Position numbers and translations under genes: made by a program
Assembly (NCBI GenBank): GCA_003151625.1
Contig: PLYC01000020.1
Span: 28,981 to 92,980, forward strand
Direction of reading: 5' to 3'
Length of the DNA stretch: 64,000 nucleotides
Source of the DNA: Candidatus Doudnabacteria bacterium
GTDB lineage: Bacteria > Patescibacteriota > Doudnabacteria > UBA920
Notes under the pieces: model-generated
What the model was told of the DNA's origin: nothing
Seen by the model: only the letters and a program-made list of their open reading frames with translations
The model's database searches: none
Shown here: piece after piece, positions 1 to 64,000 of the stretch
How positions within the stretch are numbered: position 1 is the stretch's first letter
Layout of the letters: each line of letters opens with the position of its first letter

Positions 1-1054
1 ACTTACTTGCTTCGCGAAAGGCGTTAAAACCAGGAAAATGATTATATAGCCATTGATACACATAAGGAAATGGATCGCCAGCTTGTTTACCTAAAAAAAC
101 ACCTAATAGTGCAACACAACCAAAAAATAATACATTTTTATTCTTTCTGTTCAAAATTAATCCTAAAAAAGCAAAAAAAGGTATCAGGAAAAAATATAAC
201 GGAATCGGTTGTACTATAAAATCAGTGGTGTAGGATCCCGTCCAAGTATAAAAAAACAATGTTGTAGATTTCAATATATCAAAAAATGAGTCACCAAATA
301 AGGTTCTATTAAACAATTCATTACTTGTTATTGCATGCTGAAACAATAGCGGTACTAACCAATACAAATTAATAGCAATAAAAACCAGAATTGAAATTAT
401 TAGAAGAAAAAACGTATTTTTTTTAATCCTATTTATAAAAAGATGATAGTATACAACATACAGAGAAATTATACATAAACTTATATAAGTTATTCTAAAA
501 TCATAAGCAGAAGAAAAAAATAAAAAAAATAAGCAATAAATTAAATTATTTCCCCTGTCCTCTTTAAAAAATCTTAATAAAAAATAAAAAGATAGGGCCG
601 CCATTCCAAAGGCACAAAATAATGGAATGGAATTAGATGCCAACACGTCAACATTAAGCAAAAAGACTAATCCAGCGGCTAGTGCTGCAATTCTGGATTT
701 AAAAAGATATAGGACTATTAAATAGGCGCCGAAAAATAATGAAAAAACCATCGGGAAAAAAAACAACAATCTTTCAGTAATATTAAAATCAAGTTTAAAA
801 ATATTATGTAGAAATTGTTCAGCTGCGTTTAACGGAGCATACGTTAATGTTAAATTGGATGATCCGGTCGAGACATTAGCACTCCATGCTCCCCTAGAAG
901 AAAAAAAAGTGGATTGCAATTCTCTATTATAATAACCCCAGTCACCCTGACTAAGTATTCCAAAACTAAAAAACCAAGTATGAAATATTAAGACTAGAAA
1001 CGCAATAAGTATTGCATACCAATATTTAGAAACTAACCTACTAATTACTTTCAT
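1..1054 (-). CDS. polytopic membrane protein, 3' end runs off the window (possible Wzy-type polymerase or other glycan-related membrane protein); start ATG at complement of 1052-1054
   Basis: Manual reverse-complement translation from 1054 gives MKVISRLVSKYWYAILIAFLVLIFHTWFFSFGILSQGDWGYYNRELQSTFF... with no in-frame stop toward position 1; very hydrophobic, many predicted TM segments; absent from the ORF track presumably because it has no stop inside the window. Immediately downstream of the minus-strand glycan operon. Confidence 0.4.
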   Translation of the reverse strand, partial: MKVISRLVSKYWYAILIAFLVLIFHTWFFSFGILSQGDWGYYNRELQSTFFSSRGAWSANVSTGSSNLTLTYAPLNAAEQFLHNIFKLDFNITERLLFFFPMVFSLFFGAYLIVLYLFKSRIAALAAGLVFLLNVDVLASNSIPLFCAFGMAALSFYFLLRFFKEDRGNNLIYCLFFLFFSSAYDFRITYISLCIISLYVVYYHLFINRIKKNTFFLLIISILVFIAINLYWLVPLLFQHAITSNELFNRTLFGDSFFDILKSTTLFFYTWTGSYTTDFIVQPIPLYFFLIPFFAFLGLILNRKNKNVLFFGCVALLGVFLGKQAGDPFPYVYQWLYNHFPGFNAFREASK

Positions 1055-1058
1055 TGTT

Positions 1059-1901
1059 TTAATAAAAATCCTTGAGTTCTTTAATTTGCTCGTGAATTGA
1101 AGGAATGATATCTTGAAAATATTTCTCTTGCTCAACGGAAGGGATAAGAGTGCGATCGCTTATGTTCTTTTCTTCTGGGATTACTTGTACATCTTTTTGG
1201 AAAATTTCTTTAAAAGAGTCTAACAATTTGTATTTACTTAACTTATCAGAAGTTATCTGGATAAGGGGCTTTTCGAAATTCAAATTATTTTCTATTATTC
1301 TCTCCATTATTTTGGCAATAGTCAAAGTAGTGACACCATTCCACATAACATTTTTATAACCCACAACTTTTTTATCCGTTACATTAAGAAACCAATCCAG
1401 TAAGTTTTTTGAGACATCCCTCTCCCTCCCGATTATAGAAGTGCGAATGGTTAAATTAGGCAGTTGCTTTAACTCTCCTAAATATTTAGAAACACCATAG
1501 ATAGATGTTTCGTCTGGAATATCCACTTCACTATAAGACCCTTTTCTCCCAGAAAAAATACAATCAGTGCTGAAGTGAATTAAGCGGACGCCGCCAGCTA
1601 AACATATTTGAGATAAAATTTGAGGAAAAATAGAATTAATTAAAATAGCCTTTTTGAAATCTTCGGATGTGTCAGTTGGACGAATAAAGCCTATACAATT
1701 TAAAACATATTCAGGTTTTTCGATTTTAATAATTCGCTGAATATTTTCTCTAAAATTTTCGTCGATATTAAAAAATATTCCACTATTTTTTACATTCTCC
1801 CTGTTTGTGCCTACAACAAAAAAATCACTATTTTTTAAAAAATATGCCTTGATGGCATTTCCTAACATCCCCTGTTCTCCTAAAAGCAAAATCTTTTTCA
1901 T
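1059..1901 (-). CDS. RmlD-family NAD(P)-dependent sugar-nucleotide reductase (dTDP-4-dehydrorhamnose reductase-like; WbvR/FnlB-like partner of the adjacent dehydratase)
   Basis: 280 aa; N-terminal Rossmann motif LLLGEQGMLGNAI; length and layout typical of RmlD substrate-binding-domain proteins; sits directly downstream of a PseB/FnlA-like 4,6-dehydratase. Confidence 0.7.
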   Translation of the reverse strand: MKKILLLGEQGMLGNAIKAYFLKNSDFFVVGTNRENVKNSGIFFNIDENFRENIQRIIKIEKPEYVLNCIGFIRPTDTSEDFKKAILINSIFPQILSQICLAGGVRLIHFSTDCIFSGRKGSYSEVDIPDETSIYGVSKYLGELKQLPNLTIRTSIIGRERDVSKNLLDWFLNVTDKKVVGYKNVMWNGVTTLTIAKIMERIIENNLNFEKPLIQITSDKLSKYKLLDSFKEIFQKDVQVIPEEKNISDRTLIPSVEQEKYFQDIIPSIHEQIKELKDFY

Positions 1902-1971
1902 ATTTGATTTGATGAATTATTTCGATTTACGGGAAATAAAACACCTGCAGATTTCTTTATTTTTTAATATT

Positions 1972-3069
1972 TTATTTTCTAACCCACCCTTCAGAAACAA
2001 AAAATCTTTTTAGGTCCTTTTCGTTTAAACTTCGCAGATAATTAGTAGCCTCATTTTTATAATTTAAATTAAACCAACCATCTCTTTCTAATAAAGACTC
2101 AATTTCTTTTTGAGATAGCATGTGAGTATTATTTGAATTAAATTCTTCTAACCCAATCCTTACATTTAACTTGCCTTTATAAAAATCTTCGATTCTTTTT
2201 ATCTTTATTTGAGGCAAAATAACAAAATATTCATCTATTTCGAACGTCATAGGCATTTCGTATTTTGATACTAAAACTTCAAATAACTTTTCTCCTGGGC
2301 GAATACCAATATGTTTGATCTTGCTATTTTTATCGCCCAGTTTATTAATTAAAACCTTAGCCAAATTAATAATTTTACACGCCGGCGTTCTCATAACAAA
2401 AACCTCGCCACCCACGGAATTAACAGCGGCGTTCAAGACCAGCTCAATTGCTTCCTCTACCCTCATCAAAAACCTCGTCATCCCCTCATCGGTGATGGTT
2501 ATTTCGTTTAATCTAAAAAGCTGCTCCTTAAACAAAGGGATGACGCTCCCATTGGTTCCCATAACGTTACCACCCCTTATACAGACAAATTTTGTATCAT
2601 CAATTAGATTTGCCGCAATCACTAATTTTTCACCACATGCTTTGGTCACTCCGTAAAGATTAAACGGATCAACGGCTTTATCCGTCGAGACATCAATAAC
2701 TTTTTTAACCTTGTTCTCTATTGCGACTTCTATGATATTTTGAGTGCCTATAATATTAGTTTTAACAGCTTCCCATGGATTTTCTTCGCAAACAGGAACA
2801 TGTTTTAACGCCGCTAAATGAAAAACATAATCCACGCCATTCATTACCATGATTAATCGATCTTTGTCTCGAACATCTCCGATGTAATATTGAATCCTGT
2901 CGTCTTGAAATCTTCTTTTCATTTCAACTTGCCTCTGCTCGCCTCGCGAGTAAATCCTTATTTGCTTTGGGTTATATTTTTCTAATAATTGCCTGGTTAA
3001 TTCATTGCCCCAAGATCCAGTTCCGCCGGTTATTAAAATTGTCGAACTCCCAAAAAAATCTTTTTTCAT
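1972..3069 (-). CDS. UDP-N-acetylglucosamine 4,6-dehydratase, CapD/PseB/FnlA family
   Basis: 365 aa; ILITGGTGSWGNEL Rossmann motif, IYSRGEQ, and the family hallmark VSTDKAVDPFNLYGVTKACGEKL (STDKA..P.NLYG.TK). Confidence 0.75.
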   Translation of the reverse strand: MKKDFFGSSTILITGGTGSWGNELTRQLLEKYNPKQIRIYSRGEQRQVEMKRRFQDDRIQYYIGDVRDKDRLIMVMNGVDYVFHLAALKHVPVCEENPWEAVKTNIIGTQNIIEVAIENKVKKVIDVSTDKAVDPFNLYGVTKACGEKLVIAANLIDDTKFVCIRGGNVMGTNGSVIPLFKEQLFRLNEITITDEGMTRFLMRVEEAIELVLNAAVNSVGGEVFVMRTPACKIINLAKVLINKLGDKNSKIKHIGIRPGEKLFEVLVSKYEMPMTFEIDEYFVILPQIKIKRIEDFYKGKLNVRIGLEEFNSNNTHMLSQKEIESLLERDGWFNLNYKNEATNYLRSLNEKDLKRFFVSEGWVRK

Positions 3070-3078
3070 GATTTAATA

Positions 3079-4062
3079 TTACAATTTAATATTTGAAATT
3101 AAAAACTTTTTAAGTCGTTGTGGCATAAAATTAATTTTATGTATTAATTGCCAATCAGAAATTACCCTTTTAGCTTGTACTGAATTACGGAATGCTAAAA
3201 TAGCTCTTAAATTATAGATTGCTTCATTTAAAATTGTGAATGTAATATTCTTCGCGTATTTAAACTTTCCCGTCAACACATAGCCAATTGATAGTGAAAT
3301 ATAAAAAAATAGGAAATAGGAAAGAGCGAAAGGGAGAAACAATAAAGAATAGTTATTCATTATACAATTGAACTCACCTTTTACATAATATGATAACTTT
3401 TCGGGGGAAAAAGTTCCTATTACTCCACCCCCATAATGATATAAATATGTGTCATTAAGAAAAAAATGTTTGTAGCCCATTAAATTTAGGCGCCAACATA
3501 AATCAACATCTTCTGAGTAGAGAAAAAAGTTTTCGCAAAATCCACCTACCTTTTTGAAAACACTTCTCGTTATAAATAGCGGGCATCCTGTATTATGAAA
3601 TATTTTATCTTTGTCAAAATTTATAACTGGTGCAGCTATAAAATCTATCGTTGAACCATAGCCCAAATTTCCACTTAAATTCTGTTCTTCATAATCCACT
3701 ATAGCACAGCCGATTGTGCCAACCACACTTTTGTTTTGTATCAAATTATATTGCGTAATAAATTTAAAAATAAAATCTTTTTCAACATACATATCCTCAT
3801 TAAAGAACATAAGAAAATCCCCTTTAGCACTTTGAGCTCCCATATTACATGCGTGCCCATATCCTAAATTTTTGCTTCTCACAATCTTAACTAATTGATA
3901 GTTATCCTTTATATAATCAACGCTACCATCATTTGAATTATTATCAACAAAAATAATCTCAAAATTCTTATATGTTTGAGACAATAACGAATCAAACAGC
4001 TTTTTAAGCCATTTTTTGCCATTATAATTTACAATTATGATTGAAATCAGTGGATTATTCAT
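3079..4062 (-). CDS. glycosyltransferase family 2
   Basis: 327 aa; ISIIIVNYNGKKWLKKLFDSLLSQTYKNFEIIFVDNNSNDGS GT-A N-terminal signature; DxD-type motif (EDVD). Confidence 0.8.
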   Translation of the reverse strand: MNNPLISIIIVNYNGKKWLKKLFDSLLSQTYKNFEIIFVDNNSNDGSVDYIKDNYQLVKIVRSKNLGYGHACNMGAQSAKGDFLMFFNEDMYVEKDFIFKFITQYNLIQNKSVVGTIGCAIVDYEEQNLSGNLGYGSTIDFIAAPVINFDKDKIFHNTGCPLFITRSVFKKVGGFCENFFLYSEDVDLCWRLNLMGYKHFFLNDTYLYHYGGGVIGTFSPEKLSYYVKGEFNCIMNNYSLLFLPFALSYFLFFYISLSIGYVLTGKFKYAKNITFTILNEAIYNLRAILAFRNSVQAKRVISDWQLIHKINFMPQRLKKFLISNIKL

Positions 4063-4099
4063 AATTAGCTAATGTTCTAAATCTATTTTTTGACACTTA

Positions 4100-5086
4100 T
4101 CACTTCCTTTTTGATTTATAATATTCCAAAAACCCAACCACGCTGCCACGAATTGCTCCCAATTGGGAAGATTGTTTTGTTATAATAAATTGATAAAAAT
4201 AATAACAGTCCTGAAAAATTATATAAGAAACAAATCTAACGCCCTTAGAGAAGGAGTCTAATTTTATATTACGCAAATAGAATATAATAAAATTAACCAT
4301 TCGCGGATAACTGCTTGGTCGGTCATTGAAGAAACCGTCTTGGGAAGGGCAATGATACAAAATTACTTTAGGATTAAAAATCAGTTTATAACCCAAATTT
4401 TTAATCTTGAAAGAAGCGTCTCCCTCGTGATAATCGCCCACTCCGGTATAAGTAACGTCAAATCCCCCGATTCTCCTCAAAAGATTCGTTCTAACCGAAA
4501 AATTACAGGCTTCTAAATTATTAACTTCCTGAAAATTTTCCTTGAGAGACCCTGGATAACTTGATCCCAGAGAGAAGGCGCCAGATTTAAACCAGTGGCT
4601 TACCTTATATGGCTCGCCTTCCATAAGAAAATTAAAATATATTTCCCCGATTATTTTCCAGAAAAAATTTCCGTCTTTAAATTTTCTTTCGAAAGAAAAC
4701 AAATCTCTATTTTTTATATATTCTTCCGGAATAATACTCGGGCCGGTCACGCCGCCAATTCTTTCGTCTTGTCCAAATGTTTCCTTAATTGATTCGAGCC
4801 AACGCTCACGCATGACAACATCATCATCGGTTCTAATAAAAATTTCTCCTTTAGCTTTTTCAAGGGCTAAATTAGCTGCTCTCGATAGACCCTTTTCCAT
4901 CTGATTAATAATTACGATATTTAAAATTTTCTTGTATTCGTCTATTAATTTAAAAACCTCATTTTTTGATCTGTAGTCAACAATAATAGTTTCAAAATTC
5001 TTATAAGTTTGATTTTTAAGAGAGTCTAAAACTTTTTTCAAACTTTCCTTCCTATTTCCTGTTGGAATGAAAACTGATATAAACAT
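4100..5086 (-). CDS. glycosyltransferase family 2
   Basis: 328 aa; SVFIPTGNRKESLKKVLDSLKNQTYKNFETIIVDYRS GT-A signature; TDDDV motif. Confidence 0.8.
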   Translation of the reverse strand: MFISVFIPTGNRKESLKKVLDSLKNQTYKNFETIIVDYRSKNEVFKLIDEYKKILNIVIINQMEKGLSRAANLALEKAKGEIFIRTDDDVVMRERWLESIKETFGQDERIGGVTGPSIIPEEYIKNRDLFSFERKFKDGNFFWKIIGEIYFNFLMEGEPYKVSHWFKSGAFSLGSSYPGSLKENFQEVNNLEACNFSVRTNLLRRIGGFDVTYTGVGDYHEGDASFKIKNLGYKLIFNPKVILYHCPSQDGFFNDRPSSYPRMVNFIIFYLRNIKLDSFSKGVRFVSYIIFQDCYYFYQFIITKQSSQLGAIRGSVVGFLEYYKSKRK

Positions 5087-5103
5087 AGTTTTTAAAACCT
5101 TTA

Positions 5104-5982
5104 TTAGTATACTATTCTTTCGAGTTTTCCCAAAAAATACCCTGTTTTATAAGGAATCCCCTTAATAAGCAACAATAATACTGATGCAAAACTCTCTTTC
5201 CACGTTCCTTCCTGGAATAATCCCTTTCTAAATCTCTCTTTCTCATTTAAAAGCTTTGTATACTTATTCGTCCTAGCACCAACGCTTGTATACCCCCACC
5301 TGTAAAATTTACGCCATATAACCAAAAGAGAGTTGGGCTCGATATGTTTTACGGCGTTTGGTAATAAATCAACTCTGTGGCTAATATTCCACGCTTCAAA
5401 ATAAATAATTGCATGATCTTGACCACCCACATTTTCAAGAACATCGATGGGGATATTGGCAAATGCCTTTTTAAGTATTTCCGTTCTATAAAATCTCGGC
5501 AACATTGCACCAGTTAACGGGTCAAAATCCTTTACTCTATGAATTAACTCTCTATCATAATGAAATAATTTTTCGATAAAATTATCACACCTATATACAT
5601 CTTCTTCTAAAATTAGCATATCTTTTGCGCTATCCATTTCAGCAATGGCTCTTTCAACACAGGTTGATTCCAGGATTTGATCGCTGTCAAGAAGCAAGAT
5701 ATACTCGCCATTTGCAATTTTCAAACCTTCATACCTAGCTCCCAAAAGAGCCTCCGGATAGTTTATAATTTTCGCTCCAAATTTTCTTGCTATTTCAATA
5801 GTATTGTCCTTTGAATTGCCATCAATAATATTAATCTCAATATTTTTGTACGTCTGACGGCGGACGGCATCAAGGCATCTCTCCAAAAAGAAAGCGCTAT
5901 TGAACGTTGGAATTGAAATTGTAACTAATGATTTACTCATGTTCCATATTTTTTTATTTGATGATATGTGTTCCTTTGGCAC
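5104..5982 (-). CDS. glycosyltransferase family 2
   Basis: 292 aa; VTISIPTFNSAFFLERCLDAVRRQTYKNIEINIIDGNSKDNT; LLDSDQ motif. Confidence 0.75.
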   Translation of the reverse strand: MPKEHISSNKKIWNMSKSLVTISIPTFNSAFFLERCLDAVRRQTYKNIEINIIDGNSKDNTIEIARKFGAKIINYPEALLGARYEGLKIANGEYILLLDSDQILESTCVERAIAEMDSAKDMLILEEDVYRCDNFIEKLFHYDRELIHRVKDFDPLTGAMLPRFYRTEILKKAFANIPIDVLENVGGQDHAIIYFEAWNISHRVDLLPNAVKHIEPNSLLVIWRKFYRWGYTSVGARTNKYTKLLNEKERFRKGLFQEGTWKESFASVLLLLIKGIPYKTGYFLGKLERIVY

Positions 5983-6000
5983 CTATAAAATCTCCGTAAC

Positions 6001-6870
6001 CTATTTCAAAATTGATTTCCTTGCTCCACTCTCCCTTCCCGCCAAATATCCGGCTCCGCCAAATCCAAATTTGAAGATATTGTATATTAAAAATTCGAGG
6101 CTCAATATCGGATGCTCAATAAATTTTTTCCAGTTTTTTGCGTATACTCCCCTAAAAAAACCCAATTGCTGCGGAGCTTCTTGCTTGTTTTCTTGAACGT
6201 AATTTACAAAGTTTTTTCCATAATGATAATATTTCTTCATATGTTTCCAAAAACTTTTTGGCTCTCCCAAATGTAAAGCCTCCGCCTCTATAAATCCCGT
6301 TTTATATCCACTTCTGTTCAATTTGTTTTGAAAATCATAATCTTCTCCGGCGATAATTTTTTCATTAAAACCGCCTATTTTCGCGTGAACTTCTCTTTTT
6401 ATAAATCGTGCCGATGAATGCGTAAGGTCATATTTATACATATCAACTTCAAATTTTCGCACCTTTGCAATCCATGAAACGGTTACGTCAGGAGAGTTGT
6501 GCACCACGATAGCATCATAGCCTTTTGCAGCTTCGGCAACACATTGCTCAACAACTTTATCATCCAAAACGAAGTCAGAATCAACCTTATAAACATATTT
6601 GCCACTAGCCTTAGTGACTCCATAATTAACCTGTGCACTTCGTTCCGGTCCGTAGTTAAAAACCTTGTCGGTATATTTCTTTGCAATCTCTTTTGTATCG
6701 TCGGTGCTGTTATTATCGACCACGATCAGCTCGATATTTTTGTAGCTTTGGTTTTTTATCGACTTCAAACATGCTTCAAGCGTTCTTGAAGAATTTTTTG
6801 TGGGAATAATGACCGAGACAAGAGGATTATCCATTGATTTTCTCCATGAACTGCCGATAGGAATTTTCAA
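6001..6870 (-). CDS. glycosyltransferase family 2
   Basis: 289 aa; VSVIIPTKNSSRTLEACLKSIKNQSYKNIELIVVDNNSTDDT; VDSD motif. Confidence 0.8.
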   Translation of the reverse strand: MKIPIGSSWRKSMDNPLVSVIIPTKNSSRTLEACLKSIKNQSYKNIELIVVDNNSTDDTKEIAKKYTDKVFNYGPERSAQVNYGVTKASGKYVYKVDSDFVLDDKVVEQCVAEAAKGYDAIVVHNSPDVTVSWIAKVRKFEVDMYKYDLTHSSARFIKREVHAKIGGFNEKIIAGEDYDFQNKLNRSGYKTGFIEAEALHLGEPKSFWKHMKKYYHYGKNFVNYVQENKQEAPQQLGFFRGVYAKNWKKFIEHPILSLEFLIYNIFKFGFGGAGYLAGRESGARKSILK

Positions 6871-7927
6871 AATTAATCTCTTTACTCCATTCCCAGCCGT
6901 TTTTTTGCAGTCGTTCGTATTCTTCCTTATTTTTCAAGAGTTTTATAATGTTTTCCGCCAGATTTTTAGGCGTATTCGTTTCACACATGATTCCCGTTTT
7001 CCCGTTTTTTACGCTATCACATAAACCGTCCGCGTTGTAAATTACTGCCGCCGTTCCCTGGCTGGCCGCTTCGGTAACAGTAAGCCCCCAGCCTTCCTTT
7101 ACGGCAGCCGCGGCAATAATGTGACTTTTTTGCATAAGCTCAATTTTCTTTTCCTTGCTTACCTTGCCTAAATATTTGACTGAAGAAGCATAGCGAGAAT
7201 TTTTTATGTGCGTGAGAATTTTTGCTCCATATCGACCATTGGCGTCCCCAGCAATAACAAGTTCCAGATTGGGAGTGGACGCTTTCGCGACTTCAAACGC
7301 TTTGACTATATGGCTGGTGCGCTTCATGGCGCGAACAGAGCCAAGCGCGAGAATGGTGGGATTCTCGTATTTTTGCGCCGATTCAAGATTAGGCACGGGC
7401 TCAATTTCTATTCCCTCGCTTATTATAGCAACATTGTCGGGCTTAAAGCCATAACGCGCCAGATCTTTTTTTGTGCTCTCCGATACCGTTATAACTTTTA
7501 TGTCCGAAAGTAACCATAGATAGATTGGCTCAATCACATACCCTAGAACATTCAACGGAAACGGCATTTCGTAAAACCAAATTTCGCGACAAAGCTGGTG
7601 TATAAACAGAATATTCTTTTCCTTAACGTAAAACTTGCAAAAAAACGGTAAAGTATTTACTTCGTCAATCGCCAAGTTTGCCCAGCTGCGCAGGTTTTTC
7701 CTATAGTAACGATATGCCTTCCAATATACGCTCCACCGATTACCGAGCCGCACTACGCGGTAACCGTCAATTTTTTCTTCGGGCAGACATCCTTTAAATC
7801 CCCCGACTAAAAAAATCACCTCATGCCCATCGCGCACGAGCCGCTTCGCAATTTCCTCATTGACAACCTCTGCTCCCCCGCTTAAAGGATGCGCCCGGTC
7901 TTTCCATGTAAACCATAAAATTTTCAT
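6827..7927 (-). CDS. glycosyltransferase family 4 (GT-B fold)
   Basis: 366 aa; N-terminal MKILWFTWKDRAHPLSGGAEVV, C-terminal EGWGLTVTEAASQGTAAV (E-x7-E-type motif); overlaps the upstream GT2 by 44 bp. Confidence 0.75.
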   Translation of the reverse strand: MKILWFTWKDRAHPLSGGAEVVNEEIAKRLVRDGHEVIFLVGGFKGCLPEEKIDGYRVVRLGNRWSVYWKAYRYYRKNLRSWANLAIDEVNTLPFFCKFYVKEKNILFIHQLCREIWFYEMPFPLNVLGYVIEPIYLWLLSDIKVITVSESTKKDLARYGFKPDNVAIISEGIEIEPVPNLESAQKYENPTILALGSVRAMKRTSHIVKAFEVAKASTPNLELVIAGDANGRYGAKILTHIKNSRYASSVKYLGKVSKEKKIELMQKSHIIAAAAVKEGWGLTVTEAASQGTAAVIYNADGLCDSVKNGKTGIMCETNTPKNLAENIIKLLKNKEEYERLQKNGWEWSKEINFENSYRQFMEKING

Positions 7928-7955
7928 ACCAAATTCCCGATGATTGAGGAAACAT

Positions 7956-8903
7956 TTATAATTTCTTTTTTCGTATCACGTACATCGGCCGGTTTGTGGT
8001 CTCGTTCTGTATATTCTCAATGTAGAGCGCGACAACCCCGAGACACATAAGAACAATGCCGATAAGAAATACATTGATAATGGCAAGCTGGGCGGAACCC
8101 GAAATATGCCAGCTCAAAGCATCATGGAAAACATAACGCTCAAAGAATACCGCTATGCCGAGCAGTCCTGAACAGAAAGTGATAAAAGTCCCAAGGTAGC
8201 CCGCGATACGAAGGGGAAACAGGCTATGGGAAACAAAGGAATACATTGCCAAATGAAAAAGCTTTCCCAAAGAATATTTTGCTTGCCCGTTCGCCCGTTC
8301 GTTCGCGTTAAACTCAATGTATTCCCGCCTAAACCCAAGCCAGTCAATTAGCGCCCTGGTGTTTCTTTGGCGTTCCGTAAAGGTATTAAAAGCATCAGCG
8401 ACCGAGCGGTTAATGAGCCGGAAATCGGTTTCCCGCGGAACCATAGCGGTATTGGAAATCGCACCTATAAGTTTGTAATACAGTGTCGCGCCACACTTCT
8501 TTATCAGGGAATAGCTTTTATTGTTCGCCCGGACGCCCACGACCACCTCTGCGCCATTTTGCCATTTCTCCAAAAAAAGCGGAATAAGTTCGGGAGGATG
8601 CTGAAGGTCGGCGTCAAGCATAATAACGGCGGCTCCGCGGGCATGGCGGATGCCGGCAGAGGTTGCTATTTCCTTGCCAAAATTCCTGGAAAAAGAAATA
8701 AGCTTAACCCGGAGGTCGCTTTGGGTCAATTTTTCTATCTCTGCGGCAGTACCGTCCGCGCTGCCGTCGTCAATAAACAAAAACTCGGCATCGTAGCGGG
8801 AGTTGAGGGATACAAAAACGCCCGTGAGCGCTTGGTGTAAGCGCGACAGATTGTCCTTTTCGTTATAGCAGGGAATAACGACTGAAATAAGCGGATGTTC
8901 CAT
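7956..8903 (-). CDS. polyprenyl-phosphate glycosyltransferase (GtrB/ArnC/DPM1-like GT2 with C-terminal TM helices)
   Basis: 315 aa; ISVVIPCYNEKDNLSRL...IDDGSADGT, MLDADLQHPPE motif, and two C-terminal hydrophobic helices typical of Und-P sugar transferases. Confidence 0.75.
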   Translation of the reverse strand: MEHPLISVVIPCYNEKDNLSRLHQALTGVFVSLNSRYDAEFLFIDDGSADGTAAEIEKLTQSDLRVKLISFSRNFGKEIATSAGIRHARGAAVIMLDADLQHPPELIPLFLEKWQNGAEVVVGVRANNKSYSLIKKCGATLYYKLIGAISNTAMVPRETDFRLINRSVADAFNTFTERQRNTRALIDWLGFRREYIEFNANERANGQAKYSLGKLFHLAMYSFVSHSLFPLRIAGYLGTFITFCSGLLGIAVFFERYVFHDALSWHISGSAQLAIINVFLIGIVLMCLGVVALYIENIQNETTNRPMYVIRKKKL

Positions 8904-8911
8904 ATTTTGTA

Positions 8912-10219
8912 TTATATACCTACAATAGGCTGGGCTTCAAGGAATCGTTTTTTCCCGGACCACAGATTTAAACAAAGGACTAAAACGTAACCGCACATAA
9001 ATGCCATAGTGATTGCCAGCGCTATCTCACGGATGCTCGCGTGGAAAAGAGCGACGCCGGACGCGGCGAGCGCAATGGTGGCAAGGAGCGCAAACGAAAC
9101 CCAATAAAGGTGCCGCGCGTACGCAAAGTTCGCTTCAAGCGTAAGAATGGAAAGAAAAAAGGTTAGCGGGCCAAAAAGCCAGAGGTCGTTTGCCACGGAA
9201 AGATATTTTGCGCCAAAAAGCATATGTACCGTAAGGCTTGGAAAAACAGCAAAAAGTAAAGAGCCGCCCGCGCTTATTACCGCAATGGCTCCATAGGCGA
9301 ACAAAACGGTCTTTAAGCCCGCCCTTTGTCCTTCGTGTCCCGCGGCATACACGCTCGGCAATACGGAAGCGATAACCGCCGCGTTTAACGTCAGAATAAC
9401 GGTCCCCAGGGTATGGAGCGCACCGTAAAATCCGGTCATCTCCGAGGATGTCAGGTTTTTCACCAAAAAAATATCTATATTGCCGAGCAGGATCATGAGC
9501 AGGGTAAAAATAAAGACATGCCGCATCTCCCGCCGGAAATTAAATTTCGCGTAATACGTTTGCTGCCAGTCGCCGCTGGGCGCCTCTTTTGTTTTTCCGC
9601 CGGGAAAATATAGCTTATAAAATAAAATGTAAGACAAAAGCCCGACGGCAGATCCAATAACAAACGAAAAAAGTACGGCGGACGCAGTAGGAAAAAATAA
9701 AACAATGATATAACCGGCAACCAGCTTTCCGGCCGCGCCTAAAATTCCCGCCAGGCCCACCGGAAGAAAATGTTCCCAGCCGGTAAGCGCTGAACTGTAT
9801 ATGGATATATATATGCCACCGAGAGAGGCGATTATTATAAAGATAAGCCCGTAATAACCGGACAAATGGAGTACCAGTACAATAAACGGTGTAAGTACAA
9901 GCAAAAGCCCAAAATATATAAAAACCCCTTTGTTGATTTTTGCCCTTGCCCACTCCATAAAGGCTTGGTTAGAGGCAAAATCTTTCGCTTTCCAAAAAAC
10001 GGGAAAAAACTTGAGAAAGAGATAGCCCAGCATTGATGCTACGGCGCCTGTTGTAAGAAACAGCGAATTCAGACTCTGAAATTCGCCATACCCGGCAACG
10101 GTCAGCCTTCGCGAAATTACGAATTGAAAAAAATAACCAAAAACCCCGGCAATAAGAGCTCCGAGGCTTAAGATGACGCTGTTCTTTACGAGCTTGTCTT
10201 TTAAAAAAAATTGGCGCAT
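8912..10219 (-). CDS. MOP-superfamily polysaccharide flippase (Wzx/MurJ-like)
   Basis: 435 aa, roughly 12 predicted TM helices, N-terminal VKNSVILSLGALIAGVFGYFFQFVISRRLTVAGYGEFQSLNSL typical of polysaccharide biosynthesis/flippase proteins; first gene of the minus-strand glycan operon. Confidence 0.55.
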   Translation of the reverse strand: MRQFFLKDKLVKNSVILSLGALIAGVFGYFFQFVISRRLTVAGYGEFQSLNSLFLTTGAVASMLGYLFLKFFPVFWKAKDFASNQAFMEWARAKINKGVFIYFGLLLVLTPFIVLVLHLSGYYGLIFIIIASLGGIYISIYSSALTGWEHFLPVGLAGILGAAGKLVAGYIIVLFFPTASAVLFSFVIGSAVGLLSYILFYKLYFPGGKTKEAPSGDWQQTYYAKFNFRREMRHVFIFTLLMILLGNIDIFLVKNLTSSEMTGFYGALHTLGTVILTLNAAVIASVLPSVYAAGHEGQRAGLKTVLFAYGAIAVISAGGSLLFAVFPSLTVHMLFGAKYLSVANDLWLFGPLTFFLSILTLEANFAYARHLYWVSFALLATIALAASGVALFHASIREIALAITMAFMCGYVLVLCLNLWSGKKRFLEAQPIVGI

Positions 10220-10263
10220 AGGTGCCTTTAAAAACGAAATTACGGCCCGGGGAATTTATTAGT

Positions 10264-10362
10264 GACGTAGAGCGAGTGAAAGTTATCCGCCTGAGGCGGA
10301 TAACTTTCCGAGCCGAGGAGCTAATACAGGTTCAATACTTCGCAGCTCTGCTTCGAGGAACC
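10264..10362 (+). repeat. intergenic structured repeat element, copy A (conserved 5' box + 13-bp-stem hairpin + conserved ~55-nt 3' box)
   Basis: GACGTAGAGCGAGTG, then perfect hairpin AAAGTTATCCGCC-tga-GGCGGATAACTTT (10279-10307), then CCGAGCCGAGGAGCTAATACAGGTTCAATACTTCGCAGCTCTGCTTCGAGGAACC; near-identical arrangement at 46469-46556 (opposite strand) with a different but equally long hairpin. Confidence 0.6.
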
Positions 10363-10519
10363 TTTATATTTTATTTATATTTTTGTCCAATAATACTAGG
10401 CGAGCAAAAAAGGAAAATTTGTCAAAAAAGTTATCCACAGCCCAGAAAATAGACATTGGTAGTTAAAAGGTTTATAATAAATTAAAGCTTAATAATACTT
10501 ATAACTAATTTATACTACA

Positions 10520-12019
10520 ATGGTCAAAAAAGCAAGAGATTTTTTTTCTAGTGAAACGCGTGTCGCCAGAGTTATTTATGGCGGCTTAATGTTGGTTATT
10601 TTTGGTTTTGTTTTTGGTCCATCGGTGATGGCTCAATTTTATCGCAATACACAGACAACCGGTTATGGCTATGGAACCGGTTATGGTTATGGCTACGGCT
10701 CCGGTCCTGATGGTGGTGCAAATGGATATAGGATTAATGGTAGCGCACCACTTACTGAATACGGCTACGGCTACGGATTTGGAGCGGAACCGGTCGTTGC
10801 GTTTACCAGTACCTATAGCCAGACCGTTACCGTCGGAAGCGTCGCTACCTTTACCGCGCACGCCACGGATACTGATGTCACCACTCCGGGTGTTGCCATT
10901 GCCTATAACTCCAGCGACAAGCCCGCTGGCGCTACCCTCAATTCCTCGACAGGCGCGTTCTCATGGGACACGACCGGAATTACACCTAACCCCTATACTT
11001 TCACGGTGACGGCGGCCGGCAACACCGGCGGCTTGGCTAGCCAGAGTGTCACTATTACCGTCAACGCGGTTTCAAACAGCGGCGGTAATAACGGTAGCAG
11101 CGGCGGCGGTAGCAGCGGCGGCGGCTATGCCATGCCAACGGCCAGTTTTACTACCAATTACAGCCAGATAATTTTGGGACAATCCGCTACTTTGACATGG
11201 ACAACCACTAACGCCACTGCCGTTAGCATCAACCAAGGCATTGGGACTGTCGGTACTTCCGGCACAACAATCGTTACTCCTACCAGCACCACCACTTATA
11301 TTTTAACCGCTACCGGTTCCGGCGGGACCACAACTCAAACGGTAACTGTGACCATAGGTTCAAGTATGGTGGTATCTACTCCTGCAAACCCTTCTTCGGG
11401 GCTCCAATTGCCGGGCGCAGGTGTTGCCGGGGCGCACACTCCGGGATCGGTAATTTTGACCACGGACGGGACAGTTTGGTTCATTACATTGGACAATACC
11501 CGCCGAGCCTTTACTTCGGCCGGAGCGTTTCTGTCATACGGCTACTTGTCATTCAGTCAGGTAGTTGACGCTAACGCGGTGGATTTGACTTTGCCGCAAG
11601 GCACGTTTATTCCTCCTATGGATGGTAAAGTTGTCTGTTCGGACCGCAACGACTCCTATGCCGTAAAAGGCACCTGCTATTTAATAACCAACGGCGAAAA
11701 GGCGGCTTTTACTTCCGCTAAAGTCTTTACCGCTTTGGGTTTTAAGTTCAGCCATACAACCAAAGGCGATGTATCATTCTTGACCCCAGATGCAAATATA
11801 AGCAATGTAGCCTTAGCACACCGCCCGGGCGTATTGGTTAATAACAAAGGCACTGTCCAGCTAGTTGGAATGAACGGCTTAATGGGTATCCCTACCATGA
11901 GTGTGCTTGGTTCTTGGGGCTACACTTTGGCCGACGTTGTCCCGGCCAATGCCGCGGATAAAGCCATAACCCAATCCGGCGTTATGCCTACCCGTATAAC
12001 CGGACAGCTTAGCCCGTAG
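10520..12019 (+). CDS. secreted/anchored surface protein with Gly-Tyr repeats, He_PIG-type putative Ig domain, Ig-like Thr-rich domain and duplicated C-terminal module
   Basis: 499 aa; N-terminal hydrophobic signal/anchor; GYGYGTGYGYGYGSG...EYGYGYGFG low-complexity; ATLNSSTGAFSWDTTGITPNPYTFTVTA (putative Ig domain signature); SSGGGSSGGG linker; internal repeat RRAFTSAGAFLSYGY / KAAFTSAKVFTALGF. Confidence 0.6.
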   Translation: MVKKARDFFSSETRVARVIYGGLMLVIFGFVFGPSVMAQFYRNTQTTGYGYGTGYGYGYGSGPDGGANGYRINGSAPLTEYGYGYGFGAEPVVAFTSTYSQTVTVGSVATFTAHATDTDVTTPGVAIAYNSSDKPAGATLNSSTGAFSWDTTGITPNPYTFTVTAAGNTGGLASQSVTITVNAVSNSGGNNGSSGGGSSGGGYAMPTASFTTNYSQIILGQSATLTWTTTNATAVSINQGIGTVGTSGTTIVTPTSTTTYILTATGSGGTTTQTVTVTIGSSMVVSTPANPSSGLQLPGAGVAGAHTPGSVILTTDGTVWFITLDNTRRAFTSAGAFLSYGYLSFSQVVDANAVDLTLPQGTFIPPMDGKVVCSDRNDSYAVKGTCYLITNGEKAAFTSAKVFTALGFKFSHTTKGDVSFLTPDANISNVALAHRPGVLVNNKGTVQLVGMNGLMGIPTMSVLGSWGYTLADVVPANAADKAITQSGVMPTRITGQLSP

Positions 12020-12044
12020 AAAGTAGAAATTGAGAAATTGGATT

Positions 12045-12084
12045 AACCCCGCCCCGAGCGAAGTCGAGGGGCGGGGTTTTGATA
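12045..12084 (+). terminator. rho-independent terminator of the surface-protein gene
   Basis: AACCCCGCCCC-gagcgaagtcga-GGGGCGGGGTT followed by TTTTGATATT. Confidence 0.6.
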
Positions 12085-12092
12085 TTGTGGCA

Positions 12093-12121
12093 TTGATTTT
12101 TTCTTTAATTTTTGCTATAAT
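12093..12121 (+). promoter_or_regulatory. sigma70-like promoter (TTGATT-17 bp-TATAAT) for the two-gene cassette
   Basis: TTGATT at 12093-12098, 17-nt spacer, TATAAT at 12116-12121, 32 bp upstream of ATG 12154. Confidence 0.4.
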
Positions 12122-12153
12122 TAGAGCAGAATTAAAGAAAATTCCATAGCATT

Positions 12154-12357
12154 ATGCCTCGTAATTGGTCTGCTGACGAAGCAAAAATTAAAGAAAAAGG
12201 ACAACGAACACATACCATTTGGAAATTGGAACAGATGGTGAATTTTGGTTTGGTGAACGGGGAAAAAATCAAAGCGTCTGAACTTAGGAAATATTGGAAG
12301 AATTTAAATTTGGACAAAGAGCGCAAAAAAACGGTGGAATTTTTAATGAACAATTAG
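12154..12357 (+). CDS. small basic protein, candidate cognate antitoxin/partner of the downstream nucleotidyltransferase
   Basis: 67 aa, Lys/Glu-rich (MPRNWSADEAKIKEKGQRTHTIWKLEQ...); stop TAG at 12355-12357 and next ATG at 12359 (1-nt gap) indicating translational coupling. Confidence 0.35.
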   Translation: MPRNWSADEAKIKEKGQRTHTIWKLEQMVNFGLVNGEKIKASELRKYWKNLNLDKERKKTVEFLMNN

Positions 12358-12358
12358 A

Positions 12359-13018
12359 ATGCAAAATAAAATATTAACCGCAGAACAAATTGCAATCCTG
12401 GAATATTTGGGGAAAGACAAATTTTTTGCCAAACAATTTTATTTGACCGGCGGCACCCCATTGGCCGCTTTTTATTTGCGTCATAGGTACAGCGAAGATT
12501 TGGATTTTTTTTCCGAACAGGAAGTAGATCCGGTTTCTGTTAGAGTCTTGCTGAAAGGCTTCAAAGCGGGCGCGGGGATAACGAGAATAGATTTTCAGCA
12601 AAGCATGAACAGGAATTTATTTTTTTTAGAGTTCGGCAAAGATACTCTTAAGACAGAGTTTACTTACTTTCCTTTTCCCAGGATTGAAAAAGGAAGGGTG
12701 AAATACGGCCTAAGCGTGGATAGCGCGATAGACATTGCCGTCAATAAACTTTTTACCATTTATCAGCGCAATAAAGCCAGGGACTACATTGATTTGTATA
12801 TGCTATGTAAAAATTATGAGTTTGGCATAGTGGATTTAATCAAATTGGCCAAATTAAAGTTTGACTGGCATATTGAACCTATACAGTTAGCCACCCAGTT
12901 TTTAAAAGCGGAAACAGCGGCGGAATACCCGAGAATGCTGGTTAAGATGCCGGATGCGGAATGGCAAGATTTTTTTCGTGGAGAAGCAAAAAAAATAAAA
13001 CCGGAAATAATTCAGTAA
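12359..13018 (+). CDS. nucleotidyltransferase of the AbiEii/AbiGii (DUF1814) type IV toxin family
   Basis: 219 aa; FYLTGGTPLAAFYLRHRYSEDLDFFSEQE matches the pol-beta-fold GG[ST]...R.SEDLDF signature of AbiEii toxins. Confidence 0.65.
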   Translation: MQNKILTAEQIAILEYLGKDKFFAKQFYLTGGTPLAAFYLRHRYSEDLDFFSEQEVDPVSVRVLLKGFKAGAGITRIDFQQSMNRNLFFLEFGKDTLKTEFTYFPFPRIEKGRVKYGLSVDSAIDIAVNKLFTIYQRNKARDYIDLYMLCKNYEFGIVDLIKLAKLKFDWHIEPIQLATQFLKAETAAEYPRMLVKMPDAEWQDFFRGEAKKIKPEIIQ

Positions 13019-13023
13019 TTAAC

Positions 13024-13130
13024 GCCAATGCCGCGGATAAAACCATCCAGCAGTCCGGCGTTATGTCTGCCCGCATAACCGGACAGCTTAGCCCGTAGAA
13101 AGTAGAAATTGAGAAATAAGGAAATTGAGA
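13024..13130 (+). pseudogene. diverged duplicate of the last 24 codons + 3'UTR of the surface-protein gene (gene-end remnant flanking the inserted cassette)
   Basis: 13024-13098 encodes ANAADKTIQQSGVMSARITGQLSP* vs gene end ANAADKAITQSGVMPTRITGQLSP* (11945-12019); 3'UTR AGAAAGTAGAAATTGAGAAAT.. also repeated (with a 16-bp internal tandem duplication); roughly 88% nt identity over about 100 bp. Confidence 0.6.
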
Positions 13131-13200
13131 AATTGGATAAACAAGGTAATAATGGACATCGTTGTGCCGCACAGTGATGCCCATTATTCACATAGGATTA

Positions 13201-13229
13201 TTGACACGGTTTTAGTAAGGCGATACAAT
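13201..13229 (+). promoter_or_regulatory. consensus sigma70 promoter TTGACA-17-TACAAT
   Basis: TTGACA 13201-13206, 17-nt spacer, TACAAT 13224-13229, 25 bp upstream of ATG 13254. Confidence 0.45.
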
Positions 13230-13253
13230 AAGTAGGCAATTAAATACAAAATT

Positions 13254-13631
13254 ATGGAATTAACCAGGGAACATTTTGATAAAGCCGTAAAAGATTTGGC
13301 TACTCAAGAGAGTGTGGAAGATTTGGGTAAAACCGTAGCTCAAATTAATTTGACTGTTAATACTCATACTGCCGGCTTTAAACAACTTGACGGGAAAGCT
13401 GATCGCACCGCCGTGTTGGCCGCTAACCTGGTAGAAGAATTCCATGAAGTTCCGGCAACCCTTAAATCAATCGTGCGAACTCTGGATAGCCACACCGCTG
13501 TTTTAGAGCAGCGTCTTTCAAAAAAGAAAGCCAAAGATGAAGAAAAAACTGTATCCGTTGAACGATTTGACCGTTTGGAACATTGGGCAGCCTTAGTCGG
13601 CAAAAAACTTGGCATTAAGCTGGAATTATAA
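13254..13631 (+). CDS. hypothetical protein (predicted helical/coiled-coil), co-transcribed with the O-antigen-ligase-like gene
   Basis: 125 aa; stop TAA 13629-13631 abuts ATG 13632 of next gene; no recognisable motif. Confidence 0.45.
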   Translation: MELTREHFDKAVKDLATQESVEDLGKTVAQINLTVNTHTAGFKQLDGKADRTAVLAANLVEEFHEVPATLKSIVRTLDSHTAVLEQRLSKKKAKDEEKTVSVERFDRLEHWAALVGKKLGIKLEL

Positions 13632-15851
13632 ATGAACAAAAAATTTGTTTCTTTTGTGTTTATCGGTTTGGTGGCTTTGACTTTGCTGACCCCTTTTTGG
13701 GTATTTAAAGATTTGTTGTTTCCATTTGTAACCTCCAAAGCTTTTTATTTGCGCATTTTGGTGGAATTAACCCTGCCGTTTTATTTATTTTTATTTTTGC
13801 GTTATCCCGAATACCGGCCTTCATTTAAAAACCCCTTGACCATTTCCGTATTGGCCTTTTTTTTGTTTAACTTAATTTCCGGCTTGTTTGGGGTTAACCC
13901 GTTGCGAAGTATTTGGGGGAACTTTGAACGTATGGGCGGCGTGTTTTATTTAGGCCATTTAGTATTGCTTTATTTTTATGTGCTTATGATTGGCCAGATG
14001 AATGCCCGTTATTTGCGTTTATTTTTGCAGATTTTAGTCGGCATTGGAGTTACTTTGTCTTTAGACGGAGCAATGGTTCAACTGACGCATAACAATTTTT
14101 TGCTCAACGATCCTTCTTACCCGCGGGTTTCCGGCACCTTTGGCAACCCAATTTTTATTGCCAGCTTTTTGGTTATTCCAATGTTTTTGGCCGCATTTTT
14201 TGCCGTATCGGAAGAGGCGGTTTGGAAAAAAATTATGTATTGGATTTTTGTTTTGCTTCAGGCCTGGGTTATATTTTTAAGCGGAACCCGTGGTAGCATA
14301 GTGGGCTTGGGTATTGGTATATTTGTAGCTGCGGTTTTGTTTGTAATTTTAAACCCGGTGAAAAAAATAAGACTTTGGGGCGGAACCGGAGTGGCTGGAT
14401 TCGGGCTGGTTGTTGTTATGCTGTTTGCTTTCCACTCGCATTTGCCGCAAGGGGGGATGCTCCACCGCGTGTTTAATCTTAAAGACACCAACACCGAAGC
14501 CCGGTTGGTGCAGTGGGGCGTGGCTTTAAAGGGTTATAAAGACCATCCGCTGCTTGGCGTAGGGCCGGAAAACTATTATTTTATTGCTAATAAATATTAC
14601 AATCCCCAAATTTATCAGTATGACCCAAGCTGGTTTGACAAGCCGCACAATTATTTAATAGAAGTTTTGGTGACCAGCGGGATTTTTGGTTTTGCGGCGT
14701 ACGCGGCTATACTGGGACTGTCTTTATGGGCGCTGTGGGCGGCGTTTAGAAAAAATATTTTGTTGTTAAGCGAATTTTGTTTGTTGGTTTGCGGGCTTAT
14801 AGTTTACCAAATCCAGAATATGTTTGTGTTCGATACTGTGGGCGCCAGTATGGCCTTCTTTCTTTACATTGGTTTTATGGGTTATTTATGGCATGAGGCG
14901 TACGCGGGGGATGGGGATGCTAAAAAGAAATCTTCGGGTTTAAATTCCCTGTTTTGCAATGTGGTCTTTGGCGTCTCGGCTGTAGTAATGTTGTACGTAG
15001 TTTATTTGGGTAATATTACCGGAATGCAGGTTGCCAAAGACGTAAATTATGGCTATGCCTACGCCACCGTAGATCCGCAAATTGCCAAGGGTTATTTTAC
15101 GCAGGGACAGAATTCACCGTTTAATTTTGATCCTGTCCAGTTTTCCTCAAAGTACGCGGATTTTGCCGTTACGCTTTCTACAAACCCTCCCACGGGCACC
15201 ACAGGGCAGTTTATTAGCCAAAACCTGCAGGATGCGATTAACGCCCAGCAGGAGGCCATAAACCGCGTGCCTAACGACCCAACGGCCTGGCAGTCGCTGT
15301 CCAATTTATATTTGGCCGCCTCGGTTTATAACAAAACCGCTTTAGACCCCAAAGCGGTACAGGCCGCGCAAACCGCTATGGATTTGGCTCCCAGGCGGCC
15401 GGAGCCGGAAGAAATGATGGCTCGCCTTGATATTTCGCAAAATAATCTTACCGCGGCCGCGAGTCTGTATGAAAAAATTGTTTCCGACATTCCTCAAAAT
15501 AATCAGGCCAAACTTCAGTTGGCTATGATTTATTATTATGCCGGCCAGCAGGACAAAGCCCTGCCGCTGGGATTGGCAGTTTTGGATTCCGGGTACGCGC
15601 CAACTCAAACCAGCCAAATTAACTGGATGGGAATTATATACGACAAGCAAAACAATTTTGCCATGGCCGCGAACATTTACGAACTTGCCGTAAAAATTGA
15701 CTCAACCGACTTGCAGGACCAGTGGGCTCTGGCGCAAGACTACGCTAAAATCGGCAAAAAAGACCAGGCCATAGCCATTGCCCAGTCTTTAATAACCGCC
15801 GACCCAACCGACGCCCAGCATTTTAAGGACTTTATAAATTCGTTAAAGTAA
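13632..15851 (+). CDS. O-antigen ligase (Wzy_C/WaaL-like) domain membrane protein with C-terminal TPR repeats
   Basis: 739 aa; N-terminal ~10 TM helices with the WGVALKGYKDHPLLGVGPENYYF O-antigen-ligase loop motif; C-terminal roughly 250 aa TPR-like (LYLAASVYNKTALDPKAVQAAQTAMDLAP.., YAKIGKKDQAIAIAQSL). Confidence 0.7.
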   Translation: MNKKFVSFVFIGLVALTLLTPFWVFKDLLFPFVTSKAFYLRILVELTLPFYLFLFLRYPEYRPSFKNPLTISVLAFFLFNLISGLFGVNPLRSIWGNFERMGGVFYLGHLVLLYFYVLMIGQMNARYLRLFLQILVGIGVTLSLDGAMVQLTHNNFLLNDPSYPRVSGTFGNPIFIASFLVIPMFLAAFFAVSEEAVWKKIMYWIFVLLQAWVIFLSGTRGSIVGLGIGIFVAAVLFVILNPVKKIRLWGGTGVAGFGLVVVMLFAFHSHLPQGGMLHRVFNLKDTNTEARLVQWGVALKGYKDHPLLGVGPENYYFIANKYYNPQIYQYDPSWFDKPHNYLIEVLVTSGIFGFAAYAAILGLSLWALWAAFRKNILLLSEFCLLVCGLIVYQIQNMFVFDTVGASMAFFLYIGFMGYLWHEAYAGDGDAKKKSSGLNSLFCNVVFGVSAVVMLYVVYLGNITGMQVAKDVNYGYAYATVDPQIAKGYFTQGQNSPFNFDPVQFSSKYADFAVTLSTNPPTGTTGQFISQNLQDAINAQQEAINRVPNDPTAWQSLSNLYLAASVYNKTALDPKAVQAAQTAMDLAPRRPEPEEMMARLDISQNNLTAAASLYEKIVSDIPQNNQAKLQLAMIYYYAGQQDKALPLGLAVLDSGYAPTQTSQINWMGIIYDKQNNFAMAANIYELAVKIDSTDLQDQWALAQDYAKIGKKDQAIAIAQSLITADPTDAQHFKDFINSLK

Positions 15852-15948
15852 TCTCCACAGATACACGGATAGGGACAGATGGCACAGATAAAAAATAGCA
15901 CGATTTTAACCTGCCTCGCCGGCAAGGCGGCCGGCCGTTAAAATCGTG

Positions 15949-17145
15949 CTATTTTAAAATAGGTTCATATTTTTTTATCAAAAGCTTATAAACCTCTTCC
16001 GTTTCCGCGAACATTTTTTCTTCGGTAAAAAGGCTGGCTCTTTCCCGCGCCAATCGGGAAAGGACTGATCTTTTTTCTTGATCATCGGCAATCTTCACAA
16101 TAGCCTCAGTTAAAGCTTGTGGGTTTTCGGGATCGATTAAAATTCCCGCGTTGCCCAAAGCCTCCGGAATTCCACCCACATTAGTGGCAATTATGGGCAG
16201 ACCCGCCTGTATGGCTTCCAGTAGGGCATAGGGGAACCCTTCCTTGCGAGAAGGCATAATAAGGCAGTCAAAGGCTTTTAGATACCTACCCGCTTCCGAA
16301 ATTTTTCCTAACAGGGTTACATTGTTTCCTAATTCATAATTCATAATTCTTAATTCAAGTTCCCTGCGTTCCGGCCCATCGCCAATAATCACAAATTGGC
16401 ATTTGTCGCGCGTTTCTTTTCCTAATACGGCTATGGCTTGCAGTAACACGTCCAGCCCCTTGGTCTTGTAAAAACTGGCCACGGTGCCGAAGGTTAATTT
16501 ACCTTTAAAACCCTCACCCCGGCCCTCTCCCAAAGGGAGAGGGAGGGGAACAGGGGACAAGTTTAACGCGCCTCTGGCTTCGTCAGCCGTAAAAAAATCT
16601 ATTGGGCCAATGCCGTTGTGAACGATTTGAATTTTCTCGGGCGCGATTAAATTATATTCCAGCGCGGAACTTCTGTCGGCGTCGGAAACGGTAATAATAA
16701 AATCGCGGAAACTGGAAGCGGTTTTTTCCAAAGAAAGATACAGTGATTTAATTGACCAGGGAAGAGTTTCGTTGAAGATAAATCCGTGAGCGGTAAACAC
16801 GGTTTTCTTTTTTAGTCCCATAGCGGCAAAGCTTCCCAATATTCCGGCTTTGGAGGAATTTAAATGCACAATATCGGGTTCGTAAGTTTTAATCAGTTCA
16901 CGAATTTCCCAGACCGCCAAAACGTCCTGCCAAGGGTCAATCCTCCGTTTTAAATGTTTTAATTCAAAAGTTTTTAGTCCGGCTCTTTGAGCATCAATAA
17001 AAAGCTTGCCGGCTTCGTTGCTCGCAGAGTCTGAGCCCGCCCTATGACCCGCCGCTATTGCCCCGTTAAAATGTTTGGCCAAAGCTAAAGTATAATTTTG
17101 TGCCCCGCCGCCATCGGCTTGAGTTATGATATATAGAATTTTCAT
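15949..17145 (-). CDS. glycosyltransferase family 4 (GT-B) with low-complexity in-frame insert in the interdomain linker
   Basis: 398 aa; MKILYIITQADGGGAQNY N-terminus, C-terminal EGFPYALLEAIQAGLPIIATNVGG motif; linker contains PLPLPLGEGRGEG encoded by a palindromic DNA insert. Confidence 0.75.
   Translation of the reverse strand: MKILYIITQADGGGAQNYTLALAKHFNGAIAAGHRAGSDSASNEAGKLFIDAQRAGLKTFELKHLKRRIDPWQDVLAVWEIRELIKTYEPDIVHLNSSKAGILGSFAAMGLKKKTVFTAHGFIFNETLPWSIKSLYLSLEKTASSFRDFIITVSDADRSSALEYNLIAPEKIQIVHNGIGPIDFFTADEARGALNLSPVPLPLPLGEGRGEGFKGKLTFGTVASFYKTKGLDVLLQAIAVLGKETRDKCQFVIIGDGPERRELELRIMNYELGNNVTLLGKISEAGRYLKAFDCLIMPSRKEGFPYALLEAIQAGLPIIATNVGGIPEALGNAGILIDPENPQALTEAIVKIADDQEKRSVLSRLARERASLFTEEKMFAETEEVYKLLIKKYEPILK
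16511..16560. repeat. palindromic stem-loop-forming insert inside the GT4 coding sequence (CCCTCTCCC-aaa-GGGAGAGGG core)
   Basis: 16523-16543 is a perfect 9-bp-stem hairpin; flanked by G/C-rich runs; translates in frame to PLPLPLGEGRGEG. Confidence 0.5.
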
Positions 17146-17233
17146 TAATCTAATTGTACCCTATATTTATTTGATTTAAAAGGCCATAAATGGTAAAATT
17201 TAGTAAGTCGTTGATTAATTAATTAAATTTTTT

Positions 17234-17917
17234 ATGAAAATATTTTTAGATTCAGCAAATTTAGAAGCGCTTAAACAATACCTGGTAATTGAGGGGATGA
17301 CCACAAATCCCACCATAATGTTTAAAGCCGGGGTTACGGATTACCAGGGGTTTGCCAAAACCGTGCTTTCAGCCGTTGGTGATATGCCAATTTCCTTTGA
17401 GGTTTTTGCCGACGATTTTCCGGAAATGGAGCGCCAAGCCAGGCTAATAAACAGCTGGGGAGGGAATGTCTACATTAAAATTCCTATTACCAACACCAAA
17501 GGAGAAAGTTCACTGCCCCTGATAAGGACTCTTTTGGATAGCGGATTAAAACTAAATGTAACGGCAATTTTAACCGAACAGCAGGTAGAGTCCCTTCATT
17601 CTATTATGAATTCCAAAGACGATGTCATTGTTTCTATTTTTGCCGGACGAATCGCGGACACTGGACTGGATCCGGAACCTTTAATGAAGCAGTCCGTGGA
17701 AAAGTATAAAGATTTACCAAAGGCCAAAATACTTTGGGCCAGCTGTAGGGAAGTACTTAATATTTACCAGGCCCAAAATTGTGGTTGCCATATTATTACC
17801 GTGCCCGAAGACTACTTAAAGAAATTACAAATGAAAGGCAAAAATTTGGCCGAGCTTTCTTTGGATACCGTTAAAATGTTCTACGCCGATTCGCAAAAGG
17901 CCGGGTTTAAGCTGTAA
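17234..17917 (+). CDS. transaldolase / fructose-6-phosphate aldolase (TalC/FsaA family)
   Basis: 227 aa; MKIFLDSANLEALKQY...GMTTNPTIM signature of the short transaldolase family. Confidence 0.75.
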   Translation: MKIFLDSANLEALKQYLVIEGMTTNPTIMFKAGVTDYQGFAKTVLSAVGDMPISFEVFADDFPEMERQARLINSWGGNVYIKIPITNTKGESSLPLIRTLLDSGLKLNVTAILTEQQVESLHSIMNSKDDVIVSIFAGRIADTGLDPEPLMKQSVEKYKDLPKAKILWASCREVLNIYQAQNCGCHIITVPEDYLKKLQMKGKNLAELSLDTVKMFYADSQKAGFKL

Positions 17918-17964
17918 TAAAGTGAAGAGTTCTTAATTACGATTTTACTTGGGTATAGTTTTGG

Positions 17965-18087
17965 GAATCCTCTCTTGTGTCATGCCGACCGACGACGAGT
18001 GCATCCGAGGAGGAGCGGAGGGACCCCTTATCCTCTAATTATTAAGGGATTCCTCGGCTCGTCTGACTCGCTCGGAATGACACACTG
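17965..18087. repeat. long imperfect palindrome / structured element in intergenic region (MITE-like or structured RNA)
   Basis: Arms GTGTCATGCCGACCGACGACGAGTGCATCCGAGG and CCTCGGCTCGTCTGACTCGCTCGGAATGACACAC are imperfect reverse complements, enclosing a second nested palindrome CCCTTATCCTCTAATTATTAAGGG. Confidence 0.45.
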
Positions 18088-18117
18088 GCTGGAGTCGGTG
18101 CTTTTTAATCTTTTATA

Positions 18118-18909
18118 ATGAAACTTATAAGTCTAAATTTGTGGGGCGGATATCAGGGCCAGGTTTTGTTCGATTTTCTTAAAGAACAATCCGCGGACAC
18201 TGATATTTTTTGTTTCCAGGAAGTTTTTCGGTCCTCATTTAAGCAAAGCCCTGAAGGTTTTTCGGGTCGAGCAAATTTATTTTCGGAACTGTGCGAATTG
18301 TTGCCGGATCACGAAGGTCATTTTGAAAAAACTTCGCAAAATCACGATAACCTAAAACTAAAAATGGTGGATTTCCCCGTGGACGGAGGGCAGGCGATAT
18401 TCGTAAAAAAAGTTCTTAAGGCCGCGGCTCAAAACACTGTTAAAATTTACGAAGGAATGGGTCGGCCGGTAGATCCAACCAAGGAAAATTTGCCTACCTC
18501 TTTACAAAATGTAGAAATAAAAATAAACGGGAAACTTTTACAGGTTTATAATTATCACGGTATTACTTTTCCCGGCAATAAGCTGGATACGCCCGAAAGG
18601 CTGGAGCAATCAAGTAAAATTGTAAAGGCCATTTCAGTCGCGGAAGGCGAAAAAATTTTGTGCGGGGATTTTAATTTAACAATTAACACCGAAAGTGTAA
18701 ACATTTTGGCGTCCGCGATGAAAGATCTTATAAAAGAGTTTTATATTAAGAACACTCGAAACGAAATTTCCTGGAAAATATATAACAACAAACAGAATTT
18801 TGCGGATTTTACTTTTGTCTCCCTGGGTGTAAAAGCCAAAAATTTTGAAGTCCCATATACTCTTATTTCCGACCATTTGCCGATGATATTAGAGTTTGAT
18901 ATTATATAA
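18118..18909 (+). CDS. endonuclease/exonuclease/phosphatase (EEP) family protein
   Basis: 263 aa; LISLNLWGG...DIFCFQEV N-terminal motif and C-terminal SDHLP motif characteristic of EEP fold. Confidence 0.65.
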   Translation: MKLISLNLWGGYQGQVLFDFLKEQSADTDIFCFQEVFRSSFKQSPEGFSGRANLFSELCELLPDHEGHFEKTSQNHDNLKLKMVDFPVDGGQAIFVKKVLKAAAQNTVKIYEGMGRPVDPTKENLPTSLQNVEIKINGKLLQVYNYHGITFPGNKLDTPERLEQSSKIVKAISVAEGEKILCGDFNLTINTESVNILASAMKDLIKEFYIKNTRNEISWKIYNNKQNFADFTFVSLGVKAKNFEVPYTLISDHLPMILEFDII

Positions 18910-18943
18910 AGGTTCATTGGAGAACTGACAAGGTATTGGACCT

Positions 18944-18971
18944 TTCTTAGCCCCTCGGTTCGGTCCCGCCT
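18944..18971 (+). terminator. weak stem-loop downstream of the EEP gene
   Basis: GTCCCGC-ctcg-GCGGGAC hairpin, not followed by a clear U-tract. Confidence 0.25.
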
Positions 18972-19013
18972 CGGCGGGACACTCGTTCTACGAAACTCAA
19001 TAGACATAACTTT

Positions 19014-19964
19014 ATGAAAAAAACCATATTAATCACAGGGGGCGCGGGTTTTTTGGGTAAAAAGCTGGGACTGTTCCTGAAAGAGAATTACAACGTAGTT
19101 CTGGGCTCGCGGGACAATAAATTAAATTTTTTGGCCGGCCAGGTTACGGGTTGCACGGTAACGCCTTTGGACGTAACCAACATTGAATCTGTCAGGGATG
19201 CGGTTAACGAGTTCAAGCCGGATATAATTATTCATGCCGCGGCCACAAAATTTGTCGACCTTTCGGAAAAATTCCCAATGGAGTGCGTGGATATAAATAT
19301 TTTAGGTTCGCAAAACGTGGCCAGGGTGGCGGTTGATAAAAAAGTCGGGGTGGTAATCGGCATTTCCACGGACAAGGCTTCTCCGCCGGTCCGTAACATT
19401 TACGGAATGTCAAAAGCGGTAATGGAAAGGATTTTTTGTTCAATGAACGAAAAAGCGGAAACAAAATTCGCCTGCGTCCGCTATGGGAACGTGGCATGGT
19501 CTACTGGTTCGGTTTTGCCCATTTGGAGCGAGATGCATAAGAACACTGGAGTCGTTGGCACCACGGGCCCTGAAATGCGCAGGTTCTTTTTTACCGTGGA
19601 TGAAGCGGTGCAACTGGTAAATACGGCATTGGAGAATATAGAAGAAGTTAAAGGGAAAGTTTTGTCTCGGGAAATGAAGTCCGCCCAAATTGAGGATATT
19701 TTAAAAGTTTGGGTAAAGAGCAAGGGCGGCAGGTATGAAAAAATTGTGGGACGCCCGGGGGAGAGGAATGACGAATATTTAATCGGCGAAATTGAACTGC
19801 CGTATACCACGGAAAAAACTTTTAACGGCATTAAGCATTTTATTATCAGCTTTAACCAAAAAGCCAAAAAGCCTTTGGCGCAGGTTTATTCTTCCGCGAA
19901 TGCCAAAAGGCTGAGCGATAAAGAAATACTGCAGTTAATTACTAATATTCCTTCCAATGTTTAA
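19014..19964 (+). CDS. CapD/PseB-like NAD-dependent sugar-nucleotide dehydratase/epimerase (short form)
   Basis: 316 aa; ILITGGAGFLGKKL Rossmann motif and ISTDKASPPVRNIYGMSKAVMERIF hallmark of the polysaccharide biosynthesis CapD family. Confidence 0.7.
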   Translation: MKKTILITGGAGFLGKKLGLFLKENYNVVLGSRDNKLNFLAGQVTGCTVTPLDVTNIESVRDAVNEFKPDIIIHAAATKFVDLSEKFPMECVDINILGSQNVARVAVDKKVGVVIGISTDKASPPVRNIYGMSKAVMERIFCSMNEKAETKFACVRYGNVAWSTGSVLPIWSEMHKNTGVVGTTGPEMRRFFFTVDEAVQLVNTALENIEEVKGKVLSREMKSAQIEDILKVWVKSKGGRYEKIVGRPGERNDEYLIGEIELPYTTEKTFNGIKHFIISFNQKAKKPLAQVYSSANAKRLSDKEILQLITNIPSNV

Positions 19965-20628
19965 AAATCTTGTGGTAATGGCCGCGGGACGTTCGGTACG
20001 GATGTGGCCGCTTACGGAATATGTTCCCAAAGCCATGGCTTTGGCCGACGGCAAAACTCTTTTGCAGACCACGGTGGAAAAATTCAGCGGGCAGGGAATA
20101 AATATTCATTTGACGGTTGGTTACAAAAGCGAAGTTTTGGCGCCTTACGCGCTTTCGCTTGGCGTAAATACTTTGGTCAATACAAACGGCCAGGGTAATT
20201 CCTGGTGGATTTACAACACTGTCCTTTCGGAATTGAGCGAGCCGATTATGGTTTTGACTTGTGACAGTTTAATGGATATCGATGTTAAAAAGCTGGAAGC
20301 GGATTACAAAAAGTTCGGCGAGCCCGCGTGCATGCTTTTGCCGGTGCATCCCAAAGAGGGGTTTGAAGGCGACTTTATTCATCAGGAGCAGGGGAGAGTG
20401 ACTGCATTGGACCGAAAGCAAAAAACCGACCTATATGGTTCGGGCTGTCAGGTTTTAAACCCCAAGAAAATCGCGGCGCTCACAAAGCCGGCCGACGACT
20501 TTTTGGGCGTTTGGTCCCAGCTTATTGCCCAAAAGCAGCTTTACTGCGCCGGCTTTACGGCGGAAAACTGGTTTACTTTTGACAGCGTGGAGCAGTTGAA
20601 GATTTATAGATCCCAAAAAAATATTTAA
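19957..20628 (+). CDS. sugar-/alditol-phosphate cytidylyltransferase (IspD/TarI-like nucleotidyltransferase)
   Basis: 223 aa; VVMAAGRSVRMWPLTEYVPKAMALADGKTLL resembles the IspD/TarI AAG.G.RM...PKQ.L N-terminal motif; overlaps upstream gene by 8 bp. Confidence 0.5.
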   Translation: MFKNLVVMAAGRSVRMWPLTEYVPKAMALADGKTLLQTTVEKFSGQGINIHLTVGYKSEVLAPYALSLGVNTLVNTNGQGNSWWIYNTVLSELSEPIMVLTCDSLMDIDVKKLEADYKKFGEPACMLLPVHPKEGFEGDFIHQEQGRVTALDRKQKTDLYGSGCQVLNPKKIAALTKPADDFLGVWSQLIAQKQLYCAGFTAENWFTFDSVEQLKIYRSQKNI

Positions 20629-20649
20629 CTTACCGTTTGAACCACCGTA

Positions 20650-21591
20650 ATGGACCAATTGCCTTTTTACATTATTACATCCGACGCCACTTCGGGAATT
20701 TTGCCGGCCGCGGGTTATTTATACAACAAGTACTGGCAGCCGGACGGCGGCCAGAAATTTAAAGTCTTGGGGAACCATCCACCTGCACAAAAATTGGCGG
20801 ATAATTTTGAGTTTGTAAAAATCAAAGACGAGAATAACATCCAAAAATGGACGCGGTACATTTACGACTACATTGCCAAAAACAATACGGCTGAATATTT
20901 TGTTTTGGCTTTGGATGACTATTTGCCCAACCAAAAATTGCGCCCGGAAATTTTAAGCGGTTTATTATCTTATGCCAAAAACCATGGGAAAGTCGGGCGT
21001 ATTGAACTAGGGCAATGGGAAGAGTGGAGGTATGAGCCTGTTGAAAAATTGGAAAATTATGAAATTGTGAAATTAAAAAACAACGCGCGGTATCGGACGT
21101 TACAAATAAAACCGAGCGCTAATTACCGGATTTCGCCGCAAATTTCCGTGTGGAACCGGGAATACTTTTTGAAATATTTTAACCATGACTGGACGCCGTG
21201 GCAGCTTGAGCTTACAGGCTCGGAGCTTGCGCGCAACGACGGCTGGGAGGTTATTGCTGCCATAAACGGCAGTCCGTTTGACTGGGTGGCGGAAAGCGCG
21301 CTTTCCGGCCGTTGGCCTGGCATGGTGAATATTTTAGGCATGCCTGGGCAGGATGTTAAGGAATTGATAGATTTAAAATTCTTTGACCCCGCTACGCTCC
21401 AATACGGCATTTGGTACGAATGCAGAATCCCGTTTTTATCCAGGTTTCAGTCAATTTCCAAAAAACTTACCCGCATACCAAAATTTTTAGAAATTGGATA
21501 TGAGTTTGACTGGGATATGATAAGATTATCCGTGAGAAGCAGGACACTGCAGAGGTTGCAGAAACATTACAAAAATGTTTACGAGGAATAA
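20650..21591 (+). CDS. hypothetical protein within glycan operon
   Basis: 313 aa, no recognisable signature; operon position suggests glycan-related function. Confidence 0.4.
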   Translation: MDQLPFYIITSDATSGILPAAGYLYNKYWQPDGGQKFKVLGNHPPAQKLADNFEFVKIKDENNIQKWTRYIYDYIAKNNTAEYFVLALDDYLPNQKLRPEILSGLLSYAKNHGKVGRIELGQWEEWRYEPVEKLENYEIVKLKNNARYRTLQIKPSANYRISPQISVWNREYFLKYFNHDWTPWQLELTGSELARNDGWEVIAAINGSPFDWVAESALSGRWPGMVNILGMPGQDVKELIDLKFFDPATLQYGIWYECRIPFLSRFQSISKKLTRIPKFLEIGYEFDWDMIRLSVRSRTLQRLQKHYKNVYEE

Positions 21592-21657
21592 TTTAAAACT
21601 TACGCATCGCGTAGAGGCAAGTCTTAAATCTGAAAAACCGGTAGCTTTATACTCAAC

Positions 21658-23118
21658 ATGACTTTCAACTCCTTAGCATTTTTTATTTTCTTCCCGGTAG
21701 TTACCATTTTTTATTTTTACCTGCCTCACAAGTGGCGCTGGCTTTTTTTGCTTTTGGCCAGCTGCGTGTTTTATATGTTTTTAATTCCGGTTTATATTTT
21801 AATTTTGGCCGGAACCATTGTTATAGACTACATTGCGGGAATTTTAATTGAAAATTCCCGGGGGCATCGCAGAAAAATATTTTTAATAGTTAGTATTATT
21901 TCCAACGTAGGGGTTTTGGGATTTTTTAAATACTTTAATTTTTTTACCTCAAATTTTAACCACGTTGCCTCCCTTGTCCACTGGAATTATTCCCTGCCGC
22001 TTTTGGCCATAATTTTGCCTATTGGGCTGTCTTTCCATACTTTTCAGGCCATGAGCTACACCATCGAAGTTTACCGCGGAAAACAGAAAGCCGAGCGACA
22101 TTTTGGAATTTATGCGCTTTATGTTATGTTTTTTCCGCAGTTGGTGGCCGGGCCCATTGAACGGCCGCAGAATTTATTGCACCAGTTTTATGAGCCGCAC
22201 CAATTTGAATACAAACGGGTAACGGACGGTTTAAAGCGCGTTGGCGTGGGGCTGTTTAAGAAAGTTGTTATAGCCGACAGGCTTGCTGTATTGGTGAATC
22301 ACGTTTACGGCAATGTCCACGCTTACTCGGGACCCTCGTTGGTTTTGGCCGTGATATTTTTTAGCTACCAGATTTATTGCGATTTTTCCGGATACTCCGA
22401 CATTGCCATAGGCACGGCCCAGGTTTTGGGTTTTAATTTAATGGAGAATTTTAAGCGGCCTTATTATTCCAAATCCATTGCCGAATTTTGGCGGCGCTGG
22501 CACATTTCACTTTCCAGCTGGTTTCGGGATTATGTTTATATTCCTTTAGGCGGCAGCCGTGTGTCTTTGGGGAAGTGGGTATTCAATACTTTGGTGGTGT
22601 TTATGCTTTCGGGACTTTGGCACGGCGCCAACTGGACATTTGTTATTTGGGGGGGCCTGCACGGCGCCATGATTGCCCTGTCCAGGATTACAGAACCGCT
22701 TCGCCAGAAAGCCGTAAATTTTTTCCATTTAGCACAAACGGAATTTTATAAAATTTTCCAGATTGGGATAACTTTTTTGCTGGTCAGTCTGGCTTGGATA
22801 CTGTTCCGCGCCAATAGCCTGGGCGACGCGGTTTATGTTTTTACCCATTTGCTCGCGGGGAACTGGAATATTTTTAGTCTGAATCAAGTCAGGCTGCTGC
22901 TTGGGGGAATGGGTTTTACGTTTGACGCATTTTTGCTTAGCATTTGCGCTATTTTGGTTTTGGAACTGGTCCAGCTAAAACAGCGGCAAAATTCTATTTT
23001 AGAAGTTTTGGCCGGACAGCCGGTATGGCTGCGGTGGGGAATATACTACGTGGTGGTTTTGGCGCTGTTATTTTTTGGCGTCCAGGGCGGTTCGAAATTT
23101 ATTTATTTTCAATTTTAA
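21658..23118 (+). CDS. MBOAT-family membrane-bound O-acyltransferase (AlgI/DltB-like), copy 1
   Basis: 486 aa polytopic; conserved FHTFQAMSYTIEVYRG, FPQLVAGPIERP, WRRWHISLSSWFRDYVYIPLGG (catalytic His region). Confidence 0.8.
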   Translation: MTFNSLAFFIFFPVVTIFYFYLPHKWRWLFLLLASCVFYMFLIPVYILILAGTIVIDYIAGILIENSRGHRRKIFLIVSIISNVGVLGFFKYFNFFTSNFNHVASLVHWNYSLPLLAIILPIGLSFHTFQAMSYTIEVYRGKQKAERHFGIYALYVMFFPQLVAGPIERPQNLLHQFYEPHQFEYKRVTDGLKRVGVGLFKKVVIADRLAVLVNHVYGNVHAYSGPSLVLAVIFFSYQIYCDFSGYSDIAIGTAQVLGFNLMENFKRPYYSKSIAEFWRRWHISLSSWFRDYVYIPLGGSRVSLGKWVFNTLVVFMLSGLWHGANWTFVIWGGLHGAMIALSRITEPLRQKAVNFFHLAQTEFYKIFQIGITFLLVSLAWILFRANSLGDAVYVFTHLLAGNWNIFSLNQVRLLLGGMGFTFDAFLLSICAILVLELVQLKQRQNSILEVLAGQPVWLRWGIYYVVVLALLFFGVQGGSKFIYFQF

Positions 23119-23120
23119 CT

Positions 23121-24215
23121 ATGGCCGAACAGAACCGGGATATTAAAAAATTTGTTACCAGGGCAATTTTATTTGCGTTGCCTTTTTTGCTGGTAATATT
23201 TGCCGAGGTTATATTTTTACCTATTGACGCGTTTACTTTCCGTGTTTGGGAAGCGGCAGAAGTCGGTGCCCTGGGAAAGGCATTGCTTCCCGGGACTTAT
23301 TATCCTACTCTTCATATAATCAAAAATGAAGTGGGGGACTTGGGTCCGCATACCAAATATGCCGTAAAAAGAAACGTGGTTTGGAATACCGACCAATTTG
23401 GTTACCGGACCGAAAATTCTACCACCACGCCTGAAGTTGTTATTGTGGGGGATTCCACCATTGTGGGCACCGGCCTTTCGCAGCCGGATATTCTTTCGGA
23501 AGTTTTACAAAAGAAAACCGGACTCGCTACCTATCCTTTGGCCGCTTCCGGAATAGACCAATTTTTGGCAAGTCCGAGGTTTATTAACCATCCGCCAAAA
23601 GTAGTTGTACTGGCGTCCATAGAACGCAGTATTGTAAATACGCCAATGGCCCCATACTCAGGCCTTAGCGGCAAACTTAAAACATTTGTCAGGGATTTTG
23701 CTCAAACCAAATTTGTGGCGGCTTTGCGTCCGGTTACGATTTTTGTGGACAGACTGCTAAAGCAAAATATGTACCATTATTTTAAAGCCAGAATAGAAAG
23801 CGTAATGGTTCCTTCTTCTTTGCTCGTCTATAACACTCCAAAGCCAATGCTATTTTTGCAGGGCGATGCCGCTAATTTGCCGGTTCCAAACACGGACACC
23901 AACAGGGTTGCCCAAAGCCTCAAGCAGCTTAAAATTTTACTGGCAGCCCGCGGCATCAGGTTTATATTTTTACCGGTTCCCGACAAAGAAGATATTTATT
24001 GGCAATATATGCCGGCAAAAAAGCAGCCGATTTTTTTGCCGCAACTGATAAAGGAGCTTAAGGCCAATGGGGTCGAAGTGGTTGATACCCAGGCAATTTT
24101 TTCCGAGGAGTTAGCCAAAAACCAAACCCAGCTTTACCAGACCGACGACACACACTGGAACGCCGCAGGCGTCGAGCTTACAGCAGAAGCTCTTGCCCGC
24201 ATGTTAAAACCTTAA
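23121..24215 (+). CDS. SGNH/GDSL-fold O-acyltransferase partner (AlgJ/AlgX/DltD-like)
   Basis: 365 aa from ATG 23121 (the ORF-track start at 22944 overlaps the MBOAT and is rejected); N-terminal anchor, VVIVGDSTIVGTG (GDS block) and DDTHWN (DxxH block). Confidence 0.6.
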   Translation: MAEQNRDIKKFVTRAILFALPFLLVIFAEVIFLPIDAFTFRVWEAAEVGALGKALLPGTYYPTLHIIKNEVGDLGPHTKYAVKRNVVWNTDQFGYRTENSTTTPEVVIVGDSTIVGTGLSQPDILSEVLQKKTGLATYPLAASGIDQFLASPRFINHPPKVVVLASIERSIVNTPMAPYSGLSGKLKTFVRDFAQTKFVAALRPVTIFVDRLLKQNMYHYFKARIESVMVPSSLLVYNTPKPMLFLQGDAANLPVPNTDTNRVAQSLKQLKILLAARGIRFIFLPVPDKEDIYWQYMPAKKQPIFLPQLIKELKANGVEVVDTQAIFSEELAKNQTQLYQTDDTHWNAAGVELTAEALARMLKP

Positions 24216-24298
24216 TTCATTCTCAAACGACGCTGTTTATGCTAAAATTTACTATATTATAAGCTAATTGGCTGTGTCGGCTTGTGGAATAAAATAGT

Positions 24299-25840
24299 AT
24301 GGATAGCGCGTCGCTTTCTTATAAGACACTAAAAAATGTCAGTTACAGTTTAGTCGGCTATGTTTGGCCGATAGTCTTTTCCATTTTTGTTACCCCAATA
24401 GTCCTGCATAGGCTAGGGCTGGCAAATTACGGCATTTATGTTTTGGTAAATACGATTATCGGCTTTTTAACCTTGCTCGATTTGGGTCTCGCTTCCGCGC
24501 TTATCAAATACATTGCCGAATATCAGGCGGCCGGCAACGAGGAAGGTTTGAGAAAATTGCTTAACTCGGCCCATACCCTGTATCTTTTCATAGCATTTAT
24601 TGGTTTGGCGGTTTTTCTTTTTTTGGGAAAGTTTTTTTTGCCGATATTTCATATTACCGGCATGACGACTTCCCATATTTTTGTGGTATTTGCTTTGGCT
24701 GGTGCCGCTTTTTTTGTTATTACTTGGGGGTATGTTTACGCCGCTGTGCCGGCGGCTCTTCAGCGTTATGATATTACCACCAAGCTTAGTATGTTCCAGC
24801 TGACATTTTTTAATTTGGGTATGCTGGCGCTGGTGATAATGGGTTTCCAACTCAAAGCTATTATGACTCTGTATTTATTTTTTAATATAATTTTGGTTTT
24901 GGTTTTCCGCTATTATTTTAAACAATTATTGCCCGGGTTTGAGCTGTCTTTTGGCTGGGACCGGAAAGAACTGAAAAAATCTTACAGGTTTGGGGTGTTT
25001 GCCGCAATTACCAATTTATCCGCCACTTCGCTGTTCCAGCTGGACCGTTTTTTAATCCCCATATTTTTGGGACCGGCTTTGCTGACTTACTACACCCTCC
25101 CCGGCAATGTGGCCCAAAAGGTTTCGGGCGTATCGAGCAGCTTAACTCAAGTTCTTTTTCCATTATCCAGTTCTTTGTTCGGCAGCGGAGAACAGGAAAA
25201 AGTCGGCATGGTTTACCGACGCACCGTGCGTAATTTGGCGGTTGTGGCCGCCGCGGGCTCAACCGCTTGCGTGCTTTTTGCCTATCCCATTTTGCTGTTT
25301 TGGCTGGGGCGGGATTTCGCCGACCAGGGCTGGAAAATATTAATTATTTTGGCAGCCACACACTATCTTTTGTCTTTGTATAGTCCGGTATATTTTTGTC
25401 TAATGGGTTTGGGCAAATCCAAGTTTTTAATGTATTTGTCTTTGTTTCTGGCCGTTGTTAATATTGCATTCCTTATAATTTTAGTGCCGCACTACGGAAT
25501 AGTAGGAGCAGCCTGGGCTTATTTGGCCGGCGTTCTGCCCATACCGTTTTTGGCCGCTTGGGTGGAGCAAAAATATTTGGGGCTTAAGGGAATCGCGGCG
25601 TTTTATTTAAAGCTTTACGCGAAGCTGTTTTTTACCGCCGGCGCGGTATATGTTTTGGTCAGGTTTGTACTGATGAAGTTCGCGGTTAGCCTTTACTCGC
25701 TAATGGCTGTTGGCCTGCTTTCGGCTGCGCTTTATTTGCTGTTTTATAAACTGTTTGGTTTTATGGAAACGGAAGACTGGGTACTGCTTAAATCTTTTAT
25801 CCTAAAAATTAAGCAAAAAGTTATTCCTGTAAAAGTTTAA
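24299..25840 (+). CDS. Wzx-type oligosaccharide flippase (MOP superfamily)
   Basis: 513 aa, ~14 TM; N-terminal LKNVSYSLVGYVWPIVFSIFVTPIVLHRLGLANYGIYVLVNTIIGFLTLLDLGL typical of Wzx/polysaccharide biosynthesis proteins. Confidence 0.7.
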   Translation: MDSASLSYKTLKNVSYSLVGYVWPIVFSIFVTPIVLHRLGLANYGIYVLVNTIIGFLTLLDLGLASALIKYIAEYQAAGNEEGLRKLLNSAHTLYLFIAFIGLAVFLFLGKFFLPIFHITGMTTSHIFVVFALAGAAFFVITWGYVYAAVPAALQRYDITTKLSMFQLTFFNLGMLALVIMGFQLKAIMTLYLFFNIILVLVFRYYFKQLLPGFELSFGWDRKELKKSYRFGVFAAITNLSATSLFQLDRFLIPIFLGPALLTYYTLPGNVAQKVSGVSSSLTQVLFPLSSSLFGSGEQEKVGMVYRRTVRNLAVVAAAGSTACVLFAYPILLFWLGRDFADQGWKILIILAATHYLLSLYSPVYFCLMGLGKSKFLMYLSLFLAVVNIAFLIILVPHYGIVGAAWAYLAGVLPIPFLAAWVEQKYLGLKGIAAFYLKLYAKLFFTAGAVYVLVRFVLMKFAVSLYSLMAVGLLSAALYLLFYKLFGFMETEDWVLLKSFILKIKQKVIPVKV

Positions 25841-25858
25841 TTTAACAAACGTGATTTT

Positions 25859-26851
25859 ATGAAGCTCACAGTCGTTATTCCTGTTTATAACCAGCCGGAA
25901 CTTTGCCGGCAGTGCCTGCGGAGTTTAAAGTCGCAAACTTTCCGCGATTTTGGAATTGTTTTGGTGGACGACGGCGGGAGCAGGGACTATAAAGGTTTAA
26001 TTAAAGAGTTTCCGGAACAGCAAATTAATTATGAGAGAAACGAGAAAAATTTAGGCGCGATTTTAAATATTTTTTACACAATTTTTTATCCCGTGCAAAC
26101 CGAGTACGTTATGTCCATGCACGAAGACGATCTATTGCACCCGAGCTTTTTGGAACGGGCTGTTAATGTGCTGGATACCCATCCGCAGAGCGAGTTTGCG
26201 GGAAGCAAAGGTATTTTTTTTGACGAAGAGGCGGAAGCGTTAAAATTGGCGGCCAAAAACGAATTACCCGTAAAAGTTTCGGAATTTGGTGCAGCGGATT
26301 TTGTCAGGTTTATTTTAGGAGGCAGCCCTTTTATGCTGGGTTCCGCGGTTTATCGAAGTCAGGCATTGCTAACAGCGCCAAAGCCAAATTTGGCAGGCCT
26401 TTCGGTTTCCTGCGACCGCCCGTTTCTGGTAGACTTGATAGGGGATAACACCTGTCTGGTTTTTAATGAACCGATGTTTTACTCCCGAAGGCACGGCAAG
26501 AAGGATATGCGCGGCAAAGACATGGACTGGCAACAAGTATTTGGGCTTTATGAATATTACAGAAGCCGTTTGCCACAGCCGCTTTCGTTAAAAGACCAAA
26601 GATTATTTTTAACCAGTTCCACAAATAATTTACTGCTTTCTTACCGAAGTTTGTTTCCGGACAAACGGCCTTCGCGTTTTTTATATATCGGGGAAGGGAA
26701 GAGGCGTGGCCTTATTAAATTCGACAAGCTTAACTCCAAAGGCAGTTTTGGTTTGCTCTCCATGTGTTTAGGTTCCACATTTTCCTTTTATTTATTAAAA
26801 GCCGTCCAGGGGTTGCGGCAGAAAATTAAACCGAGCCCTTATCAGACATAA
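25859..26851 (+). CDS. glycosyltransferase family 2
   Basis: 330 aa; LTVVIPVYNQPELCRQCLRSLKSQTFRDFGIVLVDDGGS. Confidence 0.7.
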   Translation: MKLTVVIPVYNQPELCRQCLRSLKSQTFRDFGIVLVDDGGSRDYKGLIKEFPEQQINYERNEKNLGAILNIFYTIFYPVQTEYVMSMHEDDLLHPSFLERAVNVLDTHPQSEFAGSKGIFFDEEAEALKLAAKNELPVKVSEFGAADFVRFILGGSPFMLGSAVYRSQALLTAPKPNLAGLSVSCDRPFLVDLIGDNTCLVFNEPMFYSRRHGKKDMRGKDMDWQQVFGLYEYYRSRLPQPLSLKDQRLFLTSSTNNLLLSYRSLFPDKRPSRFLYIGEGKRRGLIKFDKLNSKGSFGLLSMCLGSTFSFYLLKAVQGLRQKIKPSPYQT

Positions 26852-26857
26852 CGATTT

Positions 26858-27778
26858 ATGAATAACCCAACAGCGCATAAATTTATTTGGAGGCTAAAGT
26901 GGTTAAAAAAAAGTTTTTTTCCTTTGTTGGCCGCAGTAATTTTTGATTTTTCCAAACAACCCTGGAGATATATTCTTGACTATCCTGTTTTGCCGGCCAG
27001 TGCCCGCTATTTAAAGTCCGAGTATTATTTGCGTAAATATTTTAAATACCAGGACCAGGGTGATTCCATTTTTGTGGACTTCCACGGTTTGAAATTTAAA
27101 ATTGAAAAAAAGTTTGTCAGTACCCCTGAGCAGTTAAACTGTTTGCTGGTGGAATATTTTGACATTATTTATGCTTCCGAAGTTAGTTTCCCTATACCCG
27201 GGGTAATGCCGGAAGGTCCTTATGAAAAGGATCCAGTAAAGCTTGAACCTGGCGACGTGGTTATTGACGGCGGCGCTAATTTTGGCTACTTTTCATTTTT
27301 TGCCGCAAATAAAATCGGGCCGGGCGGCAAAGTTTACGCCTTTGAACCGATTTCTTACTTGGGTGAGAGTTTGGAAAGCAACAAGGCCCAAAACAAAAAC
27401 GGCAATATTATTACCAGCTGCCGGTATGCCTTAGGCAACTCGCAGGATGACTTGGAATTCAGTTTTTCTTTTGAAAATATCGGCAGCGCATCCGCGTCTT
27501 TTAAAGGCAGTGAAAAAATAAAAGTCAGCCAGACCACCATAGACGACTTTGTGCAAAAAAATTCTTTGGACAAGGTCTCGTTCATAAAAATGGACATAGA
27601 GGGGATGGAGAGGGATGCTTTGGGGGGGGCTTTCTCTACCATTAAGCGCTTCAAGCCAAAATTGGCTATTTGCACCTACCACTATAAGGAAGACAGAGAA
27701 TTGCTCACACAAATTATTAAAGGCATAAGGCCGGATTATAATTTTGCATATTCCGACATGAAACTGTTTGCCCGGTAA
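26858..27778 (+). CDS. FkbM-family methyltransferase
   Basis: 306 aa; VVIDGGANFGYFSFFAANKIGPGGKVYAFEP matches the FkbM domain core. Confidence 0.7.
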   Translation: MNNPTAHKFIWRLKWLKKSFFPLLAAVIFDFSKQPWRYILDYPVLPASARYLKSEYYLRKYFKYQDQGDSIFVDFHGLKFKIEKKFVSTPEQLNCLLVEYFDIIYASEVSFPIPGVMPEGPYEKDPVKLEPGDVVIDGGANFGYFSFFAANKIGPGGKVYAFEPISYLGESLESNKAQNKNGNIITSCRYALGNSQDDLEFSFSFENIGSASASFKGSEKIKVSQTTIDDFVQKNSLDKVSFIKMDIEGMERDALGGAFSTIKRFKPKLAICTYHYKEDRELLTQIIKGIRPDYNFAYSDMKLFAR

Positions 27779-27804
27779 AAATGTAATTTAGGACGGAAAA
27801 GCCT

Positions 27805-28833
27805 ATGAAAAAAATTGTTATTATTCCGGCAAAAAATGAGGAATGGATATTAGTAAAAACTCTTGAAGCCATGAGCCTTTTTGCCGACCATATTATTGTC
27901 GCCGACGCCAATTCTTGGGATCGCACTAAAGAAATTTGCCTAAAATTCCCAAAAGTTGTTTGGGTGGAAGCGGAAAAGGAATTTTCCACCACCGAAAATC
28001 GCAGGCAAATTTTAATAAACAAAGCCAGGGAATTCGGTTCCGATAACCTGATTTTTGCTTTTGACGCCGATGAAATACCAACGGCCAATATTTTTTTCGA
28101 CCAAAAATTTTGGGAGACGGTAAATAATTTAAAACCCGGCCGGAGTTTGGCTTTGGCCTGGGTCATGCTGTGGAAATCGGCTACTCATTACCGAGTGGAT
28201 AAATCGGTTTGGACCGATAATTATAAACCGGTAATTTTTCGCGACGACGGCAAGACCAATTATGCCCCCGGAAATGTGCACGAAAGCCGAGTGCCTGCAG
28301 GCTTTGACGAAACGGCCGTGAATTACGAGGCGGTAAAAATTTTGCATTACAGTTTTGCGCTTTGGGACAGAATGCTTTCCAAGCAAGCTCATTGGCGGAT
28401 AATGGAGTTTTTAAAAATGGGCCGCAGCCCGCTCAAAATAAATTTTCGTTATGGGATTACCAAAGAAGAAAAAGGCATAAAACTCGCCGCCCTGCCCGAA
28501 ACTTGGGTTGGTGTTTACAAAGAAAAGGGGATAGACGTTAATCATTTTGACGACCGGCAGCTATATTGGTTTGATGTGGAGGTATTGCGCCTGTTTGAAA
28601 AAAATGGCGCGGCACATTTCCGCTGGCTGGATATTTGGGATATAAACTGGGAACAAAAAAGGACAAAAGCTTTGGCGCTGAGTTATGCCGGAGTCCCTAA
28701 AAATCCAATTAAGGATCCAAGAGGAGCGGTAATTAAGTTTTATCATTGGCTGTTAAGGTTGTTGCCCATTGGGACAATCCTTGCCTGGTACAGCTCACTT
28801 AAAGGCGTTTTTACAAGACATGGAAAAGCATAA
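27805..28833 (+). CDS. GT-A fold glycosyltransferase (Glyco_tranf_2_4-like)
   Basis: 342 aa; IVIIPAKNEEWILVKTLEAMSLFADHIIVADANSWDRT resembles the ..KNE..yi.EW..yh.. motif of the Glyco_tranf_2_4 family. Confidence 0.5.
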   Translation: MKKIVIIPAKNEEWILVKTLEAMSLFADHIIVADANSWDRTKEICLKFPKVVWVEAEKEFSTTENRRQILINKAREFGSDNLIFAFDADEIPTANIFFDQKFWETVNNLKPGRSLALAWVMLWKSATHYRVDKSVWTDNYKPVIFRDDGKTNYAPGNVHESRVPAGFDETAVNYEAVKILHYSFALWDRMLSKQAHWRIMEFLKMGRSPLKINFRYGITKEEKGIKLAALPETWVGVYKEKGIDVNHFDDRQLYWFDVEVLRLFEKNGAAHFRWLDIWDINWEQKRTKALALSYAGVPKNPIKDPRGAVIKFYHWLLRLLPIGTILAWYSSLKGVFTRHGKA

Positions 28834-30037
28834 TATATTATTTTTTCACGAATCAGGCCTTTTTTACGGCAGTACGGAAAAACTTCTCCAATTATTTGCC
28901 AAACATTTGGCAGGGGGATTTAACGTTTATTTTGCTTACAGTCCAAAATTAGGCGAACAGCAAAAAAGTTTTTTGGGAAATACAGATGTTAAGATGGTGC
29001 CGTTTAGTATTGCCGAAAAACAACAATATGAGCCATATACCCTTTTTGGGATGGAGCCGGATTTAGCAGCCATTATTTTTGACAATCGTATTGAGTGTGT
29101 AATCACAATTGTCTCTGCCCATTATCAATTTCCCATTAACGCAATACCCGCCAGTATTCCGGTAGTTCTTATTTCGCCGTTCGGCCATTGGGCAACTAAC
29201 GGAGCGGTATTTAAAACTTACGTTTCAGGGGTAGAAAATCTTGAACGTTTAAAAAAACGCGGAGTTAAAAGCGCGGAAATGCTGTTTAATCCGTTGGAAG
29301 ATTTTTCTGCGGAAGTTTTACATAAAGAATTGGTAGGGGACAAAGTAGTCTTTGGCAGGATAGGTAGGGGGGATGATCAAATTTTTGACCCCATCGCAGT
29401 TTACGCATTTAAAAAACTAGAAGAAAAGTATGGTGAAAAAGTTAAATATATAGTTGCTAATCCATCGTCTGGCTGGATAAAGTTGGCTAATCAGTTGGGA
29501 ATAAGACAAATGGAGTTCCTGCCGAGGTTAAACGAACAGGAGTTAGCGCAGTTTTACCATAATATAGATATATTCGCGCATGCGCGAAAGGATGGCGAGA
29601 CAATAGGGATTGCCATTGCAGAGGCAATGATGGCCGGCAACCCTATAGTTACACATAAATCCCATTTTCATAATGAGCATTTAAGATTATTGGACGTATC
29701 CTTTGCGCGCTGGTGCGAGGTTGATGATGTTGAGGCTTATTTTAAGAATATGGAATGGTTTGTCGAACACAAAGAAAAAATTAGAGAAATGGGAGCGCTA
29801 GCCCGCAAAAAATCGCTTTCCATTTTTGGCATGGATGTCCAGTTACCCGAGTTCACTAAGACTATTACAGAGGCTTGTAAGAAATGCACGCATTATAATG
29901 GTAAGTGGGCAACGGTCAAAGGTTACGCTAGGCTTTATTGGGAAAATTTTAAAGTTACTCCGTTCAGGATCGGCAAAATGCTGACAAATAAATTTCCCGG
30001 AACATACAAAATATTAAGAAAATTTTATTATGAATAA
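28820..30037 (+). CDS. GT4-like glycosyltransferase (GT-B fold)
   Basis: About 405 aa from ATG 28820 (MEKHNILFFHESG..); C-terminal HARKDGETIGIAIAEAMMAGNPIVTH matches the GT4 E-x7-E region; the track start at 28769 overlaps the previous gene. Confidence 0.5.
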   Translation: MEKHNILFFHESGLFYGSTEKLLQLFAKHLAGGFNVYFAYSPKLGEQQKSFLGNTDVKMVPFSIAEKQQYEPYTLFGMEPDLAAIIFDNRIECVITIVSAHYQFPINAIPASIPVVLISPFGHWATNGAVFKTYVSGVENLERLKKRGVKSAEMLFNPLEDFSAEVLHKELVGDKVVFGRIGRGDDQIFDPIAVYAFKKLEEKYGEKVKYIVANPSSGWIKLANQLGIRQMEFLPRLNEQELAQFYHNIDIFAHARKDGETIGIAIAEAMMAGNPIVTHKSHFHNEHLRLLDVSFARWCEVDDVEAYFKNMEWFVEHKEKIREMGALARKKSLSIFGMDVQLPEFTKTITEACKKCTHYNGKWATVKGYARLYWENFKVTPFRIGKMLTNKFPGTYKILRKFYYE

Positions 30038-30103
30038 GCCCCGCACCACTTTTTTGTTATAATGGTGGCTAGAAGTAAATTTTACAATATAAATTTTATT
30101 AAA

Positions 30104-30664
30104 ATGGATAATAAATTGGGAAAAGTGGTGCGGGGTAAAGCCGTATTTTGGGACAGGGACGGGGTGTTAAACCACGTGGAAGAACACCGTGCTGACGGGA
30201 AAAAATTTGTTTCACCCCAAAAATTTGAAAATTTTAAATTAATCCCGGACGTGGCCGGGGTTTTGGACTATGTAAAAGCCAAAGGTTATTTGAATATTAT
30301 TGCCACCAAACAACCGGATATTGCCCGCAGTAAAATGTCCTGGGAAGAATTGAATAAGATGCACGATTTTTTAAAGGCCAATGTTCCGTCCATTGACGCC
30401 ATCTATATTTGTCCCCACGACGACAAAGACAATTGCAATTGCCGCAAGCCCAAGCCCGGCCTTTTGCTGGATGCTGCCAAAGATTACCATCTTAATCTTT
30501 CGCAGTGCTTTATGGTCGGGGACAGTCAAAACGACATAGACGCAGGCAAAAACGCGGGCAGCGTAAAAACCATTCTTATTGCCGCGCCTTACAACAAAGG
30601 GGTGGTTAATTTTGATTTTAAGGTAAACAGTTCGAAAGAAATAAAAAAGATAATAAGTTTGTAA
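30104..30664 (+). CDS. gmhB: D-glycero-D-manno-heptose 1,7-bisphosphate phosphatase (GmhB, HAD-IIIA)
   Basis: About 186 aa from ATG 30104; AVFWDRDGVLN (DxDG motif), Zn-binding C..H...C.C.RKPKPGL, GDSQNDIDAG. Confidence 0.75.
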   Translation: MDNKLGKVVRGKAVFWDRDGVLNHVEEHRADGKKFVSPQKFENFKLIPDVAGVLDYVKAKGYLNIIATKQPDIARSKMSWEELNKMHDFLKANVPSIDAIYICPHDDKDNCNCRKPKPGLLLDAAKDYHLNLSQCFMVGDSQNDIDAGKNAGSVKTILIAAPYNKGVVNFDFKVNSSKEIKKIISL

Positions 30665-30721
30665 AGCCGTATAAAATATGGTAAAATTAACCGGTAAATC
30701 ATTCATTTTTCGGTTAAAAAC

Positions 30722-31657
30722 ATGGATAAAAAAGTTGTTATTACCGGCGTGGCTGGGTTTATTGGAAGCAATTTGGCCGACCGGCTTTTGGCGGAAGGAT
30801 TTGAAGTTTTTGGAATTGACAACCTTTCTCACGGCATAAAAGATCAGGTTCCGGCAGGAGTAAAATTTTACCCGTTTGATATTAGGTCCCGGGACATATA
30901 CCCGCTTTTTGCAGGGGCAGAAGCGGTTTTTCATCTGGCCGCAAAAAACTGCATTTCCGATTGCGAGAAAGACCCGGCGGAAACCGCGGATATAAATGTG
31001 CGCGGTACTGTTAATGTTTTGGAAGCTTCAAAAAACGCAAAAGTAAAAAAAGTTATTTTGGCTGAAAGTTCCGCGGTGTACGAAGGGACGGATGTCTTTC
31101 CCACGCCAGAATCCGCGCCGGCAGCGCCAATTAGCTTTTACGCGGACAGCAAAATGGCCACGCATTTTTTTGCCCAAAGCTTTAGCCAAAATCACGGCCT
31201 TCCGGTAACCTCGGTGCGCTATTTTAATGTTTACGGTCCCAGGCAGGATTTCCGTAGGACCGAGCGCCCCATAATGAGCGAATTTATTATCCAGTTGTTA
31301 ACCGGAAAAAAACCGGTTTTGTACGGTAAAGGGCTTCGGAGTAAAGATTATATTTATATAGACGACGTAAACGATTTTCATTTGGAAATTTTAAAAAACG
31401 AAAAGGCTGACGGCAGGACATTTAACGTGGGTAGCGGACAGGCGGTTACTTATAAAGAGCTTTTGGAAACCCTGCAGGATATTTTAAAAACCAACATAGA
31501 GCCCGAGCAAAGGCCGTCATTGACCGGCGGGGTATTAAAAACTCAGGCCGATATTACAAGTGCCAAAGCTTTAGGCTGGGTTCCCAAAACACCCCTTAGG
31601 GAAGGCCTGCTAAAAAGCATTGAGTATATTAAAAAAGAAGTTCTGTCTAAAATATGA
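30722..31657 (+). CDS. NAD-dependent sugar-nucleotide epimerase/dehydratase (SDR extended family; candidate GDP-heptose 4,6-dehydratase/epimerase)
   Basis: 311 aa; VVITGVAGFIGSNLADRLL Rossmann motif, YADSK catalytic YxxxK. Confidence 0.7.
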   Translation: MDKKVVITGVAGFIGSNLADRLLAEGFEVFGIDNLSHGIKDQVPAGVKFYPFDIRSRDIYPLFAGAEAVFHLAAKNCISDCEKDPAETADINVRGTVNVLEASKNAKVKKVILAESSAVYEGTDVFPTPESAPAAPISFYADSKMATHFFAQSFSQNHGLPVTSVRYFNVYGPRQDFRRTERPIMSEFIIQLLTGKKPVLYGKGLRSKDYIYIDDVNDFHLEILKNEKADGRTFNVGSGQAVTYKELLETLQDILKTNIEPEQRPSLTGGVLKTQADITSAKALGWVPKTPLREGLLKSIEYIKKEVLSKI

Positions 31658-32379
31658 AAACAGTAATTATTGCCGGAGGGCTCAGCACCAGGCTTCGTCC
31701 GTTAACCAATTTCACGCCAAAGCCGTTGCTCGAAATTAACGGCAAGAAAATTTTGGATAGGACTTTGGAGCAGTTAATGCTGGCAGGTATTGACAACGTG
31801 ATTTTAAATATTGGCTACTTGTCCGAACAGTTCCAAAAATATTATGGCGACGGCCACGGGGCAGGCCTTAAAATAGAATATTTTTTGGAACAGGAATTAA
31901 ACGGTACGGCCGGCGCGGTAAAAAAAATGGCCGGCATCCTTGGCGACGAACAGATTTTGGTGGTTTACGGCGATAATTTGTTTAATATGGACTTTAAAAA
32001 AATAATCCAAAAGCCTTTGGCAAAAGAGTCGCTTGGAAGGATAATCTTGTTTGACCGGACTAAAAGCGCTTACAGCGGAATAGCCGGCGGAGCGGTGGTG
32101 CTAGATGAACACGGGATGATACAAAAGTTTATTGAAGGCCCGGAGAGCGCGGAACTTCCTTTGGTAAATGCCGGGGCTTACCTGCTGAAGCCTGAAATTT
32201 TAAATTATATTCCGGAAGGTGCCGCCTGCGATTTTGGCAAACATCTTTTTCCGCTGGTTTTAGAGGCAGGTAAAAAAATTGAAGGTTATGTTATTTTTTC
32301 GGAAGAATCCGTTTTTGGCATAGACACGCTGCAAACATTGGAAACCACCAAAAATTATTATTTAAAAAACAAATTATGA
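31654..32379 (+). CDS. D-glycero-alpha-D-manno-heptose 1-phosphate guanylyltransferase-like nucleotidyltransferase (HddC-like)
   Basis: 241 aa; MKTVIIAGGLSTRLRPLTNFTPKPLLEINGKKIL (G.G.R..P.T...PKP); ATGA start/stop overlap with upstream gene. Confidence 0.65.
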   Translation: MKTVIIAGGLSTRLRPLTNFTPKPLLEINGKKILDRTLEQLMLAGIDNVILNIGYLSEQFQKYYGDGHGAGLKIEYFLEQELNGTAGAVKKMAGILGDEQILVVYGDNLFNMDFKKIIQKPLAKESLGRIILFDRTKSAYSGIAGGAVVLDEHGMIQKFIEGPESAELPLVNAGAYLLKPEILNYIPEGAACDFGKHLFPLVLEAGKKIEGYVIFSEESVFGIDTLQTLETTKNYYLKNKL

Positions 32380-33377
32380 TAATTACCAGGACACCGTTTC
32401 GCGTCCCGCTTGGGGGAGGGGGAACCGATTTGCCGGGGTTTTACAAAAAGCACGGCGGGTTTATTTTTAGCGCTACCATAGACAAGTACATGTACCTGAC
32501 GCTTAACCGTCCGGTGCTTGATTCTTTAATCAGAATTAAATATTCCGATTCGGAAACCGTTGCTTCAGTGAATGAAATTAAGCACGAGTTGGCGCGGGAA
32601 GCGCTAAGAATAACCGGCGTTTTGGACAGTGTTGAGGTAACATCTTTTGCCGACCTGCCCTCCGGTACAGGAATGGGGTCTTCTTCCAGTTATTTAATTG
32701 GGTTGCTTAAAGCATTGCATGTCATGCAAAGAACCGAAATGAGCGCGGAAGCTTTGGCCGAGGAGGCCTGCCATATTGAAATGGAAATTTTAAAAAGTCC
32801 GGTCGGCAAGCAGGACCAATACTTGGCCGCCTTTGGCGGATTTGTGGAAATGCACATTGGCAAAGACGGCAAAGTGGAAGTTAAGCGCCCAAAAATTAGC
32901 CTGGATACCACGGAAGAATTGCGCTTTAAAGTGGGAATATTTTTTACCAACAAGTTCCATAAGACTTCGGAAATTTTAAGCGGCCAAAACCGCGAAGCCG
33001 CGGTTGCGGAAAGCCAGGTGGAAAAGGCATTGCTGAGAATTAAGGAAATCGGGCTGCAGATAAAAAGTGAAATGGAAAAGGGTGACCTTTCCAATTTTGG
33101 AAAACTGCTGGATGAGCACTGGAAAGTAAAGAAAACTATGTCCAATAAAATTTCTGACCCTGAGCTCGATAAAATTTATGAGCTGGCTAAACAGCACGGA
33201 GCCGAAGGCGGCAAAATTATGGGCAGCGGCGGCGGCGGTTTGTTCTTCTTTTTCTGTCCCGAAGGCAAAAAGAAAATAAAAAATGTTTTGGAACAGCAAG
33301 GGCTGCGGGAGATGCCGTACGACTTTGAATCCGAAGGGTCAAAAGTGCTTTTAAATATTTACCAACAGCCGTTATAA
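32376..33377 (+). CDS. GHMP-family D-glycero-alpha-D-manno-heptose 7-phosphate kinase (HddA-like)
   Basis: 333 aa; MIITRTPFRVPLGGGGTDLPGFYKKHGGFIFSATIDKYMYL matches HddA N-terminus; GHMP motif PSGTGMGSSSS. Confidence 0.75.
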   Translation: MIITRTPFRVPLGGGGTDLPGFYKKHGGFIFSATIDKYMYLTLNRPVLDSLIRIKYSDSETVASVNEIKHELAREALRITGVLDSVEVTSFADLPSGTGMGSSSSYLIGLLKALHVMQRTEMSAEALAEEACHIEMEILKSPVGKQDQYLAAFGGFVEMHIGKDGKVEVKRPKISLDTTEELRFKVGIFFTNKFHKTSEILSGQNREAAVAESQVEKALLRIKEIGLQIKSEMEKGDLSNFGKLLDEHWKVKKTMSNKISDPELDKIYELAKQHGAEGGKIMGSGGGGLFFFFCPEGKKKIKNVLEQQGLREMPYDFESEGSKVLLNIYQQPL

Positions 33378-33380
33378 ATT

Positions 33381-34247
33381 ATGGAGTCTCCCAAAGATTT
33401 TAAAAATAAAGTTGTGGTTATTACCGGCGGGGCCGGGGGGATTGGGCAAGCCGTGTCAGCAGGCTTTGGTTTTTTGGGTGCCAGAATAATTATTCTGGGA
33501 AAGTCACGGGGGAATTTTAAAATCCTGCAAAAAAACCTGGGCAAAAAAATTAAACTTGAATTTTATGCTGTGGAAGTTAGCAAGGAACGGCAGGTTTGGG
33601 AGGCGGTTAAAAAAATTATTGCCAAGCATCATAAAATAGATGTGTTAATTAACGCGGCCGGAATTTTAGGGCCGGTGGGGCAATTTCATACCAATCCTCT
33701 TAAAGACTGGAGCAGGGTCATTAGCGTAAATTTAATCGGCACCGCTAATGTTTGCCACGCGGTGCTGCCTTATATGGTAAAACAAAAACAGGGAAAAATT
33801 ATTAATTTTTCCGGCGGCGGATCTGTGAATCCGTTCCCGAATTTCAGCGGCTACGCGGTTTCCAAAGCTGCCATTGTCCGGTTTACGGAAAATCTCGCTG
33901 CGGAGTACAGGGCCAGTAATATCCAGGTTAACGCGGTGGCGCCCGGCGCGGTGAATACCAAGTTTTTAAAAAACACGCTGGCGGCAGGTAAAAAACAAGC
34001 CGGGGAAAGCTATTACACTAAAGCTTTGGCCCAAAAACAGAATGGTGGCGATTCACCGCTTTTGGCGGCCGGACTTATTGATTTTTTATGCCGGCCGGAC
34101 AACCTTTTAACCGGCAAGTTAATTAGCGCGAAGTGGGACGACTGGAAAAAATTCACGGCAAAAGATATAGAGCTGTTAAACAACAATTCGGAATATACTT
34201 TAAGGAGAATAGACAATCAATTTTTTAAAGAGATAAAAAAGTCATGA
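33381..34247 (+). CDS. short-chain dehydrogenase/reductase (SDR)
   Basis: 288 aa; VVVITGGAGGIGQAV and YAVSKAA (YxxxK). Confidence 0.7.
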   Translation: MESPKDFKNKVVVITGGAGGIGQAVSAGFGFLGARIIILGKSRGNFKILQKNLGKKIKLEFYAVEVSKERQVWEAVKKIIAKHHKIDVLINAAGILGPVGQFHTNPLKDWSRVISVNLIGTANVCHAVLPYMVKQKQGKIINFSGGGSVNPFPNFSGYAVSKAAIVRFTENLAAEYRASNIQVNAVAPGAVNTKFLKNTLAAGKKQAGESYYTKALAQKQNGGDSPLLAAGLIDFLCRPDNLLTGKLISAKWDDWKKFTAKDIELLNNNSEYTLRRIDNQFFKEIKKS

Positions 34248-35266
34248 AAAATTTAAAAGTCGCAATAATTGGCGCGGGCTTTATTGGCAAAAAACGGGCG
34301 GATTCAATTAAGGAATTGGGGCAGGACAAAATTGTCGGCGTTTATGACATTGACCCGGCCAGGTGCAGCGCTTTGGCGGAATATTGCAAAGTACCCACGT
34401 TTAATAATTTAAAAGATTTGTTAAATATAGACGGACTCGACGCCGTAATTATTGCCACTTTCCCCAAAGCCGCCGTGGGTTTGGTTAAGCTGGCATTAAA
34501 GCACAAAAAGCACGTGTTGGTGGAAAAGCCGTTGGGGTACAACAGCAAAGACGCCAAGGAAGTGGCGCGACTGGTAAAATCTTCCGGGAAATTGCTCAAA
34601 GTGGGTTTTAACCATCGCTACCATCCTGCTGTCAGTTTGGCGCACAAACTTTTTAAGGAAGGCGAGATCGGCAAAATTATGCACATCCGCGCGGTATATG
34701 GGCATGGCGCACGTCCGGGTTACGATTTGGAATGGAGGATGCAAAAGAAATTCAGCCGCGGCGGCGAACTTTTTGACCAAGGAGTGCATGTTATAGATAT
34801 GGCGCATTGGTTTTTGGGGGACTTTTCCAAAGCGCAGGCCATTTTGCAAAATTCTTTTTGGAAAAAAAGCCCGTTTGAGGACAACGCCTTTTGCCTGCTC
34901 CAAACCGCAAAAGGGCAAACCGCGCAATTCCATGTCAGCATTACCGAATGGAAAAATAAATTTGTTTTTGAAATTTTCGGCGAAAAGGGGTATTTGTTCA
35001 TTAACGGCCTGGGCAGGAGTTACGGGGCGGAGACTTTAACTTTGGGACAGGAAGAGAAGCTCGGCAGGCCGTATAAAGAAAAGCAGTGGGTGTTCCCGCC
35101 GGAAGATATTTCCTGGAAAAAAGAATGGGAAGATTTTCGCGCTATGAGCTTGGGCAAAAAATCGTTTGAAGTTGCGGCCAAAGAAAACATCGCGGTAATG
35201 AAATCCCTGGATGCTTTGTATAAATCCGGACAGCAACATAAAATAATCACAATACCAAATAATTAA
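34244..35266 (+). CDS. Gfo/Idh/MocA-family sugar oxidoreductase
   Basis: 340 aa; LKVAIIGAGFIGKKRADS N-terminal NAD-binding motif; EKPLG motif. Confidence 0.7.
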   Translation: MKNLKVAIIGAGFIGKKRADSIKELGQDKIVGVYDIDPARCSALAEYCKVPTFNNLKDLLNIDGLDAVIIATFPKAAVGLVKLALKHKKHVLVEKPLGYNSKDAKEVARLVKSSGKLLKVGFNHRYHPAVSLAHKLFKEGEIGKIMHIRAVYGHGARPGYDLEWRMQKKFSRGGELFDQGVHVIDMAHWFLGDFSKAQAILQNSFWKKSPFEDNAFCLLQTAKGQTAQFHVSITEWKNKFVFEIFGEKGYLFINGLGRSYGAETLTLGQEEKLGRPYKEKQWVFPPEDISWKKEWEDFRAMSLGKKSFEVAAKENIAVMKSLDALYKSGQQHKIITIPNN

Positions 35267-35276
35267 ATTTAAAAAT

Positions 35277-35882
35277 ATGGCTAACGAATTTATTTCCACG
35301 TATTTGTCCGAAGTTTCCGGGATTGCCCAAAAAATCAACCAGGAATCGGTAAACAAATTAGCGGAGCTTCTTGTGGAAGTCAGGGGACGCGGGGGTAGGC
35401 TGTTTATTTTGGGAGTAGGGGGCAGCGCGGGCAACGCTTCCCACGCCGTAAATGATTTCAGGAAAATTACGGGCATTGAAGCCTACGCTCCAACAGACAA
35501 TGTCTCCGAGCTGACGGCCCGGACAAACGACGAAGGCTGGGAAAGCGTGTTTGCCGCGTGGCTCAAAGGCAGCAGGCTTTGCGCCAAGGACATGGTTTTG
35601 GTTTTCTCGGTCGGCGGCGGCAACGCGAAAAAAAACGTCAGCGCGAATTTAGTCTCCGCGCTTAAGCTTGCCAAGCAGGTTGGTGCGGCAGTTGGCGGCA
35701 TAGTCGGCCCAAAGGGCGGCTACACAGCGGAGGTTGCCGATGCCTGTGTTATAATTCCAGAAGCCGATGCCTCGCGCATTACTCCTCATTCCGAAAGTTT
35801 CCAGGCTGTTATTTGGCATTTATTGGTCTCCGACCCGAGGCTGAAAACGACCCAAACCAAATGGGAGTCATTGGCAAAGTAG
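35277..35882 (+). CDS. gmhA: D-sedoheptulose 7-phosphate isomerase (GmhA, SIS domain)
   Basis: 201 aa; LFILGVGGSAGNASHAVNDFRK and VFSVGGGN SIS-domain motifs typical of GmhA. Confidence 0.75.
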   Translation: MANEFISTYLSEVSGIAQKINQESVNKLAELLVEVRGRGGRLFILGVGGSAGNASHAVNDFRKITGIEAYAPTDNVSELTARTNDEGWESVFAAWLKGSRLCAKDMVLVFSVGGGNAKKNVSANLVSALKLAKQVGAAVGGIVGPKGGYTAEVADACVIIPEADASRITPHSESFQAVIWHLLVSDPRLKTTQTKWESLAK

Positions 35883-35903
35883 ATTATATTATTAAAATAT
35901 ATT

Positions 35904-36806
35904 ATGTATAAAGCAGTCTACGCTTTTTTGAATTTTATTGGAGCGGTAACCGGAAAGAAATTCATTTATATTCCCAAATCCAGGTCCGGTAAATACAATA
36001 CCGCCGTAAAATCTGACCTGGGATTTTGGTATGCGGGCAATATTATGTCGCAGTCGGACATAGCCTACGGAATCCTGTATAACGGCATAACCGAGCAATC
36101 TGGCACCGACTTGGTAAAAATTTGCCTGCAAAATTTAATCGAAAGCGGTAAAAATATTTGTTTTTACGATATTGGCGCTAATACCGGATATTATGGGATT
36201 TTGGCCGCTTTTATGGGCAAAGGCAAAATAATAAGCCACGCATTTGAACCTGTGGAGGAATTTACAAAAGTTGAACAGGATTCAGTATTTTTGAACCGTC
36301 TTGAAAATTGTTGTTTTGTTCATAACATGGCAATTGGAAATGAGAATAAGAAAACTGAAATTTTTGTTGTAGGCACCGGAACAACATTAATAAAGGATTT
36401 TTTGGGCGGCGAGAAAGCGAAAAAAAGGGAAGTACAGCAGGTTAGGCTGGACGACTTTGCGGTCCAAGAAAATTTGACCAATCCAGATTTTATAAAAATT
36501 GACGTTGAAGGTTTTGAATGCGAGGTATTTTTGGGAAGCCTTGGTTTAATAAAAAAAAGTCTGCCGATAATCTGGTATGAATCGGCCTCTGAGCTGAAAA
36601 ATCGGCATTTTAAAAATGAACATTTTTTGGAAAGCCAAAAATTATTGCAAGACGCAGGATACGAAATTTTTGCCTGCCGCGAAAGTGATTTGGTTTCCGT
36701 AGCCGGTATTGAAAAATTTGATGATATTGCAATGTATCTGGCTCTCCATAAAGAAAAACACCAATCACTAAGGAAGATTTTACAGGCCAAGTACAACCTG
36801 TCTTAG
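35904..36806 (+). CDS. FkbM-family methyltransferase
   Basis: 300 aa; ICFYDIGANTGYYGILAAFMGKGKIISHAFEP core FkbM motif. Confidence 0.65.
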   Translation: MYKAVYAFLNFIGAVTGKKFIYIPKSRSGKYNTAVKSDLGFWYAGNIMSQSDIAYGILYNGITEQSGTDLVKICLQNLIESGKNICFYDIGANTGYYGILAAFMGKGKIISHAFEPVEEFTKVEQDSVFLNRLENCCFVHNMAIGNENKKTEIFVVGTGTTLIKDFLGGEKAKKREVQQVRLDDFAVQENLTNPDFIKIDVEGFECEVFLGSLGLIKKSLPIIWYESASELKNRHFKNEHFLESQKLLQDAGYEIFACRESDLVSVAGIEKFDDIAMYLALHKEKHQSLRKILQAKYNLS

Positions 36807-36850
36807 GGGAAGGGGATAGAAGTAATTAAAAAATAAAACAATTTGGGATT

Positions 36851-37525
36851 ATGGTAATTAAAAATTTTTTTAAAAAAATTTCCGCACGGTTTCAAACCAG
36901 TAAAGAAAGCTATAGGCGCCACAACGCCGAATTTTTAGTGAAGGGCAAATTGGAGAGTGAGCGTTTGGGTGTAAAGCGGCTAAAAGAGCAGGATATGTTT
37001 AGCCATCCGGATAATAAATTCGGCTTTCTGCTTAATAAATACCCCAATGTTCGCGGCTTTGCCGTTGATATTGGGTCAGGCAACGGCTGGCTTTCCGCCG
37101 AGTTATCTGCGTATTTTAAGAAGGTCATAGGAATTGAGCCTTCAAAAATGGGGATTGAAATCGCGAAACAATTATTTCCTCTATCTAGCTATCCTCAAAT
37201 TGAATGGAAGGAGGGGTTTGCCGAAGAAGTACTGCCCACTCTTAATTTTTCCGAACCTGTGCTGTTTGTTACCGGGTGCGTATTAAGTCATTTACGGGAT
37301 AAAGAAGTCGCGGATATTTGTAGGGTGATTAACGACAAAGCGCCGGTTGGTTCTATTCTCGGGTTTAGCGAATGCTGGGGCGAAGAGTGGCACCAAATAC
37401 GCTGGCATGTAAGAACCAAAGAGTGGTGGCAGAAAAATTTAAATAATTGGGACATTGACTTCCACGGACCCCAGGTGGAAGTGCCTGGGCGCCATAAAGG
37501 CTTTCACGCCGTAAAGGTAAAGTGA
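36851..37525 (+). CDS. class I SAM-dependent methyltransferase
   Basis: 224 aa; GFAVDIGSGNGWLSAELSAYFKKVIGIEPS (motif I). Confidence 0.6.
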   Translation: MVIKNFFKKISARFQTSKESYRRHNAEFLVKGKLESERLGVKRLKEQDMFSHPDNKFGFLLNKYPNVRGFAVDIGSGNGWLSAELSAYFKKVIGIEPSKMGIEIAKQLFPLSSYPQIEWKEGFAEEVLPTLNFSEPVLFVTGCVLSHLRDKEVADICRVINDKAPVGSILGFSECWGEEWHQIRWHVRTKEWWQKNLNNWDIDFHGPQVEVPGRHKGFHAVKVK

Positions 37526-37571
37526 AAAGGGAATTAAGATATTTGGAAATTGGTGAAATTGATTTAAAAGC

Positions 37572-38594
37572 ATGATAAATATTATTTCAAAAAGCCATAA
37601 TCGTTTGTTGGCTTCCGGACCCAAGAAGGTCGTGGACAATTTAATTAAGGGTTTGGATGCTATTGGTTATCCGTATGCCATAAATCGGCGCTTGGACGCC
37701 TGCCAAAGGCTTTGGATACACGACGATTTAGACGCCCTGTGGCAAATAAAAAAATTACCCACGGAGATTAAGGTGGCTATTGGACCGAATTTGTTTGTAA
37801 AGCCCTCGCAGGTGCCAAAGGGTTTGGATTTGTCGCGCGCGGTTTATTTGCAGCCTTCGCGCTGGACAGCGGACTTTTGGCAAAAGTTTGGCTTTAACGG
37901 CTGTCCGGTGGATGTTTGGCCCACGGGAATAGATACCACGGAATTTTCTCCTGCTTTGGGCGACAAAAGTTTTGTGCTGGTTTATTTTAAGCAGCGTTCA
38001 GCCGCGGAGCTGGAGTTTGTAAAGCAGGAGCTTGTAAGCCGGGGGCTTCATCATAAAGTTGTGCAGTATCCAAAATACCGGGAATCGGAATATAAAAAAA
38101 TGCTTGCCCAGGCGCGTTATATGATTTGGCTGGGCGGTCAGGAAAGCCAGGGGCTAGCGCTTCTTGAGGGCTTGAGCTGTAATATTCCCATGCTGGTCTG
38201 CGACGTAGGACGAATTGGCGACAGCGTTGTATCAAAAAAAAATACCGGCCTGTTTACCGGGGAAGAAAGTGTTTTTCCCGCCACTAGTGCGGAATATTTT
38301 GACAGCCGTTGCGGTATAAAAATAAAACAGTTAAAAGAGTTGCCTTCCGCTTTGGACCGAATGGAAAAAGAATGGAAAGCTTTTAACCCGCGTGAATATA
38401 TTTTACAAAGTTTAAGCTTGGAAAAACAGGCCAAAGATTTTGTGGAAATTTACCAAAAGCATTTTGGTTTGGGTTTTGGGGAGGGATTTGGTGAAAAATT
38501 GTTGAATCGGGGCAAGTGGAAAAACGACATTTGGCGGTATAAGGCTGTCGGATGGGCTAAAGACTGTATTAAAATTTTGCAAAGAGCCGTATGA
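37572..38594 (+). CDS. putative GT-B fold glycosyltransferase (GT4-like C-terminal motif)
   Basis: 340 aa; RYMIWLGGQESQGLALLEGLSCNIPMLVCD resembles the E-x7-E region. Confidence 0.4.
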   Translation: MINIISKSHNRLLASGPKKVVDNLIKGLDAIGYPYAINRRLDACQRLWIHDDLDALWQIKKLPTEIKVAIGPNLFVKPSQVPKGLDLSRAVYLQPSRWTADFWQKFGFNGCPVDVWPTGIDTTEFSPALGDKSFVLVYFKQRSAAELEFVKQELVSRGLHHKVVQYPKYRESEYKKMLAQARYMIWLGGQESQGLALLEGLSCNIPMLVCDVGRIGDSVVSKKNTGLFTGEESVFPATSAEYFDSRCGIKIKQLKELPSALDRMEKEWKAFNPREYILQSLSLEKQAKDFVEIYQKHFGLGFGEGFGEKLLNRGKWKNDIWRYKAVGWAKDCIKILQRAV

Positions 38595-38748
38595 CCGGAT
38601 TAAGTATGTGTTACACGTTTAAAAGTCCGTTCGGCAACAGGCTCTGTATAAAAGATAGGTTATTGTGCATTGAAAATACCGAGGAAATCAGCTATAATTT
38701 TTTTAAGTTAAAGAAATAAGGTGGCAATTTGCCTGGAAAGCCAATTTT

Positions 38749-39084
38749 ATGTTTAATATCGGCGTTGATGTTATAGAAATAAGCCGGTTTAGGTCAATAG
38801 AAAATTTAGAACGTGCAGCGGAATTTTTTTTGCTGGAAGAGGAACTGGAGATGGCTCGCCAGGCACCCGACATTTATCAGCATCTGGCTTCGCGATTTGC
38901 CTTAAAAGAGGCGGTTATTAAAGCCATGCCGGAGGCGATTTTTTACCATGATTTTCAAATAGTTAAGCAGGGGACGGCGCCCAAAGTCAAATTGTTGAAA
39001 GAGCACTTAAAAGAATACCAGGTTGCCGTGAGTTTGGCTCACACCGAAACTTCCGCCATTGGTTTTGCCATGGTTAATTTTTAA
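38749..39084 (+). CDS. acpS: holo-[acyl-carrier-protein] synthase (AcpS-type 4'-phosphopantetheinyl transferase)
   Basis: 111 aa; MFNIGVDVIEISRF...RFALKEAVIKA matches AcpS motifs (G.D..EI.R / RFA.KEA..KA). Confidence 0.65.
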   Translation: MFNIGVDVIEISRFRSIENLERAAEFFLLEEELEMARQAPDIYQHLASRFALKEAVIKAMPEAIFYHDFQIVKQGTAPKVKLLKEHLKEYQVAVSLAHTETSAIGFAMVNF

Positions 39085-39087
39085 AAT

Positions 39088-40833
39088 ATGGACTCGTTAA
39101 CTTACTTTAAACTCGCAAATTCATTGCCCGAATTAAATCCCGGAGATTTTTCCCAGAAAATTAAAGTTAATTTGCTGACTAATTTTACCGATGACATTCT
39201 TGCAAAAATGCTCACCGGCGCTTTTATAAATGTAGGAATTTATCCGGAATTTTTTAAAGTCCCTTATAAGCAGTATGTGGTTTATTTAAAGAATAAAGAT
39301 AGTAAATTATTTTCCGCTCCGGCGCAGGTCACTTATATTTTTTTTGACATTAGTTCGTATATGCCTTCGGAATTGGCGGCACAGAGCGGCGAGGAATTTC
39401 CAGGTTTGTTGGAAGACATCAAGGATTATTGCCAAAAACAACAGGGGATTGTGGTCATGAATAGTTTTATTAGGCCATATGTAAGTGCTTATGGGAACTT
39501 ATATGGGGACAACCCATTATTTAATTTGGTTGGTAGTTTTAATGACCGGTTACAGAAGCTCGCTGCGGAGTTACCAAATTTTTACGTTTTTGATACAAAT
39601 CAGCTTATCCATTCAGTGGGGGAGGATAGTGCCCGCGACATGCGGGGCATGTATGCTTTTGACATACCCTTCAAAACGGATTTTTTTGAGCAACTGACAA
39701 GGCACTGGATAAATTACGCCTTAAATTTGTTGGGAAGGGTGAAAAAATGCATAGTTCTGGATTTGGATAACGTGCTCTGGGGAGGAGTTTTGGGCGAGGT
39801 TGGTGTTGATGGAATTGCCTTGGGTCCTACTTATCCGGGCGTTGCTTTCCAGAATTTTCAGCGTGCCCTATTGGAATATTATGAGCGGGGTGTTTTACTC
39901 GCCATAAACAGCCGTAACAATGAGCGGGATGTGGAGGAGGTTTTTAGCCAGCATCCTTATATGCTGCTTAAGCCTCAGCATTTTGCGGCTTCCAGGATAA
40001 ACTGGAAAAATAAGGCGGATAATTTTTTGGAAATCGCCAAGGAATTGAATTTAGGATTGGACAGTATGGTTTTTTTGGATGACGATCCGGTAAACCGGGA
40101 TTGGGTCCGGCAAAATGTCGGCCAGGTTTTAGTGCCGGAATTCAGTCTGGAGCCCGAGTATTATTCCAAAACCTTGCATGACCTGCCGGTATTCACGCCT
40201 TTTAACCTGACTGCGGAAGATAAATTAAAAGGGCAAATGTATTCGCAGGAGAAGCGAAGGACGTCGGCGCAGGCCGCCTCGCAGACTTTTGATGACTACC
40301 TGAAGCAGCTATTGGTCAAATTGGAGATCTCACTTAATAACGCATCGCAGATTCCCAGACTATCGCAAATGACTTTAAAGACCAATCAGTTTAATTTTAC
40401 CACCAAAAGATATACGGAAAAGGACATTGAAAAATTAATGCAGGAGGGTTTGGTTTTTGCCGCCGATATTTCCGACAAATTTGGCGGTTACGGGATAACG
40501 GCTTTGGCCATTATCACCAAAGATCCCGGCAAAGAAGGCGGCGCGATTTTGGATTCCTTTTTGTTAAGTTGTCGCGTGCTCGGCAGAGGCGTGGAACGTT
40601 CTTTTTTTGATTTTCTAATCGGACAAGCATTCGCCGCCGGTTTTAAGGTTTTGAGTGTGCCCTTTTTTGCTTCTGCAAAAAACGTCCCGGCAAGAGAGTT
40701 TTTAGACAAGTTGGGGTTGTCTGTTGAGTTGGAAACTAACGAAAGCCTTATCCGCCGTGTCGTTATTCCGGAATATTTGTCCAACTTGGCCGAGCCGGAA
40801 TCTATAACCATTAATTATGAAAAAAAGATATGA
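39088..40833 (+). CDS. FkbH-like HAD-superfamily (subfamily IIIC) carrier-protein loading enzyme
   Basis: 581 aa; HAD motif I CIVLDLDNVLWGGVLGEVG, LAINSRNNE, FLDDDPVNR motifs of the FkbH domain; C-terminal acyltransferase-like region. Confidence 0.7.
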   Translation: MDSLTYFKLANSLPELNPGDFSQKIKVNLLTNFTDDILAKMLTGAFINVGIYPEFFKVPYKQYVVYLKNKDSKLFSAPAQVTYIFFDISSYMPSELAAQSGEEFPGLLEDIKDYCQKQQGIVVMNSFIRPYVSAYGNLYGDNPLFNLVGSFNDRLQKLAAELPNFYVFDTNQLIHSVGEDSARDMRGMYAFDIPFKTDFFEQLTRHWINYALNLLGRVKKCIVLDLDNVLWGGVLGEVGVDGIALGPTYPGVAFQNFQRALLEYYERGVLLAINSRNNERDVEEVFSQHPYMLLKPQHFAASRINWKNKADNFLEIAKELNLGLDSMVFLDDDPVNRDWVRQNVGQVLVPEFSLEPEYYSKTLHDLPVFTPFNLTAEDKLKGQMYSQEKRRTSAQAASQTFDDYLKQLLVKLEISLNNASQIPRLSQMTLKTNQFNFTTKRYTEKDIEKLMQEGLVFAADISDKFGGYGITALAIITKDPGKEGGAILDSFLLSCRVLGRGVERSFFDFLIGQAFAAGFKVLSVPFFASAKNVPAREFLDKLGLSVELETNESLIRRVVIPEYLSNLAEPESITINYEKKI

Positions 40834-41066
40834 GCAAATTGTCCAAAATTTTTTCCTCTGTTTTGAACATTGATGAAAGCAAAATCGTTCCCGAACTTTC
40901 CCCTCAAAACACTTCGTCTTGGGATTCCCTCAACGCCATAATTTTGATTACAGAAATTGAAAAAGTTTTTAATATAAAGTTTAATTATGATGAAGCCATG
41001 GATGTAAAAAATTATAACGACGTTTTAGTCCTGGTTAAGGCAAAAGGGGGAGACACTAATGCCTAA
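40830..41066 (+). CDS. acyl carrier protein
   Basis: 78 aa; phosphopantetheine attachment context TSSWDSLNAIILITEIEK (DSL); 4-bp overlap with FkbH gene. Confidence 0.65.
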   Translation: MSKLSKIFSSVLNIDESKIVPELSPQNTSSWDSLNAIILITEIEKVFNIKFNYDEAMDVKNYNDVLVLVKAKGGDTNA

Positions 41067-41490
41067 AGCCTCGATAGCAATCACTTTTGCTCAACTGCGG
41101 GTGGGAGATGTGGCGGGTTTTGCACAAAAATTTTCGCCAAAGATGGTCGCCGGTTTTGCCAAACTGTCGGGTAATTATAACCCGCTTCATACCGACCCCG
41201 TTTTTGCCGCGAAAACGGAATTTAAAAAACCAATTGCCTATGGCATGCAGGCGGGCGCGCTTTTTTCCCGATTGCTCGGAATGTATTTACCCGGCAAATA
41301 CGGAATATGCCTGTCACAAACTTTGTCTTTCCATAAACCCATTTATTTTAACACCAAAGTTTCAGTGGAAGGCAAAGTTTTGCAAAAGGTAGAAAGCCTG
41401 CATTTGGCTAAAATTGAAACTAAAATATTTAACTCGGCCGATAATGAGTTATTGGTTTCCGGAGAGGCCTTGGTAAAATTGCTTAAATGA
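41059..41490 (+). CDS. MaoC-like (hotdog fold) dehydratase
   Basis: 143 aa; GNYNPLHTDPVFA motif typical of MaoC dehydratase domain; overlaps ACP gene by 8 bp. Confidence 0.65.
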   Translation: MPKASIAITFAQLRVGDVAGFAQKFSPKMVAGFAKLSGNYNPLHTDPVFAAKTEFKKPIAYGMQAGALFSRLLGMYLPGKYGICLSQTLSFHKPIYFNTKVSVEGKVLQKVESLHLAKIETKIFNSADNELLVSGEALVKLLK

Positions 41491-42974
41491 CTTTTAACTC
41501 TCCCCAGTTTGTACTTTTTTTTATCGCGGTAGCGACTGCCTATTTTTTGATGCCCTACCGTTTTCGCTGGCTGCTGCTGCTGGGGGCCAGTTGCTATTTT
41601 TACATGGCGTTTATTCCGGCCTACGTCCTAATATTATTGGCTATGGTTGTAATAGACTATTTTGCAGGAATATTTATTGAAAAAAGTAGCGGCCACAGAA
41701 GAAAGTTTTTTTTAATTTTAAGTATATGTTCCAATATTGGAATTTTGGCATTTTTTAAGTATTTTAATTTTTTTTCCGTTAACCTCACCGTTTTAGCCCG
41801 ATTCTTGGACTGGAATTATAGTCTTCCGCTTCTGTCTTTGGCTCTTCCGTTGGGTTTGTCATTCCATACTTTTCAAGCTTTGAGCTACACTATTGAAGTC
41901 TATCGCGGCAAGCATAAAGCCGAGCGGCATTTTGGCATTTATGCCCTATATGTCATGTTCTTCCCCCAACTGGTGGCTGGACCAATTGAGAGGCCTCAGC
42001 ATTTATTGCCTCAACTCCACCAAAATCACGATTTTGATTACGAACGGGTTACCACCGGTTTAAAACGCATGGCTTGGGGATTTTTTAAAAAAATGGTAGT
42101 GGCAGACCATCTCGCGATTATGGTTAATATTGTTTACGGCAACCCCCAAAAGTTTTCCGGCCCGGCTTTAATTTTAGCCACTGTCTTTTTCGCTTTCCAG
42201 CTTTACTCCGACTTTTCCGCTTACACGGATATTGCCTTGGGTTCCGCCCAAGTGCTCGGAATAAAACTGGTGGAAAATTTTGAAAGGCCGTTCTTTTCCA
42301 AATCCATTGCCGAGTTTTGGCGCCGCTGGCACATCTCCCTGTCGACTTGGTTCAGGGATTATGTTTTTTATCCGTTGGCTTTTGGTTCCAAAAATACCAC
42401 GCGCCTGAAATTATACTTTGCCATTATGGCCACCTTCCTCCTAAGCGGCCTCTGGCACGGGGCCGGCTGGACTTACGTGGTAATGGGCGGCCTGTACGGA
42501 TTTTTTATTTGTTTTTCCCAGGCCACCAAAGCTTATCGGGACAGTATTATTCATTTTTTTAGACTGGACCGCGCCCCGGCGTTATTGCGGTTGTTGCGGG
42601 TTGGCACGACTTTTGTTTTGGCTTGCATAGCCTGGATTTTTTTTCGCGCGGTAAATTTAACGGATGCCTGGTACATCCTATTCCATTTGGGTTCGGGGCT
42701 GGGTTCTTTTTTGGACCGGTTTTACAGTTATTATGTCTGGAAAAATCTTCTTTCTCTAAATGGTGCAATGACAGACAGGAAAACAATAATAGTTTGTCTT
42801 TTGGGGATAGCGGTAATTATGCTTTCGGAGTTGCTCCAGCGGCAGGCTTCCTTATGGCAGTGGCTGCCTGCGCAACCAGCTTATGCCAGATGGCCTTTGT
42901 ATTACTTAGTCGTGGGTTCTATTTTGTTGTTTGGCGTGTTCGGCGCGAAGCAGTTTATTTATTTCCAATTCTGA
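41487..42974 (+). CDS. MBOAT-family membrane-bound O-acyltransferase (DltB/AlgI-like), copy 2
   Basis: 495 aa; ~65-70% aa identity to copy 1 (FHTFQALSYTIEVYRGKHKAERHFGIYALYVMFFPQLVAGPIERP; WRRWHISLSTWFRDYVFYPL). Confidence 0.8.
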   Translation: MTFNSPQFVLFFIAVATAYFLMPYRFRWLLLLGASCYFYMAFIPAYVLILLAMVVIDYFAGIFIEKSSGHRRKFFLILSICSNIGILAFFKYFNFFSVNLTVLARFLDWNYSLPLLSLALPLGLSFHTFQALSYTIEVYRGKHKAERHFGIYALYVMFFPQLVAGPIERPQHLLPQLHQNHDFDYERVTTGLKRMAWGFFKKMVVADHLAIMVNIVYGNPQKFSGPALILATVFFAFQLYSDFSAYTDIALGSAQVLGIKLVENFERPFFSKSIAEFWRRWHISLSTWFRDYVFYPLAFGSKNTTRLKLYFAIMATFLLSGLWHGAGWTYVVMGGLYGFFICFSQATKAYRDSIIHFFRLDRAPALLRLLRVGTTFVLACIAWIFFRAVNLTDAWYILFHLGSGLGSFLDRFYSYYVWKNLLSLNGAMTDRKTIIVCLLGIAVIMLSELLQRQASLWQWLPAQPAYARWPLYYLVVGSILLFGVFGAKQFIYFQF

Positions 42975-42980
42975 GGTATT

Positions 42981-44117
42981 ATGAAAAGATTCTTTTTAAA
43001 AGTTTTTGCCTTGTGTCTGCCTTTTATTTTGCTTTTGGCTTTTCCTCTGCTCGTCCAGCTTAAGTCCGGAGAGCTTTTATCCGCTCAGGATGTAATTAAG
43101 CAACAAATTTCAAAACAGCGGCAAGTATTATACGGACCCGCCTACAGCAATCAGAACGATTATTATAAGCTAACAATGGCCAGCCGGTTGAAACCGGAAA
43201 TTTTGGCTTTAGGGGATTCTAAAGTTTTGGGGTTTAGGGCCGGGTTTTTTAAACAGCCCGGACAGTTTTATAATGCCAACTCCGTAATTTACGCGCCGAA
43301 CGAATTTAAAGATTTTGTTTCCGCGTTGCCTCAAAAGCCAAAGCTATTGATTATCAATATCGATCCGGTTGAATACGATCCCGGTCTCCCAACCAGCACA
43401 AGCGACATTACTAAGCAGTTTACGGTCGGATCGGTTTGGGACAACGACACTAACATTTTTTTTAACAGCTTTTTGTCGGTTTATACCGATTATTTCAAAA
43501 ATAAATTTTCCCTGCGGCAGCTGTTCCAAAACCAGGGAGTGAAAAAAATTGGCTTGACTGCGTTAATAAACGGACAGGGAATAAGGAATGACGGTAGTTA
43601 CTATTTCGGGTCGGATTCGGCAGACCCAACCCATGCCGGCAACATTAGCCGCGTGGCTCACATAGTAGATTTTGTTCAGCACAACGGAGGCAGTCCCAGT
43701 GGCAATAATTTTTCCGAAGCCGGTGTATTGCAGCTGGAAGACTTCTTTAATTATTGTCAGAAAAATAATATTTACGTTATCGGCTACATCTCGCCCCAAC
43801 CGCATGCGGTCGTAGAAGCATATAAAAATAATCCGGTTTACGCTTATATGTTTTTGACGGATTCAAAAATCAGGCCGCTGTTTGAAAAATTTCATTTTGG
43901 GTTTTTCAACTATTTTGACTTAGCATCGCTCAGCGCGCCGGACTCCGAATCGTACGACGGTTATCACATTACTGAAAAAGCCACCCTGCGAATACTTATT
44001 AAAATGGCCCAGCAAGATCCGGTTTTGCAGCAGCAGGTCGATTTGAAATTCTTGCAGAAAACTCTGGCTGAAGCAAAGGGGCAGAACGATGTTTTAGCGG
44101 ATCCTGCCGCCAATTAG
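42981..44117 (+). CDS. SGNH-like / DltD-like periplasmic partner of MBOAT copy 2
   Basis: 378 aa; N-terminal anchor; ILALGDSKVLGF (GDS block) ; position directly after MBOAT as in AlgI-AlgJ and DltB-DltD pairs. Confidence 0.5.
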   Translation: MKRFFLKVFALCLPFILLLAFPLLVQLKSGELLSAQDVIKQQISKQRQVLYGPAYSNQNDYYKLTMASRLKPEILALGDSKVLGFRAGFFKQPGQFYNANSVIYAPNEFKDFVSALPQKPKLLIINIDPVEYDPGLPTSTSDITKQFTVGSVWDNDTNIFFNSFLSVYTDYFKNKFSLRQLFQNQGVKKIGLTALINGQGIRNDGSYYFGSDSADPTHAGNISRVAHIVDFVQHNGGSPSGNNFSEAGVLQLEDFFNYCQKNNIYVIGYISPQPHAVVEAYKNNPVYAYMFLTDSKIRPLFEKFHFGFFNYFDLASLSAPDSESYDGYHITEKATLRILIKMAQQDPVLQQQVDLKFLQKTLAEAKGQNDVLADPAAN

Positions 44118-44186
44118 AGCCCTTTGTTTCGGGATTTAAAATTGCCTGTCGTTCTGTTCGTCTGATTAATCATTTAAATCAAATCT

Positions 44187-44996
44187 ATGCCCAAAGTTTC
44201 CATAATAATGTCAACCTATAACGACGCCGAGTTTTTGCCTGAGGCCATGCAAAGCGTTTTGGGGCAGAGTTTTAATGACTTTGAATTTTTAATAGTTGAC
44301 GATAATTCTTCAGATACAACAAAAAATATTCTGGCAGATTATCAGGTTAAAGACCCCAGGATTATTTTTTGGAGCAACCCTGTTAACCAAGGCTTGACCA
44401 AAAATTTAAATGCCGCCCTGGCTAAGGCCAGGGGAGAATTTATGGCTCGCCTGGACAGTGATGACGCCTGGTTGGATAAAAATAAGCTTAAAAAACAATT
44501 GGACTTTCTGGACAAGAATCCAAATTATTGTTTAGTTGGCTGTTGGGCGGAGGTATGCGGCCCAAAGAACAAGAAACTTTATGACTTAAAATATCCTGCC
44601 GGGGACGGGGAGATCCGCGAACAGTTACTGGTTAGGAATTGTTTTGTTCACAGCGGTATTTTGGCCAGGACAAACGCTGTTAAAGAAGCGGGTGTTTACG
44701 GCGCAGGCCGTCAATATATAGAGGATTACGCACTATGGCTGGAGCTTGGAAAGAGGTATAAGTTTGGCAATATTCCGGAGATTATGGTAAGCTACCGCGT
44801 GAATGATTTGGGCATAACCCGGACAAAAAATAAAGAACAAATTAAAGCGGTACTGTCTTTAATTAAGGAATACCGCAATGCCTACCCTAACTATGCTTTG
44901 GCATTACTTAAGTGGTCTTTACAATACGCCTTAAGTTTTGTAGGCTTAACAGGAAGAGTAAATGTCTTAAAAAAAATCTTTAAGAAAGAGATCTAA
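44187..44996 (+). CDS. glycosyltransferase family 2
   Basis: 269 aa; VSIIMSTYNDAEFLPEAMQSVLGQSFNDFEFLIVDDNSSD; LDSDD motif. Confidence 0.75.
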   Translation: MPKVSIIMSTYNDAEFLPEAMQSVLGQSFNDFEFLIVDDNSSDTTKNILADYQVKDPRIIFWSNPVNQGLTKNLNAALAKARGEFMARLDSDDAWLDKNKLKKQLDFLDKNPNYCLVGCWAEVCGPKNKKLYDLKYPAGDGEIREQLLVRNCFVHSGILARTNAVKEAGVYGAGRQYIEDYALWLELGKRYKFGNIPEIMVSYRVNDLGITRTKNKEQIKAVLSLIKEYRNAYPNYALALLKWSLQYALSFVGLTGRVNVLKKIFKKEI

Positions 44997-46303
44997 TGCA
45001 GGGAAGCAAGGGGCTAATAAAATTTTGGTTAATTTTTGTGCCGGTGACGGCGTTGTTTTATGTTGGCCTATGGCTGTCGATAATTTTTAGATACCAGGAC
45101 ACCCTGGGGCACGCTTCGACCGCACAGCTATTGCAAACATTCAGCTATATTTTTTTGCTGTGGCTGGTTGTGTTTTTTATTCACGGCCTGTTTGAGGTCG
45201 GGGTGTTTCGTCGTTATACCGGAATGGTGTTTAGTTTGGCCTCGGCTATGGCAGTCAATGTTCTTATCGCGGTTATTTATTTTTACTTCCAACCCAACCT
45301 AATTCTTACCCCGAGGCGTTTTTTGCTTATTGATGTAATTATAACTTTTATTTTGCTGCTCGTTTGGTATTTATTAATGAAGTATTTTTTGCAAAATAAG
45401 CTGGTGGAAGGAATTTATATTTTTTCTTTTGACGGAGAGCTGTGGGAATTGGAGAAAGAAATATTGGCACACGGTTATTTGGGGTATAAAGTTTTAGGCC
45501 GTCTTACAGGAGGTTCTCTGGGTGAGGCTAAGGTTGAAAAAAATTCCATTATTATTCTGCCCGATAATTTGCATTCTACTCCTCAGGTCAGCGAACAGCT
45601 TTACCGTTTAAGGACGAGCGGGGTAATATTTTACAATCATAAGGATTTTTACGAACTGCTTCTCCGCCGGATTTATCTTTCCGATTTAAACGAGTTGTGG
45701 TTTTTGGAAAATATCGATTACCAGGAAAAAAGGTTTTACAATATCGGCAAAAGGATTGTGGATATAGCGCTGGGTTTTATTGGCATATTTTTTTTCCTTC
45801 TTAGCTATCCTTTCTGCGCATTGGCCATTAAGCTAAACAGCGCGGGGCCGACTTTATTTGTGCAGGAGCGGGTGGGCAAGCAGGGGAAACTGTTTAAGGT
45901 ATATAAATATAGAAGCATGAGCGGCGGATCGACCAATACCTGGACGCAGGTGGACGACCCCAGAATTACCCGAGCGGGAAAATTTTTGCGCAAAAGCAGA
46001 ATAGACGAATGGCCGCAGTTTATTAACCTTCTGCTCGGACATATTAGTTTGGTCGGGCCGCGTCCAGAACAACCGCATATTGTTGAACAGTTAAAAACCC
46101 AAATTCCGTTTTACGACGAAAGGCATCTTGTAAAACCCGGCATTACCGGTTGGGCACAGCTCAACATTTACGCCGGAAGCCTGGAAGAAAGCAAACTCAA
46201 ACTCCAATACGACCTTTACTACATTAAGCACCGCAGTTTTCTGTTTGATTTGGAAATAATTCTTAAGACAATTTATTACATATTCACGTGGCAAGGACGA
46301 TAA
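44996..46303 (+). CDS. polyprenyl glycosylphosphotransferase (WbaP/PglC-type initiating sugar transferase)
   Basis: 435 aa; C-terminal bacterial sugar transferase domain: KRIVDIALGFIGIFFFLL..., GPTLFVQERVGKQGKLFKVYKYRSM, DEWPQFINLLLGHISLVGPRPE. Confidence 0.8.
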   Translation: MQGSKGLIKFWLIFVPVTALFYVGLWLSIIFRYQDTLGHASTAQLLQTFSYIFLLWLVVFFIHGLFEVGVFRRYTGMVFSLASAMAVNVLIAVIYFYFQPNLILTPRRFLLIDVIITFILLLVWYLLMKYFLQNKLVEGIYIFSFDGELWELEKEILAHGYLGYKVLGRLTGGSLGEAKVEKNSIIILPDNLHSTPQVSEQLYRLRTSGVIFYNHKDFYELLLRRIYLSDLNELWFLENIDYQEKRFYNIGKRIVDIALGFIGIFFFLLSYPFCALAIKLNSAGPTLFVQERVGKQGKLFKVYKYRSMSGGSTNTWTQVDDPRITRAGKFLRKSRIDEWPQFINLLLGHISLVGPRPEQPHIVEQLKTQIPFYDERHLVKPGITGWAQLNIYAGSLEESKLKLQYDLYYIKHRSFLFDLEIILKTIYYIFTWQGR

Positions 46304-46468
46304 TTAAATATATCTGTGTAAAACTTTCTTAAACACAAGCAAAATATCAGCTTTTTGCTTATTTGACGGCAGTTTTTAAAAAGGTATAATTTAAATAGTG
46401 GGTTAAAATAAAGGTTCCTCGCAGCATAACTGACGAGGTATTACTGCAAGGGAACAAACTATCATTTC

Positions 46469-46556
46469 GGAGCAAAGCTCCGAGGTATTGAACCTGTATT
46501 AGCTCCTCGGCTCGGAGATAAACAAGCAAGCTTGTTTATCTCTCTCGCCCTACGTC
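46469..46556 (-). repeat. intergenic structured repeat element, copy D (same family as 10264-10362)
   Basis: Reverse complement reads GACGTAGGGCGAGAG + hairpin GAGATAAACAAGC-aa-GCTTGTTTATCTC (46515-46542) + CCGAGCCGAGGAGCTAATACAGGTTCAATACCTCGGAGCTTTGCTCC. Confidence 0.6.
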
Positions 46557-46692
46557 GCGAATAAAACCATTTTTAAACAAAATAACATTAACCAAAAGAC
46601 GTCCCAGAGCCGCCCCCAGGCGGTTTTAATTTTAAAATAATTAACCTCCCAAAATTTCTTTTAGAAGTTTAGGTGGGTAAAGAACAAAATTT

Positions 46693-47049
46693 ATGACAAA
46701 AATGCAAAAAGTTTGGTTAGGCATATTCCTGGCAATGTTCATCGTGCCAGAGGTGCTGTGGAGTCCAATATATAAATTTTGGTATAGCTTAAAAAATCCA
46801 ACCATTGGCGGGAATTATGCAATTATTAGACAAAATATTTTGGATAACAGCGGAAATGCTGGTCTATGGAGCAATTTGCTTTTACTGCAATTTTTCGGAC
46901 TAGCTTTTGCAGCAATCTATTTGGTAGTTATCAGAAAATCTATTACCCATAAATGGGTTGCTTGGTTGTTCTCTTTGATTTTCATGTTAGCTGGGTTGTA
47001 TGTTTTGTGGACGTATGCGCTATCAACAATAAGTATTAAGATTTTATAA
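46693..47049 (+). CDS. small integral membrane protein (hypothetical)
   Basis: 118 aa, 3-4 hydrophobic helices; low-GC. Confidence 0.45.
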   Translation: MTKMQKVWLGIFLAMFIVPEVLWSPIYKFWYSLKNPTIGGNYAIIRQNILDNSGNAGLWSNLLLLQFFGLAFAAIYLVVIRKSITHKWVAWLFSLIFMLAGLYVLWTYALSTISIKIL

Positions 47050-47054
47050 ATGTT

Positions 47055-49742
47055 ATGCTAAAAAAATTATTTTATATAATTTTATTCTCCAGTTTGATTT
47101 TTGCTCCTTTAGCCCATGCCTGGATGATGGTGCAGTTTTTTGACATCACTGTTAATGAAAATTCTGTAGGAGGAGATGCTAATTTTAGTTTTCATATTCA
47201 AGAGTACAGTCATGATCAATATAATAATTTAGTATTATCTTTAAATAAAGATTTTAATATCCAAACTAGCGGGGGCTCGGGCTCTAATTTTACAAGTACT
47301 GTGACTGGCAGTAGCTATTATATTACCCAAGATCCTTTGCCTGGCTGGCAGAATATCGGCATAGCATGTCTAAGCGATAATCCTCTAGTAACCACAACAC
47401 CCATAACTAATGGAGTTTTAATAACCCCTGTTTCTTTTAGTTCCATTACCTGCAATTTTACCAATTCCAAACAAAATTCTAAAACGCCAGTGTTAATAAT
47501 CCCTGGAACATTGGGAACGGAAATTTGGAATGGGGGAGAAAGACTTTGGTTTAATTTGGACAAAATGAAAAATCCGTTAGACGGCAACTCGTTTATGGAT
47601 CCGCTGGCATTTAAGCCCGATGGAACGCCGTTAATCACAGGTCTAATTGCAAATCCAGTTTTGGGACAACCTGTAGAGTCTTTTGATTACTCCAAAGCCT
47701 TAATTACCGACCTTCAAAACCAAGGCTATACTTTAAACAAAGACTTGTTTTTATTCCCGTATGATTGGCGGGATGAAATTGCCAAGAATGCCAATACGTT
47801 TTTGAAACAGCAGATAGACAGTATTTTGGCCTCCACTACGGCATCTAGTCTAAATGTAATCGCACATAGCCAGGGTGGCTTGCTCATAAAAAAGTTGCTT
47901 TACGACAACCCTAATTATGAGCAAAAGATTAATAAATTAATTTTTGTCGGCACGCCAAACCTGGGAACGCCAAGTTCGGCAAAAATTTTATTTTACGGCG
48001 ATGATTTAGGGGTTGCAAAAGCGGGCATTGCGTTACTTAACCCCATGGAAGTAAAGAAAATAAGCCAAAATATGCCCGCTATTTATGAAATGTTGCCAAG
48101 CCGGGAATACTTTAATCATAGCAATGGTTACTTGGGGCAGCATGGCCTTTTTGGCGGAGAGATTAACAATTATGATAATAGTAAAAATTTGCTTAAGTCA
48201 TCCATCTACGGACTTAATAGTGGTTTAATTGATTCTGCAGAAAATTTTCACACATCGGCTTTTGACAACTTTGATTTGACCAACAGTGGTATTAAAACCT
48301 ATAGCATTATGGGTTGTGAATCTCCGACCATAGGAAGGGTATTTGTAAACGGGGCGGACTATGATAATAATTTGCAATATGTCCCGGGCGATGGAACCGT
48401 ACCTTTGGTTTCCGCAAGCAACATTGGCGGGGCGACCGATTATTTTATTTTAAACCCAGACGATATCCACTCCACAATGCTGACATTAGACAGTAGCAGA
48501 AAAAAAATTGAAAATATTCTTGAAGACGATACATCATCTGTTGCAGGTATTACCACTAACCCAGCCCTTTGTGTTTATAAAGGAAATAAAGTTTCGGTTC
48601 ACAGCCCGGCGAATTTAGAGATTTATGACGAGAACGGCGACCATGTGGGGCCAAACCCGGATGGGACTTTTGATTATCAAATTCCTGAAGTAAAGTACGA
48701 TATTTTAGACCATAGTAAATTCGCTTTTTTACCGGAGGGTCATACCTATACCATTAAATTGGTTGCCACAAATTCCGGTTCTTTCGGTTTTTATTCTTCT
48801 CAAATTAACGGAAGCCAAACAGATAACACTGCTTATTACGATTCCATCCTTATCACCGCCAGCTCTACGGCAACGGTGGTACTGAATGCTCAAAATAATC
48901 AGACGATACAACTTGATGTTAATGGTAATGGCAACAACATCCAAACCATTCAACCTTCATCAATTTTAAACTCCAATCAATCCCAAGACCTCACCCCTCC
49001 CATTTCCACTTCCACCACAACAGGAACTATGGGGAGCCCAGGGTTTTATCGGACGGATGTAAAAATAAATATTTCCGCCCTAGACCCTGTAGTAGACAAC
49101 AATGCCTCCACAACATCAGGAGTCCTTAAAACAGTGTACTCTCTGGACAACACAGCCACCACAACCTATCAGAGTACTATACCTGTCACCTCCGAAGGCC
49201 GGCACACAATCAGTTTCTTCTCTACAGATAAAGCCGGCAATAACGAACTCCCCCAAATCATTACCTTTACCATAGACAAAACCTCTCCTGAAGCGGTTAT
49301 CCAGTTTAATTCCACTCTTAAAGATATCCAGTTCACCGGCACAGATAACATATCAACTACCTCAAAAGTCACAGTCCTTGATAGCATTAACGATATCCTG
49401 CTCACAGATCAGGCAGGGAATACCACGGACATTAAACTTAAGGAAAAGAACCGCAAAGTCAGTATGCAGTCTACCATCCAGTTTTTAAGCTATAACACAG
49501 TAGCCCAGGATGTTAGCAAAAACACTTTGGCTTTCTTGTGGACATATGATAAAACTGGTAGTTTAACCATGCTTTCCCAGAATGTAGCCGCCAAGAAGAC
49601 CTATGTCATTTTAGCCATATATAACGGAAAAAAGACTTCCTTAGTGGGTATAGACAAAACCGGTGTTATTCTTAAATCCATTACCGGCCTCGACTTACTT
49701 AAAGTTACCACCAGCAAAGGGGATTTAAACTGGAGCTATTAA
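47055..49742 (+). CDS. secreted multidomain alpha/beta-hydrolase (lipase/LCAT/PGAP1-like, AHSQG nucleophile motif) with C-terminal Ig-like domains
   Basis: 895 aa; signal peptide MLKKLFYIILFSSLIFAPLAHA; VLIIPGTLGTEIWNG and NVIAHSQGGLL (GxSxG) lipase-like block; C-terminal TVYSLDNTATTTYQSTIPVTSEGRHTISFFSTDKAGNNE bacterial Ig-like repeat. Confidence 0.6.
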   Translation: MLKKLFYIILFSSLIFAPLAHAWMMVQFFDITVNENSVGGDANFSFHIQEYSHDQYNNLVLSLNKDFNIQTSGGSGSNFTSTVTGSSYYITQDPLPGWQNIGIACLSDNPLVTTTPITNGVLITPVSFSSITCNFTNSKQNSKTPVLIIPGTLGTEIWNGGERLWFNLDKMKNPLDGNSFMDPLAFKPDGTPLITGLIANPVLGQPVESFDYSKALITDLQNQGYTLNKDLFLFPYDWRDEIAKNANTFLKQQIDSILASTTASSLNVIAHSQGGLLIKKLLYDNPNYEQKINKLIFVGTPNLGTPSSAKILFYGDDLGVAKAGIALLNPMEVKKISQNMPAIYEMLPSREYFNHSNGYLGQHGLFGGEINNYDNSKNLLKSSIYGLNSGLIDSAENFHTSAFDNFDLTNSGIKTYSIMGCESPTIGRVFVNGADYDNNLQYVPGDGTVPLVSASNIGGATDYFILNPDDIHSTMLTLDSSRKKIENILEDDTSSVAGITTNPALCVYKGNKVSVHSPANLEIYDENGDHVGPNPDGTFDYQIPEVKYDILDHSKFAFLPEGHTYTIKLVATNSGSFGFYSSQINGSQTDNTAYYDSILITASSTATVVLNAQNNQTIQLDVNGNGNNIQTIQPSSILNSNQSQDLTPPISTSTTTGTMGSPGFYRTDVKINISALDPVVDNNASTTSGVLKTVYSLDNTATTTYQSTIPVTSEGRHTISFFSTDKAGNNELPQIITFTIDKTSPEAVIQFNSTLKDIQFTGTDNISTTSKVTVLDSINDILLTDQAGNTTDIKLKEKNRKVSMQSTIQFLSYNTVAQDVSKNTLAFLWTYDKTGSLTMLSQNVAAKKTYVILAIYNGKKTSLVGIDKTGVILKSITGLDLLKVTTSKGDLNWSY

Positions 49743-49752
49743 TTAAGTCAAC

Positions 49753-49780
49753 GAGTGCTTATTCGCACGAATAAGCACTC
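49753..49780. promoter_or_regulatory. 28-bp perfect palindrome (GAGTGCTTATTC-gcac-GAATAAGCACTC) at 5' end of ArsR-family gene; candidate operator
   Basis: 12-bp arms with GCAC centre, 10 bp upstream of ATG 49791. Confidence 0.5.
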
Positions 49781-49790
49781 GGAGGAATTT

Positions 49791-50051
49791 ATGAAAGAAT
49801 TAGAAAAACAATTAAAAGCTTTGGCAAACGCAAGAAGGCTTAAAATTTTAAAATATCTGGAAAAGGTTAACAAGGCTTCGGTTGGTGATATTGCCAGGGA
49901 AATTAAACTTTCGTTTAAATCCACTTCCCGGCATTTGGCGGTTTTAAGAGCCGCGGAAATGGTGTTTGCCGATCAGCAGAGTTTGATGGTTTTTTATAGT
50001 TTGGTAAATCCGAAACCTTTAATTGTCAGACAAATTCTTGACCAGTGCTAA
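49791..50051 (+). CDS. ArsR/SmtB-family winged-helix transcriptional regulator
   Basis: 86 aa from ATG 49791 (MKELEKQLKALANARRLKILKYLEK...VGDIAREIKLSFKSTSRHLAVLR); an alternative GTG start at 49755 (ORF track) would place the palindrome inside the CDS. Confidence 0.65.
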   Translation: MKELEKQLKALANARRLKILKYLEKVNKASVGDIAREIKLSFKSTSRHLAVLRAAEMVFADQQSLMVFYSLVNPKPLIVRQILDQC

Positions 50052-50068
50052 TTCGCACGAATTAGCAC
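50045..50068. promoter_or_regulatory. 24-bp palindrome (GTGCTAATTC-gcac-GAATTAGCAC), near-copy of 49753-49780, overlapping the ArsR stop codon
   Basis: Same GCAC-centred architecture as the upstream palindrome with TTATT/AATAA changed to TAATT/AATTA. Confidence 0.5.
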
Positions 50069-50233
50069 CAGAAGGGATAATAAAATATATTTGATCTCGC
50101 AAAGAGGGCGGAATTCAGGTTTAATACCTCGTGGCTTGTCTCGAGGAAGCTTTATTTTGAGTTTTTATCTTCTTATGTTATAATAATTGGGCGAATAAAG
50201 TAAAAGGAAACAAAAATAGCTACAATGGAGACA

Positions 50234-50304
50234 CTACAGAAAGCTACAGAAGGAACACTAAGTTCTGTAGGCATCTGTAGTGGGTTCTCATGTAGCTTCT
50301 GTAG
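50234..50304 (+). promoter_or_regulatory. cluster of six CTACAG/CTGTAG hexamers forming an extended imperfect hairpin immediately upstream of pilB start
   Basis: CTACAG at 50234, 50244; CTGTAG at 50265, 50275, 50299 (+ TGTAG at 50291); ends 3 nt before ATG 50308. Confidence 0.4.
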
Positions 50305-50307
50305 CCT

Positions 50308-52062
50308 ATGGACAAACAAGAGCTAAATACGGCTTTAAAACAAAATAAAATCTTAACCGAGGATAAGCTGAAAATTTTGGAATCGGAACTTTCCCAGGTC
50401 AAAATCCCTACTCCGTGGGAAGATTTTTTAATTGAAAAAAAGGCTGTCACCGAACAGCAGCTATTGGCGCTTAAAAGCCAATTACTTTCGGTTTCGGTGA
50501 TAGATTTAACAACCCTGCAAATTCCCCAGGACGTGCTGAATTTGGTGCCCGAGCCAATTGCCCACCGCCATCAGGTAATTAGTTTTGCCAAAACTAAAGA
50601 TGATTTGTCTCTTGCCATGTCCGACCCCGAAGATATTCAAACCAAAGAGTTTATCCAAAAAAAGACCGGCCTGAAAATTAAGACTTTTTTAATTGGCCGC
50701 ACCAGTTTGGATTTTGGCTTATCCAAATATCATTCCTCTCTGGAAAAAGAAATAAAACATTTGTTTACGCCGTCGTCCAAGCCGCTGTCCGCCAAAGCAG
50801 AAGGGGAGAGCGCCAAAGACGACAGCTTAAAAAAAATGGCCGAAGAAATTCCGGTTATTCGCGTGGTGGACACGCTTTTGGAATACGCGGTGTTTGAAAA
50901 GGCCAGCGATATTCACATAGAACCCCAGGAAAACGCCGTGACCGTGCGCTACCGCATAGACGGGGTCTTGCACGATGTTATGACCCTGCCAAAAGTTATC
51001 CAGGCGGCCATTGCCGCGCGTATAAAGGTGCTATCCAATTTAAAAATAGACGAGCACCGCCTGCCGCAGGATGGACGCTTTAAAATAGAAAAAGACGGCT
51101 ATAAATTTTCTTTGCGCGTTTCCACCATCCCGATTTTTGACGGTGAAAAAGTTGTCATTCGTCTTTTGGACGAATCGGCCAAAGCCATGTCTTTGGACGA
51201 GCTGGGTTTTGAAAAAGAATCGTATGAAGTTATTAACCGCAACATAAAAAAACCGCATGGCATGCTTTTGGTAACCGGCCCGACCGGCAGCGGGAAATCC
51301 ACCACGCTGTATACCGTACTGTCCATGCTTAACACCAAAAGCGTGAATATTTCCACCATTGAAGATCCCGTGGAATACCGAATAATTGGCGCCAACCAAA
51401 TGCAGGTTAATCCTAAAATCGGCCTGACTTTTGATGTTGGGCTGCGGGCTCTGCTTAGGCAGGACCCGAACATTATTATGATTGGTGAAATTCGCGACAG
51501 GGAAACCGCCGAAGAAGCGGTTCATGCCGCTATGACCGGGCATATTGTGTTTTCCACTTTACACACCAACGACGCGGCCGCGGCTCTGCCGAGGCTCCTG
51601 GATATTGGCGTGGAGCCTTACTTAATTGCCTCTACCATAAACGCCGTGTTGGCGCAAAGGCTGGTGAGGACAATTTGTAAAGATTGCCAAAAACCCCTTA
51701 CGCTAGATGACGCGGCTATAGACGCACTGGCCAAAGAATTCCATCTGGACAAGCTTTTGCCAATATTAATTCGGGTTGGCGCGGCACCGGCCAAATGTAA
51801 AAGCTTAAAAGACGTAAAATTTTATAAAGGCGAGGGCTGCGATAAATGCTCCAACACCGGTTACCGCGGTCGTATGGGAATTCACGAAATACTGGAAGTA
51901 ACTCCAACCGTGGGACAAATGATAATGGCTCATAAAAGTTCCCAGGAAATTCAGGAGCAGGGTGAAAAGGAAGGTATGGTGCTAATGTGGGAAGACGGTT
52001 TTATAAAAGCGACAAAAGGCATAACCACGATTGATGAGCTGGTGAGAGTAAGTAAAGAGTAA
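50308..52062 (+). CDS. pilB: type IV pilus assembly ATPase PilB (GspE family)
   Basis: 584 aa; N-terminal GSPII_E_N-like domain, Walker A LVTGPTGSGKSTTLY, Asp box, His box, CxxC...CxxC zinc motif (CKDC...CDKC). Confidence 0.85.
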   Translation: MDKQELNTALKQNKILTEDKLKILESELSQVKIPTPWEDFLIEKKAVTEQQLLALKSQLLSVSVIDLTTLQIPQDVLNLVPEPIAHRHQVISFAKTKDDLSLAMSDPEDIQTKEFIQKKTGLKIKTFLIGRTSLDFGLSKYHSSLEKEIKHLFTPSSKPLSAKAEGESAKDDSLKKMAEEIPVIRVVDTLLEYAVFEKASDIHIEPQENAVTVRYRIDGVLHDVMTLPKVIQAAIAARIKVLSNLKIDEHRLPQDGRFKIEKDGYKFSLRVSTIPIFDGEKVVIRLLDESAKAMSLDELGFEKESYEVINRNIKKPHGMLLVTGPTGSGKSTTLYTVLSMLNTKSVNISTIEDPVEYRIIGANQMQVNPKIGLTFDVGLRALLRQDPNIIMIGEIRDRETAEEAVHAAMTGHIVFSTLHTNDAAAALPRLLDIGVEPYLIASTINAVLAQRLVRTICKDCQKPLTLDDAAIDALAKEFHLDKLLPILIRVGAAPAKCKSLKDVKFYKGEGCDKCSNTGYRGRMGIHEILEVTPTVGQMIMAHKSSQEIQEQGEKEGMVLMWEDGFIKATKGITTIDELVRVSKE

Positions 52063-52105
52063 TGACAAAATTGAACAAAATTAAATAAAATTGACAAAAT
52101 TAGGG
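52063..52105 (+). repeat. four phased direct repeats of A(C/T)AAAATTRA with ~10-bp period right after pilB stop
   Basis: TGACAAAATTGAACAAAATTAAATAAAATTGACAAAATTAGG. Confidence 0.45.
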
Positions 52106-52290
52106 AACAAGAAAAGTAAGATCTACCTATAACATCCCAGTGTTCCATCCCGGAATTTTTTACGTTTAAGCAAATCATCAGCCGTAAAAATATCCGGGAT
52201 CCAGGAAAAAAGTAAAAATAAAGTTTACCACAGAACCGGGCCTCGGATATTTTTCAGACGATAATAATCCGGAAGCTGAAAAATTCCGGA

Positions 52291-52515
52291 GTGACACAGA
52301 AAATAAATATGAAAAGTTTTAGTTTGCAACCAAATACGGCAAAAACAAGTTTACTAGCATGGAGTGCGCTTTGGAGTGTGCTTTTAGGATTTCTAATTGA
52401 TGCAGTTTTAGAATTTATGTATTTTGGAAGATCGTGGGACTGTGGAGATGCAGTCGATTCGCTTAAATGTTATGAAAGGGTTAATAAGGTATTTTTTCCT
52501 TTAGGTTATGGTTAG
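52291..52515 (+). CDS. small hypothetical membrane/cysteine-containing protein
   Basis: 74 aa; one TM helix; low-GC; weak support. Confidence 0.3.
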   Translation: MTQKINMKSFSLQPNTAKTSLLAWSALWSVLLGFLIDAVLEFMYFGRSWDCGDAVDSLKCYERVNKVFFPLGYG

Positions 52516-52597
52516 CTTTATGGTTTAATCTTTTGGATTTTAGTAGTTTTAATCGTCTTAAATTTAATCAGATATTTTAAATTTAGAAAAACTGTCA

Positions 52598-52640
52598 CTA
52601 ATCAGGCTTCAGCGTCTAATCAGCGTCCTTATCAGCGTTA
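52598..52640 (+). promoter_or_regulatory. three direct repeats of (A)TCAGCGT with 11-12 bp spacing upstream of pilC
   Basis: TTCAGCGT (52608), ATCAGCGT (52619), ATCAGCGT (52631), preceded by degenerate AATCAGG. Confidence 0.45.
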
Positions 52641-52737
52641 ACCCCGTTAGATATCTCGGGGGGAAAGTTATTCATTAAAAAAGATTTTTACCAATAAATA
52701 TTATCGATCATTTTAGTCTAGAATCTAACGGGGTTAA
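52638..52737. repeat. perfect 15-bp inverted repeat (TTAACCCCGTTAGAT / ATCTAACGGGGTTAA) flanking a 70-bp AT-rich segment, 12 bp upstream of pilC
   Basis: Left arm 52638-52652, right arm 52723-52737. Confidence 0.5.
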
Positions 52738-52748
52738 TTCAGCGGTAT

Positions 52749-53957
52749 ATGGAATTCACATACACAGCAATCGGCAAAGACGGCCGCAAGGAGAGCGCCT
52801 CAATTGAGGCGGCAAATTTGGCCACGGCGGGGCACATGCTTAAAGACCAGGGTCTTTTGCCAACGGAAATTCACGAACACGGGCGGAAAAGCACGCTGTC
52901 TTTTTTAAGCGGGATGTCTTTTATTTCGTTGTCCGAAAAAATTAACTTTGTACAGAATTTGGGTGTAATGCTTAAAGCCGGAATATCCATAAGCCGGTGT
53001 CTGCAAATCTTGGTCAAGCAAACCCACAACAATAAATTTAAGAGCATTTTGAGCGACGTTTACAGCCAGGTCCAGCAGGGGAAAGGCCTGGCCGAAGCCT
53101 TGTCCAAATATCCCAGTGTTTTTCCCAATATAGTAAGCAGTATGATAAAAATCGGCGAGCTGTCCGGAAATTTGGACAAGAGCCTGGAATATTTAAGCAT
53201 CCAGCTCGAGCGTGAAGCCGATTTAAAAAGTAAGGTCAGGGGAGCCATGATGTACCCTTCGGTTATTGTGGGCGCTATGGTAATTATTGGCGTATTGTTA
53301 TCGATTTTTGTTTTGCCGAATTTAATGTCTATTTTTACCGAACAGGGAGTGACTTTGCCCCTTAGCACTCGGATTGTTATTGCCATATCAAATTTTATGA
53401 GCGGCCACTCCGTGTTGGCCATTGGAAGCATGGTGGGAATTATTGTGGTGTCCGTATTGTTTTTCCGCACCCCGGCCGGCAAGCGAACTTTTAGTATTTT
53501 TAGCCTCAACATGTTTGTCATTAAAGAAATTACGAAAAAAATAAATTTGGCTCGGTTTGCCAGAATTTTAAGCTCAATGTTAAAAAGCGGTATTCCCATA
53601 GTACAGGGACTTGAAGTGGTTTCGGAATCTTTGGACAATGTTTTATATAAGGAGCTTTTGGCGCAGGCCGCCACCGACGTCAGGCTTGGCAAGCCATTGG
53701 CCGAATCTTTAGGTAGGAACCAAAAACTTTTTCCCGTTTTGGTGCAGCAAATGGTAGCCGTGGGAGAAGAGAGCGGCAGTACGCAGGAAATTTTGGAGCA
53801 ACTGGCCATCCATTACGAATCCGACGTAGACGACACGTTAAGGAATTTGGCTTCGGTAATTGAGCCTTTGTTAATTTTGGTTATTGGAGCAATTGTCGGG
53901 ATGCTGGCTTTGGCTTTAATTACTCCCATTTACAGCATTTATCAGGGTTCGTCTTAA
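52749..53957 (+). CDS. pilC: type IV pilus assembly platform protein PilC (GspF family)
   Basis: 402 aa; two T2SSF repeats (e.g. GISISRCLQIL...; ...GIPIVQGLEVV), 3 TM helices. Confidence 0.85.
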   Translation: MEFTYTAIGKDGRKESASIEAANLATAGHMLKDQGLLPTEIHEHGRKSTLSFLSGMSFISLSEKINFVQNLGVMLKAGISISRCLQILVKQTHNNKFKSILSDVYSQVQQGKGLAEALSKYPSVFPNIVSSMIKIGELSGNLDKSLEYLSIQLEREADLKSKVRGAMMYPSVIVGAMVIIGVLLSIFVLPNLMSIFTEQGVTLPLSTRIVIAISNFMSGHSVLAIGSMVGIIVVSVLFFRTPAGKRTFSIFSLNMFVIKEITKKINLARFARILSSMLKSGIPIVQGLEVVSESLDNVLYKELLAQAATDVRLGKPLAESLGRNQKLFPVLVQQMVAVGEESGSTQEILEQLAIHYESDVDDTLRNLASVIEPLLILVIGAIVGMLALALITPIYSIYQGSS

Positions 53958-53961
53958 AATT

Positions 53962-55065
53962 ATGAAATTTAATTTTCTTTCAAAAACTTTACCCAGCATT
54001 GGACTGGATGTCAGCGGCAATTCTTTAAAAGTTGTCCAGCTGGAACAAAAAACAAAACAGCTTAGGCTGAAAAGTTTCCATGAGGCTCTTTTACCCAAGG
54101 GCTTAATTATTAACGATGCCATAGTCGATACCAAAACTTTTGATTTTTTGTTAAAACAGTCTTTGGATAAACCCGGATACGGACGGTTTGATACCAGCCA
54201 TGTTATTGCCAGTTTGCCGGAATCTAAATCTTTTGTGCGCGTTATCCAAATTCCTCAAATGAGCGACGGTGAAGCCAATAATGCCGTGCCGTTTGAGGCG
54301 GAGAGTTTTATCCCGTTGCCAATAGACCAAGTTTATTTGGACTGGCAAAAAATTCCCGGGCAGGCTGGGAACCAAACAGGATTGGGCGCTTCGGCCGAAC
54401 CGGGGAAAATGAATATTTTAATGATAGCTTCTCCCAAGGAATTTGTGGATCGATATTTGGAAATTTTAGACAAGACCGGGCTGAAAGTTGTGGCGTTCGA
54501 AGTGGAATCGCAGAGTTGTTTAAGAGCGGCTATAGGCACAGGCAGTCGGGAGACTTCGCTTTTGGTGGAACTGGGCGGTTTGCGCAGCAGTTTAATTATG
54601 GTTGAGGAGGGCAATTTACAGTTTACCTCCACAATTCCAATTGCCGGTAACACGTTTACCGAGAGCATTGCGCGGGCTCTTGGAGTGTCGAGCAGTAAGG
54701 CTGAAGAAATTAAGAAAAAAGTCGGCATTACCAACACCGCCGAGTATCCTAATATTAAAACCGAATTATTGCCGGTGCTATACAACCTGGCCGCGGAAAT
54801 AAAAAATATTTTAAAATTTCACGGCGAGCATTCCTCGAACCAGGTTGCCAGGGTAATTATTGCGGGCGGCAGCGCCCGGCTAAAAAATTTATCGGAATTT
54901 TTGGCCAACCAGCTTTTTGAGGCCGGCGTGCCCAAGGTGGATTTGGCAAATCCAATACAGAATTTAAACATTACCAACACCGAACATTTGGATCCTTTGG
55001 AAAGTTTAAGCTTTACGGCGGCCATAGGTCTTGCCGCCCGGGGAGTGGACTACAAGGCCGATTAA
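53962..55065 (+). CDS. pilM: type IV pilus assembly protein PilM (actin-like ATPase fold)
   Basis: 367 aa; IGLDVSGNSLKVVQLEQK N-terminus and ASPKEFVDRYLEIL..., IIAGGSARL motifs. Confidence 0.8.
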   Translation: MKFNFLSKTLPSIGLDVSGNSLKVVQLEQKTKQLRLKSFHEALLPKGLIINDAIVDTKTFDFLLKQSLDKPGYGRFDTSHVIASLPESKSFVRVIQIPQMSDGEANNAVPFEAESFIPLPIDQVYLDWQKIPGQAGNQTGLGASAEPGKMNILMIASPKEFVDRYLEILDKTGLKVVAFEVESQSCLRAAIGTGSRETSLLVELGGLRSSLIMVEEGNLQFTSTIPIAGNTFTESIARALGVSSSKAEEIKKKVGITNTAEYPNIKTELLPVLYNLAAEIKNILKFHGEHSSNQVARVIIAGGSARLKNLSEFLANQLFEAGVPKVDLANPIQNLNITNTEHLDPLESLSFTAAIGLAARGVDYKAD

Positions 55066-55091
55066 AACCTTATTCACTATTACTTAAAGCA

Positions 55092-55649
55092 ATGAAGACT
55101 ATAAATCTTTTACCTAAAGCAAAACAGCAGGAGCTTCGTTACGAAATTATTCTGCACGGCCTATGGGTTGTGGTGAACCTTTCTTTGGTCAGTTTTGTTT
55201 TGGTATTTTTAGTTCAGTTTGCCACAAAGTTTTATTTGCAGTATGAAAATTATTCCATTAAAGATCAGGTCGCGCAGTTGCAGGGTCAGGTGAACAAACA
55301 GCAAAATACCGAAATAAAGGCTAAAATTGAGGCGGTGAACAATTTAGTTTCAGATTACCAAAATTTAGCCAGCAGCTCGCCGCATTGGTCCAACGTTATT
55401 AAAGCCTTCGCCCCTTTGCCTCCAGCCGGCCTGAAAATTAGCAGTTTTTCTATAGATCCCGATAAAAGAACAGTGAGCATTAACGGGCTTAGTCCGACGC
55501 GCGATTTGGTAATTTTACTTTACAATAATATTTTAAAAGATACCAATGATTTTTACGGCATAGATTACCCGCTGGAGAATGTGGTCAATCCGGTTAACGT
55601 AAGTTTCCATTTTACATTTAACATCCAGGACAAACTTTTACAGGATTAA
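55092..55649 (+). CDS. pilN: PilN-like pilus assembly protein
   Basis: 185 aa; MKTINLLPKAKQQELRYE + single TM + coiled coil, canonical PilN N-terminus. Confidence 0.65.
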   Translation: MKTINLLPKAKQQELRYEIILHGLWVVVNLSLVSFVLVFLVQFATKFYLQYENYSIKDQVAQLQGQVNKQQNTEIKAKIEAVNNLVSDYQNLASSSPHWSNVIKAFAPLPPAGLKISSFSIDPDKRTVSINGLSPTRDLVILLYNNILKDTNDFYGIDYPLENVVNPVNVSFHFTFNIQDKLLQD

Positions 55650-55666
55650 TCCTGAATATTCAAAGA

Positions 55667-56218
55667 ATGAAAAAATTATCCGCAAAAAATAAAATTATTA
55701 TTCTTCTGTTGGCGTGGCTAATTCTAACCGCCGCCATGTTTTCGCAACTCTTTAAAATATTGGACAGCCAGAACCAGGCGACGTTGGATTCCATGGCGCA
55801 GGAAAGGAAAGACTTGGTGCTTTTACAAGACCAGGACGCCAGTTATAAAAAGGCACAGGCCGATTTGCAGGAGTTGGACGGAAAGAATTATCAGCCGGAG
55901 ATTTTTTTTACCAGTGACATTTCTTTGGTAAATGAAATTCAAACATTGGAAGGTTTGGCAACAAAATATAACTTAAAAATGCAGCTTTCGGGGGTTGCGG
56001 GGACAATTGGCACTTTGACTAACGCGGGGACAATTACGGCCATAGGCGTAGTCCCATACGGCATAACTTTAAACGGGGATTTCTATCAGGTGGTTAATTT
56101 TATAGAGAGTTTGGAACACTTGAGTTTTATTACCAACCCCACCGATCTTTCCATTCGAGCCGCCGATAACGGAAATGTTAGCGCCAATATGACGGCGAAT
56201 TTTTACTTAAAAAAGTAA
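55667..56218 (+). CDS. PilO-like pilus assembly protein
   Basis: 183 aa; N-terminal TM, coiled-coil, position after pilN. Confidence 0.5.
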   Translation: MKKLSAKNKIIILLLAWLILTAAMFSQLFKILDSQNQATLDSMAQERKDLVLLQDQDASYKKAQADLQELDGKNYQPEIFFTSDISLVNEIQTLEGLATKYNLKMQLSGVAGTIGTLTNAGTITAIGVVPYGITLNGDFYQVVNFIESLEHLSFITNPTDLSIRAADNGNVSANMTANFYLKK

Positions 56219-56332
56219 TTTACCATCCAAAAATTTTTCAATTTTTCTCAAGTTAGTAATAAGCTAATAAAATAAACAGTCCCTTGAATAATTAAATTTT
56301 GCTAAATACAGGCAAAAAACTTAGGCGAAAAA

Positions 56333-56653
56333 ATGCCAAAAAATATAACTCTCAATTTTGGGGATTTAAAAAACTTCTCCGGAAAATTAATTCAGAATCT
56401 AAGGTGGGTATTTTTTGCCGTGTTTTTGCTTATATTGGCGCTCGAAGCCTTTCAGGTTAAAAATTCTTTTTCCGTGGCGCTTAACATTAATCAGGAGGTG
56501 CCGGTTGTGGGGTCTGTCAGAGAGGTTAGAATTAATTTTGACAATTACAATCAGGCCATAAATAGAATACAGCAGGCCGCTAATTATGTGCCAACCGGGG
56601 GGGTAACCAAAAATCCTTTTGCCGTTCAAGTTGTGCTTCAGCCGGCGCAATAA
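56333..56653 (+). CDS. small membrane-anchored hypothetical protein (possible PilP-like component)
   Basis: 106 aa, one TM helix; follows pilO. Confidence 0.35.
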   Translation: MPKNITLNFGDLKNFSGKLIQNLRWVFFAVFLLILALEAFQVKNSFSVALNINQEVPVVGSVREVRINFDNYNQAINRIQQAANYVPTGGVTKNPFAVQVVLQPAQ

Positions 56654-56743
56654 TTCTTAATTTTGACGCAAAGACTCTATAAAAAAAGACAGTCTTTCAT
56701 TGGTAAAGATTGCCATTTTTGGTTATAATAATAGCTGTATTCT

Positions 56744-56820
56744 GACCTCGTAGCTCATTTGGATAGAGCGCTTGGCTTCGAACCAAGAGGCAGCAAGTTC
56801 GAATCTTGCCGAGGTCACCA
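56744..56820 (+). tRNA. tRNA-Arg (anticodon UCG), CCA encoded
   Basis: GACCTCG acceptor stem pairs CGAGGTC; D-arm GCTC..GAGC; anticodon arm CTTGG-CTTCGAA-CCAAG (UCG); T-arm GCAAG-TTCGAAT-CTTGC; 3' ACCA. Confidence 0.85.
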
Positions 56821-56932
56821 CTTTTTTGGGGAGCAAAAAAGTGCTCTGTACCCGTCGGCCTTTAGGTTTGAGTTATACAGGGCTGAGCACCTATTGAAAA
56901 AAGGCACAGTTTAGTGTAAAATATCAGTTATT

Positions 56933-57008
56933 GGGTTGGTAGCTCAGTTGGTAGAGCAGCGGACTCTTAATCCGCTTGTCGAGGGTTCGATCCCCTCCCA
57001 ACCCACCA
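56933..57008 (+). tRNA. tRNA-Lys (anticodon CUU), CCA encoded
   Basis: GGGTTGG/CCAACCC acceptor; anticodon arm GCGGA-CTCTTAA-TCCGC (CUU); T-arm GAGGG-TTCGATC-CCCTC; 3' ACCA. Confidence 0.85.
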
Positions 57009-58515
57009 AGATATTACACAAAGGAATTTTTCCAACTTTCCCAAGGGCTGCGCTTAGCGCAGCCCATTGTGTTTGTGGGGTGAATTCAATTTTTTGATTT
57101 TTTAAAAACAGGTGCGAGCCGAAGATTTTTTGTGCAGCGGATTTTTTGGGGTGCAGTTCGGGCGAAAGCGTTATTTCGCCCAAGTTTTGTGCGTCTTTTA
57201 AGAAGTTTTTGAGAGGTGCGAGCCAAGCGTTCTGCTTTTGTTCCAAGCGGGCTATTTGCTCCGTGAGCGTCTTTTTTTCTAAGGTTAGTTTGTTCTTCTC
57301 CTGTCTGTACTTTTCAGGATCAATATCCTGTTCTAAGTAGCCCTGAAACAGGCGATCCTGCTTGCGGTCAATGTCTTGTATTTTTAACCGCAAGTCCTGG
57401 ACAAAAACCGCGGTGGTTTGCAAGGCTTTATCCTTGTCCCTGTCAGCCATAGCTTCCAACTCCTTGCCCCACTCTTTAGGCATAATAAAGCTTTTAAGGA
57501 CACTAGACAACTGCTTGTCCAGTTCCTCTGATCTGATATGTAGCTGGGAACAGGTAGTGTTTTTTTTGGTACAACGGTAATACAGATAGTGGTGGACATT
57601 ACCATTTTTTTGATGTTTGGTCTTAGTTTCAGCGGTAATGCTCCTGCCGCACTCCCCGCAGTGAAATAGGCCGCATAAGGGTTTCGGGTCACTGACTTGG
57701 CGGCTGGCTTTACCCCGCTGTTTTAAGACTTCCTGTACTTGATCAAATAGTTGCTTGGTAACAATGGGCTGATGTTTGCCTTGGTGGAGTTCCCCGCCAT
57801 ACCGGAACAAGCCACAATAAAAAGGATTGGATAAAATATAACAGGCTTGGTCACGCTTCATGGAATTACCGCCCGCGCTTTGCCAACGCATGGTGGCTTT
57901 GGTTTCAATCCCATTGGCAAAAAAGAATGTAGCTATATCTTCCAAGCTATATCGGCTCTCGGCATACCGTTCAAAGGCTTGTTTGACTATTGGTGCTGTA
58001 TTTTTATCCAGGGTTATAGTCTTGCTCCGTAAGTCATTAAAATAACCCAAAGGAGCAAGACCCGGGTATTCCCCGCGCTTAGCTTTTTGGTAAAGTCCTC
58101 GCTTGGTGTTAGTGCTTAGATCGCGGACGTACTGATTGGCTATGCCGAATTCAACGTTCATGAGCATGACGTTATCGTTAGAGTAATAGCCGCGTTCAGG
58201 AGTTTGAATATGCTTTACAGTTCCTTCCTGTAACAACCATTCAATCTGGGCTGCGTCCACGGGATTGCGGGCTAGCCTATCTAATTTCCAGCAGATAATC
58301 CCAAGAGCCTCACCCTTTTGTATGCGGGCAAGCATATCGGCAAAGGCAGGGCGGCCCGGCCGTTTGGCTGATTGTTTTTCGATAAATTCAGCGGAAATGG
58401 TTAATCCTTGCTCTTTTGCCAGCAATCTTAAAACAGCAAGCTGGTCTTCTATTGACCGGACTTGCTTGTCTTCCACGTCAGTGGATTTACGGGCGTATAA
58501 AAAGTAATTCGACAT
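56944..58515 (-). CDS. large serine recombinase (resolvase/invertase catalytic domain + recombinase + zinc-ribbon/coiled-coil domains)
   Basis: 523 aa; N-terminal YARKSTDVEDKQVRSIEDQ (catalytic Ser region), ICWKLDRLARN, Cys cluster CGLFHCGECG...C; the last ~25 codons run antisense through tRNA-Lys (..GIEPSTSGLRVRCSTN), so the true 3' end is uncertain. Confidence 0.8.
   Translation of the reverse strand: MSNYFLYARKSTDVEDKQVRSIEDQLAVLRLLAKEQGLTISAEFIEKQSAKRPGRPAFADMLARIQKGEALGIICWKLDRLARNPVDAAQIEWLLQEGTVKHIQTPERGYYSNDNVMLMNVEFGIANQYVRDLSTNTKRGLYQKAKRGEYPGLAPLGYFNDLRSKTITLDKNTAPIVKQAFERYAESRYSLEDIATFFFANGIETKATMRWQSAGGNSMKRDQACYILSNPFYCGLFRYGGELHQGKHQPIVTKQLFDQVQEVLKQRGKASRQVSDPKPLCGLFHCGECGRSITAETKTKHQKNGNVHHYLYYRCTKKNTTCSQLHIRSEELDKQLSSVLKSFIMPKEWGKELEAMADRDKDKALQTTAVFVQDLRLKIQDIDRKQDRLFQGYLEQDIDPEKYRQEKNKLTLEKKTLTEQIARLEQKQNAWLAPLKNFLKDAQNLGEITLSPELHPKKSAAQKIFGSHLFLKNQKIEFTPQTQWAALSAALGKVGKIPLCNILVGWEGIEPSTSGLRVRCSTN
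57044..57064 (+). terminator. stem-loop GGGCTGCGC-tta-GCGCAGCCC downstream of the tRNA pair
   Basis: Perfect 9-bp GC-rich stem followed by ATTGTGTTTGTGG. Confidence 0.4.
57090..57150. repeat. 61-bp inverted repeat, left copy (inside the 3' region of the recombinase ORF)
   Basis: TTTTTGATTTTTTAAAAACAGGTGCGAGCCGAAGATTTTTTGTGCAGCGGATTTTTTGGGG is the exact reverse complement of 60844-60904. Confidence 0.85.
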
Positions 58516-58518
58516 TTT

Positions 58519-59145
58519 TTAAAATTCTTTCCTTAAAACCCCAATAACTTTCCCCTGTACCTCAACATTTTTTTCATAAAATGGTTTCATGGTCTTGTTA
58601 GCAGGAACAAGCTTAATACGATTTTTTTCGTGGAAAATCTTTTTGAGAGTAACGGAGTTTTGGTCTGGTAAATAAGCAACTGCCTTTTCCCCGTCATTAA
58701 CTGTTGACTGCTCGCGGACAATAACGACATCCCCGTCAGAAATTCCCTCCTCAATCATACTCGTGCCTGACACTTTCAAGGCGTAATGGTTAGCTCCTCT
58801 TGAGAGCATACTACGCGGCACTTCTATTGGTTCGGGGTTCCTGATTACCTCAATTGGCCCACCGGCGGCAATAAGACCCATAAGTGGTATCTCTACTAAA
58901 TCGCCCTTGCGGTCATTGAAGGCTTGGATTGAGCGCCTCCTGCCCTTATGAAAGGCGAGAAGCTTCTTTTTGCGTAAATAGGAAACATGCTGGTGAACCG
59001 TTGGAATGGAAATATCAAAATTGTTGGCAATTTCACCAAGAGAAGGGGCATAGCCTTTTTCTCTTTGAAATTTTATGATAAATTCTAAAATTTCGGCCTG
59101 TCTTTTCGATGGCTTGATTGTCCAAATACTTGACTGATTTTCCAT
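58519..59145 (-). CDS. lexA: LexA/CI-type repressor (HTH + S24 peptidase domain)
   Basis: 208 aa; HTH APSLGEIANNFDISIPTVHQHVSYLRKKKLL; cleavage-site-like IPLMGLIAAGGPIE (Ala-Gly); S24 motifs GTSMIEEGISDGDVVIV and K in VTLKK; 3-bp gap to recombinase gene (operon). Confidence 0.75.
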   Translation of the reverse strand: MENQSSIWTIKPSKRQAEILEFIIKFQREKGYAPSLGEIANNFDISIPTVHQHVSYLRKKKLLAFHKGRRRSIQAFNDRKGDLVEIPLMGLIAAGGPIEVIRNPEPIEVPRSMLSRGANHYALKVSGTSMIEEGISDGDVVIVREQSTVNDGEKAVAYLPDQNSVTLKKIFHEKNRIKLVPANKTMKPFYEKNVEVQGKVIGVLRKEF

Positions 59146-59244
59146 AATGGTATTATACTACCTAAAGATAACCTAAACAAGTGTGCGTTATCCACAATGC
59201 ATAAAAAGCTAATTTGGATAAAAAATTAATTTTTTAAACTATAT

Positions 59245-60300
59245 ATGGCATACGAAGTTGACTATCTTCCCGTAGGGGAAGGACAAAGATCCGGGGACGC
59301 AATAGTTTTGCGGTTTGGTAATTTTACCGGCCCCAGAGACCAGCAATATATCATTGTTATAGACGGCGGGTACAAGGAGTCTGGCGAGGCTCTGGTTAAG
59401 CATATTAACTATTACTATGGAACCAATGAAGTAAACTTAGTGATTTCCACACACCCTGACATAGACCATGCGTCAGGCCTGTGTAGCATTCTCGAAAATA
59501 TGGATGTTAAAGAGCTGTGGATGCATAAACCTTGGGAACATGCCCAGGACATAAAGAACTTTTTCAAAAATGGCCAAATTACCGCCTCCGGTCTTCAAGA
59601 AAAAATTGAAAAATCGCTCCAATATGCCAGCGACTTGGACTCTATAGCCCAAAAAAAGCGCATACCAATTTTTGAACCTTTCCAAGGCCTCAATGCTGGA
59701 GGTGTTATCCAAGTCCTTGGCCCTTCAAAAGATTACTATCAAAATTTATTACCGCACCTCAAGGATATGCCAGCACCGAAACCATCCCTCGGCATATTTG
59801 CTCCGCTCATCAAAAAAGCAGAGGAAGCGGTCGAATGGATAGAGGATAATATGAACGTGGATTTGCTAAATGACGATGATGATGCAACCTCCGCCAGCAA
59901 CAACACGAGCACGATTATTCTCTTTAATCTCGACGGGCACAAACTCCTTTTTACAGGGGACGCGGGTAAAACCGCTTTGTTCAATGCCATCACATACGCG
60001 GAAAGCCTGCCAACCCCAATTCTGCTTTCCGACCTCCATTTTCTAGATGTTCCCCATCACGGGAGCAAGCGCAATATCAGTAGCAAAATTTTGAGAAAAA
60101 TCAAAACCCAGACCGCCTTCGTTTCCGCCCCAAAAGATTCGGATAAGCACCCCGCCAAAAAGACCACCAACGCCCTGCAAAAGCACGGCGCATATGTTTT
60201 TGTAACCCGCGGAACGTCATTACTACAGCATAACCAAGGAAACGCGCGTGGCTGGGGCAATGCTCAAGCTGAACCGTTTCACCCTAAGGTAGAAGTATAA
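59245..60300 (+). CDS. metallo-beta-lactamase-fold hydrolase
   Basis: 351 aa; ISTHPDIDHASGL (HxDxDH-type motif), later DVPHHGS. Confidence 0.7.
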   Translation: MAYEVDYLPVGEGQRSGDAIVLRFGNFTGPRDQQYIIVIDGGYKESGEALVKHINYYYGTNEVNLVISTHPDIDHASGLCSILENMDVKELWMHKPWEHAQDIKNFFKNGQITASGLQEKIEKSLQYASDLDSIAQKKRIPIFEPFQGLNAGGVIQVLGPSKDYYQNLLPHLKDMPAPKPSLGIFAPLIKKAEEAVEWIEDNMNVDLLNDDDDATSASNNTSTIILFNLDGHKLLFTGDAGKTALFNAITYAESLPTPILLSDLHFLDVPHHGSKRNISSKILRKIKTQTAFVSAPKDSDKHPAKKTTNALQKHGAYVFVTRGTSLLQHNQGNARGWGNAQAEPFHPKVEV

Positions 60301-60303
60301 AAT

Positions 60304-60795
60304 ATGAAGGAGCTATTAGATAAACTAACGTCCTACAACCTTTTTAATTACCTCCTGCCCGGAGTGTTATTTGTTACACTTTCGGGCAAACTTTCAGCCA
60401 ACTCCTTGACTCTAGGTGACGCTATGGTCGGGGCTTTCGTCTGCTACTTTATTGGTTTAATAATCAGCCGATTCGGCTCGCTTATTATTGGGCCGACACT
60501 AAAAAAAATTTCTTTTGTAAAATTTACCGGCTACTCGGCTTACGTTTCCGCCTCCAAACAGGATCCAACCCTCGAAACCCTCTCGGAGGTAAATAATATG
60601 TACCGGACACTAAGTTCAATGCTTGTCCTTTTAGCATTATTTAAATTTTATGAATGGATTGAGCTACAGCTACCCGGCCTAAAGGCATGGAATAATTACA
60701 TTCTCATCGCACTGCTCTTAATTCTTTTTCTATATTCTTATAGAAAGCAAACCCAGTTTATTACAAATAGAATTAAAGCAAATAACGGACAATAA
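60304..60795 (+). CDS. small integral membrane protein (hypothetical)
   Basis: 163 aa, 4 hydrophobic helices. Confidence 0.4.
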   Translation: MKELLDKLTSYNLFNYLLPGVLFVTLSGKLSANSLTLGDAMVGAFVCYFIGLIISRFGSLIIGPTLKKISFVKFTGYSAYVSASKQDPTLETLSEVNNMYRTLSSMLVLLALFKFYEWIELQLPGLKAWNNYILIALLLILFLYSYRKQTQFITNRIKANNGQ

Positions 60796-60842
60796 ATTTT
60801 TTAATTTTGTTTCCCATGCGTCTTGCGTTCTGCGCCCTGCGT

Positions 60843-60905
60843 CCCCCAAAAAATCCGCTGCACAAAAAATCTTCGGCTCGCACCTGTTTTTAAAAAATCA
60901 AAAAC
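60843..60905. repeat. 61-bp inverted repeat, right copy, abutting the holA start codon; preceded by four TGCG(T) heptad repeats (60816-60843)
   Basis: CCCCAAAAAATCCGCTGCACAAAAAATCTTCGGCTCGCACCTGTTTTTAAAAAATCAAAAA; ATG of holA at 60906. Confidence 0.85.
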
Positions 60906-61886
60906 ATGATTACCCTGCTTTTAGGTTCAGACGACTTTTCCAAGAAAAATTTTATAGACGCTCTCGTTTTAAACAAGGGGGCGTTTTTATCCGTGTTTTC
61001 TGAAGCCACCGAAATTCCGGAAACCGGCGCCCTTTTGGAATCGGACTTGTTTTCCAAACCCAAGGTTTTTGTTTTGCAAAATATAATGCCGGATTTTGGG
61101 TCTGTGAATTTGGAGAAGTGTATTTTAACCCTAAATCAAATTGTAATTTCCCTAAAGTCCCTGGACAAAAGAAAGAAAGAAAACAAGGAACTGCTCTCAA
61201 ATCCAAAAATTACTGTAAAAGAATTTTCTTTGCCGCACGGCAGGGAGTTGGACAAGTGGATACAAAACCGCGTTTCTTTTTACAAGGGTAAAATTTCGCA
61301 AAACGCGACCGAAGCTTTGGCTGTCCGTTTGGGTCGGGATAACGGCAAGGAAACCAAAGTCGCAGGCAAGGTTATAGCCGTGGAAGAAGTTTTTGATTTG
61401 TGGCAGGCGGACAGCGAAATCCAAAAGCTTTTGGCCTTTGCAGAAGGAGGGGAAATTAGCCGCCAGGCAGTTTTGGATTTGGTCCCGGAGAACGCGGAAG
61501 TGGATGTATTTGATTTAACCAATGCCATTGCCGATAATCAAAAACAAAAAACTATGGAACTTTTGGGGCGTTTTTTAAAAGAGCAAACCGGCGGTGACGA
61601 GAAGGGCTCCATAATCCAGTTAAACGCCTTGCTTGGCGAGCAGTTTCGCAATGTAGCCATAGTTCAAGATTTTATGGCCGTAAAAAAACCCGAAAATGAA
61701 ATTTTGGACGCTACTGGTTGGAAACCAGGCAGGTTGTTTGTAATGAAAAAAATTGCCTCGCGTTTTCCCGCGAAAAAAATTATCGATCTGCTTAACAAAC
61801 TGGAAGCCCTGGATGAAGAACTAAAAAGTTCCAGCATCCCTCCCAGGGTATTGCTAGATTTAATTTTATCGCAACTATTTATTTAA
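60906..61886 (+). CDS. holA: DNA polymerase III delta subunit-like (HolA)
   Basis: 326 aa; LLLGSDDFSKKNFIDAL N-terminus and overall length typical of delta subunit; moderate confidence. Confidence 0.5.
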   Translation: MITLLLGSDDFSKKNFIDALVLNKGAFLSVFSEATEIPETGALLESDLFSKPKVFVLQNIMPDFGSVNLEKCILTLNQIVISLKSLDKRKKENKELLSNPKITVKEFSLPHGRELDKWIQNRVSFYKGKISQNATEALAVRLGRDNGKETKVAGKVIAVEEVFDLWQADSEIQKLLAFAEGGEISRQAVLDLVPENAEVDVFDLTNAIADNQKQKTMELLGRFLKEQTGGDEKGSIIQLNALLGEQFRNVAIVQDFMAVKKPENEILDATGWKPGRLFVMKKIASRFPAKKIIDLLNKLEALDEELKSSSIPPRVLLDLILSQLFI

Positions 61887-61993
61887 TTTAAAATGCTCTT
61901 CGTTGGTAGAGCGTTTTAAAACGTCGATCCTTTTGCATTATTGTACTAGTACGCTAGTGCAAAAGGACTCATAGTTGGAATTTTTGATAATAG

Positions 61994-63925
61994 TTATTTT
62001 CTTTCCGAACGCTTTCTTTCGGTGGCGTTTAAGATTTTTTTGCGAATTCTAATCGACTGCGGAGTAACTTCCACCAGTTCGTCGGCGCCTACGTATTCCA
62101 AAGCAAAGTCCAGTTCTACCGGGCGGTGGGGGGTTAAAATTATGGCTTCGTCGGTTCCGGAGGAGCGGATGTTGGTGAGTTTTTTGGTTTTGCAGACGTT
62201 AAGCTCAATATCGCTGTCCAGCGCGTTTCTGCCCACAACCATGCCCTCGTAAATTTCCACGGCAGGGCCTATAAACAAAATTCCGCGCTCCTGGGCGTTG
62301 TTAAGGCCGTAGGAGTTAGAAAGTCCCGTTTCGCTGGAAACAAGGCTGCCGTGCTCGTTGGCTTTGGTATCTATTTCGTGTGCCGGCTTATAGCTGTCAA
62401 AAATATTGTTAATAACCGCTGTGCCGCGCGTGCGCGTCATCATCAGGTTTTTAAGGCCAATCAGCCCCCGCGTAGGGATTAAATATTCCGCGTGAATGTC
62501 GCCGGAAGGGTTGGTGTCCAGGTGCTGCATTTGTCCGCCGCGGCGGCCAAGCTCTTCTATAATTACTCCTTGATGCTCTGCGGGCACATCAATAGTCACG
62601 ATTTCATACGGTTCCATTTTTATAGCATCTTTGTCATTAGAATCCGTTGGGATGTAGTGCAGGCCATCGGCCTGCTTGGTGTGGAGGCCAGTGGCCTCCG
62701 CTACATCAACCTTCTTCATATAATGGTAAATAACTTCGGGCTGGGAAACTTGCAGTTCAAAACCTTCGCGTCTCATGGTTTCCACCAAAACCGCCAAGTG
62801 TAATTCACCTCGGCCGGAGACTAAAAAAGAATCCGAGCCTTGTTCAAGGCCGTCTACTTTTAAGGCAACGTTGGTTTCCAGTTCTTTAATTAAACGTTCA
62901 CGAAGCTGACGGGAGGTGACAAACTTTCCTTCGCGTCCGGCAAACGGGGAAGTGTTAACGCCAAAAGTCATTTTAATGGTCGGCGGTTCAATTTCCACCG
63001 GGGGAAGGATTTTTGGATTTATGGGGTCGGTAAGGGTATCGCCAATATGGATGTCGTCAAAACCGCCAATGGCAACTATGTCGCCGGCCACGGCTTCTTC
63101 CACGTCTATTTGTTTTAAACCCTCATACATTTGCAGGGCGGAAATTTTATCGGTCTTTTTTGTGCCGTCCGCTTTAATTAAAAGAGTATTTTGGCCTTTT
63201 TTTACGCTGCCGGACTGCACTTTGCCAATTCCCAAACGTCCTTTGTAGTTGTCGTAAGCCAGAGCCAAAATTTGTATGGCAAACACGTCATCCATTTCCA
63301 CATTCGGCGCGGGGATATGTTTAATAATCGCTTCAAAAAGCGGGGAGATGTCGGGCGGAGTGTTAGGGTCCGCAATTTTTGTAAGTAAATCTTCTGCGGA
63401 ATCGCTGGCCAGCCCGCGGATGCCGGAAGAATATATAATAGGAAAATCCAGCTGTTTGTGGGTGGCGTTTAATTTTACGAATAAATCAAAAGTATGATTA
63501 ACGGTGTGGTCAATTTGCGCATCGGGCTTATCTATTTTGTTTATGACCACAATGGCCTGCAGGCCAAGTTCCAAAGCCTTTTTTAACACGAATTTGGTTT
63601 GGGGCATTGGGCCTTCTTTGGCGTCTACCAGTAACAGCACGCCATCAGCCATCTTTAAAGTACGCTCGACCTCGCCGCCAAAATCCGCGTGGCCCGGAGT
63701 GTCCACAATATTAATTTTGTAATCTTTGTAAATTAAGCTGGCGTTTTTGGCCTTAATGGTAATGCCGCGTTCGCGTTCAAGGTCCATGCTGTCCATTATT
63801 AAATCCTTGGTCTCGGGGCTGTCCTTGACCGTGTGGGTTTGTTTGAGCATAGCGTCCACCATTGTGGTTTTGCCGTGGTCAACGTGGGCGATTATAGCGA
63901 TGTTGCGGATGTTGTCTCTTTTCAT
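61994..63925 (-). CDS. typA: translational GTPase TypA/BipA
   Basis: 643 aa; [45 protein letters not shown]-domain motifs and EF-G-like domains II-V; matches TypA rather than LepA N-terminus. Confidence 0.85.
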
Positions 63926-63966
63926 TAACGAAGTTCCTTACAATGAGTTAAGGCTATAAAAAGCTG

Positions 63967-63985
63967 ATCAGCGTGTGATCAGCGT
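63967..63985 (+). promoter_or_regulatory. two (possibly three, truncated by window end) direct repeats of ATCAGCGT with 11-bp spacing upstream of typA
   Basis: GATCAGCGTGTGATCAGCGT at 63966-63985; AATCAG again at 63995-64000. Confidence 0.4.
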
Positions 63986-64000
63986 TGGAGTTTAAATCAG

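Follow-up and report, generated by a model that had tools for sequence, protein, structure and literature searches.

A candidate family of small gene-less mobile DNA elements with a variable hairpin and a box complementary to their own ends in Patescibacteria

Repeat copies in the window and on its contig

The window, by which we mean the whole 64,000-nt stretch of DNA that was analysed, contains two intact copies of an intergenic repeat, at 10261-10367 on the forward strand (copy 1) and at 46407-46559 on the reverse strand (copy 2). The initial annotation had described two copies that share a 5' box, followed by a hairpin that keeps its position while its sequence changes and by a conserved 3' box of roughly 50 nt, and it had placed a partial copy upstream of pilB; all of this held up. 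The 5' box GACGTAGRGCGAGWG occurs exactly twice in the window, at 10264-10278 (+) and 46542-46556 (-), with 0.11 occurrences expected by chance, and the 25-mer CCGAGCCGAGGAGCTAATACAGGTT shared by the 3' boxes also occurs exactly twice, with a chance expectation of 0. When aligned, the two 3' boxes match at 92% over 50 nt. The hairpins between the boxes are perfect stems of 14 bp and 13 bp that are unrelated in sequence. The repeat units are slightly longer than first described: TTTATT borders them on the left, and on the right they end in ...AACCTTTAT(T).

Copy 1 is a short form of 107 nt, scoring 76.9 bits with our covariance model. The hexamer TTTATT at 10255-10260 (+) lies outside the element, and we take it as the target from the empty-site comparison, the survey of flanks and the single-stranded DNA fold; its last four bases pair with an internal AATA. 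The 5' box AGTGACGTAGAGCGAG (10261-10276) pairs through bases 1-3 with the GCT of a central box, and the remainder would be the 5' strand of a putative G·A-rich helix. It is followed by the variable hairpin, P1, at 10278-10308 (14 bp, loop TGA, arms 10278-10291 and 10295-10308), which rests on the single-stranded DNA fold and on covariation. The central box, CGAGC CGAGGA GCT AATA CAGGTT (10309-10332), pairs through GCTAATA with the left junction TATT/AGT (here and below a slash marks the element boundary), and its AATACAGGTT is complementary to the 3' end of the element. The 3' domain (10333-10367) has a terminal hairpin (CTTCG...CGAGG) and then the 3' terminus AACCTTTAT, as judged from the single-stranded DNA fold and the 3'-end complementarity.

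Copy 2, on the reverse strand, is a long form of 153 nt (88.4 bits) with the target hexamer TTTATT at 46560-46565, assigned from the flank survey. Its P1 at 46515-46542 (13 bp, loop TT, arms 46542-46530 and 46527-46515) is unrelated in sequence to that of copy 1. The central box CGAGCCGAGGAGCTAATACAGGTT at 46491-46514 was placed by box match and by its complementarity to the 3' end. Compared with the short form, the long form has about 50 nt extra between two modules, each made of AATAC and a hairpin. Internal hairpin A (TCGGAGC TTT GCTCCGA) lies at 46467-46483, and terminal hairpin B (CCTCG...CGAGG) together with the 3' terminus AACCTTTATT occupies 46407-46438. Both are predicted by folding and show compensatory changes, which for hairpin A were seen across genomes (one pair is CG in 5, GC in 4 and UA in 1). 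Copies in other genomes are 84-94% identical to copy 2, and this similarity is confined to 46403-46569, with the longest matches covering about 46404-46566.

Two damaged copies complete the set in the window. Copy 4 at 18906-18998 (-), absent from the initial annotation, is a degenerate short form that we found with nhmmer (E 9.5e-5) and with the covariance model (23.5 bits, E 1.4e-4). Its boxes are mutated (GAGTTTCGTAGAACGAG ... CGAACCGAGGGGCTAAGAAAGGTCC), its 3' end is GAACCTTTAT, its left flank is TCTATT at 18999-19004, and it has a third hairpin sequence, of 7 bp (TCCCGCC GA GGCGGGA). Copy 3 at 50104-50156 (+) is the partial copy mentioned above, which precedes the gene for a pilB-like ATPase (Pfam T2SSE) and has CAGGTTTAATACCTCG at 50116-50131 with 1 mismatch. 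By box and profile match it is a remnant of the 3' half (GAGGGCGGAATTCAGGTTTAATACCTCG..CGAGGAAGCTTTATT) that lacks the 5' domain. The metagenome contig, of 140.8 kb, carries two further copies close to the window but outside it, and the hairpin differs again in each. In total, the contig has five copies of the 5' domain with five different hairpins and one remnant over roughly 72 kb, and their orientations along it are -,+,-,-,(+),+.

Spread, folding and the internal box

The family extends well beyond this contig. An exact scan for the 22-nt 3' core, with one genome per species, gave 35 loci, all in Patescibacteria/Doudnabacteria bins and as many as 8 in one bin. A metagenome scan with the 5' box gave at least 120 contig stretches and a far more diverse family, with units of 60-290 nt. 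A typical element is about 95-175 nt long and has no gene; it starts directly after ...TTTATT with A, C or G followed by GCGACGTAGAGCGAG, and it ends in ...RACCTWTAT(T). Copies within a bin are near-identical, and several are placed at contig ends. The host proteins at the element loci are diverged (DnaA 40-54% and DnaN 29-51% identical, closest pair excepted, and PilB with a median of 41%), and despite this the boxes are almost invariant. Such near-invariance is unusual for selfish ends, and a conserved cellular function would also fit it.

On viral contigs the 3' core had 0 matches, the 15- and 16-mer box matches were at chance level, and the covariance model gave three weak GC-rich matches only. 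We searched Rfam 15 with the window copies and typical members, both at the gathering threshold and at E = 10; only tRNAs passed, and the best sub-threshold hits were chance hairpin matches, so no known family was matched. The box sequence is in no searchable paper, and keyword searches found nothing relevant on CPR repeats or MITEs. On these grounds the family appears to be uncatalogued.

The 5' domain is held together by an outer helix that reaches into the flanking DNA. In it, TATT/AGC, which is four bases of the flank and the first three of the element, is complementary to GCTAATA located 3' of the variable hairpin. The variable position changes together with its partner: AGC faces GCT in 62 cases, GGC faces GCC in 4 and GTC in 3, and TGC with GCA and AAC with GTT occur once each. 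The common exception is CGC facing GCT, with 9 cases. An ungapped alignment of 35 members to the 5'-domain model was 94.7% paired with 13 pairs changed on both sides, which none of 500 shuffles equalled. The initial annotation had held that structure is conserved here rather than sequence, and the further copies and the covariation are clearly in favour of a real repeat family. Among 94 distinct members aligned to covariance model R1, all 12 pairs of P1 show double changes, and pairing holds in 96.8% of cells. P1 is typically 12-14 bp and is conserved in structure only. In the same members the outer helix is 90.3% paired, and its variable pair is A-U in 61, G-C in 8, C-G in 1 and U-A in 1. Folded as single-stranded DNA, copy 1 is predicted to adopt the structure of the model (z = -4.5).

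The section that joins the outer helix to P1 has two conserved strands, GACGUAGAGCGAG and CGAGCCGAGGA. They can be drawn as an uninterrupted helix with two single-base bulges, in which three CGAG/CGAG motifs would form tandem G·A pairs closed by C-G pairs. This part of the model is read from the sequence, and covariation cannot test it because its Watson-Crick pairs are almost invariant. If the three G·A motifs form, the 5' domain would be one continuous irregular hairpin. The 3' domain has one to three further hairpins with compensatory changes.

The strand of the outer helix that lies inside the element also matches the other end of the element. An extended version of the outer-helix box, AATAYAGGTT, has its complement in the 3' end AACCTTTATT. 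In 69% of 100 elements the 3' end carries the complement of the element's own box with at most 2 mismatches; shuffling the boxes lowered this to 17.5%, and exchanging them between elements to 23%. Box and 3' end also vary together between subfamilies, for example AATATAGTCC with GGACTATATT and AATATAGGCC with GGCCTATATT. Because the left junction and the 3' end both pair with the same box, a single 13-nt box, GCTAATAYAGGTT, is complementary to the two ends once these are joined (...AACCTTTATT/AGC...), and it fits the target motif too. Over all helices there are 57 G·T against 31 A·C combinations, and with an excess of this size single-strand specificity is only weakly shown.

Target site, mobility and genomic surroundings

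The clearest sign of movement comes from two related contigs, L043 and L083, which are 82-87% identical and differ by a clean presence or absence of the element. The filled site reads ...GAAAGAT TTTATT, then the inserted unit AGCGACG...GGAACCTTTATT, which ends in AACCTTTATT, and then TAAATAC. The empty site reads ...GAAAGAT TTTATT TAGATAC and has a single TTTATT. These contigs have a second candidate pair of sites (L083 6030 vs L043 ~7840), and the clean junction was found only at the first pair.

In other comparisons, similarity between genomes breaks off at the element boundaries, give or take a few bases. In five loci (L143, L154, L141, L135 and L014) units form head-to-tail arrays where the TATT end of one unit abuts the next, and both decayed and truncated copies exist, copies 4 and 3 being examples. 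Within a syntenic block near dnaA-dnaN-pilB the element is in different spacers in L038 and L079; these copies are therefore independent insertions, and we ruled out orthologous retention there.

When left flanks were fetched without using the motif, TTATT was present in 28-29 of 29 and T at position -6 in 26 of 29. Among the 39 elements in which either hexamer deviates from TTTATT, the left and right hexamers matched in none, while the 3' hexamer co-varies with the internal box, as with AATATAGTCC and GGACTATATT. For these three reasons, the near-constant TTATT, the deviating hexamers that never match and the 3' hexamer that follows the box, the left hexamer is the target and not half of a duplication. 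Neither the filled/empty comparison nor the 39 deviating hexamer pairs gave any target-site duplication. There are no terminal inverted repeats either, as the left end AGCGACGTAGAGCGAG is unrelated to the reverse complement of the right end, AATAAAGGTTCCTCG. With both features absent, we rejected a classical MITE derived from a DDE transposase.

The element lands in T-rich intergenic DNA, often in the T-tails of terminators: of 152 insertion sites, at least 21 fall on the T-tail of a perfect-stem, terminator-like hairpin. This preference accounts for its intergenic, operon-boundary location. The initial annotation had tied the copies to promoter-proximal positions in surface-structure operons, and a specific link to such operons is not supported. 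The genes beside 155 other loci are of common housekeeping kinds (ABC transporters, DnaA/DnaN, YidC, ClpP, TsaD and RelA), with pilin recurring in 10 loci and PilB in 7. We take nearness to surface-structure genes to be incidental.

That annotation had offered a small RNA, a REP/MITE-like element or a transcription attenuator as the function. The second of these is the closest and is right in spirit, and the other two are not supported. Taken broadly, the idea is that the copies are structured RNA genes or cis-regulatory RNAs (a small RNA, an attenuator or an mRNA stabiliser) that are multicopy for a cellular RNA function. Points in its favour are strong helix covariation, near-invariant boxes in very divergent hosts and a U-rich tract after the 3' hairpin. 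G·U-type pairs are tolerated, including 13 G·U at one outer-helix pair, and the upstream gene runs in the direction of the element in 85 cases, against 50 in which it does not. However, orientation relative to the neighbouring genes is not fixed: copies 2 and 4 run antisense to the genes on both sides, as do three of the five 5'-domain copies on the contig as a whole. Copy 1 is upstream of a promoter-like site at 10450-10478, and copy 2 is antisense and downstream of one at 46363-46390. No terminator-like site was found inside the window copies, and there is no conserved upstream promoter, the flanks being unrelated apart from TTTATT. Rfam was empty even at E = 10. An RNA gene would also have no need for an outer helix that draws on bases of the flanking target, and it does not lead one to expect filled and empty sites, tandem arrays, truncated and decayed copies, or near-identical bursts within a genome. 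We consider an RNA gene or attenuator unlikely.

RNA could instead be the moving form. In that case the 13-nt box would splint the two ends for circularization by a ribozyme or RNA ligase (junction ...CCUUUAUU/AGCGACG...), and the DNA copies would come from reverse transcription. The complementarity of the box to the joined ends suits this idea, the tandem arrays can be read as rolling-circle products, and a conserved non-helical core beside variable helices is what one sees in small ribozymes. Against it, no known ribozyme family matches, no reverse transcriptase is among the recurrent neighbours, and the stems are almost purely Watson-Crick, with about 3% of P1 pairs being G·T. By our own reading the loops are not of the GNRA or UNCG types that are common in folded RNAs, and C-GNA-G, typical of stable DNA mini-hairpins, is frequent. 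We hold an RNA-level element to be very improbable.

Several more specific identities were tried and set aside. A pairing of the form GAGCC...GGUUC, as in group II intron domain V, is present in one subfamily only. Hammerhead, hatchet and other self-cleaving cores gave no match. Guide arrays of the TIGR or CRISPR type were rejected as well; in the tandem arrays identical complete elements follow one another with no spacers between them, and the neighbourhood has neither Tas nor Cas genes.

Proposed mechanism and relation to known mobile elements

We looked for an enzyme that could move the element and for a copy that encodes one. No transposase of any kind was found beside the elements at the 155 loci or in the window, and clustering of 1436 ORFs from these loci to find a partner protein gave housekeeping families only. 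Among the recurrent neighbours of the 155 loci there is no RAYT, no integrase or other recombinase, and no reverse transcriptase. A phmmer search of a six-frame translation of 1.1 Mb gave no IS200-like TnpA, which is a weak test as the query sequence was approximate. In 1.1 Mb around the elements there is no TnpB- or IscB-like ORF, and the TnpB zinc-ribbon pattern matched only what by inspection look like proteins of the MutM, PriA, LeuRS and DnaJ types. No copy with an internal ORF was seen, and apparent autonomous copies of 400-1400 nt turned out to be false right-end calls that ran into ordinary genes.

The closest parallels are with the IS200/IS605 elements and their gene-less derivatives. 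IS608 inserts 3' of TTAC, which stays in the left flank. Its cleavage sites and its target are recognised because they pair with guide bases inside the element, and its movement proceeds via a circular junction (PMC5934647). Like IS200/IS605 elements and PATEs, our element has no terminal inverted repeats, makes no duplication and inserts exactly 3' of a motif that is kept in the left flank. It has subterminal hairpins at both ends, P1 on the left and the terminal hairpin on the right, each with compensatory changes, and inside it is a stretch that could pair with the target and with what, judging from the sequence, would be the cleavage sites. The order at the right end, which is putative guide, hairpin and then presumed cleavage site, is also that of IS608 (PMC5934647).

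Given this IS608-like set of features, we therefore read the repeats as a non-autonomous element that is moved in single-stranded form by an enzyme acting in trans. The element would be excised and inserted as a folded single strand, and the internal box would be the guide that chooses TTATT targets and aligns both ends, as in IS200/IS605 and its gene-less derivatives (PATEs, REP/REPIN). Above all it is the enzyme that we infer rather than observe; the most likely candidate class would be the HUH-type single-strand DNA transposases. We put the probability of this reading as a whole, in which the repeats are copies of a family of small, gene-less, non-autonomous mobile DNA elements, widespread in Patescibacteria (CPR), at slightly better than even (about 0.55).

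The differences from IS200/IS605 are also substantial. Here neither TnpA nor TnpB was found beside the elements, no autonomous relative shares their ends, and the pairings are 7 and 10 bp instead of 4 nt. In contrast to IS608, one guide box serves both ends and is placed 3' of the left hairpin, and the end hairpins, which are similar in IS608, are unrelated to each other, with the left one free to vary. IS608 and ISDra2 have a strong lagging-strand bias, whereas we saw no clear replication-strand bias: orientations on the window's contig are mixed, orientation relative to the local gene direction is 67 against 36, a modest bias, and near dnaA on other contigs it is 4 against 4 by our own tally.

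Gene-less IS605 derivatives are a known kind of element, and this raises another version of the relationship. The 3' domain could be an omega RNA or reRNA scaffold for a distant TnpB or IscB, with TTTAT(T) as the adjacent motif and the guide in the right flank. The T-rich motif 5' of the left end does resemble TnpB adjacent motifs, and the conserved multi-hairpin 3' domain stops exactly at the element boundary. However, in many copies the 3' domain is one short hairpin, which is too small for a scaffold. No TnpB- or IscB-like ORF is present in the 1.1 Mb, and Rfam, whose curated families include the IS605-orfB and HEARO motifs, gave no match. This version seems to us quite improbable.

A folded single strand could also be the substrate of a tyrosine recombinase, like integron attC sites or the attP hairpin of the CTX phage. 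Read this way, the 5' domain would start with a 7-bp R-box-like helix containing the crossover. A spacer, unpaired or non-canonical, would separate it from another short helix, beyond which come an extrahelical base and the variable terminal hairpin. Several features are shared with attC: recognition would be by structure, the helices are layered with the junction within the outer one, and joining of the ends restores the junction strand, so that the box is complementary to the joined ends, much like R'' and the R' that is restored when a cassette is circular. Tandem arrays of units fit as well. Unlike in attC, the RYYYAAC/GTTRRRY boxes with their AAC/GTT core are absent from the consensus, and there are no cassette ORFs, no attI and no integrase genes at the 155 loci. 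The copies are scattered singly and not in cassette arrays beside attI/intI, and the conserved target bases are all 5' of the junction, which is typical of HUH enzymes and not of crossover cores. A recombinase substrate of this type is thus rather improbable in our judgement.

Among short repeats, the mobile element that we propose resembles REP and REPIN sequences in being a gene-less palindromic repeat that is intergenic and often downstream of genes, and in having a GTAG tag (here in GACGTAG) 5' of a hairpin. As for REP elements and their RAYT (TnpA-REP), a trans-acting, possibly domesticated, single-copy enzyme is presumed (PMC3733652). The present elements differ from REP in being modular and 95-175 nt long instead of 20-40 nt, and in having a defined target motif and sharp ends. 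Their GTAG is 8 nt from the hairpin foot, inside the G·A-rich helix that we propose. Copies are single or in direct tandem and not in inverted pairs, and no RAYT flanked by copies was found at the 155 loci.

The BOX elements of Streptococcus pneumoniae have a conserved 5' module, internal hairpin modules in variable number and a conserved 3' module. Compared by description, with no sequence relationship expected, our elements share with them the modular build, the strong predicted folding, the intergenic position and the lack of a known transposase. Unlike our elements, BOX elements are not known to have a defined target motif or an internal sequence that could pair, guide-like, with their ends.

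The elements are best filed as a new variant of the hairpin-ended bacterial mobile elements that lack inverted repeats, and the self-complementary guide design is unusual. One could go further and suppose a self-guided mobile unit of a new kind, derived from no known insertion sequence. The single 13-nt box would then be both the splint for the joined ends and the reader of TTATT. The near-invariant triple tandem-G·A helix would be what a conserved host enzyme found across the CPR, and unlike classical IS200-type transposases, takes hold of, or would even serve a reaction catalysed by nucleic acid. The unit would be a long-lived, vertically co-inherited replicator of reduced CPR genomes. This is a doubtful proposal.

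The CPR, or Patescibacteria, have very small genomes, and we know of few mobile elements described from them. On one contig the element reaches a density of about one copy per 15 kb, and it occurs in lineages with core proteins that are only 30-50% identical. It breaks assemblies and inflates intergenic regions, and is therefore relevant to binning and annotation; the covariance model from this analysis gives a direct route to annotating such elements. In its design it resembles the programmable, base-pair-guided targeting of IS608, with one box for both the target and the joined ends beside an unusual conserved helix that appears to be G·A-rich. Once found, the enzyme that recognises the element could bring to light a novel activity in the processing of single-stranded DNA (or RNA).

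Other repeats and mobile-looking segments in the window

Two segments of the window (21818-22180 and 41647-42009) are 74-77% identical to each other. Because they fall inside two open reading frames of about 490 amino acids each (21658-23118 and 41487-42974), these frames appear, judging from sequence, to be paralogues.

A 94-nt direct repeat (11945-12038 and 13024-13117, copies 90% identical) encloses an AbiEii toxin gene (12359-13018) and duplicates the 3' end of a gene for a He_PIG-domain surface protein (10520-12019). The arrangement suggests that a cassette, roughly 1.1 kb long, was inserted here and that its insertion duplicated that 3' end.

Further along, the arms of a 66-nt inverted repeat (57086-57151 and 60844-60909, 97% complementary) enclose about 3.7 kb, possibly an element that has integrated here or that can invert. 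The enclosed stretch contains a large serine recombinase gene on the minus strand (56944-58515), together with genes for a LexA-like S24 peptidase and a metallo-beta-lactamase-fold protein and one further ORF. The segment is adjoined by tRNA-Arg and tRNA-Lys genes, and the 3' end of the recombinase gene overlaps the latter (56933-57008).

Surroundings of element copies on the contig

Near copy 2, the long-form copy of the element at 46407-46559 on the minus strand, there is a near-consensus promoter-like site on the plus strand (46363-46390; TTGACG, a 16-nt spacer and TATAAT, with 11 of 12 matches). Predicted transcription from this site would cross copy 2 in antisense and then enter a 118-amino-acid ORF (46693-47049).

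We also found two copies a short way outside the window on the same contig, one at about 8450-8628 (minus strand) of stretch L225 and one at 19352-19462 (plus strand) of stretch L226. A gene for a HepT-like toxin (L226 19411-19770, minus strand) has a called 3' end that extends into the second copy, so the insertion may have altered the C-terminus of the gene.

Element copies near dnaA and dnaN

Among the 155 other element-bearing loci that we compared, eight (L030, L038, L068, L079, L104, L105, L126 and L142) carry dnaA and/or dnaN, with dnaA in seven and dnaN in six. By our rough estimate, chance would place these genes in only about 1% of random 8-kb windows. In the eight loci, dnaA and dnaN are often accompanied by yidC/rnpA and pilB. 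In L038 and L079 the element occupies different spacers of one syntenic block, and these are therefore independent insertions near the origin region.

Palindromes within the central box

Some copies have an extra short GC-rich palindrome in the central box, the conserved segment 3' of the variable hairpin P1. It lies between CGAGCC and GAGGAGC in L006, L032, L023, L070, L094, L046, L121 and L125; examples are CCTGCCTGCCGGCAGG and GACCGCAGTGTCCGCAGACTGAGC. Since identical palindromes recur in otherwise different element subfamilies, we suggest that they are a second, smaller inserted module.

Follow-up and report, generated by a model that had tools for sequence, protein, structure and literature searches.

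The movement of chromosomal toxin-antitoxin (TA) and restriction-modification modules that carry no mobility genes has been a puzzle since 2000, when insertion with long target duplication was reportedly described for restriction-modification modules by Nobusato and colleagues, and it has never been explained. The question of how such a module arrives at a new locus is raised by a 64-kb stretch of DNA (hereafter the window) from Candidatus Doudnabacteria bacterium, in which a two-gene cassette follows a surface-protein gene and is itself followed by a second copy of the end of that gene. A sequence-only reading of the window had described a TA/defence-like cassette recombined into the gene end, and all the gene, promoter and repeat features on which it drew were found where it had placed them.

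The nucleotidyltransferase and its small partner

The larger gene of the cassette (12359-13018, plus strand) encodes a 219-aa nucleotidyltransferase of the DUF1814 (AbiEii/MenT) type, which is presumed to be the toxin. The family assignment made earlier is borne out by the profile search against PF08843 AbiEii, where the protein scores 70.4 bits, far over the cut-off of 22.5 (E 2.8e-19, profile positions 8-220 of 238), by matches to 19 PADLOC AbiEii models and by the presence of all the family motifs (GG[ST], R-x-[ST]-x-D-x-D, a Lys and R-D-x-x-D). Residues G31, T33, R43, S45, E46, D47, D49, K130, R141, D142 and D145 do not vary among 24 sequences of 57-86% identity and align with the segments SEDLDF and KARDLFDL of JHP933 from Helicobacter pylori, SEDLDF and KARDxxDL being common to both proteins. 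JHP933 is the nearest solved structure by sequence (4O8S, E 6e-6, about 20% identity) and by its bi-lobed fold, Foldseek giving E 2.5e-7 for 4OK0/4O8S (JHP933), 5e-5 for 6J7P (TglT/MenT3) and 1.4e-3 for 8AN4 (MenT1) with the model of a natural fusion homologue (pLDDT 86.5), not of the window protein itself. It differs in its low identity and in being encoded in the plasticity zone of a proteobacterium, and a comparable small partner of JHP933 is not known to us. The toxin search returned more than 3,000 homologues.

Ser45, within R-Y-S45-E-D47-L-D49, occupies the phosphoacceptor position of AbiEii (T65), MenT1 (T39) and MenT3 (S78), for all of which antitoxin-induced auto-phosphorylation has been reported (PMC11375011; bioRxiv 10.64898/2026.01.19.700257). 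The earlier description of AbiEii as a GTP-specific toxin of type IV is no longer current: for the Streptococcus agalactiae protein, a preprint of 2026 reports antitoxin-induced auto-phosphorylation (type VII) and a pyrimidine preference (bioRxiv 10.64898/2026.01.19.700257). The AbiE system (AbiEi-AbiEii) of S. agalactiae and Lactococcus shares with the window the PF08843/DUF1814 toxin family, the catalytic motifs and an antitoxin gene placed upstream of the toxin gene in one operon, with Ser in the window toxin standing at the position of T65. It differs in that AbiEi, at about 200-300 aa, combines a winged helix with a C-terminal domain, where the window has a helical partner of 67 aa, and in that the window toxin is shorter.

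The smaller gene (12154-12357, plus strand), whose stop codon is separated from the start of the toxin gene by one base, encodes a basic, all-helical protein of 67 aa, presumed to be the antitoxin. Of the 80 related loci, 79 have a homologue immediately 5' of the toxin gene, with the invariant core IWKLEQMVNFG..GEK, and a profile search gathered 216 cluster representatives, nearly all of them stand-alone proteins of 50-110 aa, together with two AbiEii fusions. Pfam and PADLOC gave nothing at E<=1; comparison with PDB sequences gave no match, to MenA1 (8AN5) in particular none at E<=10, and the AF2 model of four helices (pLDDT 74.5) gave nothing better than E = 5 in Foldseek. No resemblance to a known antitoxin was thus detected. 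Identification of the partner as AbiEi, and hence of a canonical AbiE system, was rejected on account of its size, the lack of a Pfam or PADLOC AbiEi match and the small stand-alone proteins among its profile relatives. A homology to MenA1 was likewise rejected, size and helical character alone being held in common. The tight spacing, the conserved operon of small upstream gene and toxin gene, and the two natural fusions are what is generally expected of a TA pair. Judged by gene order, the 67-aa protein is the regular partner of this toxin subfamily; the two-gene pairing proposed earlier stands, and the supposed oddness of the small partner does not.

The best functional analogy would be MenA1-MenT1 of Mycobacterium tuberculosis, likewise a short DUF1814 toxin with a very short helical, non-AbiEi antitoxin (68 aa against 67 aa), the binding of which blocks the active site and induces auto-phosphorylation (PMC10435456, PMC11375011). 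The window differs in that its partner is without sequence or fold similarity to MenA1 and its toxin is nearer to JHP933 than to MenT1. By analogy, the free nucleotidyltransferase would add nucleotides to the 3'-CCA ends of tRNAs and halt translation, and the small partner would bind and block the toxin and may trigger auto-phosphorylation of S45. The proteins related to the 67-aa partner make up a family that has lacked annotation, of small and presumably antitoxic partners of DUF1814 toxins, and widen the known modes of control of tRNA-modifying toxins.

Promoter and boundaries of the cassette

The promoter proposed in the sequence-only reading was recovered at 12093-12121 (plus strand), with a -35 box TTGATT, a spacer of 17 nt and a -10 box TATAAT preceded by TG. 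Promoter-consensus matches in the region are no more frequent than in shuffled sequence; across the family the signal TTGAtTTTT ... TGnTATAAT is conserved, and at the promoter the nucleotide sequence starts to resemble that of the same cassette in another locus (L006/L011). Outside the unit extending from promoter to stop codon the information content is zero among about 75 loci, conservation ending upstream of the -35 box and right past the toxin stop codon. On this comparison the cassette, as a conserved unit, ends essentially at the toxin stop codon.

Site of insertion and cassette-free relatives

The target gene (10520-12019, plus strand) was identified by ORF calling and encodes a putative surface protein of 499 aa with an N-terminal hydrophobic segment, an He_PIG Ig-like domain (Pfam, 38 bits) and, at the C-terminus, a domain of about 200 aa that many Patescibacteria proteins share. 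It is followed by an intrinsic terminator (12047-12080, plus strand) with a 9-bp GC stem (CCCCGCCCC/GGGGCGGGG) and then TTTT, which was read directly from the sequence and is unlisted in the simple hairpin scan, its loop being too long for that method.

In four loci that lack the cassette (L003, L092, L094 and L005) the surface gene is followed at once by the downstream DNA, with no second gene end. L003, which carries a 93%-identical orthologue of the surface protein (P0121), is collinear with the window up to the stop codon of the surface gene and again from 13139, with flanks of 94% identity. In L092 the identical terminator hairpin occupies the same position with AAACAAGGTAATAATGG directly after it, the TTTTG of the terminator running directly into AAACAAGG. 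The terminator is thus placed by its position in L092 as part of the target and not of the cassette, and comparison with the cassette-free relatives sets the insertion point between 12081 and 12082, immediately 3' of the terminator. The DNA that is missing from these relatives (12082-13138, plus strand) ends just before AAACAAGG and measures 1.06 kb, of which the cassette block proper (12082-13023) accounts for 942 bp and the second gene end for the remainder. The resumed ancestral DNA (13139-13631, plus strand) begins with AAACAAGG and is 94.5% identical to L003 9576-12289.

The earlier proposal of an insertion is thereby upheld, and its site is moved from within the gene end to a point after the terminator. 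An ancestral duplicate, which would have left a second gene end in cassette-free relatives as well, is argued against by the single gene end that these relatives have. Two features by which Furuta et al. (2010) recognised insertion with long target duplication are found here: the insert is missing in a close relative with collinear flanks (L003, and also L092, L094 and L005), and direct repeats longer than 30 bp (94-115 nt) occur as a single copy in L003, the terminator-less second copy requiring one further deletion. Among all the cassette loci, matched empty sites are available for this one only.

The two copies of the gene end

Repeat copy A (11945-12043, plus strand) comprises the last 75 nt of the intact surface gene, with its stop at 12019, and the 3'UTR AAAGTAGAAATTGAGAAATTGGAT. 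Copy B (13024-13138, plus strand) is an orphan that repeats these 75 nt with its own TAG (13096-13098) and a 3'UTR without the terminator hairpin, in which two GAAATTGAGAAAT units (13105-13117 and 13121-13133) are present. The duplicate noticed earlier, with its 16-nt tandem duplication, is real and reaches 13138. The stretches 11945-12038 and 13024-13117 are 90% identical over 94 nt (88% over the 75-nt coding part), and, allowing for the 16-nt tandem unit in copy B, the repeat extends to ...TTGGAT at 12043 and 13138. It is the sole repeat of its kind in the window.

The end of copy B, GGATAAAC followed by AAGG, is exactly what the arrangement in L092 (ATAAAC, the hairpin TTTTGAAAC, then AAGG) would become after deletion between two AAAC repeats, and the missing hairpin fits such a deletion. 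The original duplication would have taken in the gene end, the UTR and the terminator, 137 nt in all (11945-12081); the hairpin may then have dropped out of copy B by slippage between the flanking AAAC repeats, and the two copies have perhaps been partly homogenised or recombined since.

The differences between the copies are unevenly spread, with 9 substitutions in the first 51 nt and 0 in the next 65 or so (uniform decay would give this with p about 6e-4). L003 agrees with copy A at sites 19 and 25-27 and with copy B at 30, 43, 46 and 51, and so is a mosaic of the two. A fresh target duplication should yield identical copies, and the divergence of A and B, like the identities of 77-90% at other loci, would fit the import of one copy at least as well. 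Such an import, which we regard as possible though doubtful, would have been anchored by homology: a donor fragment made up of a gene 3' end, UTR, terminator and cassette would have recombined within the surface gene and displaced the resident end, the other end of the fragment (the toxin stop) being attached by illegitimate joining at a point 75 nt before the resident stop codon or, alternatively, a circle with this fragment integrating through one crossover. Donor DNA would in that case make up at least part of copy A, and copy B would be the resident gene end that was displaced, as the sequence-only reading had supposed. Besides the divergence and the mosaic character of L003 (like A towards the 5' end and like B towards the 3' end), import is favoured by the UTR and terminator: in these the window and L008 show 93-100% identity, against about 75-79% for the adjacent gene ends, and the empty-site UTRs are unrelated; UTR and terminator behave, in this comparison, as if linked to the cassette. 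Copy B, however, carries this cassette-linked UTR (40/40 identical to the left UTR of L008) and not one of resident type, and its differences from copy A are confined to the first 51 nt. A flank derived from another allele is only one of two models for this locus, the other being the target duplication.

Two further explanations bear on the junctions. The window is a metagenome contig (k141 assembly) and its copies differ in the manner of alleles, so that a misjoining of two strain alleles of the gene end might be suspected; this is extremely unlikely, because the right-hand junction, CAGTAATTAAC joined to GCCAA, is found in four separate assemblies (the window, L010 at 98%, L008 and L009) from different samples and pipelines, and analogous structures occur in many unrelated MAGs. 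The identity of this junction in the window and L008, the very high conservation of the flanking UTR motif and the derivation of the repeats from the 3' end of a target gene, which is typical of integrase-mediated islands, would also suit the remnant of an integrative element, with A and B as attL and attR of an island targeting the surface-gene 3' end and its integrase lost or supplied in trans, as for cis-mobilisable elements. We consider this quite improbable: no integrase, transposase or other mobile-element gene was found in 12082-13138, the 1.06-kb insert holding only the two cassette ORFs, the repeats at other loci are unrelated in sequence, vary in length (about 20-107 nt) and have no common core, and the cassette family was not found on viral contigs.

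Flanking repeats at other cassette loci

A flanking duplicate is not peculiar to this locus: such duplicates recur across the cassette family at unrelated genes. With a gapped score of at least 25, locus-specific direct repeats of about 35-107 nt flank 13 of 70 cassettes in unrelated loci against 1 of 91 neighbouring genes taken as control (Fisher p = 9e-5); with an ungapped score of at least 15 the figures are 18 of 74 for cassettes and 1 of 357 for shifted controls. At about 80% of cassettes no flanking repeat was detected. The repeated pieces derive from rplT, a class II aaRS gene, yceG, spoU, an ABC transporter gene and the 5' end of recO, and in 10 of the 13 cases the downstream repeat begins 0-17 nt past the toxin stop codon. 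No recombinase and no conserved terminal sites were found among the cassettes with flanking repeats. A transposon or MITE was rejected, as conserved termini are lacking and the repeats are variable in length.

The identity between copies at the other loci, 77% to 100%, weighs on both sides of the import model. At L081 (rplT) and L013 (yceG) the copies look like distinct alleles, each with its own stop codon, and where related cassettes share one flank only, in two lineages (window/L008 and L013/L031/L047), the shared flank is always the upstream one; both observations favour import. Against it, the identical or near-identical repeats of L067 (46/46), L038 (83/85) and L014 (34/35) look like true duplications, and at L052 it is the 5' start of recO, downstream of the cassette, that is duplicated, which an upstream anchor cannot explain. 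The model also leaves the first arrival of the cassette at each new gene unaccounted for.

Displacement of a C-terminus or gene 3' end takes place at Rhs, CdiA and T6SS effector loci, where new toxin-immunity DNA is placed at a conserved gene end and the orphan old end is left downstream. The window resembles these loci in the attachment of new DNA to a gene end with an orphan end behind it, and the displacement described for T6SS effector-immunity arrays adds to the case for import. It differs in that the displaced piece at those loci is the toxin tip of the same protein, while here the neighbours (surface protein, rplT, aaRS, yceG) are unrelated to the function of the cassette.

The cassettes sit among housekeeping genes and not in obvious defence islands, and toxicity was not detectable for MenT2, one of the four M. 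tuberculosis homologues (PMC10435456). Both facts would suit a harmless regulatory or RNA-modifying pair, whose repeats would be a by-product of recombination-prone intergenic DNA. This is unlikely in view of the invariant catalytic and phosphoacceptor residues, the strict coupling to the small upstream gene, the patchy distribution of the cassette, which is present or absent between 94%-identical genomes, and the single case of such repeats at the neighbouring genes.

Probable mode of insertion

Since locus-specific repeats flank at least 13 of 70 cassettes and neither a recombinase nor conserved terminal sites accompany them, insertion independent of a recombinase and with long target duplication is suggested, and the module is probably a selfish addiction or defence TA unit inserted in this manner. 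The duplication leaves the neighbouring gene intact, and addiction to the TA pair would guard the module against loss by recombination between the repeats.

For restriction-modification modules, Furuta et al. (2010, PMC2853133) describe insertion with long target duplication, for the most part in species capable of natural competence. Those modules are likewise selfish addiction modules without a mobility gene, flanked by direct repeats of variable length above 30 bp, of which the empty genome has one copy and which frequently extend over the 3' end of an adjacent gene, as here. They differ in that the cargo here is a TA pair, many of the repeat pairs are diverged and one boundary is fixed at the toxin stop codon. 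A TA pair makes no DNA breaks, and the involvement of double-strand cleavage that was suggested for restriction enzymes therefore does not carry over. The genes comEC and those for a type IV pilus have been reported in a Patescibacteria genome, and insertion probably acts on DNA taken up by these competent bacteria.

More tentatively, the cassette may be a recombinase-free mobile addiction module of Patescibacteria that spreads by DNA uptake and inserts by housekeeping genes with long, variable target duplications, the repeats serving as portable homology for excision, amplification and re-integration into relatives. If so, it would represent the virus-like life cycle that has been proposed, and never demonstrated, for restriction-modification modules, and its thousands of homologues would form the largest natural data set for the mechanism. 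In this family a single small unit with sharp boundaries has been inserted independently dozens of times, which makes the mechanism testable by genome comparison, and the family indicates that the small genomes of Patescibacteria can gain selfish or defence genes beside essential genes (rplT, an aaRS gene, recO) without inactivating them.

Other features of the locus

Downstream of copy B, a promoter scan marks a promoter-like site at 13201-13229 (plus strand), and a gene for a protein of 125 aa was called at 13254-13631 (plus strand). Within the cassette, a perfect 19-nt inverted repeat spans 12098-12198, with one arm in the promoter spacer (12098-12116) and the other in codons 9-15 of the small gene (12180-12198). 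Its score of 19 compares with a median of 7 for the family, the same as in shuffled sequence, and it is also present in L010; by this comparison it is specific to the lineage of the window.

Organisation of the locus

The window lies inside a 141-kb metagenome contig (ENA ERZ27254241); its nearest relatives are Patescibacteria, the closest named one being a Candidatus Doudnabacteria MAG. The surface-protein gene (10520-12019), which encodes 499 aa with an Ig-like He_PIG domain (Pfam), is followed by a GC-rich hairpin and then TTTT (12047-12080), a promoter-like site TTGATT-17-TATAAT identified by promoter scan (12093-12121), a 67-aa ORF (12154-12357) and a 219-aa ORF (12359-13018) that starts one base past it. 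All the ORFs described in the sequence-only reading were found to be present, and so was the duplicated gene end that it had reported: from five bases past the stop codon of the 219-aa ORF, 13024-13117 is 90% identical to 11945-12038. The end of the intact surface-protein gene with its 3'UTR is hereafter referred to as copy A (11945-12043) and the orphan second copy as copy B (13024-13138). Both copies extend to ...TTGGAT, allowing for a 16-nt tandem unit in copy B, and no further repeat of this kind was found across the 64-kb window. The right-hand junction, CAGTAATTAAC joined to GCCAA, is shared by four independent assemblies (the window and the loci L010, L008 and L009 from other genomes), which rules out an assembly artefact: the structure is real.

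A 19-nt perfect inverted repeat is also present (arms 12098-12116 and 12180-12198, with 63 nt between them), one arm forming the spacer of the cassette promoter and the other codons 9-15 of the 67-aa gene. It was rejected as an operator of the family, being confined to the lineage of the window and L010, with a family median equal to that of shuffled sequence. Possible readings of it are an operator, an RNA structure that forms when transcription reads through, and a relic of a local inverted duplication. Elsewhere in the window, an internally palindromic 38-nt element (ACGAGTGCTTATTCGCACGAATAAGCACTCG...) is present twice, at 49751-49788 and 50041-50078, the copies being 82% identical and 290 nt apart. 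A 53-nt segment occurs in four diverged copies between 3927 and 6751, at a spacing of ~0.85-1.03 kb, owing to the series of glycosyltransferase paralogues that the minus strand encodes there.

The putative toxin and its small partner

The assignment of the 219-aa protein to AbiEii, originally made by eye, is borne out by profile searches, in which it matches PF08843 with 70.4 bits against a cut-off of 22.5, as well as many AbiEii models of PADLOC. Among solved structures, JHP933 of H. pylori is the nearest to it in sequence, and the nucleotidyltransferase signature is invariant among 24 homologues of 57-86% identity (G31, T33, R43, S45-E46-D47-L48-D49, K130 and R141-D142-x-x-D145). The fold model (pLDDT 86.5) was built for a naturally fused homologue in place of the window protein itself, and it most closely resembles JHP933, TglT/MenT3 and MenT1. 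By every criterion examined, the 219-aa protein belongs to the DUF1814 toxin family and is a new addition to this known group. The GTP specificity and type IV classification that had been attached to AbiEii no longer stand, since a 2026 preprint reclassifies the AbiE system of S. agalactiae as type VII, with a preference for pyrimidines over GTP. In MenT1, the phosphoacceptor T39 lies two residues ahead of the first catalytic Asp, the catalytic mutant being D41A (PMC10435456), and T65 of AbiEii and S78 of MenT3 are placed in the equivalent structural position by the 2026 preprint. Judged by alignment, the invariant S45 in R-Y-S-E-D-L-D would occupy this phosphoacceptor position. A scan of viral contigs with the AbiEii alignment returned no relative and hence no sign of phage carriage.

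The small partner had been regarded as non-canonical. No AbiEi is present and the pair is therefore not a canonical AbiE system, but the 67-aa protein is not an oddity: in 80 loci from diverse Patescibacteria, chosen by toxin homologues at 50-82% identity, a homologue lies directly upstream of the toxin in 79, the sole exception being truncated where its contig stops. When 1.84 billion representatives were searched with a profile, 216 clusters were retrieved, nearly all of them stand-alone proteins of 50-110 aa. The 67-aa ORF is a genuine gene whose product regularly partners this toxin subfamily; the cassette family numbers roughly 3,300 members. In two of the profile matches, P0258 (282 aa) and P0373 (210 aa), the partner domain is naturally fused to the AbiEii domain in a single chain; these are either real fusions or frameshifted gene calls and, if real, argue for a direct physical interaction of the two domains.

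The 67-aa protein has no match in Pfam, PADLOC, PDB sequences or Foldseek/PDB, and its model consists of four helices predicted with moderate confidence, with no fold neighbour. A truncated AbiEi and a homologue of MenA1 were both rejected as its identity, given that these searches were all empty. The nearest functional analogue of the pair is MenA1-MenT1 of M. tuberculosis, in which the antitoxin MenA1, helical, 68 aa long and unrelated to the 67-aa protein, lies bound across MenT1 and causes the toxin to phosphorylate itself (PMC10435456, PMC11375011). The partner constitutes a previously undescribed small-protein family, although its role has precedent, and a description of this family and of the flanking repeats was not found in the open-access literature.

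To judge from the characterised homologues, the toxin, when free, would modify the 3' ends of tRNAs and thereby arrest translation, while the small partner would bind and inhibit it, probably triggering phosphorylation of S45. The pair may act as an addiction or abortive-infection module.

Boundaries of the cassette and flanking repeats in the family

Comparison of related cassettes in different contexts shows that conservation begins with the promoter (-8 to -61 from the ATG) and stops within a few bases past the toxin stop codon. Most members (L012-L090, 40 nt upstream of the small gene) carry TTGAtTTTT ... TGnTATAAT, with the -10 box ending ~6-7 nt before the ATG, so that the transcript of the small gene is probably leaderless; in the sublineage of the window, L008 and L011 the -10 box lies 32 nt upstream instead. 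Neither terminal inverted repeats or motifs, nor a shared core, nor a recombinase were found at the cassette ends across the family, and a transposon or MITE was rejected on account of the absence of conserved terminal motifs and inverted repeats. In the Doudnabacteria MAG locus L006, the cassette is directly followed by ~230 nt of GC-rich, structured-looking sequence (6661-6890), beyond which lies a perfect 17-bp hairpin terminator (6902-6937).

For every locus, the 300-350 nt ahead of the small gene and the 200-300 nt beyond the toxin stop were compared with each other. Ungapped repeats scoring at least 15 were found at 18 of 74 cassettes and at 1 of 357 shifted-coordinate controls; gapped repeats scoring at least 25 flank 13 of 70 cassettes and 1 of 91 neighbouring ORFs of 200-450 aa examined by the identical procedure (Fisher p = 9e-5). 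Among these neighbouring controls, a direct repeat (score 30.5) flanks just one gene, a minus-strand ORF of L059 (3205-3807 in reverse-complement coordinates), which may itself be a small gene whose insertion duplicated the target.

The flanking repeats are locus-specific and derived from the neighbouring genes. Their sources include the 3' end of rplT (L081), a class II aminoacyl-tRNA synthetase gene (L038, 83/85 identical), yceG (L013), spoU (L050), an ABC transporter gene (L086), the 5' start of the downstream recO (L052) and a terminator plus promoter (L073). The downstream copy starts 0-17 nt past the toxin stop in 10 of the 13 loci. Identities range over 73-100% and lengths over 35-107 nt; at other loci the repeats are shorter, about 20-26 nt. 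The neighbouring gene is still present as an intact copy in each case examined.

Insertion site and origin of the duplicated gene end

That the cassette is an insertion, as the sequence-only reading had proposed, is confirmed by the empty sites. L003, with a surface protein 93% identical and flanking DNA 94% identical to those of the window, has one gene end and no cassette, and goes directly from the surface-protein gene to the next gene; L092, L094 and L005 are also empty. The decisive site is L092, in which the order is gene end, an unrelated UTR, a terminator identical to that of the window (CCCCGCCCCGAGCGAAGTCGAGGGGCGGGGTTTTG) and directly AAACAAGGTAATAATGG, which is the window sequence from position 13139 on. 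The extra DNA of the window is therefore 12082-13138, that is, the cassette and copy B.

A simple staggered-cut duplication seemed to be contradicted by the terminator, which follows copy A and is missing after copy B. Copy B ends in ...GGATAAAC followed by AAGG, whereas L092 reads ...ATAAAC, the hairpin up to TTTTGAAAC, and AAGG. On our reading, a deletion between the AAAC repeats flanking the hairpin would convert the L092 arrangement into the end of copy B and would thus explain the absent terminator. The simplest reconstruction is a 942-bp cassette (12082-13023) between 137-nt duplications of gene end, UTR and terminator; after the insertion, the hairpin would have been lost from copy B and one 16-nt UTR unit gained or lost.

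The insert is absent from a relative, its flanking repeats exceed 30 bp and are single-copy at the empty site, and mobility genes are absent. This is the pattern of insertion with long target duplication, a phenomenon of unexplained mechanism that was recognised in restriction-modification modules, chiefly those of naturally competent bacteria (PMC2853133). Competence genes have been reported in one Patescibacteria genome. The recurrent long flanking duplications around a presumed toxin-antitoxin unit bounded by its stop codon add a further kind of cargo and a further phylum to this known phenomenon, and the overall account, including the target-duplication model, is moderately favoured here.

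In L008 and L009 the toxin is 86% identical to that of the window and the architecture and junction are the same; the surface-gene ends are only about 75-79% identical to that of the window, and the orphan copy is followed by an IS element. The same structure despite diverged gene ends indicates that it is old or has passed between lineages. Nine substitutions separate copies A and B of the window, all in the first 51 nt and none in the next ~65 (p about 6e-4), and the differences in L008 are clustered likewise. The empty-site allele of L003 agrees with copy A at sites 19 and 25-27 and with copy B at sites 30, 43, 46 and 51, a crossover-like mosaic of the two. The 40-nt UTR of copy B (13099-13138) agrees at 40/40 positions with the left-hand UTR of L008 (198-237), next to gene ends of only 68-75% and cassettes of 84% identity, and the terminators of the window and L008 are 93% identical; the UTRs of cassette-free relatives are unrelated. 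Taken together, the clustered substitutions, the L003 mosaic and the shared UTR and terminator argue against the simple decay of an identical duplicate; at this locus, the copies must have undergone gene conversion with each other or exchanged sequence with other alleles, or the UTR must be under constraint. The 3'UTR carries tandem GAAATTGAGAAAT units (13099-13138, also 12020-12043), a motif found nowhere else in the window or the 94 loci, which may be constrained or recently exchanged.

The diverged, allele-like nature of the two copies, together with the UTR and terminator linked to the cassette, would also be accounted for if copy B originated by homology-anchored import displacing the resident gene end, either through homology-facilitated illegitimate recombination or through a single crossover of a circle. 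Such an import does not account for repeats that are almost identical, as seen at some loci, for the recO 5' case or for the cassette-type UTR on copy B itself, and is considered rather unlikely as the origin of copy B; target duplication is preferred, and both processes may be at work within the family. Under either model, toxin-antitoxin addiction would be expected to oppose loss of the cassette via recombination between the repeats.

A scan of metagenome contigs with the 20-mer CCGGACAGCTTAGCCCGTAG yielded only an unrelated high-GC chance match (L091) and no new relatives. L003 carries a 353-aa Fic-domain gene (5125-6507) between a glycosyltransferase gene and a gene for a 435-aa membrane protein, and at the counterpart of this site in the window, near 8903-8912, 8 nt separate the two neighbouring genes; these 94%-identical genomes thus differ in a second toxin-like accessory gene. 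Long flanking repeats were looked for around the Fic gene and none were found. In L008, the IS element, which carries an HTH_Tnp_2 gene and a transposase of the rve family (1365-2709, minus strand), begins directly past the stop codon of the orphan gene end, replacing the downstream UTR.

Follow-up and report, generated by a model that had tools for sequence, protein, structure and literature searches.

A predicted carrier-protein-dependent module for acylation of a surface glycan in a Candidatus Doudnabacteria genome

To our knowledge, no bacterial MBOAT other than DltB of teichoic-acid D-alanylation has yet been found to draw on a carrier protein for its acyl group. A locus in a Patescibacteria (CPR) genome, Candidatus Doudnabacteria, raises the question of whether there is a second such enzyme. 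In the window, by which we mean the whole stretch of 64,000 nucleotides that was analysed, six contiguous genes on the forward strand (38749-44117) encode an AcpS, an FkbH-family protein, an acyl carrier protein (ACP), a MaoC hotdog protein, an MBOAT and a membrane-anchored SGNH-fold protein. The original prediction was that this cassette decorates a cell-surface glycan with a three-carbon hydroxyacyl group by ACP-to-MBOAT transfer.

The reading frames and overlaps given in that prediction agree exactly with an ORF check of the region. The FkbH and ACP frames overlap by 4 nt (ACP start 40830, FkbH stop 40833), the ACP and MaoC frames by 8 nt (41059/41066), and the MaoC stop and MBOAT start by 4 nt (41487/41490), and all six frames are open and translationally coupled. 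The motifs DLDNVLW, DSL and WRRWHIS are each present, and the domain identities (ACPS, FkbH, PP-binding, MaoC_dehydratas, MBOAT) were recovered in profile searches. The proposed glycan-operon setting was found as well, with GT1 upstream and GT2 and the initiating Bac_transf downstream, so that glycosyltransferases and an initiating sugar-phosphate transferase flank the cassette. The window also holds type IV pilus genes and a gene for a Wzy_C+TPR protein. A promoter-like site, TTGAAA-17-TATAAT (38670..38698, + strand), precedes AcpS in a gap of 154 nt. With 11 of 12 positions matching, it ties for the best site in 38300-46600; it is a possible promoter of the module's own and we give it little weight, since the total of promoter-like sites in that interval is not above the shuffled expectation. 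Judged by gene order, the arrangement of the cassette is not a product of chance, and it recurs in many independent genomes.

The first gene (38749..39084, +) encodes an AcpS-type 4'-phosphopantetheinyl transferase of 111 residues, which matches PF01648 (1.5e-11, 44.7 bits, cut-off 25) and TIGR00556 (58.3 bits, cut-off 45.35) and has the single domain and the size, about 110-130 residues, of its family. It is predicted to prime the ACP of the module, a stand-alone protein of 78 residues (40830..41066, +) that scores 23.5 bits against the PP-binding profile (cut-off 20.8). The modifiable serine on which the prediction depended, Ser33 of the DSL motif, is intact; all 74 ACP homologues compared have D32, and 73 of them have S33. 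No DltC model matched the ACP at E up to 0.01, where only sub-threshold AcpP-type models appeared. In CPR and archaeal loci the AcpS gene keeps its place directly before FkbH, and 16 of the 18 AcpS-carrying loci are CPR or archaeal as judged by organism titles, which agrees with the suggestion of a self-contained system. We know of no fatty-acid-synthesis ACP or AcpS in these lineages, and a dedicated priming step would for that reason be needed.

The predicted loader (39088..40833, +; 581 residues) scores 292 bits against TIGR01686 (cut-off 146.65) over residues 218-545. An N-terminal FkbH_N domain is followed by a HAD-IIIC phosphatase domain and, at the C-terminus, a Cys-containing acyl-transfer domain; the N-terminal and HAD parts match PDB 3slr (BF1531) at 2.8e-41. 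HAD motifs I-IV (DxDx[T/V], S/T, K, DD) are all recognisable, V229 being an allowed variant of T. The 88 homologues compared show no variation at D225, D227, S275, K309, D331, D332, S494, C495 or R496, the last three forming the SCR cysteine motif seen in 88 of 88, so that the catalytic Cys and HAD residues required by the prediction are in place. Work on OzmB reportedly showed that the conserved C-terminal cysteine of the family holds the glyceryl intermediate. The dedicated ACP partner that is usual for FkbH proteins is provided by the ACP gene overlapping the FkbH stop codon, and an ACP directly follows FkbH in about 94 of the 125 loci that we surveyed.

The MaoC hotdog protein (41059..41490, +; 143 residues; PF01575 at 2.7e-16, 59.7 bits, gathering threshold 27) has Asn39 (codon AAT, 41173-41175) for the catalytic Asp. 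Its motif reads SGNYNPLH against the hydratase-2 pattern [ST]GDxNPxH, with the His kept. The Asp is present in all 31 homologues, Asn being unique to the window in the set of 32 sequences, and the change is the sole violation among 12 near-invariant columns; the protein is probably inactive or altered. The cassette SDR (ketoreductase) of the nearest relatives, loci L131 and L135, is absent from the window, whose distant SDR is only 28% identical to the cassette ketoreductases, themselves 51% identical to one another. FkbH-DH-KR-ACP loading modules are proposed makers of lactyl starters in trans-AT PKSs, for example bryostatin BryA, and the same set of activities is present as separate proteins (FkbH, ACP, MaoC and SDR) in L131, L135, L002, L003, L014, L050 and L132. 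Compared with the BryA-type module, the window is without a reductase, its dehydratase is without the catalytic Asp, and its free-standing parts would feed a glycan and not a polyketide. Because the catalytic Asp is lost and the cassette ketoreductase is missing, glyceryl is more likely as the acyl group in the window than lactyl or pyruvoyl, and the pyruvoyl- or lactyl-like group originally suggested to follow from MaoC dehydration is unlikely here.

The MBOAT that follows, copy 2 of the window (41487..42974, +; 495 residues; PF03062 at 5.5e-23), has His282 in WRRWHIS, His324 in GLWHG and a C-terminal FIYFQF motif that is shared by 19 of 22 MBOATs. It aligns with DltB (6bug) at 2.9e-27, and H282 and H324 pair with the DltB histidines. 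Both are invariant in 18 homologues, and AlgI-type enzymes have both too. Against the DltB equivalog TIGR04091 copy 2 reaches 144.7 bits, far under the cut-off of 375, so that its description as DltB-like holds as a functional analogy and fails as a statement of family membership. In the JGI annotation, several close homologues are named AlgI and others DltB. No separate DltX was found in the window; the sole small ORF in the upstream gap has 42 residues. FIYFQF is a candidate for a DltX-like Tyr motif fused to the MBOAT C-terminus, with a weak match to the DltX Pfam model (E = 3.2) and an empty PDB search.

The last gene (42981..44117, +) encodes a protein of 378 residues without a Pfam or NCBIfam match in profile searches. 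It has block I (G78-D-S80), block V (D326-x-x-H329) and an SGNH fold, resembles carbohydrate esterases/acyltransferases and DltD, and gives its longest structural alignment with DltD. The protein is a distant DUF1574 relative of DltD-like architecture, and its earlier assignment as SGNH/DltD-like depends on motif and fold evidence, the likeness to DltD being tentative. It has no PF16822 (AlgX/AlgJ) match and is unrelated to the AlgX-like protein of the window.

That AlgX-type SGNH protein (22944..24215, +; PF16822 ALGX at 9.1e-20), whose actual start codon probably lies beyond 23118, forms with MBOAT copy 1 (21658..23118, +; 486 residues, 56% identical to copy 2) the first MBOAT+AlgX pair of the window, at 21658-24215. 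Copy 1 lies 17 kb from the ACP. It is 59% identical to the L132 MBOAT, which directly follows an ACP, and its partner shares 43% identity with the AlgX-like protein paired with that MBOAT. The pair may be a second outlet for the same ACP; tandem double MBOAT+partner units behind one FkbH-ACP are found in L090, L091 and L094. In Adhaeribacter and a Clostridia MAG, MBOATs 54% identical to copy 2 are found beside related DUF1574-like partners but away from any ACP or FkbH gene, and copy 2 is no more diverged from these than from cassette-linked MBOATs. From such homologues we infer that the MBOAT family of copy 2 has no general need for a dedicated carrier protein.

FkbH with ACP is a widespread module of glycan loci, found in at least 595 species. 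The idea that FkbH in a glycan locus is unusual in itself was ruled out by this number, and by its occurrence in the Campylobacter jejuni island discussed below. In our survey, which was shaped by search patterns and includes related loci, an MBOAT was present within the fetched flanks in 21 of 125 FkbH loci (about 1 in 6). It directly abuts a cassette gene in 16 of these 21, and in two more one small ORF lies between. MBOAT-adjacent cassettes occur in at least five separate FkbH clades of neighbor-joining trees without support values, including those of Micrarchaeota and Nitrosopelagicus. The linkage of FkbH, ACP and MBOAT thus proved to be conserved. The AcpS-FkbH-ACP-MaoC(-SDR)-MBOAT-partner cassette is kept in independent CPR genomes, and across phyla the cassette travels with glycan genes. 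Minimal FkbH-ACP-MBOAT-partner units without MaoC or SDR (L090-L094, L102, L124) leave no other client, except in L124, which carries an AT3 gene too. About 5 in 6 FkbH+ACP loci have no MBOAT nearby, hence the loader does not need one; other candidate clients in these loci are LbH acyltransferases, DegT aminotransferases and a "cluster 9" protein. An uncharacterised protein directly flanks ACP or FkbH in 18 of 18 loci and is never found together with an adjacent MBOAT, a mutual exclusion that would be expected of alternative ACP clients.

These observations suggest that the cassette probably loads a three-carbon glyceryl group onto the ACP and passes it via the MBOAT to a surface glycan. AcpS would convert apo-ACP to holo-ACP. 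The FkbH enzyme, as a member of its family, would take 1,3-bisphosphoglycerate, its HAD domain stripping the 3-phosphate, and the glyceryl-S-Cys495 intermediate would be passed to the phosphopantetheine on Ser33 to give glyceryl-S-ACP. In related cassettes, MaoC and the dedicated SDR may turn glyceryl-ACP into enol-pyruvoyl/pyruvoyl-ACP and then lactyl-ACP; in the window, with Asn in MaoC and the SDR absent, the group most likely stays glyceryl. On the cytoplasmic side, MBOAT copy 2 would receive the acyl group that the ACP carries as a thioester and relay it across the membrane, a step suggested by conserved gene adjacency. By analogy with DltD, PatB and AlgX, the anchored SGNH-fold partner (Ser80, His329, Asp326) would place it on a glycan hydroxyl outside the cell. 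That the cassette is a self-contained module which depends on a carrier protein and O-acylates the glycan of the surrounding operon outside the cytoplasm we regard as somewhat better than an even proposition. The ACP-to-MBOAT hand-off, taken by itself, we hold to be marginally probable; it is synteny that points to it, since equally similar MBOAT+partner pairs exist without an ACP nearby.

The same pairs argue that the donor of copy 2 could be carrier-free acetyl, against which the synteny with ACP and FkbH speaks. Two neighbouring modules may then be independent, with copy 2 and its SGNH partner performing acetyl-CoA-dependent O-acetylation of the AlgI/PatA type and the C3 acyl-ACP serving a cytoplasmic transferase, which we consider possible yet doubtful. 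That transferase would place the C3 group on a nucleotide sugar or on a lipid-linked intermediate; an N-acyl group like that of glyceroyl-modified nonulosonic acids is one example. Separate modules would agree with the distance of copy 1 and its AlgX partner from the ACP, with the MBOAT-less majority of FkbH+ACP loci and their other clients, and with the C. jejuni island, where an FkbH-domain gene accompanies N-linked di-O-methylglyceroyl pseudaminic acid and no MBOAT is implicated (PMC7099621, PMC3068675). However, a domain scan of the cassette and the surrounding operon found no further recognisable acyltransferase in or beside the cassette, the MaoC stop and MBOAT start overlap, and an MBOAT, where present, nearly always touches the cassette itself (16-18 of 21 loci, at least five FkbH lineages), including minimal units with no other client apart from the L124 exception.

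Other objections bear on the acceptor and on whether the cassette works at all. The MBOAT superfamily acylates lipids and proteins besides glycans (PMC9558356), and with type IV pilus genes and a Wzy_C+TPR protein in the window the C3 group might go to a membrane lipid, a lipoglycan anchor or a surface protein (pilin, S-layer). We find this very unlikely given the position of the cassette between glycosyltransferases and the initiating transferase, its company of glycan genes across phyla, and an SGNH partner like carbohydrate esterases/acyltransferases and DltD. The loss of the MaoC Asp, with deletion of the cassette ketoreductase relative to the closest relatives, could be a sign of remodelling or decay of the cassette in this genome. 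That it is already a non-functional remnant is the most improbable of these readings, as every other catalytic residue is intact, the six frames are open and coupled, and the window proteins violate 0 to 2 near-invariant columns each, about the median of homologues. A glyceryl-only version would also be a viable design, because loci without any MaoC or SDR exist.

The proposed glyceryl route resembles several known systems in part. In the Dlt system (DltA, DltC, DltB, DltD, DltX) the loader is the adenylating DltA and the acyl group D-alanine, whereas in the window no AMP-binding (DltA-type) enzyme was found among the scanned genes (13.6 to 55 kb); an FkbH-type HAD/acyltransferase acting on a glycolytic acyl phosphate would fill that role, and the acyl group would be a C3 hydroxy acid. 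The window further differs in its AcpP-like ACP, an MBOAT below the DltB cut-off, a dedicated AcpS and its setting in a CPR bacterium, within a Wzx/Wzy-type glycan operon. With AlgI/AlgJ/AlgF/AlgX, PatA/PatB and WssH/WssI it shares an MBOAT followed by an extracytoplasmic SGNH-like partner in a polysaccharide locus, and copy 1 has a true AlgX-domain partner as in AlgI/AlgX-type systems. Those systems transfer acetyl and have no dedicated carrier protein or loader; copy 2, in contrast, is in an operon with AcpS, FkbH and ACP, and its partner is DUF1574-like and not AlgX/AlgJ. We know of no direct demonstration of the cytoplasmic donor of the AlgI/PatA/WssH class.

Polyketide pathways (methoxymalonyl-ACP, tetronates) also pair an FkbH-family enzyme with a stand-alone ACP (PMC7489565). 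Unlike them, the window has no PKS, FabH-like or FkbI/K/G tailoring genes, its FkbH has the extra FkbH_N domain typical of the non-PKS branch, and the proposed client, encoded in a glycan locus, is a membrane acyltransferase. The C. jejuni flagellin glycosylation island contains the FkbH-domain gene cj1302 (PMC7099621), and its glycan bears a glycerate-derived acyl group, di-O-methylglyceroyl-pseudaminic acid, the link between gene and product being putative (PMC7099621, PMC3068675). There an amide bond joins the acyl group to a CMP-activated nonulosonic acid of cytoplasmic origin, and no MBOAT/SGNH export step takes part. In agreement with the original prediction that the route is not a described one, a literature search found no published description of such FkbH-ACP-MBOAT glycan acylation.

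Whether the cassette represents a widespread second carrier-protein-fed MBOAT pathway beside Dlt, running from FkbH through ACP, an AlgI-like MBOAT and an SGNH partner to a surface-glycan ester, we judge to be evenly balanced. FkbH would then load a glycolysis-derived C3 hydroxyacyl group, glyceryl or, where MaoC and SDR are present, lactyl; SGNH partners, DUF1574-like or AlgX-like, would be interchangeable; one loader would feed two MBOAT/partner outlets in the window, L090, L091 and L094; and the pathway would span CPR bacteria, DPANN and ammonia-oxidising archaea, and other bacteria. If this is true, it would be the second carrier-protein-fed route of its kind after teichoic-acid D-alanylation, and a chemically different one, and AlgI-type MBOATs would recognise a phosphopantetheine thioester, not CoA as such. 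With its small soluble parts and one MBOAT, the unit would be tractable for the study of donor recognition by bacterial MBOATs. The envelopes of CPR bacteria and archaea are almost uncharacterised, and if the conserved FkbH-ACP-MBOAT-SGNH unit works as proposed, their surface glycans should bear glyceryl or lactyl O-esters that are so far unreported. The unit would also point to a probable function for the large non-PKS branch of FkbH proteins (at least 595 species), now annotated only as "HAD-IIIC family phosphatase".

The six genes of the module are contiguous on the plus strand (38749–44117), and their open reading frames match the coordinates of the original prediction exactly. Profile searches confirmed the domain assignments for five of the six products: an AcpS of 111 aa (38749–39084; PF01648, 1.5e-11; TIGR00556 above its cut-off), an FkbH-like protein of 581 aa (39088–40833; TIGR01686, 292 bits against a cut-off of 146.65, with a weak N-terminal match to FkbH_N), an ACP of 78 aa (40830–41066; PP-binding above the gathering score), a MaoC protein of 143 aa (41059–41490; 2.7e-16) and an MBOAT of 495 aa, termed copy 2 (41487–42974; 5.5e-23). 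The sixth protein (42981–44117; 378 aa) had no matches in Pfam and NCBIfam profile searches and is assigned as an SGNH-fold partner on the basis of its motifs and fold. Three of the gene junctions are overlaps of 4, 8 and 4 nt, and the other two are gaps of 3 and 6 nt. The top matches in homology searches are from Patescibacteria (CPR).

The predicted setting inside a glycan operon was borne out. The module is part of a long plus-strand operon, about 19.0–46.3 kb, which encodes nucleotide-sugar enzymes (a GDP-heptose-type set among them), a flippase of the Wzx type, GT1 and GT2 glycosyltransferases, FkbM methyltransferases and an initiating Bac_transf protein; an MBOAT+AlgX pair (21658–24215) is found earlier in the same operon. 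The heptose genes (17234–17917, 30062–33377 and 35277–35882) correspond to a GDP-D-glycero-D-manno-heptose-type pathway, with transaldolase/FSA, HAD phosphatase, epimerase, nucleotidyltransferase, GHMP kinase and SIS isomerase. Because these genes are in the operon and also flank the cassette of locus L003 from another genome, with TAL_FSA present in L001, the acylated glycan may contain heptose. Upstream of the operon is a 739-aa Wzy_C (O-antigen ligase-like) + TPR protein (13632–15851), with two paralogues in L001, which may act as an O-oligosaccharyltransferase in the glycosylation of pilin or S-layer. Just 3' of the operon is an 895-aa protein with LCAT-like alpha/beta-hydrolase and SpaA-type prealbumin-fold domains (47055–49742), and the type IV pilus genes PilB, PilC and PilM follow downstream (50308–55065). 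On the plus strand, a tRNA-Lys (CTT) gene (56933–57008) shares sequence with the stop-codon (3') end of ORF 56944–58515 on the minus strand. The first 6000 nt of the window have minus-strand genes and a GC content of 30–33%, against 40–48% elsewhere in the window, and may be a region of different origin.

Among the scored candidates, 5888 matched as FkbH proteins of the same architecture (E up to 1e-10), and FkbH relatives occur at at least 595 places, bacterial and archaeal, in a one-genome-per-species collection. Our neighbourhood survey sampled 125 non-redundant FkbH loci, 94 of which have an ACP, nearly always right 3' of FkbH; MaoC is present in 31, in some of them fused with a short-chain ketoreductase (SDR or KR). 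The neighbours are GT1, GT2, DegT, UDP-sugar dehydrogenase, LbH acyltransferases, AsnB-like proteins and polysaccharide deacetylases. Since such loci are widespread and have typical glycan-gene neighbours, the pairing of FkbH with ACP in glycan loci is common, although uncharacterised. A small VOC/Glyoxalase_4 protein (about 130–145 aa) is encoded beside the ACP/FkbH genes in 31 of the 34 loci having one (for example L069:11799–12230 and L111:10921–11316, besides about 30 other loci) and would be a tailoring enzyme alternative to MaoC/SDR, possibly an epimerase or isomerase that acts on acyl-ACP. AcpS genes are nearly confined to CPR or archaeal loci (16 of 18 AcpS-carrying loci), lineages not known to have a fatty-acid-synthesis ACP/AcpS. 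The self-contained look of the module, already remarked upon in the original prediction, is explained by this accompaniment of FkbH+ACP by AcpS.

The linkage of the MBOAT to FkbH and ACP recurs in other genomes. An MBOAT was present within the fetched flanks of 21 of the 125 FkbH loci. Sixteen of these have the MBOAT and a cassette gene as immediate same-strand neighbours, and two others have a single small ORF between them (in L111 a VOC-family gene of 131 aa, in L127 an ORF of 56 aa). In an FkbH tree (neighbour-joining, no support values), the cassettes next to an MBOAT are spread over at least five separate regions and include one Micrarchaeota and one Nitrosopelagicus locus. Three further loci were reached by protein look-up. 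The gene orders are AcpS-FkbH-ACP-MaoC-SDR-MBOAT-partner (L131) and MaoC-SDR-AcpS-FkbH-ACP-MBOAT-AlgX-like (L132); in L135 a pair of unannotated ORFs stands at the place of FkbH, between AcpS and MaoC-SDR-MBOAT-partner. The L135 MBOAT is the closest homologue of copy 2 (66% identity). In that locus ORFs of 305 and 168 aa without Pfam match fill the FkbH position (551–1996) and no ACP gene was called, and in L131 the MBOAT is a fragment of 330 aa with an ORF of 162 aa after it (5273–6756); these split-looking genes of the two nearest relatives could be assembly frameshifts or real decay. A metagenome scan with a single-protein query, which returned mostly distant relatives rather than close CPR ones, helped to find the minimal FkbH-ACP-MBOAT-partner units having neither MaoC nor SDR (L090–L094, L102, L124 and L125). 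Tandem double MBOAT+partner pairs stand behind a single FkbH-ACP in L090, L091 and L094. In L124 an AT3 (Acyl_transf_3) membrane acyltransferase is encoded right 3' of the partner (9408–10544).

The SGNH/DltD-like assignment of the sixth protein held at the level of fold and architecture; in sequence, the protein is of the DUF1574 type but divergent. It and its few relatives carry a hydrophobic helix at the N-terminus, and two motifs, G78-D-S80 and D326-x-x-H329, are invariant among them; these correspond to SGNH enzyme blocks I and V. The AF2 model (pLDDT 81, pTM 0.83) gave weak Foldseek matches only. The sixth protein shares 43% identity with the partner protein of the Taylorbacteria locus L135, and hhalign relates it (94%, E 1.4e-7) to a DUF1574 protein encoded 3' of a stand-alone Adhaeribacter MBOAT, with the G-x-S and D-x-x-H motifs lining up in the profile alignment.

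The two MBOATs of the window are 56% identical. An argument from this identity and a neighbour-joining tree for a recent duplication and a shared donor was rejected; the value is uninformative about a shared donor because the family is about 53–56% identical across phyla. Orthology does suggest that copy 1 is part of the same system: it shares 59% identity with the L132 MBOAT encoded directly 3' of the ACP, and the AlgX-like partners of these two MBOATs share 43%. Directly upstream of copy 1 is a 313-aa ORF (20650–21591) that has no Pfam match and is not similar in sequence to the other partner proteins tested. The C-terminal motif FIYFQF ends 19 of 22 MBOATs of the family, including both in the window (sites 42957–42974 and 23101–23118) and those of L003, L006, L014, L021, L050, L087, L090–L094, L111, L124, L128 and L132. 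The FIYFQF tail may be a fused tyrosine relay like that of DltX in the Dlt mechanism; the tail aligns end to end with the Pfam DltX profile, weakly (E = 3.2), and no matches were found in PDB or NCBIfam.

The catalytic residues on which the prediction depended, the HAD and Cys residues of FkbH and the ACP serine, proved intact across the collected homologues. FkbH D225, D227, S275, K309, D331 and D332 and the C-terminal S494-C495-R496 are invariant in an alignment of 88 sequences; among ACP homologues, D32 is kept in 74 of 74 and S33 in 73 of 74; and H282 and H324 of MBOAT copy 2 are invariant in 18 sequences and aligned with both DltB histidines. FkbH enzymes with a stand-alone ACP convert 1,3-bisphosphoglycerate to glyceryl-S-ACP (PMC7489565). 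We would expect glyceryl-ACP as the product of the window FkbH too, because it scores above the family cut-off and none of its motifs is disrupted.

The MaoC gene bears on what follows this step. Its hydratase-2 motif in the window is SGNYNPLH, and Asp occupies the catalytic position in all 31 cassette homologues and is retained in the nearest relatives; the Asn39 codon, AAT (41173–41175), is one transition away from GAT. General decay of MaoC was rejected, as this position is the single violation among 12 near-invariant columns. The window also lacks the cassette SDR, unlike its closest relatives, in which MaoC and a dedicated SDR come after ACP. The only other SDR of the window (33381–34247) was rejected as a displaced cassette reductase, at 28% identity against 51% among the cassette KRs of the relatives. 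Single MaoC-SDR fusion proteins (about 400–420 aa) occur beside FkbH in proteobacterial, acidobacterial and gemmatimonadal loci (L042, L043, L049, L052 and L077), which supports joint action of the two activities. The same combination of FkbH, DH and KR has been proposed to make lactyl starter units in the loading modules of some trans-AT PKSs. With neither the SDR nor the catalytic Asp of MaoC, the window module would likely deliver unprocessed glyceryl, as in the minimal loci, rather than lactyl or pyruvoyl; of the three-carbon groups originally proposed, glyceryl is thus favoured over the MaoC-derived alternatives.

The Dlt pathway is the nearest functional analogue, as both systems have a loader, a carrier protein, an MBOAT and an anchored SGNH-like protein. 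The module nevertheless falls outside the Dlt family on three counts: copy 2 reaches 144.7 where the DltB equivalog cut-off is 375, its carrier protein resembles AcpP, and the loader is FkbH whereas that of Dlt is an adenylating enzyme. In its MBOAT+SGNH half the module is similar to the acetylation systems AlgI/AlgX, PatA/PatB and WssH/WssI, and a 2022 review of bacterial membrane acyltransferases names AlgI, PatA, WssH and DltB as MBOATs (PMC9558356). A precedent for glycerate-derived glycan decoration is Campylobacter jejuni, which has an FkbH-domain gene in its flagellin glycosylation island (PMC7099621) and, in the same strain, produces di-O-methylglyceroyl pseudaminic acid (PMC3068675), although by cytoplasmic N-acylation and without an MBOAT. 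The route had not been recognised as a described one in the original prediction, and no paper describing glycan modification by an FkbH/ACP-fed MBOAT came up in our full-text literature search either; the only two co-mentions of FkbH and MBOAT were unrelated aeruginosin NRPS clusters.

The arrangement itself is real and conserved, and the main rival to acyl transfer from ACP to MBOAT is that two independent modules stand side by side. The MBOAT family is highly conserved. Homologues of copy 2 in Bacteroidota, Clostridia, Omnitrophota, Binatia and Margulisbacteria are all 53–56% identical to it, and in the two sampled, Adhaeribacter arboris and a Clostridia MAG, only the partner protein and no ACP/FkbH was found near the MBOAT. 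These stand-alone pairs imply that the family needs no dedicated carrier protein in general, and no feature of the copy 2 sequence marks ACP dependence. In most FkbH+ACP loci the neighbourhood lacks an MBOAT, which means that the ACP has other clients as well. One candidate is the uncharacterised cluster 9 protein (about 380 aa, no Pfam match), which directly flanks the ACP/FkbH genes in 18 of the 18 loci having one (L053:1667–2803 and 17 others, mostly Acidobacteriota). No locus combines it with a cassette-adjacent MBOAT, and in L087 it is present with the MBOAT distant, a pattern to be expected of alternative ACP clients, though these numbers are small and phylogenetically confounded. Against independent modules stands the repeated adjacency of MBOAT and cassette, and we regard juxtaposition as the less likely reading.

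The original interpretation is thus partly supported. We somewhat favour, at a little better than even chances for the model as a whole, a Dlt-like, FkbH-loaded module that would serve glycan O-acylation, with the ACP-to-MBOAT step inferred from synteny and glyceryl the most likely cargo in this genome. The module is of real interest for the field of cell-envelope acylation, and a few small proteins would suffice to test it.
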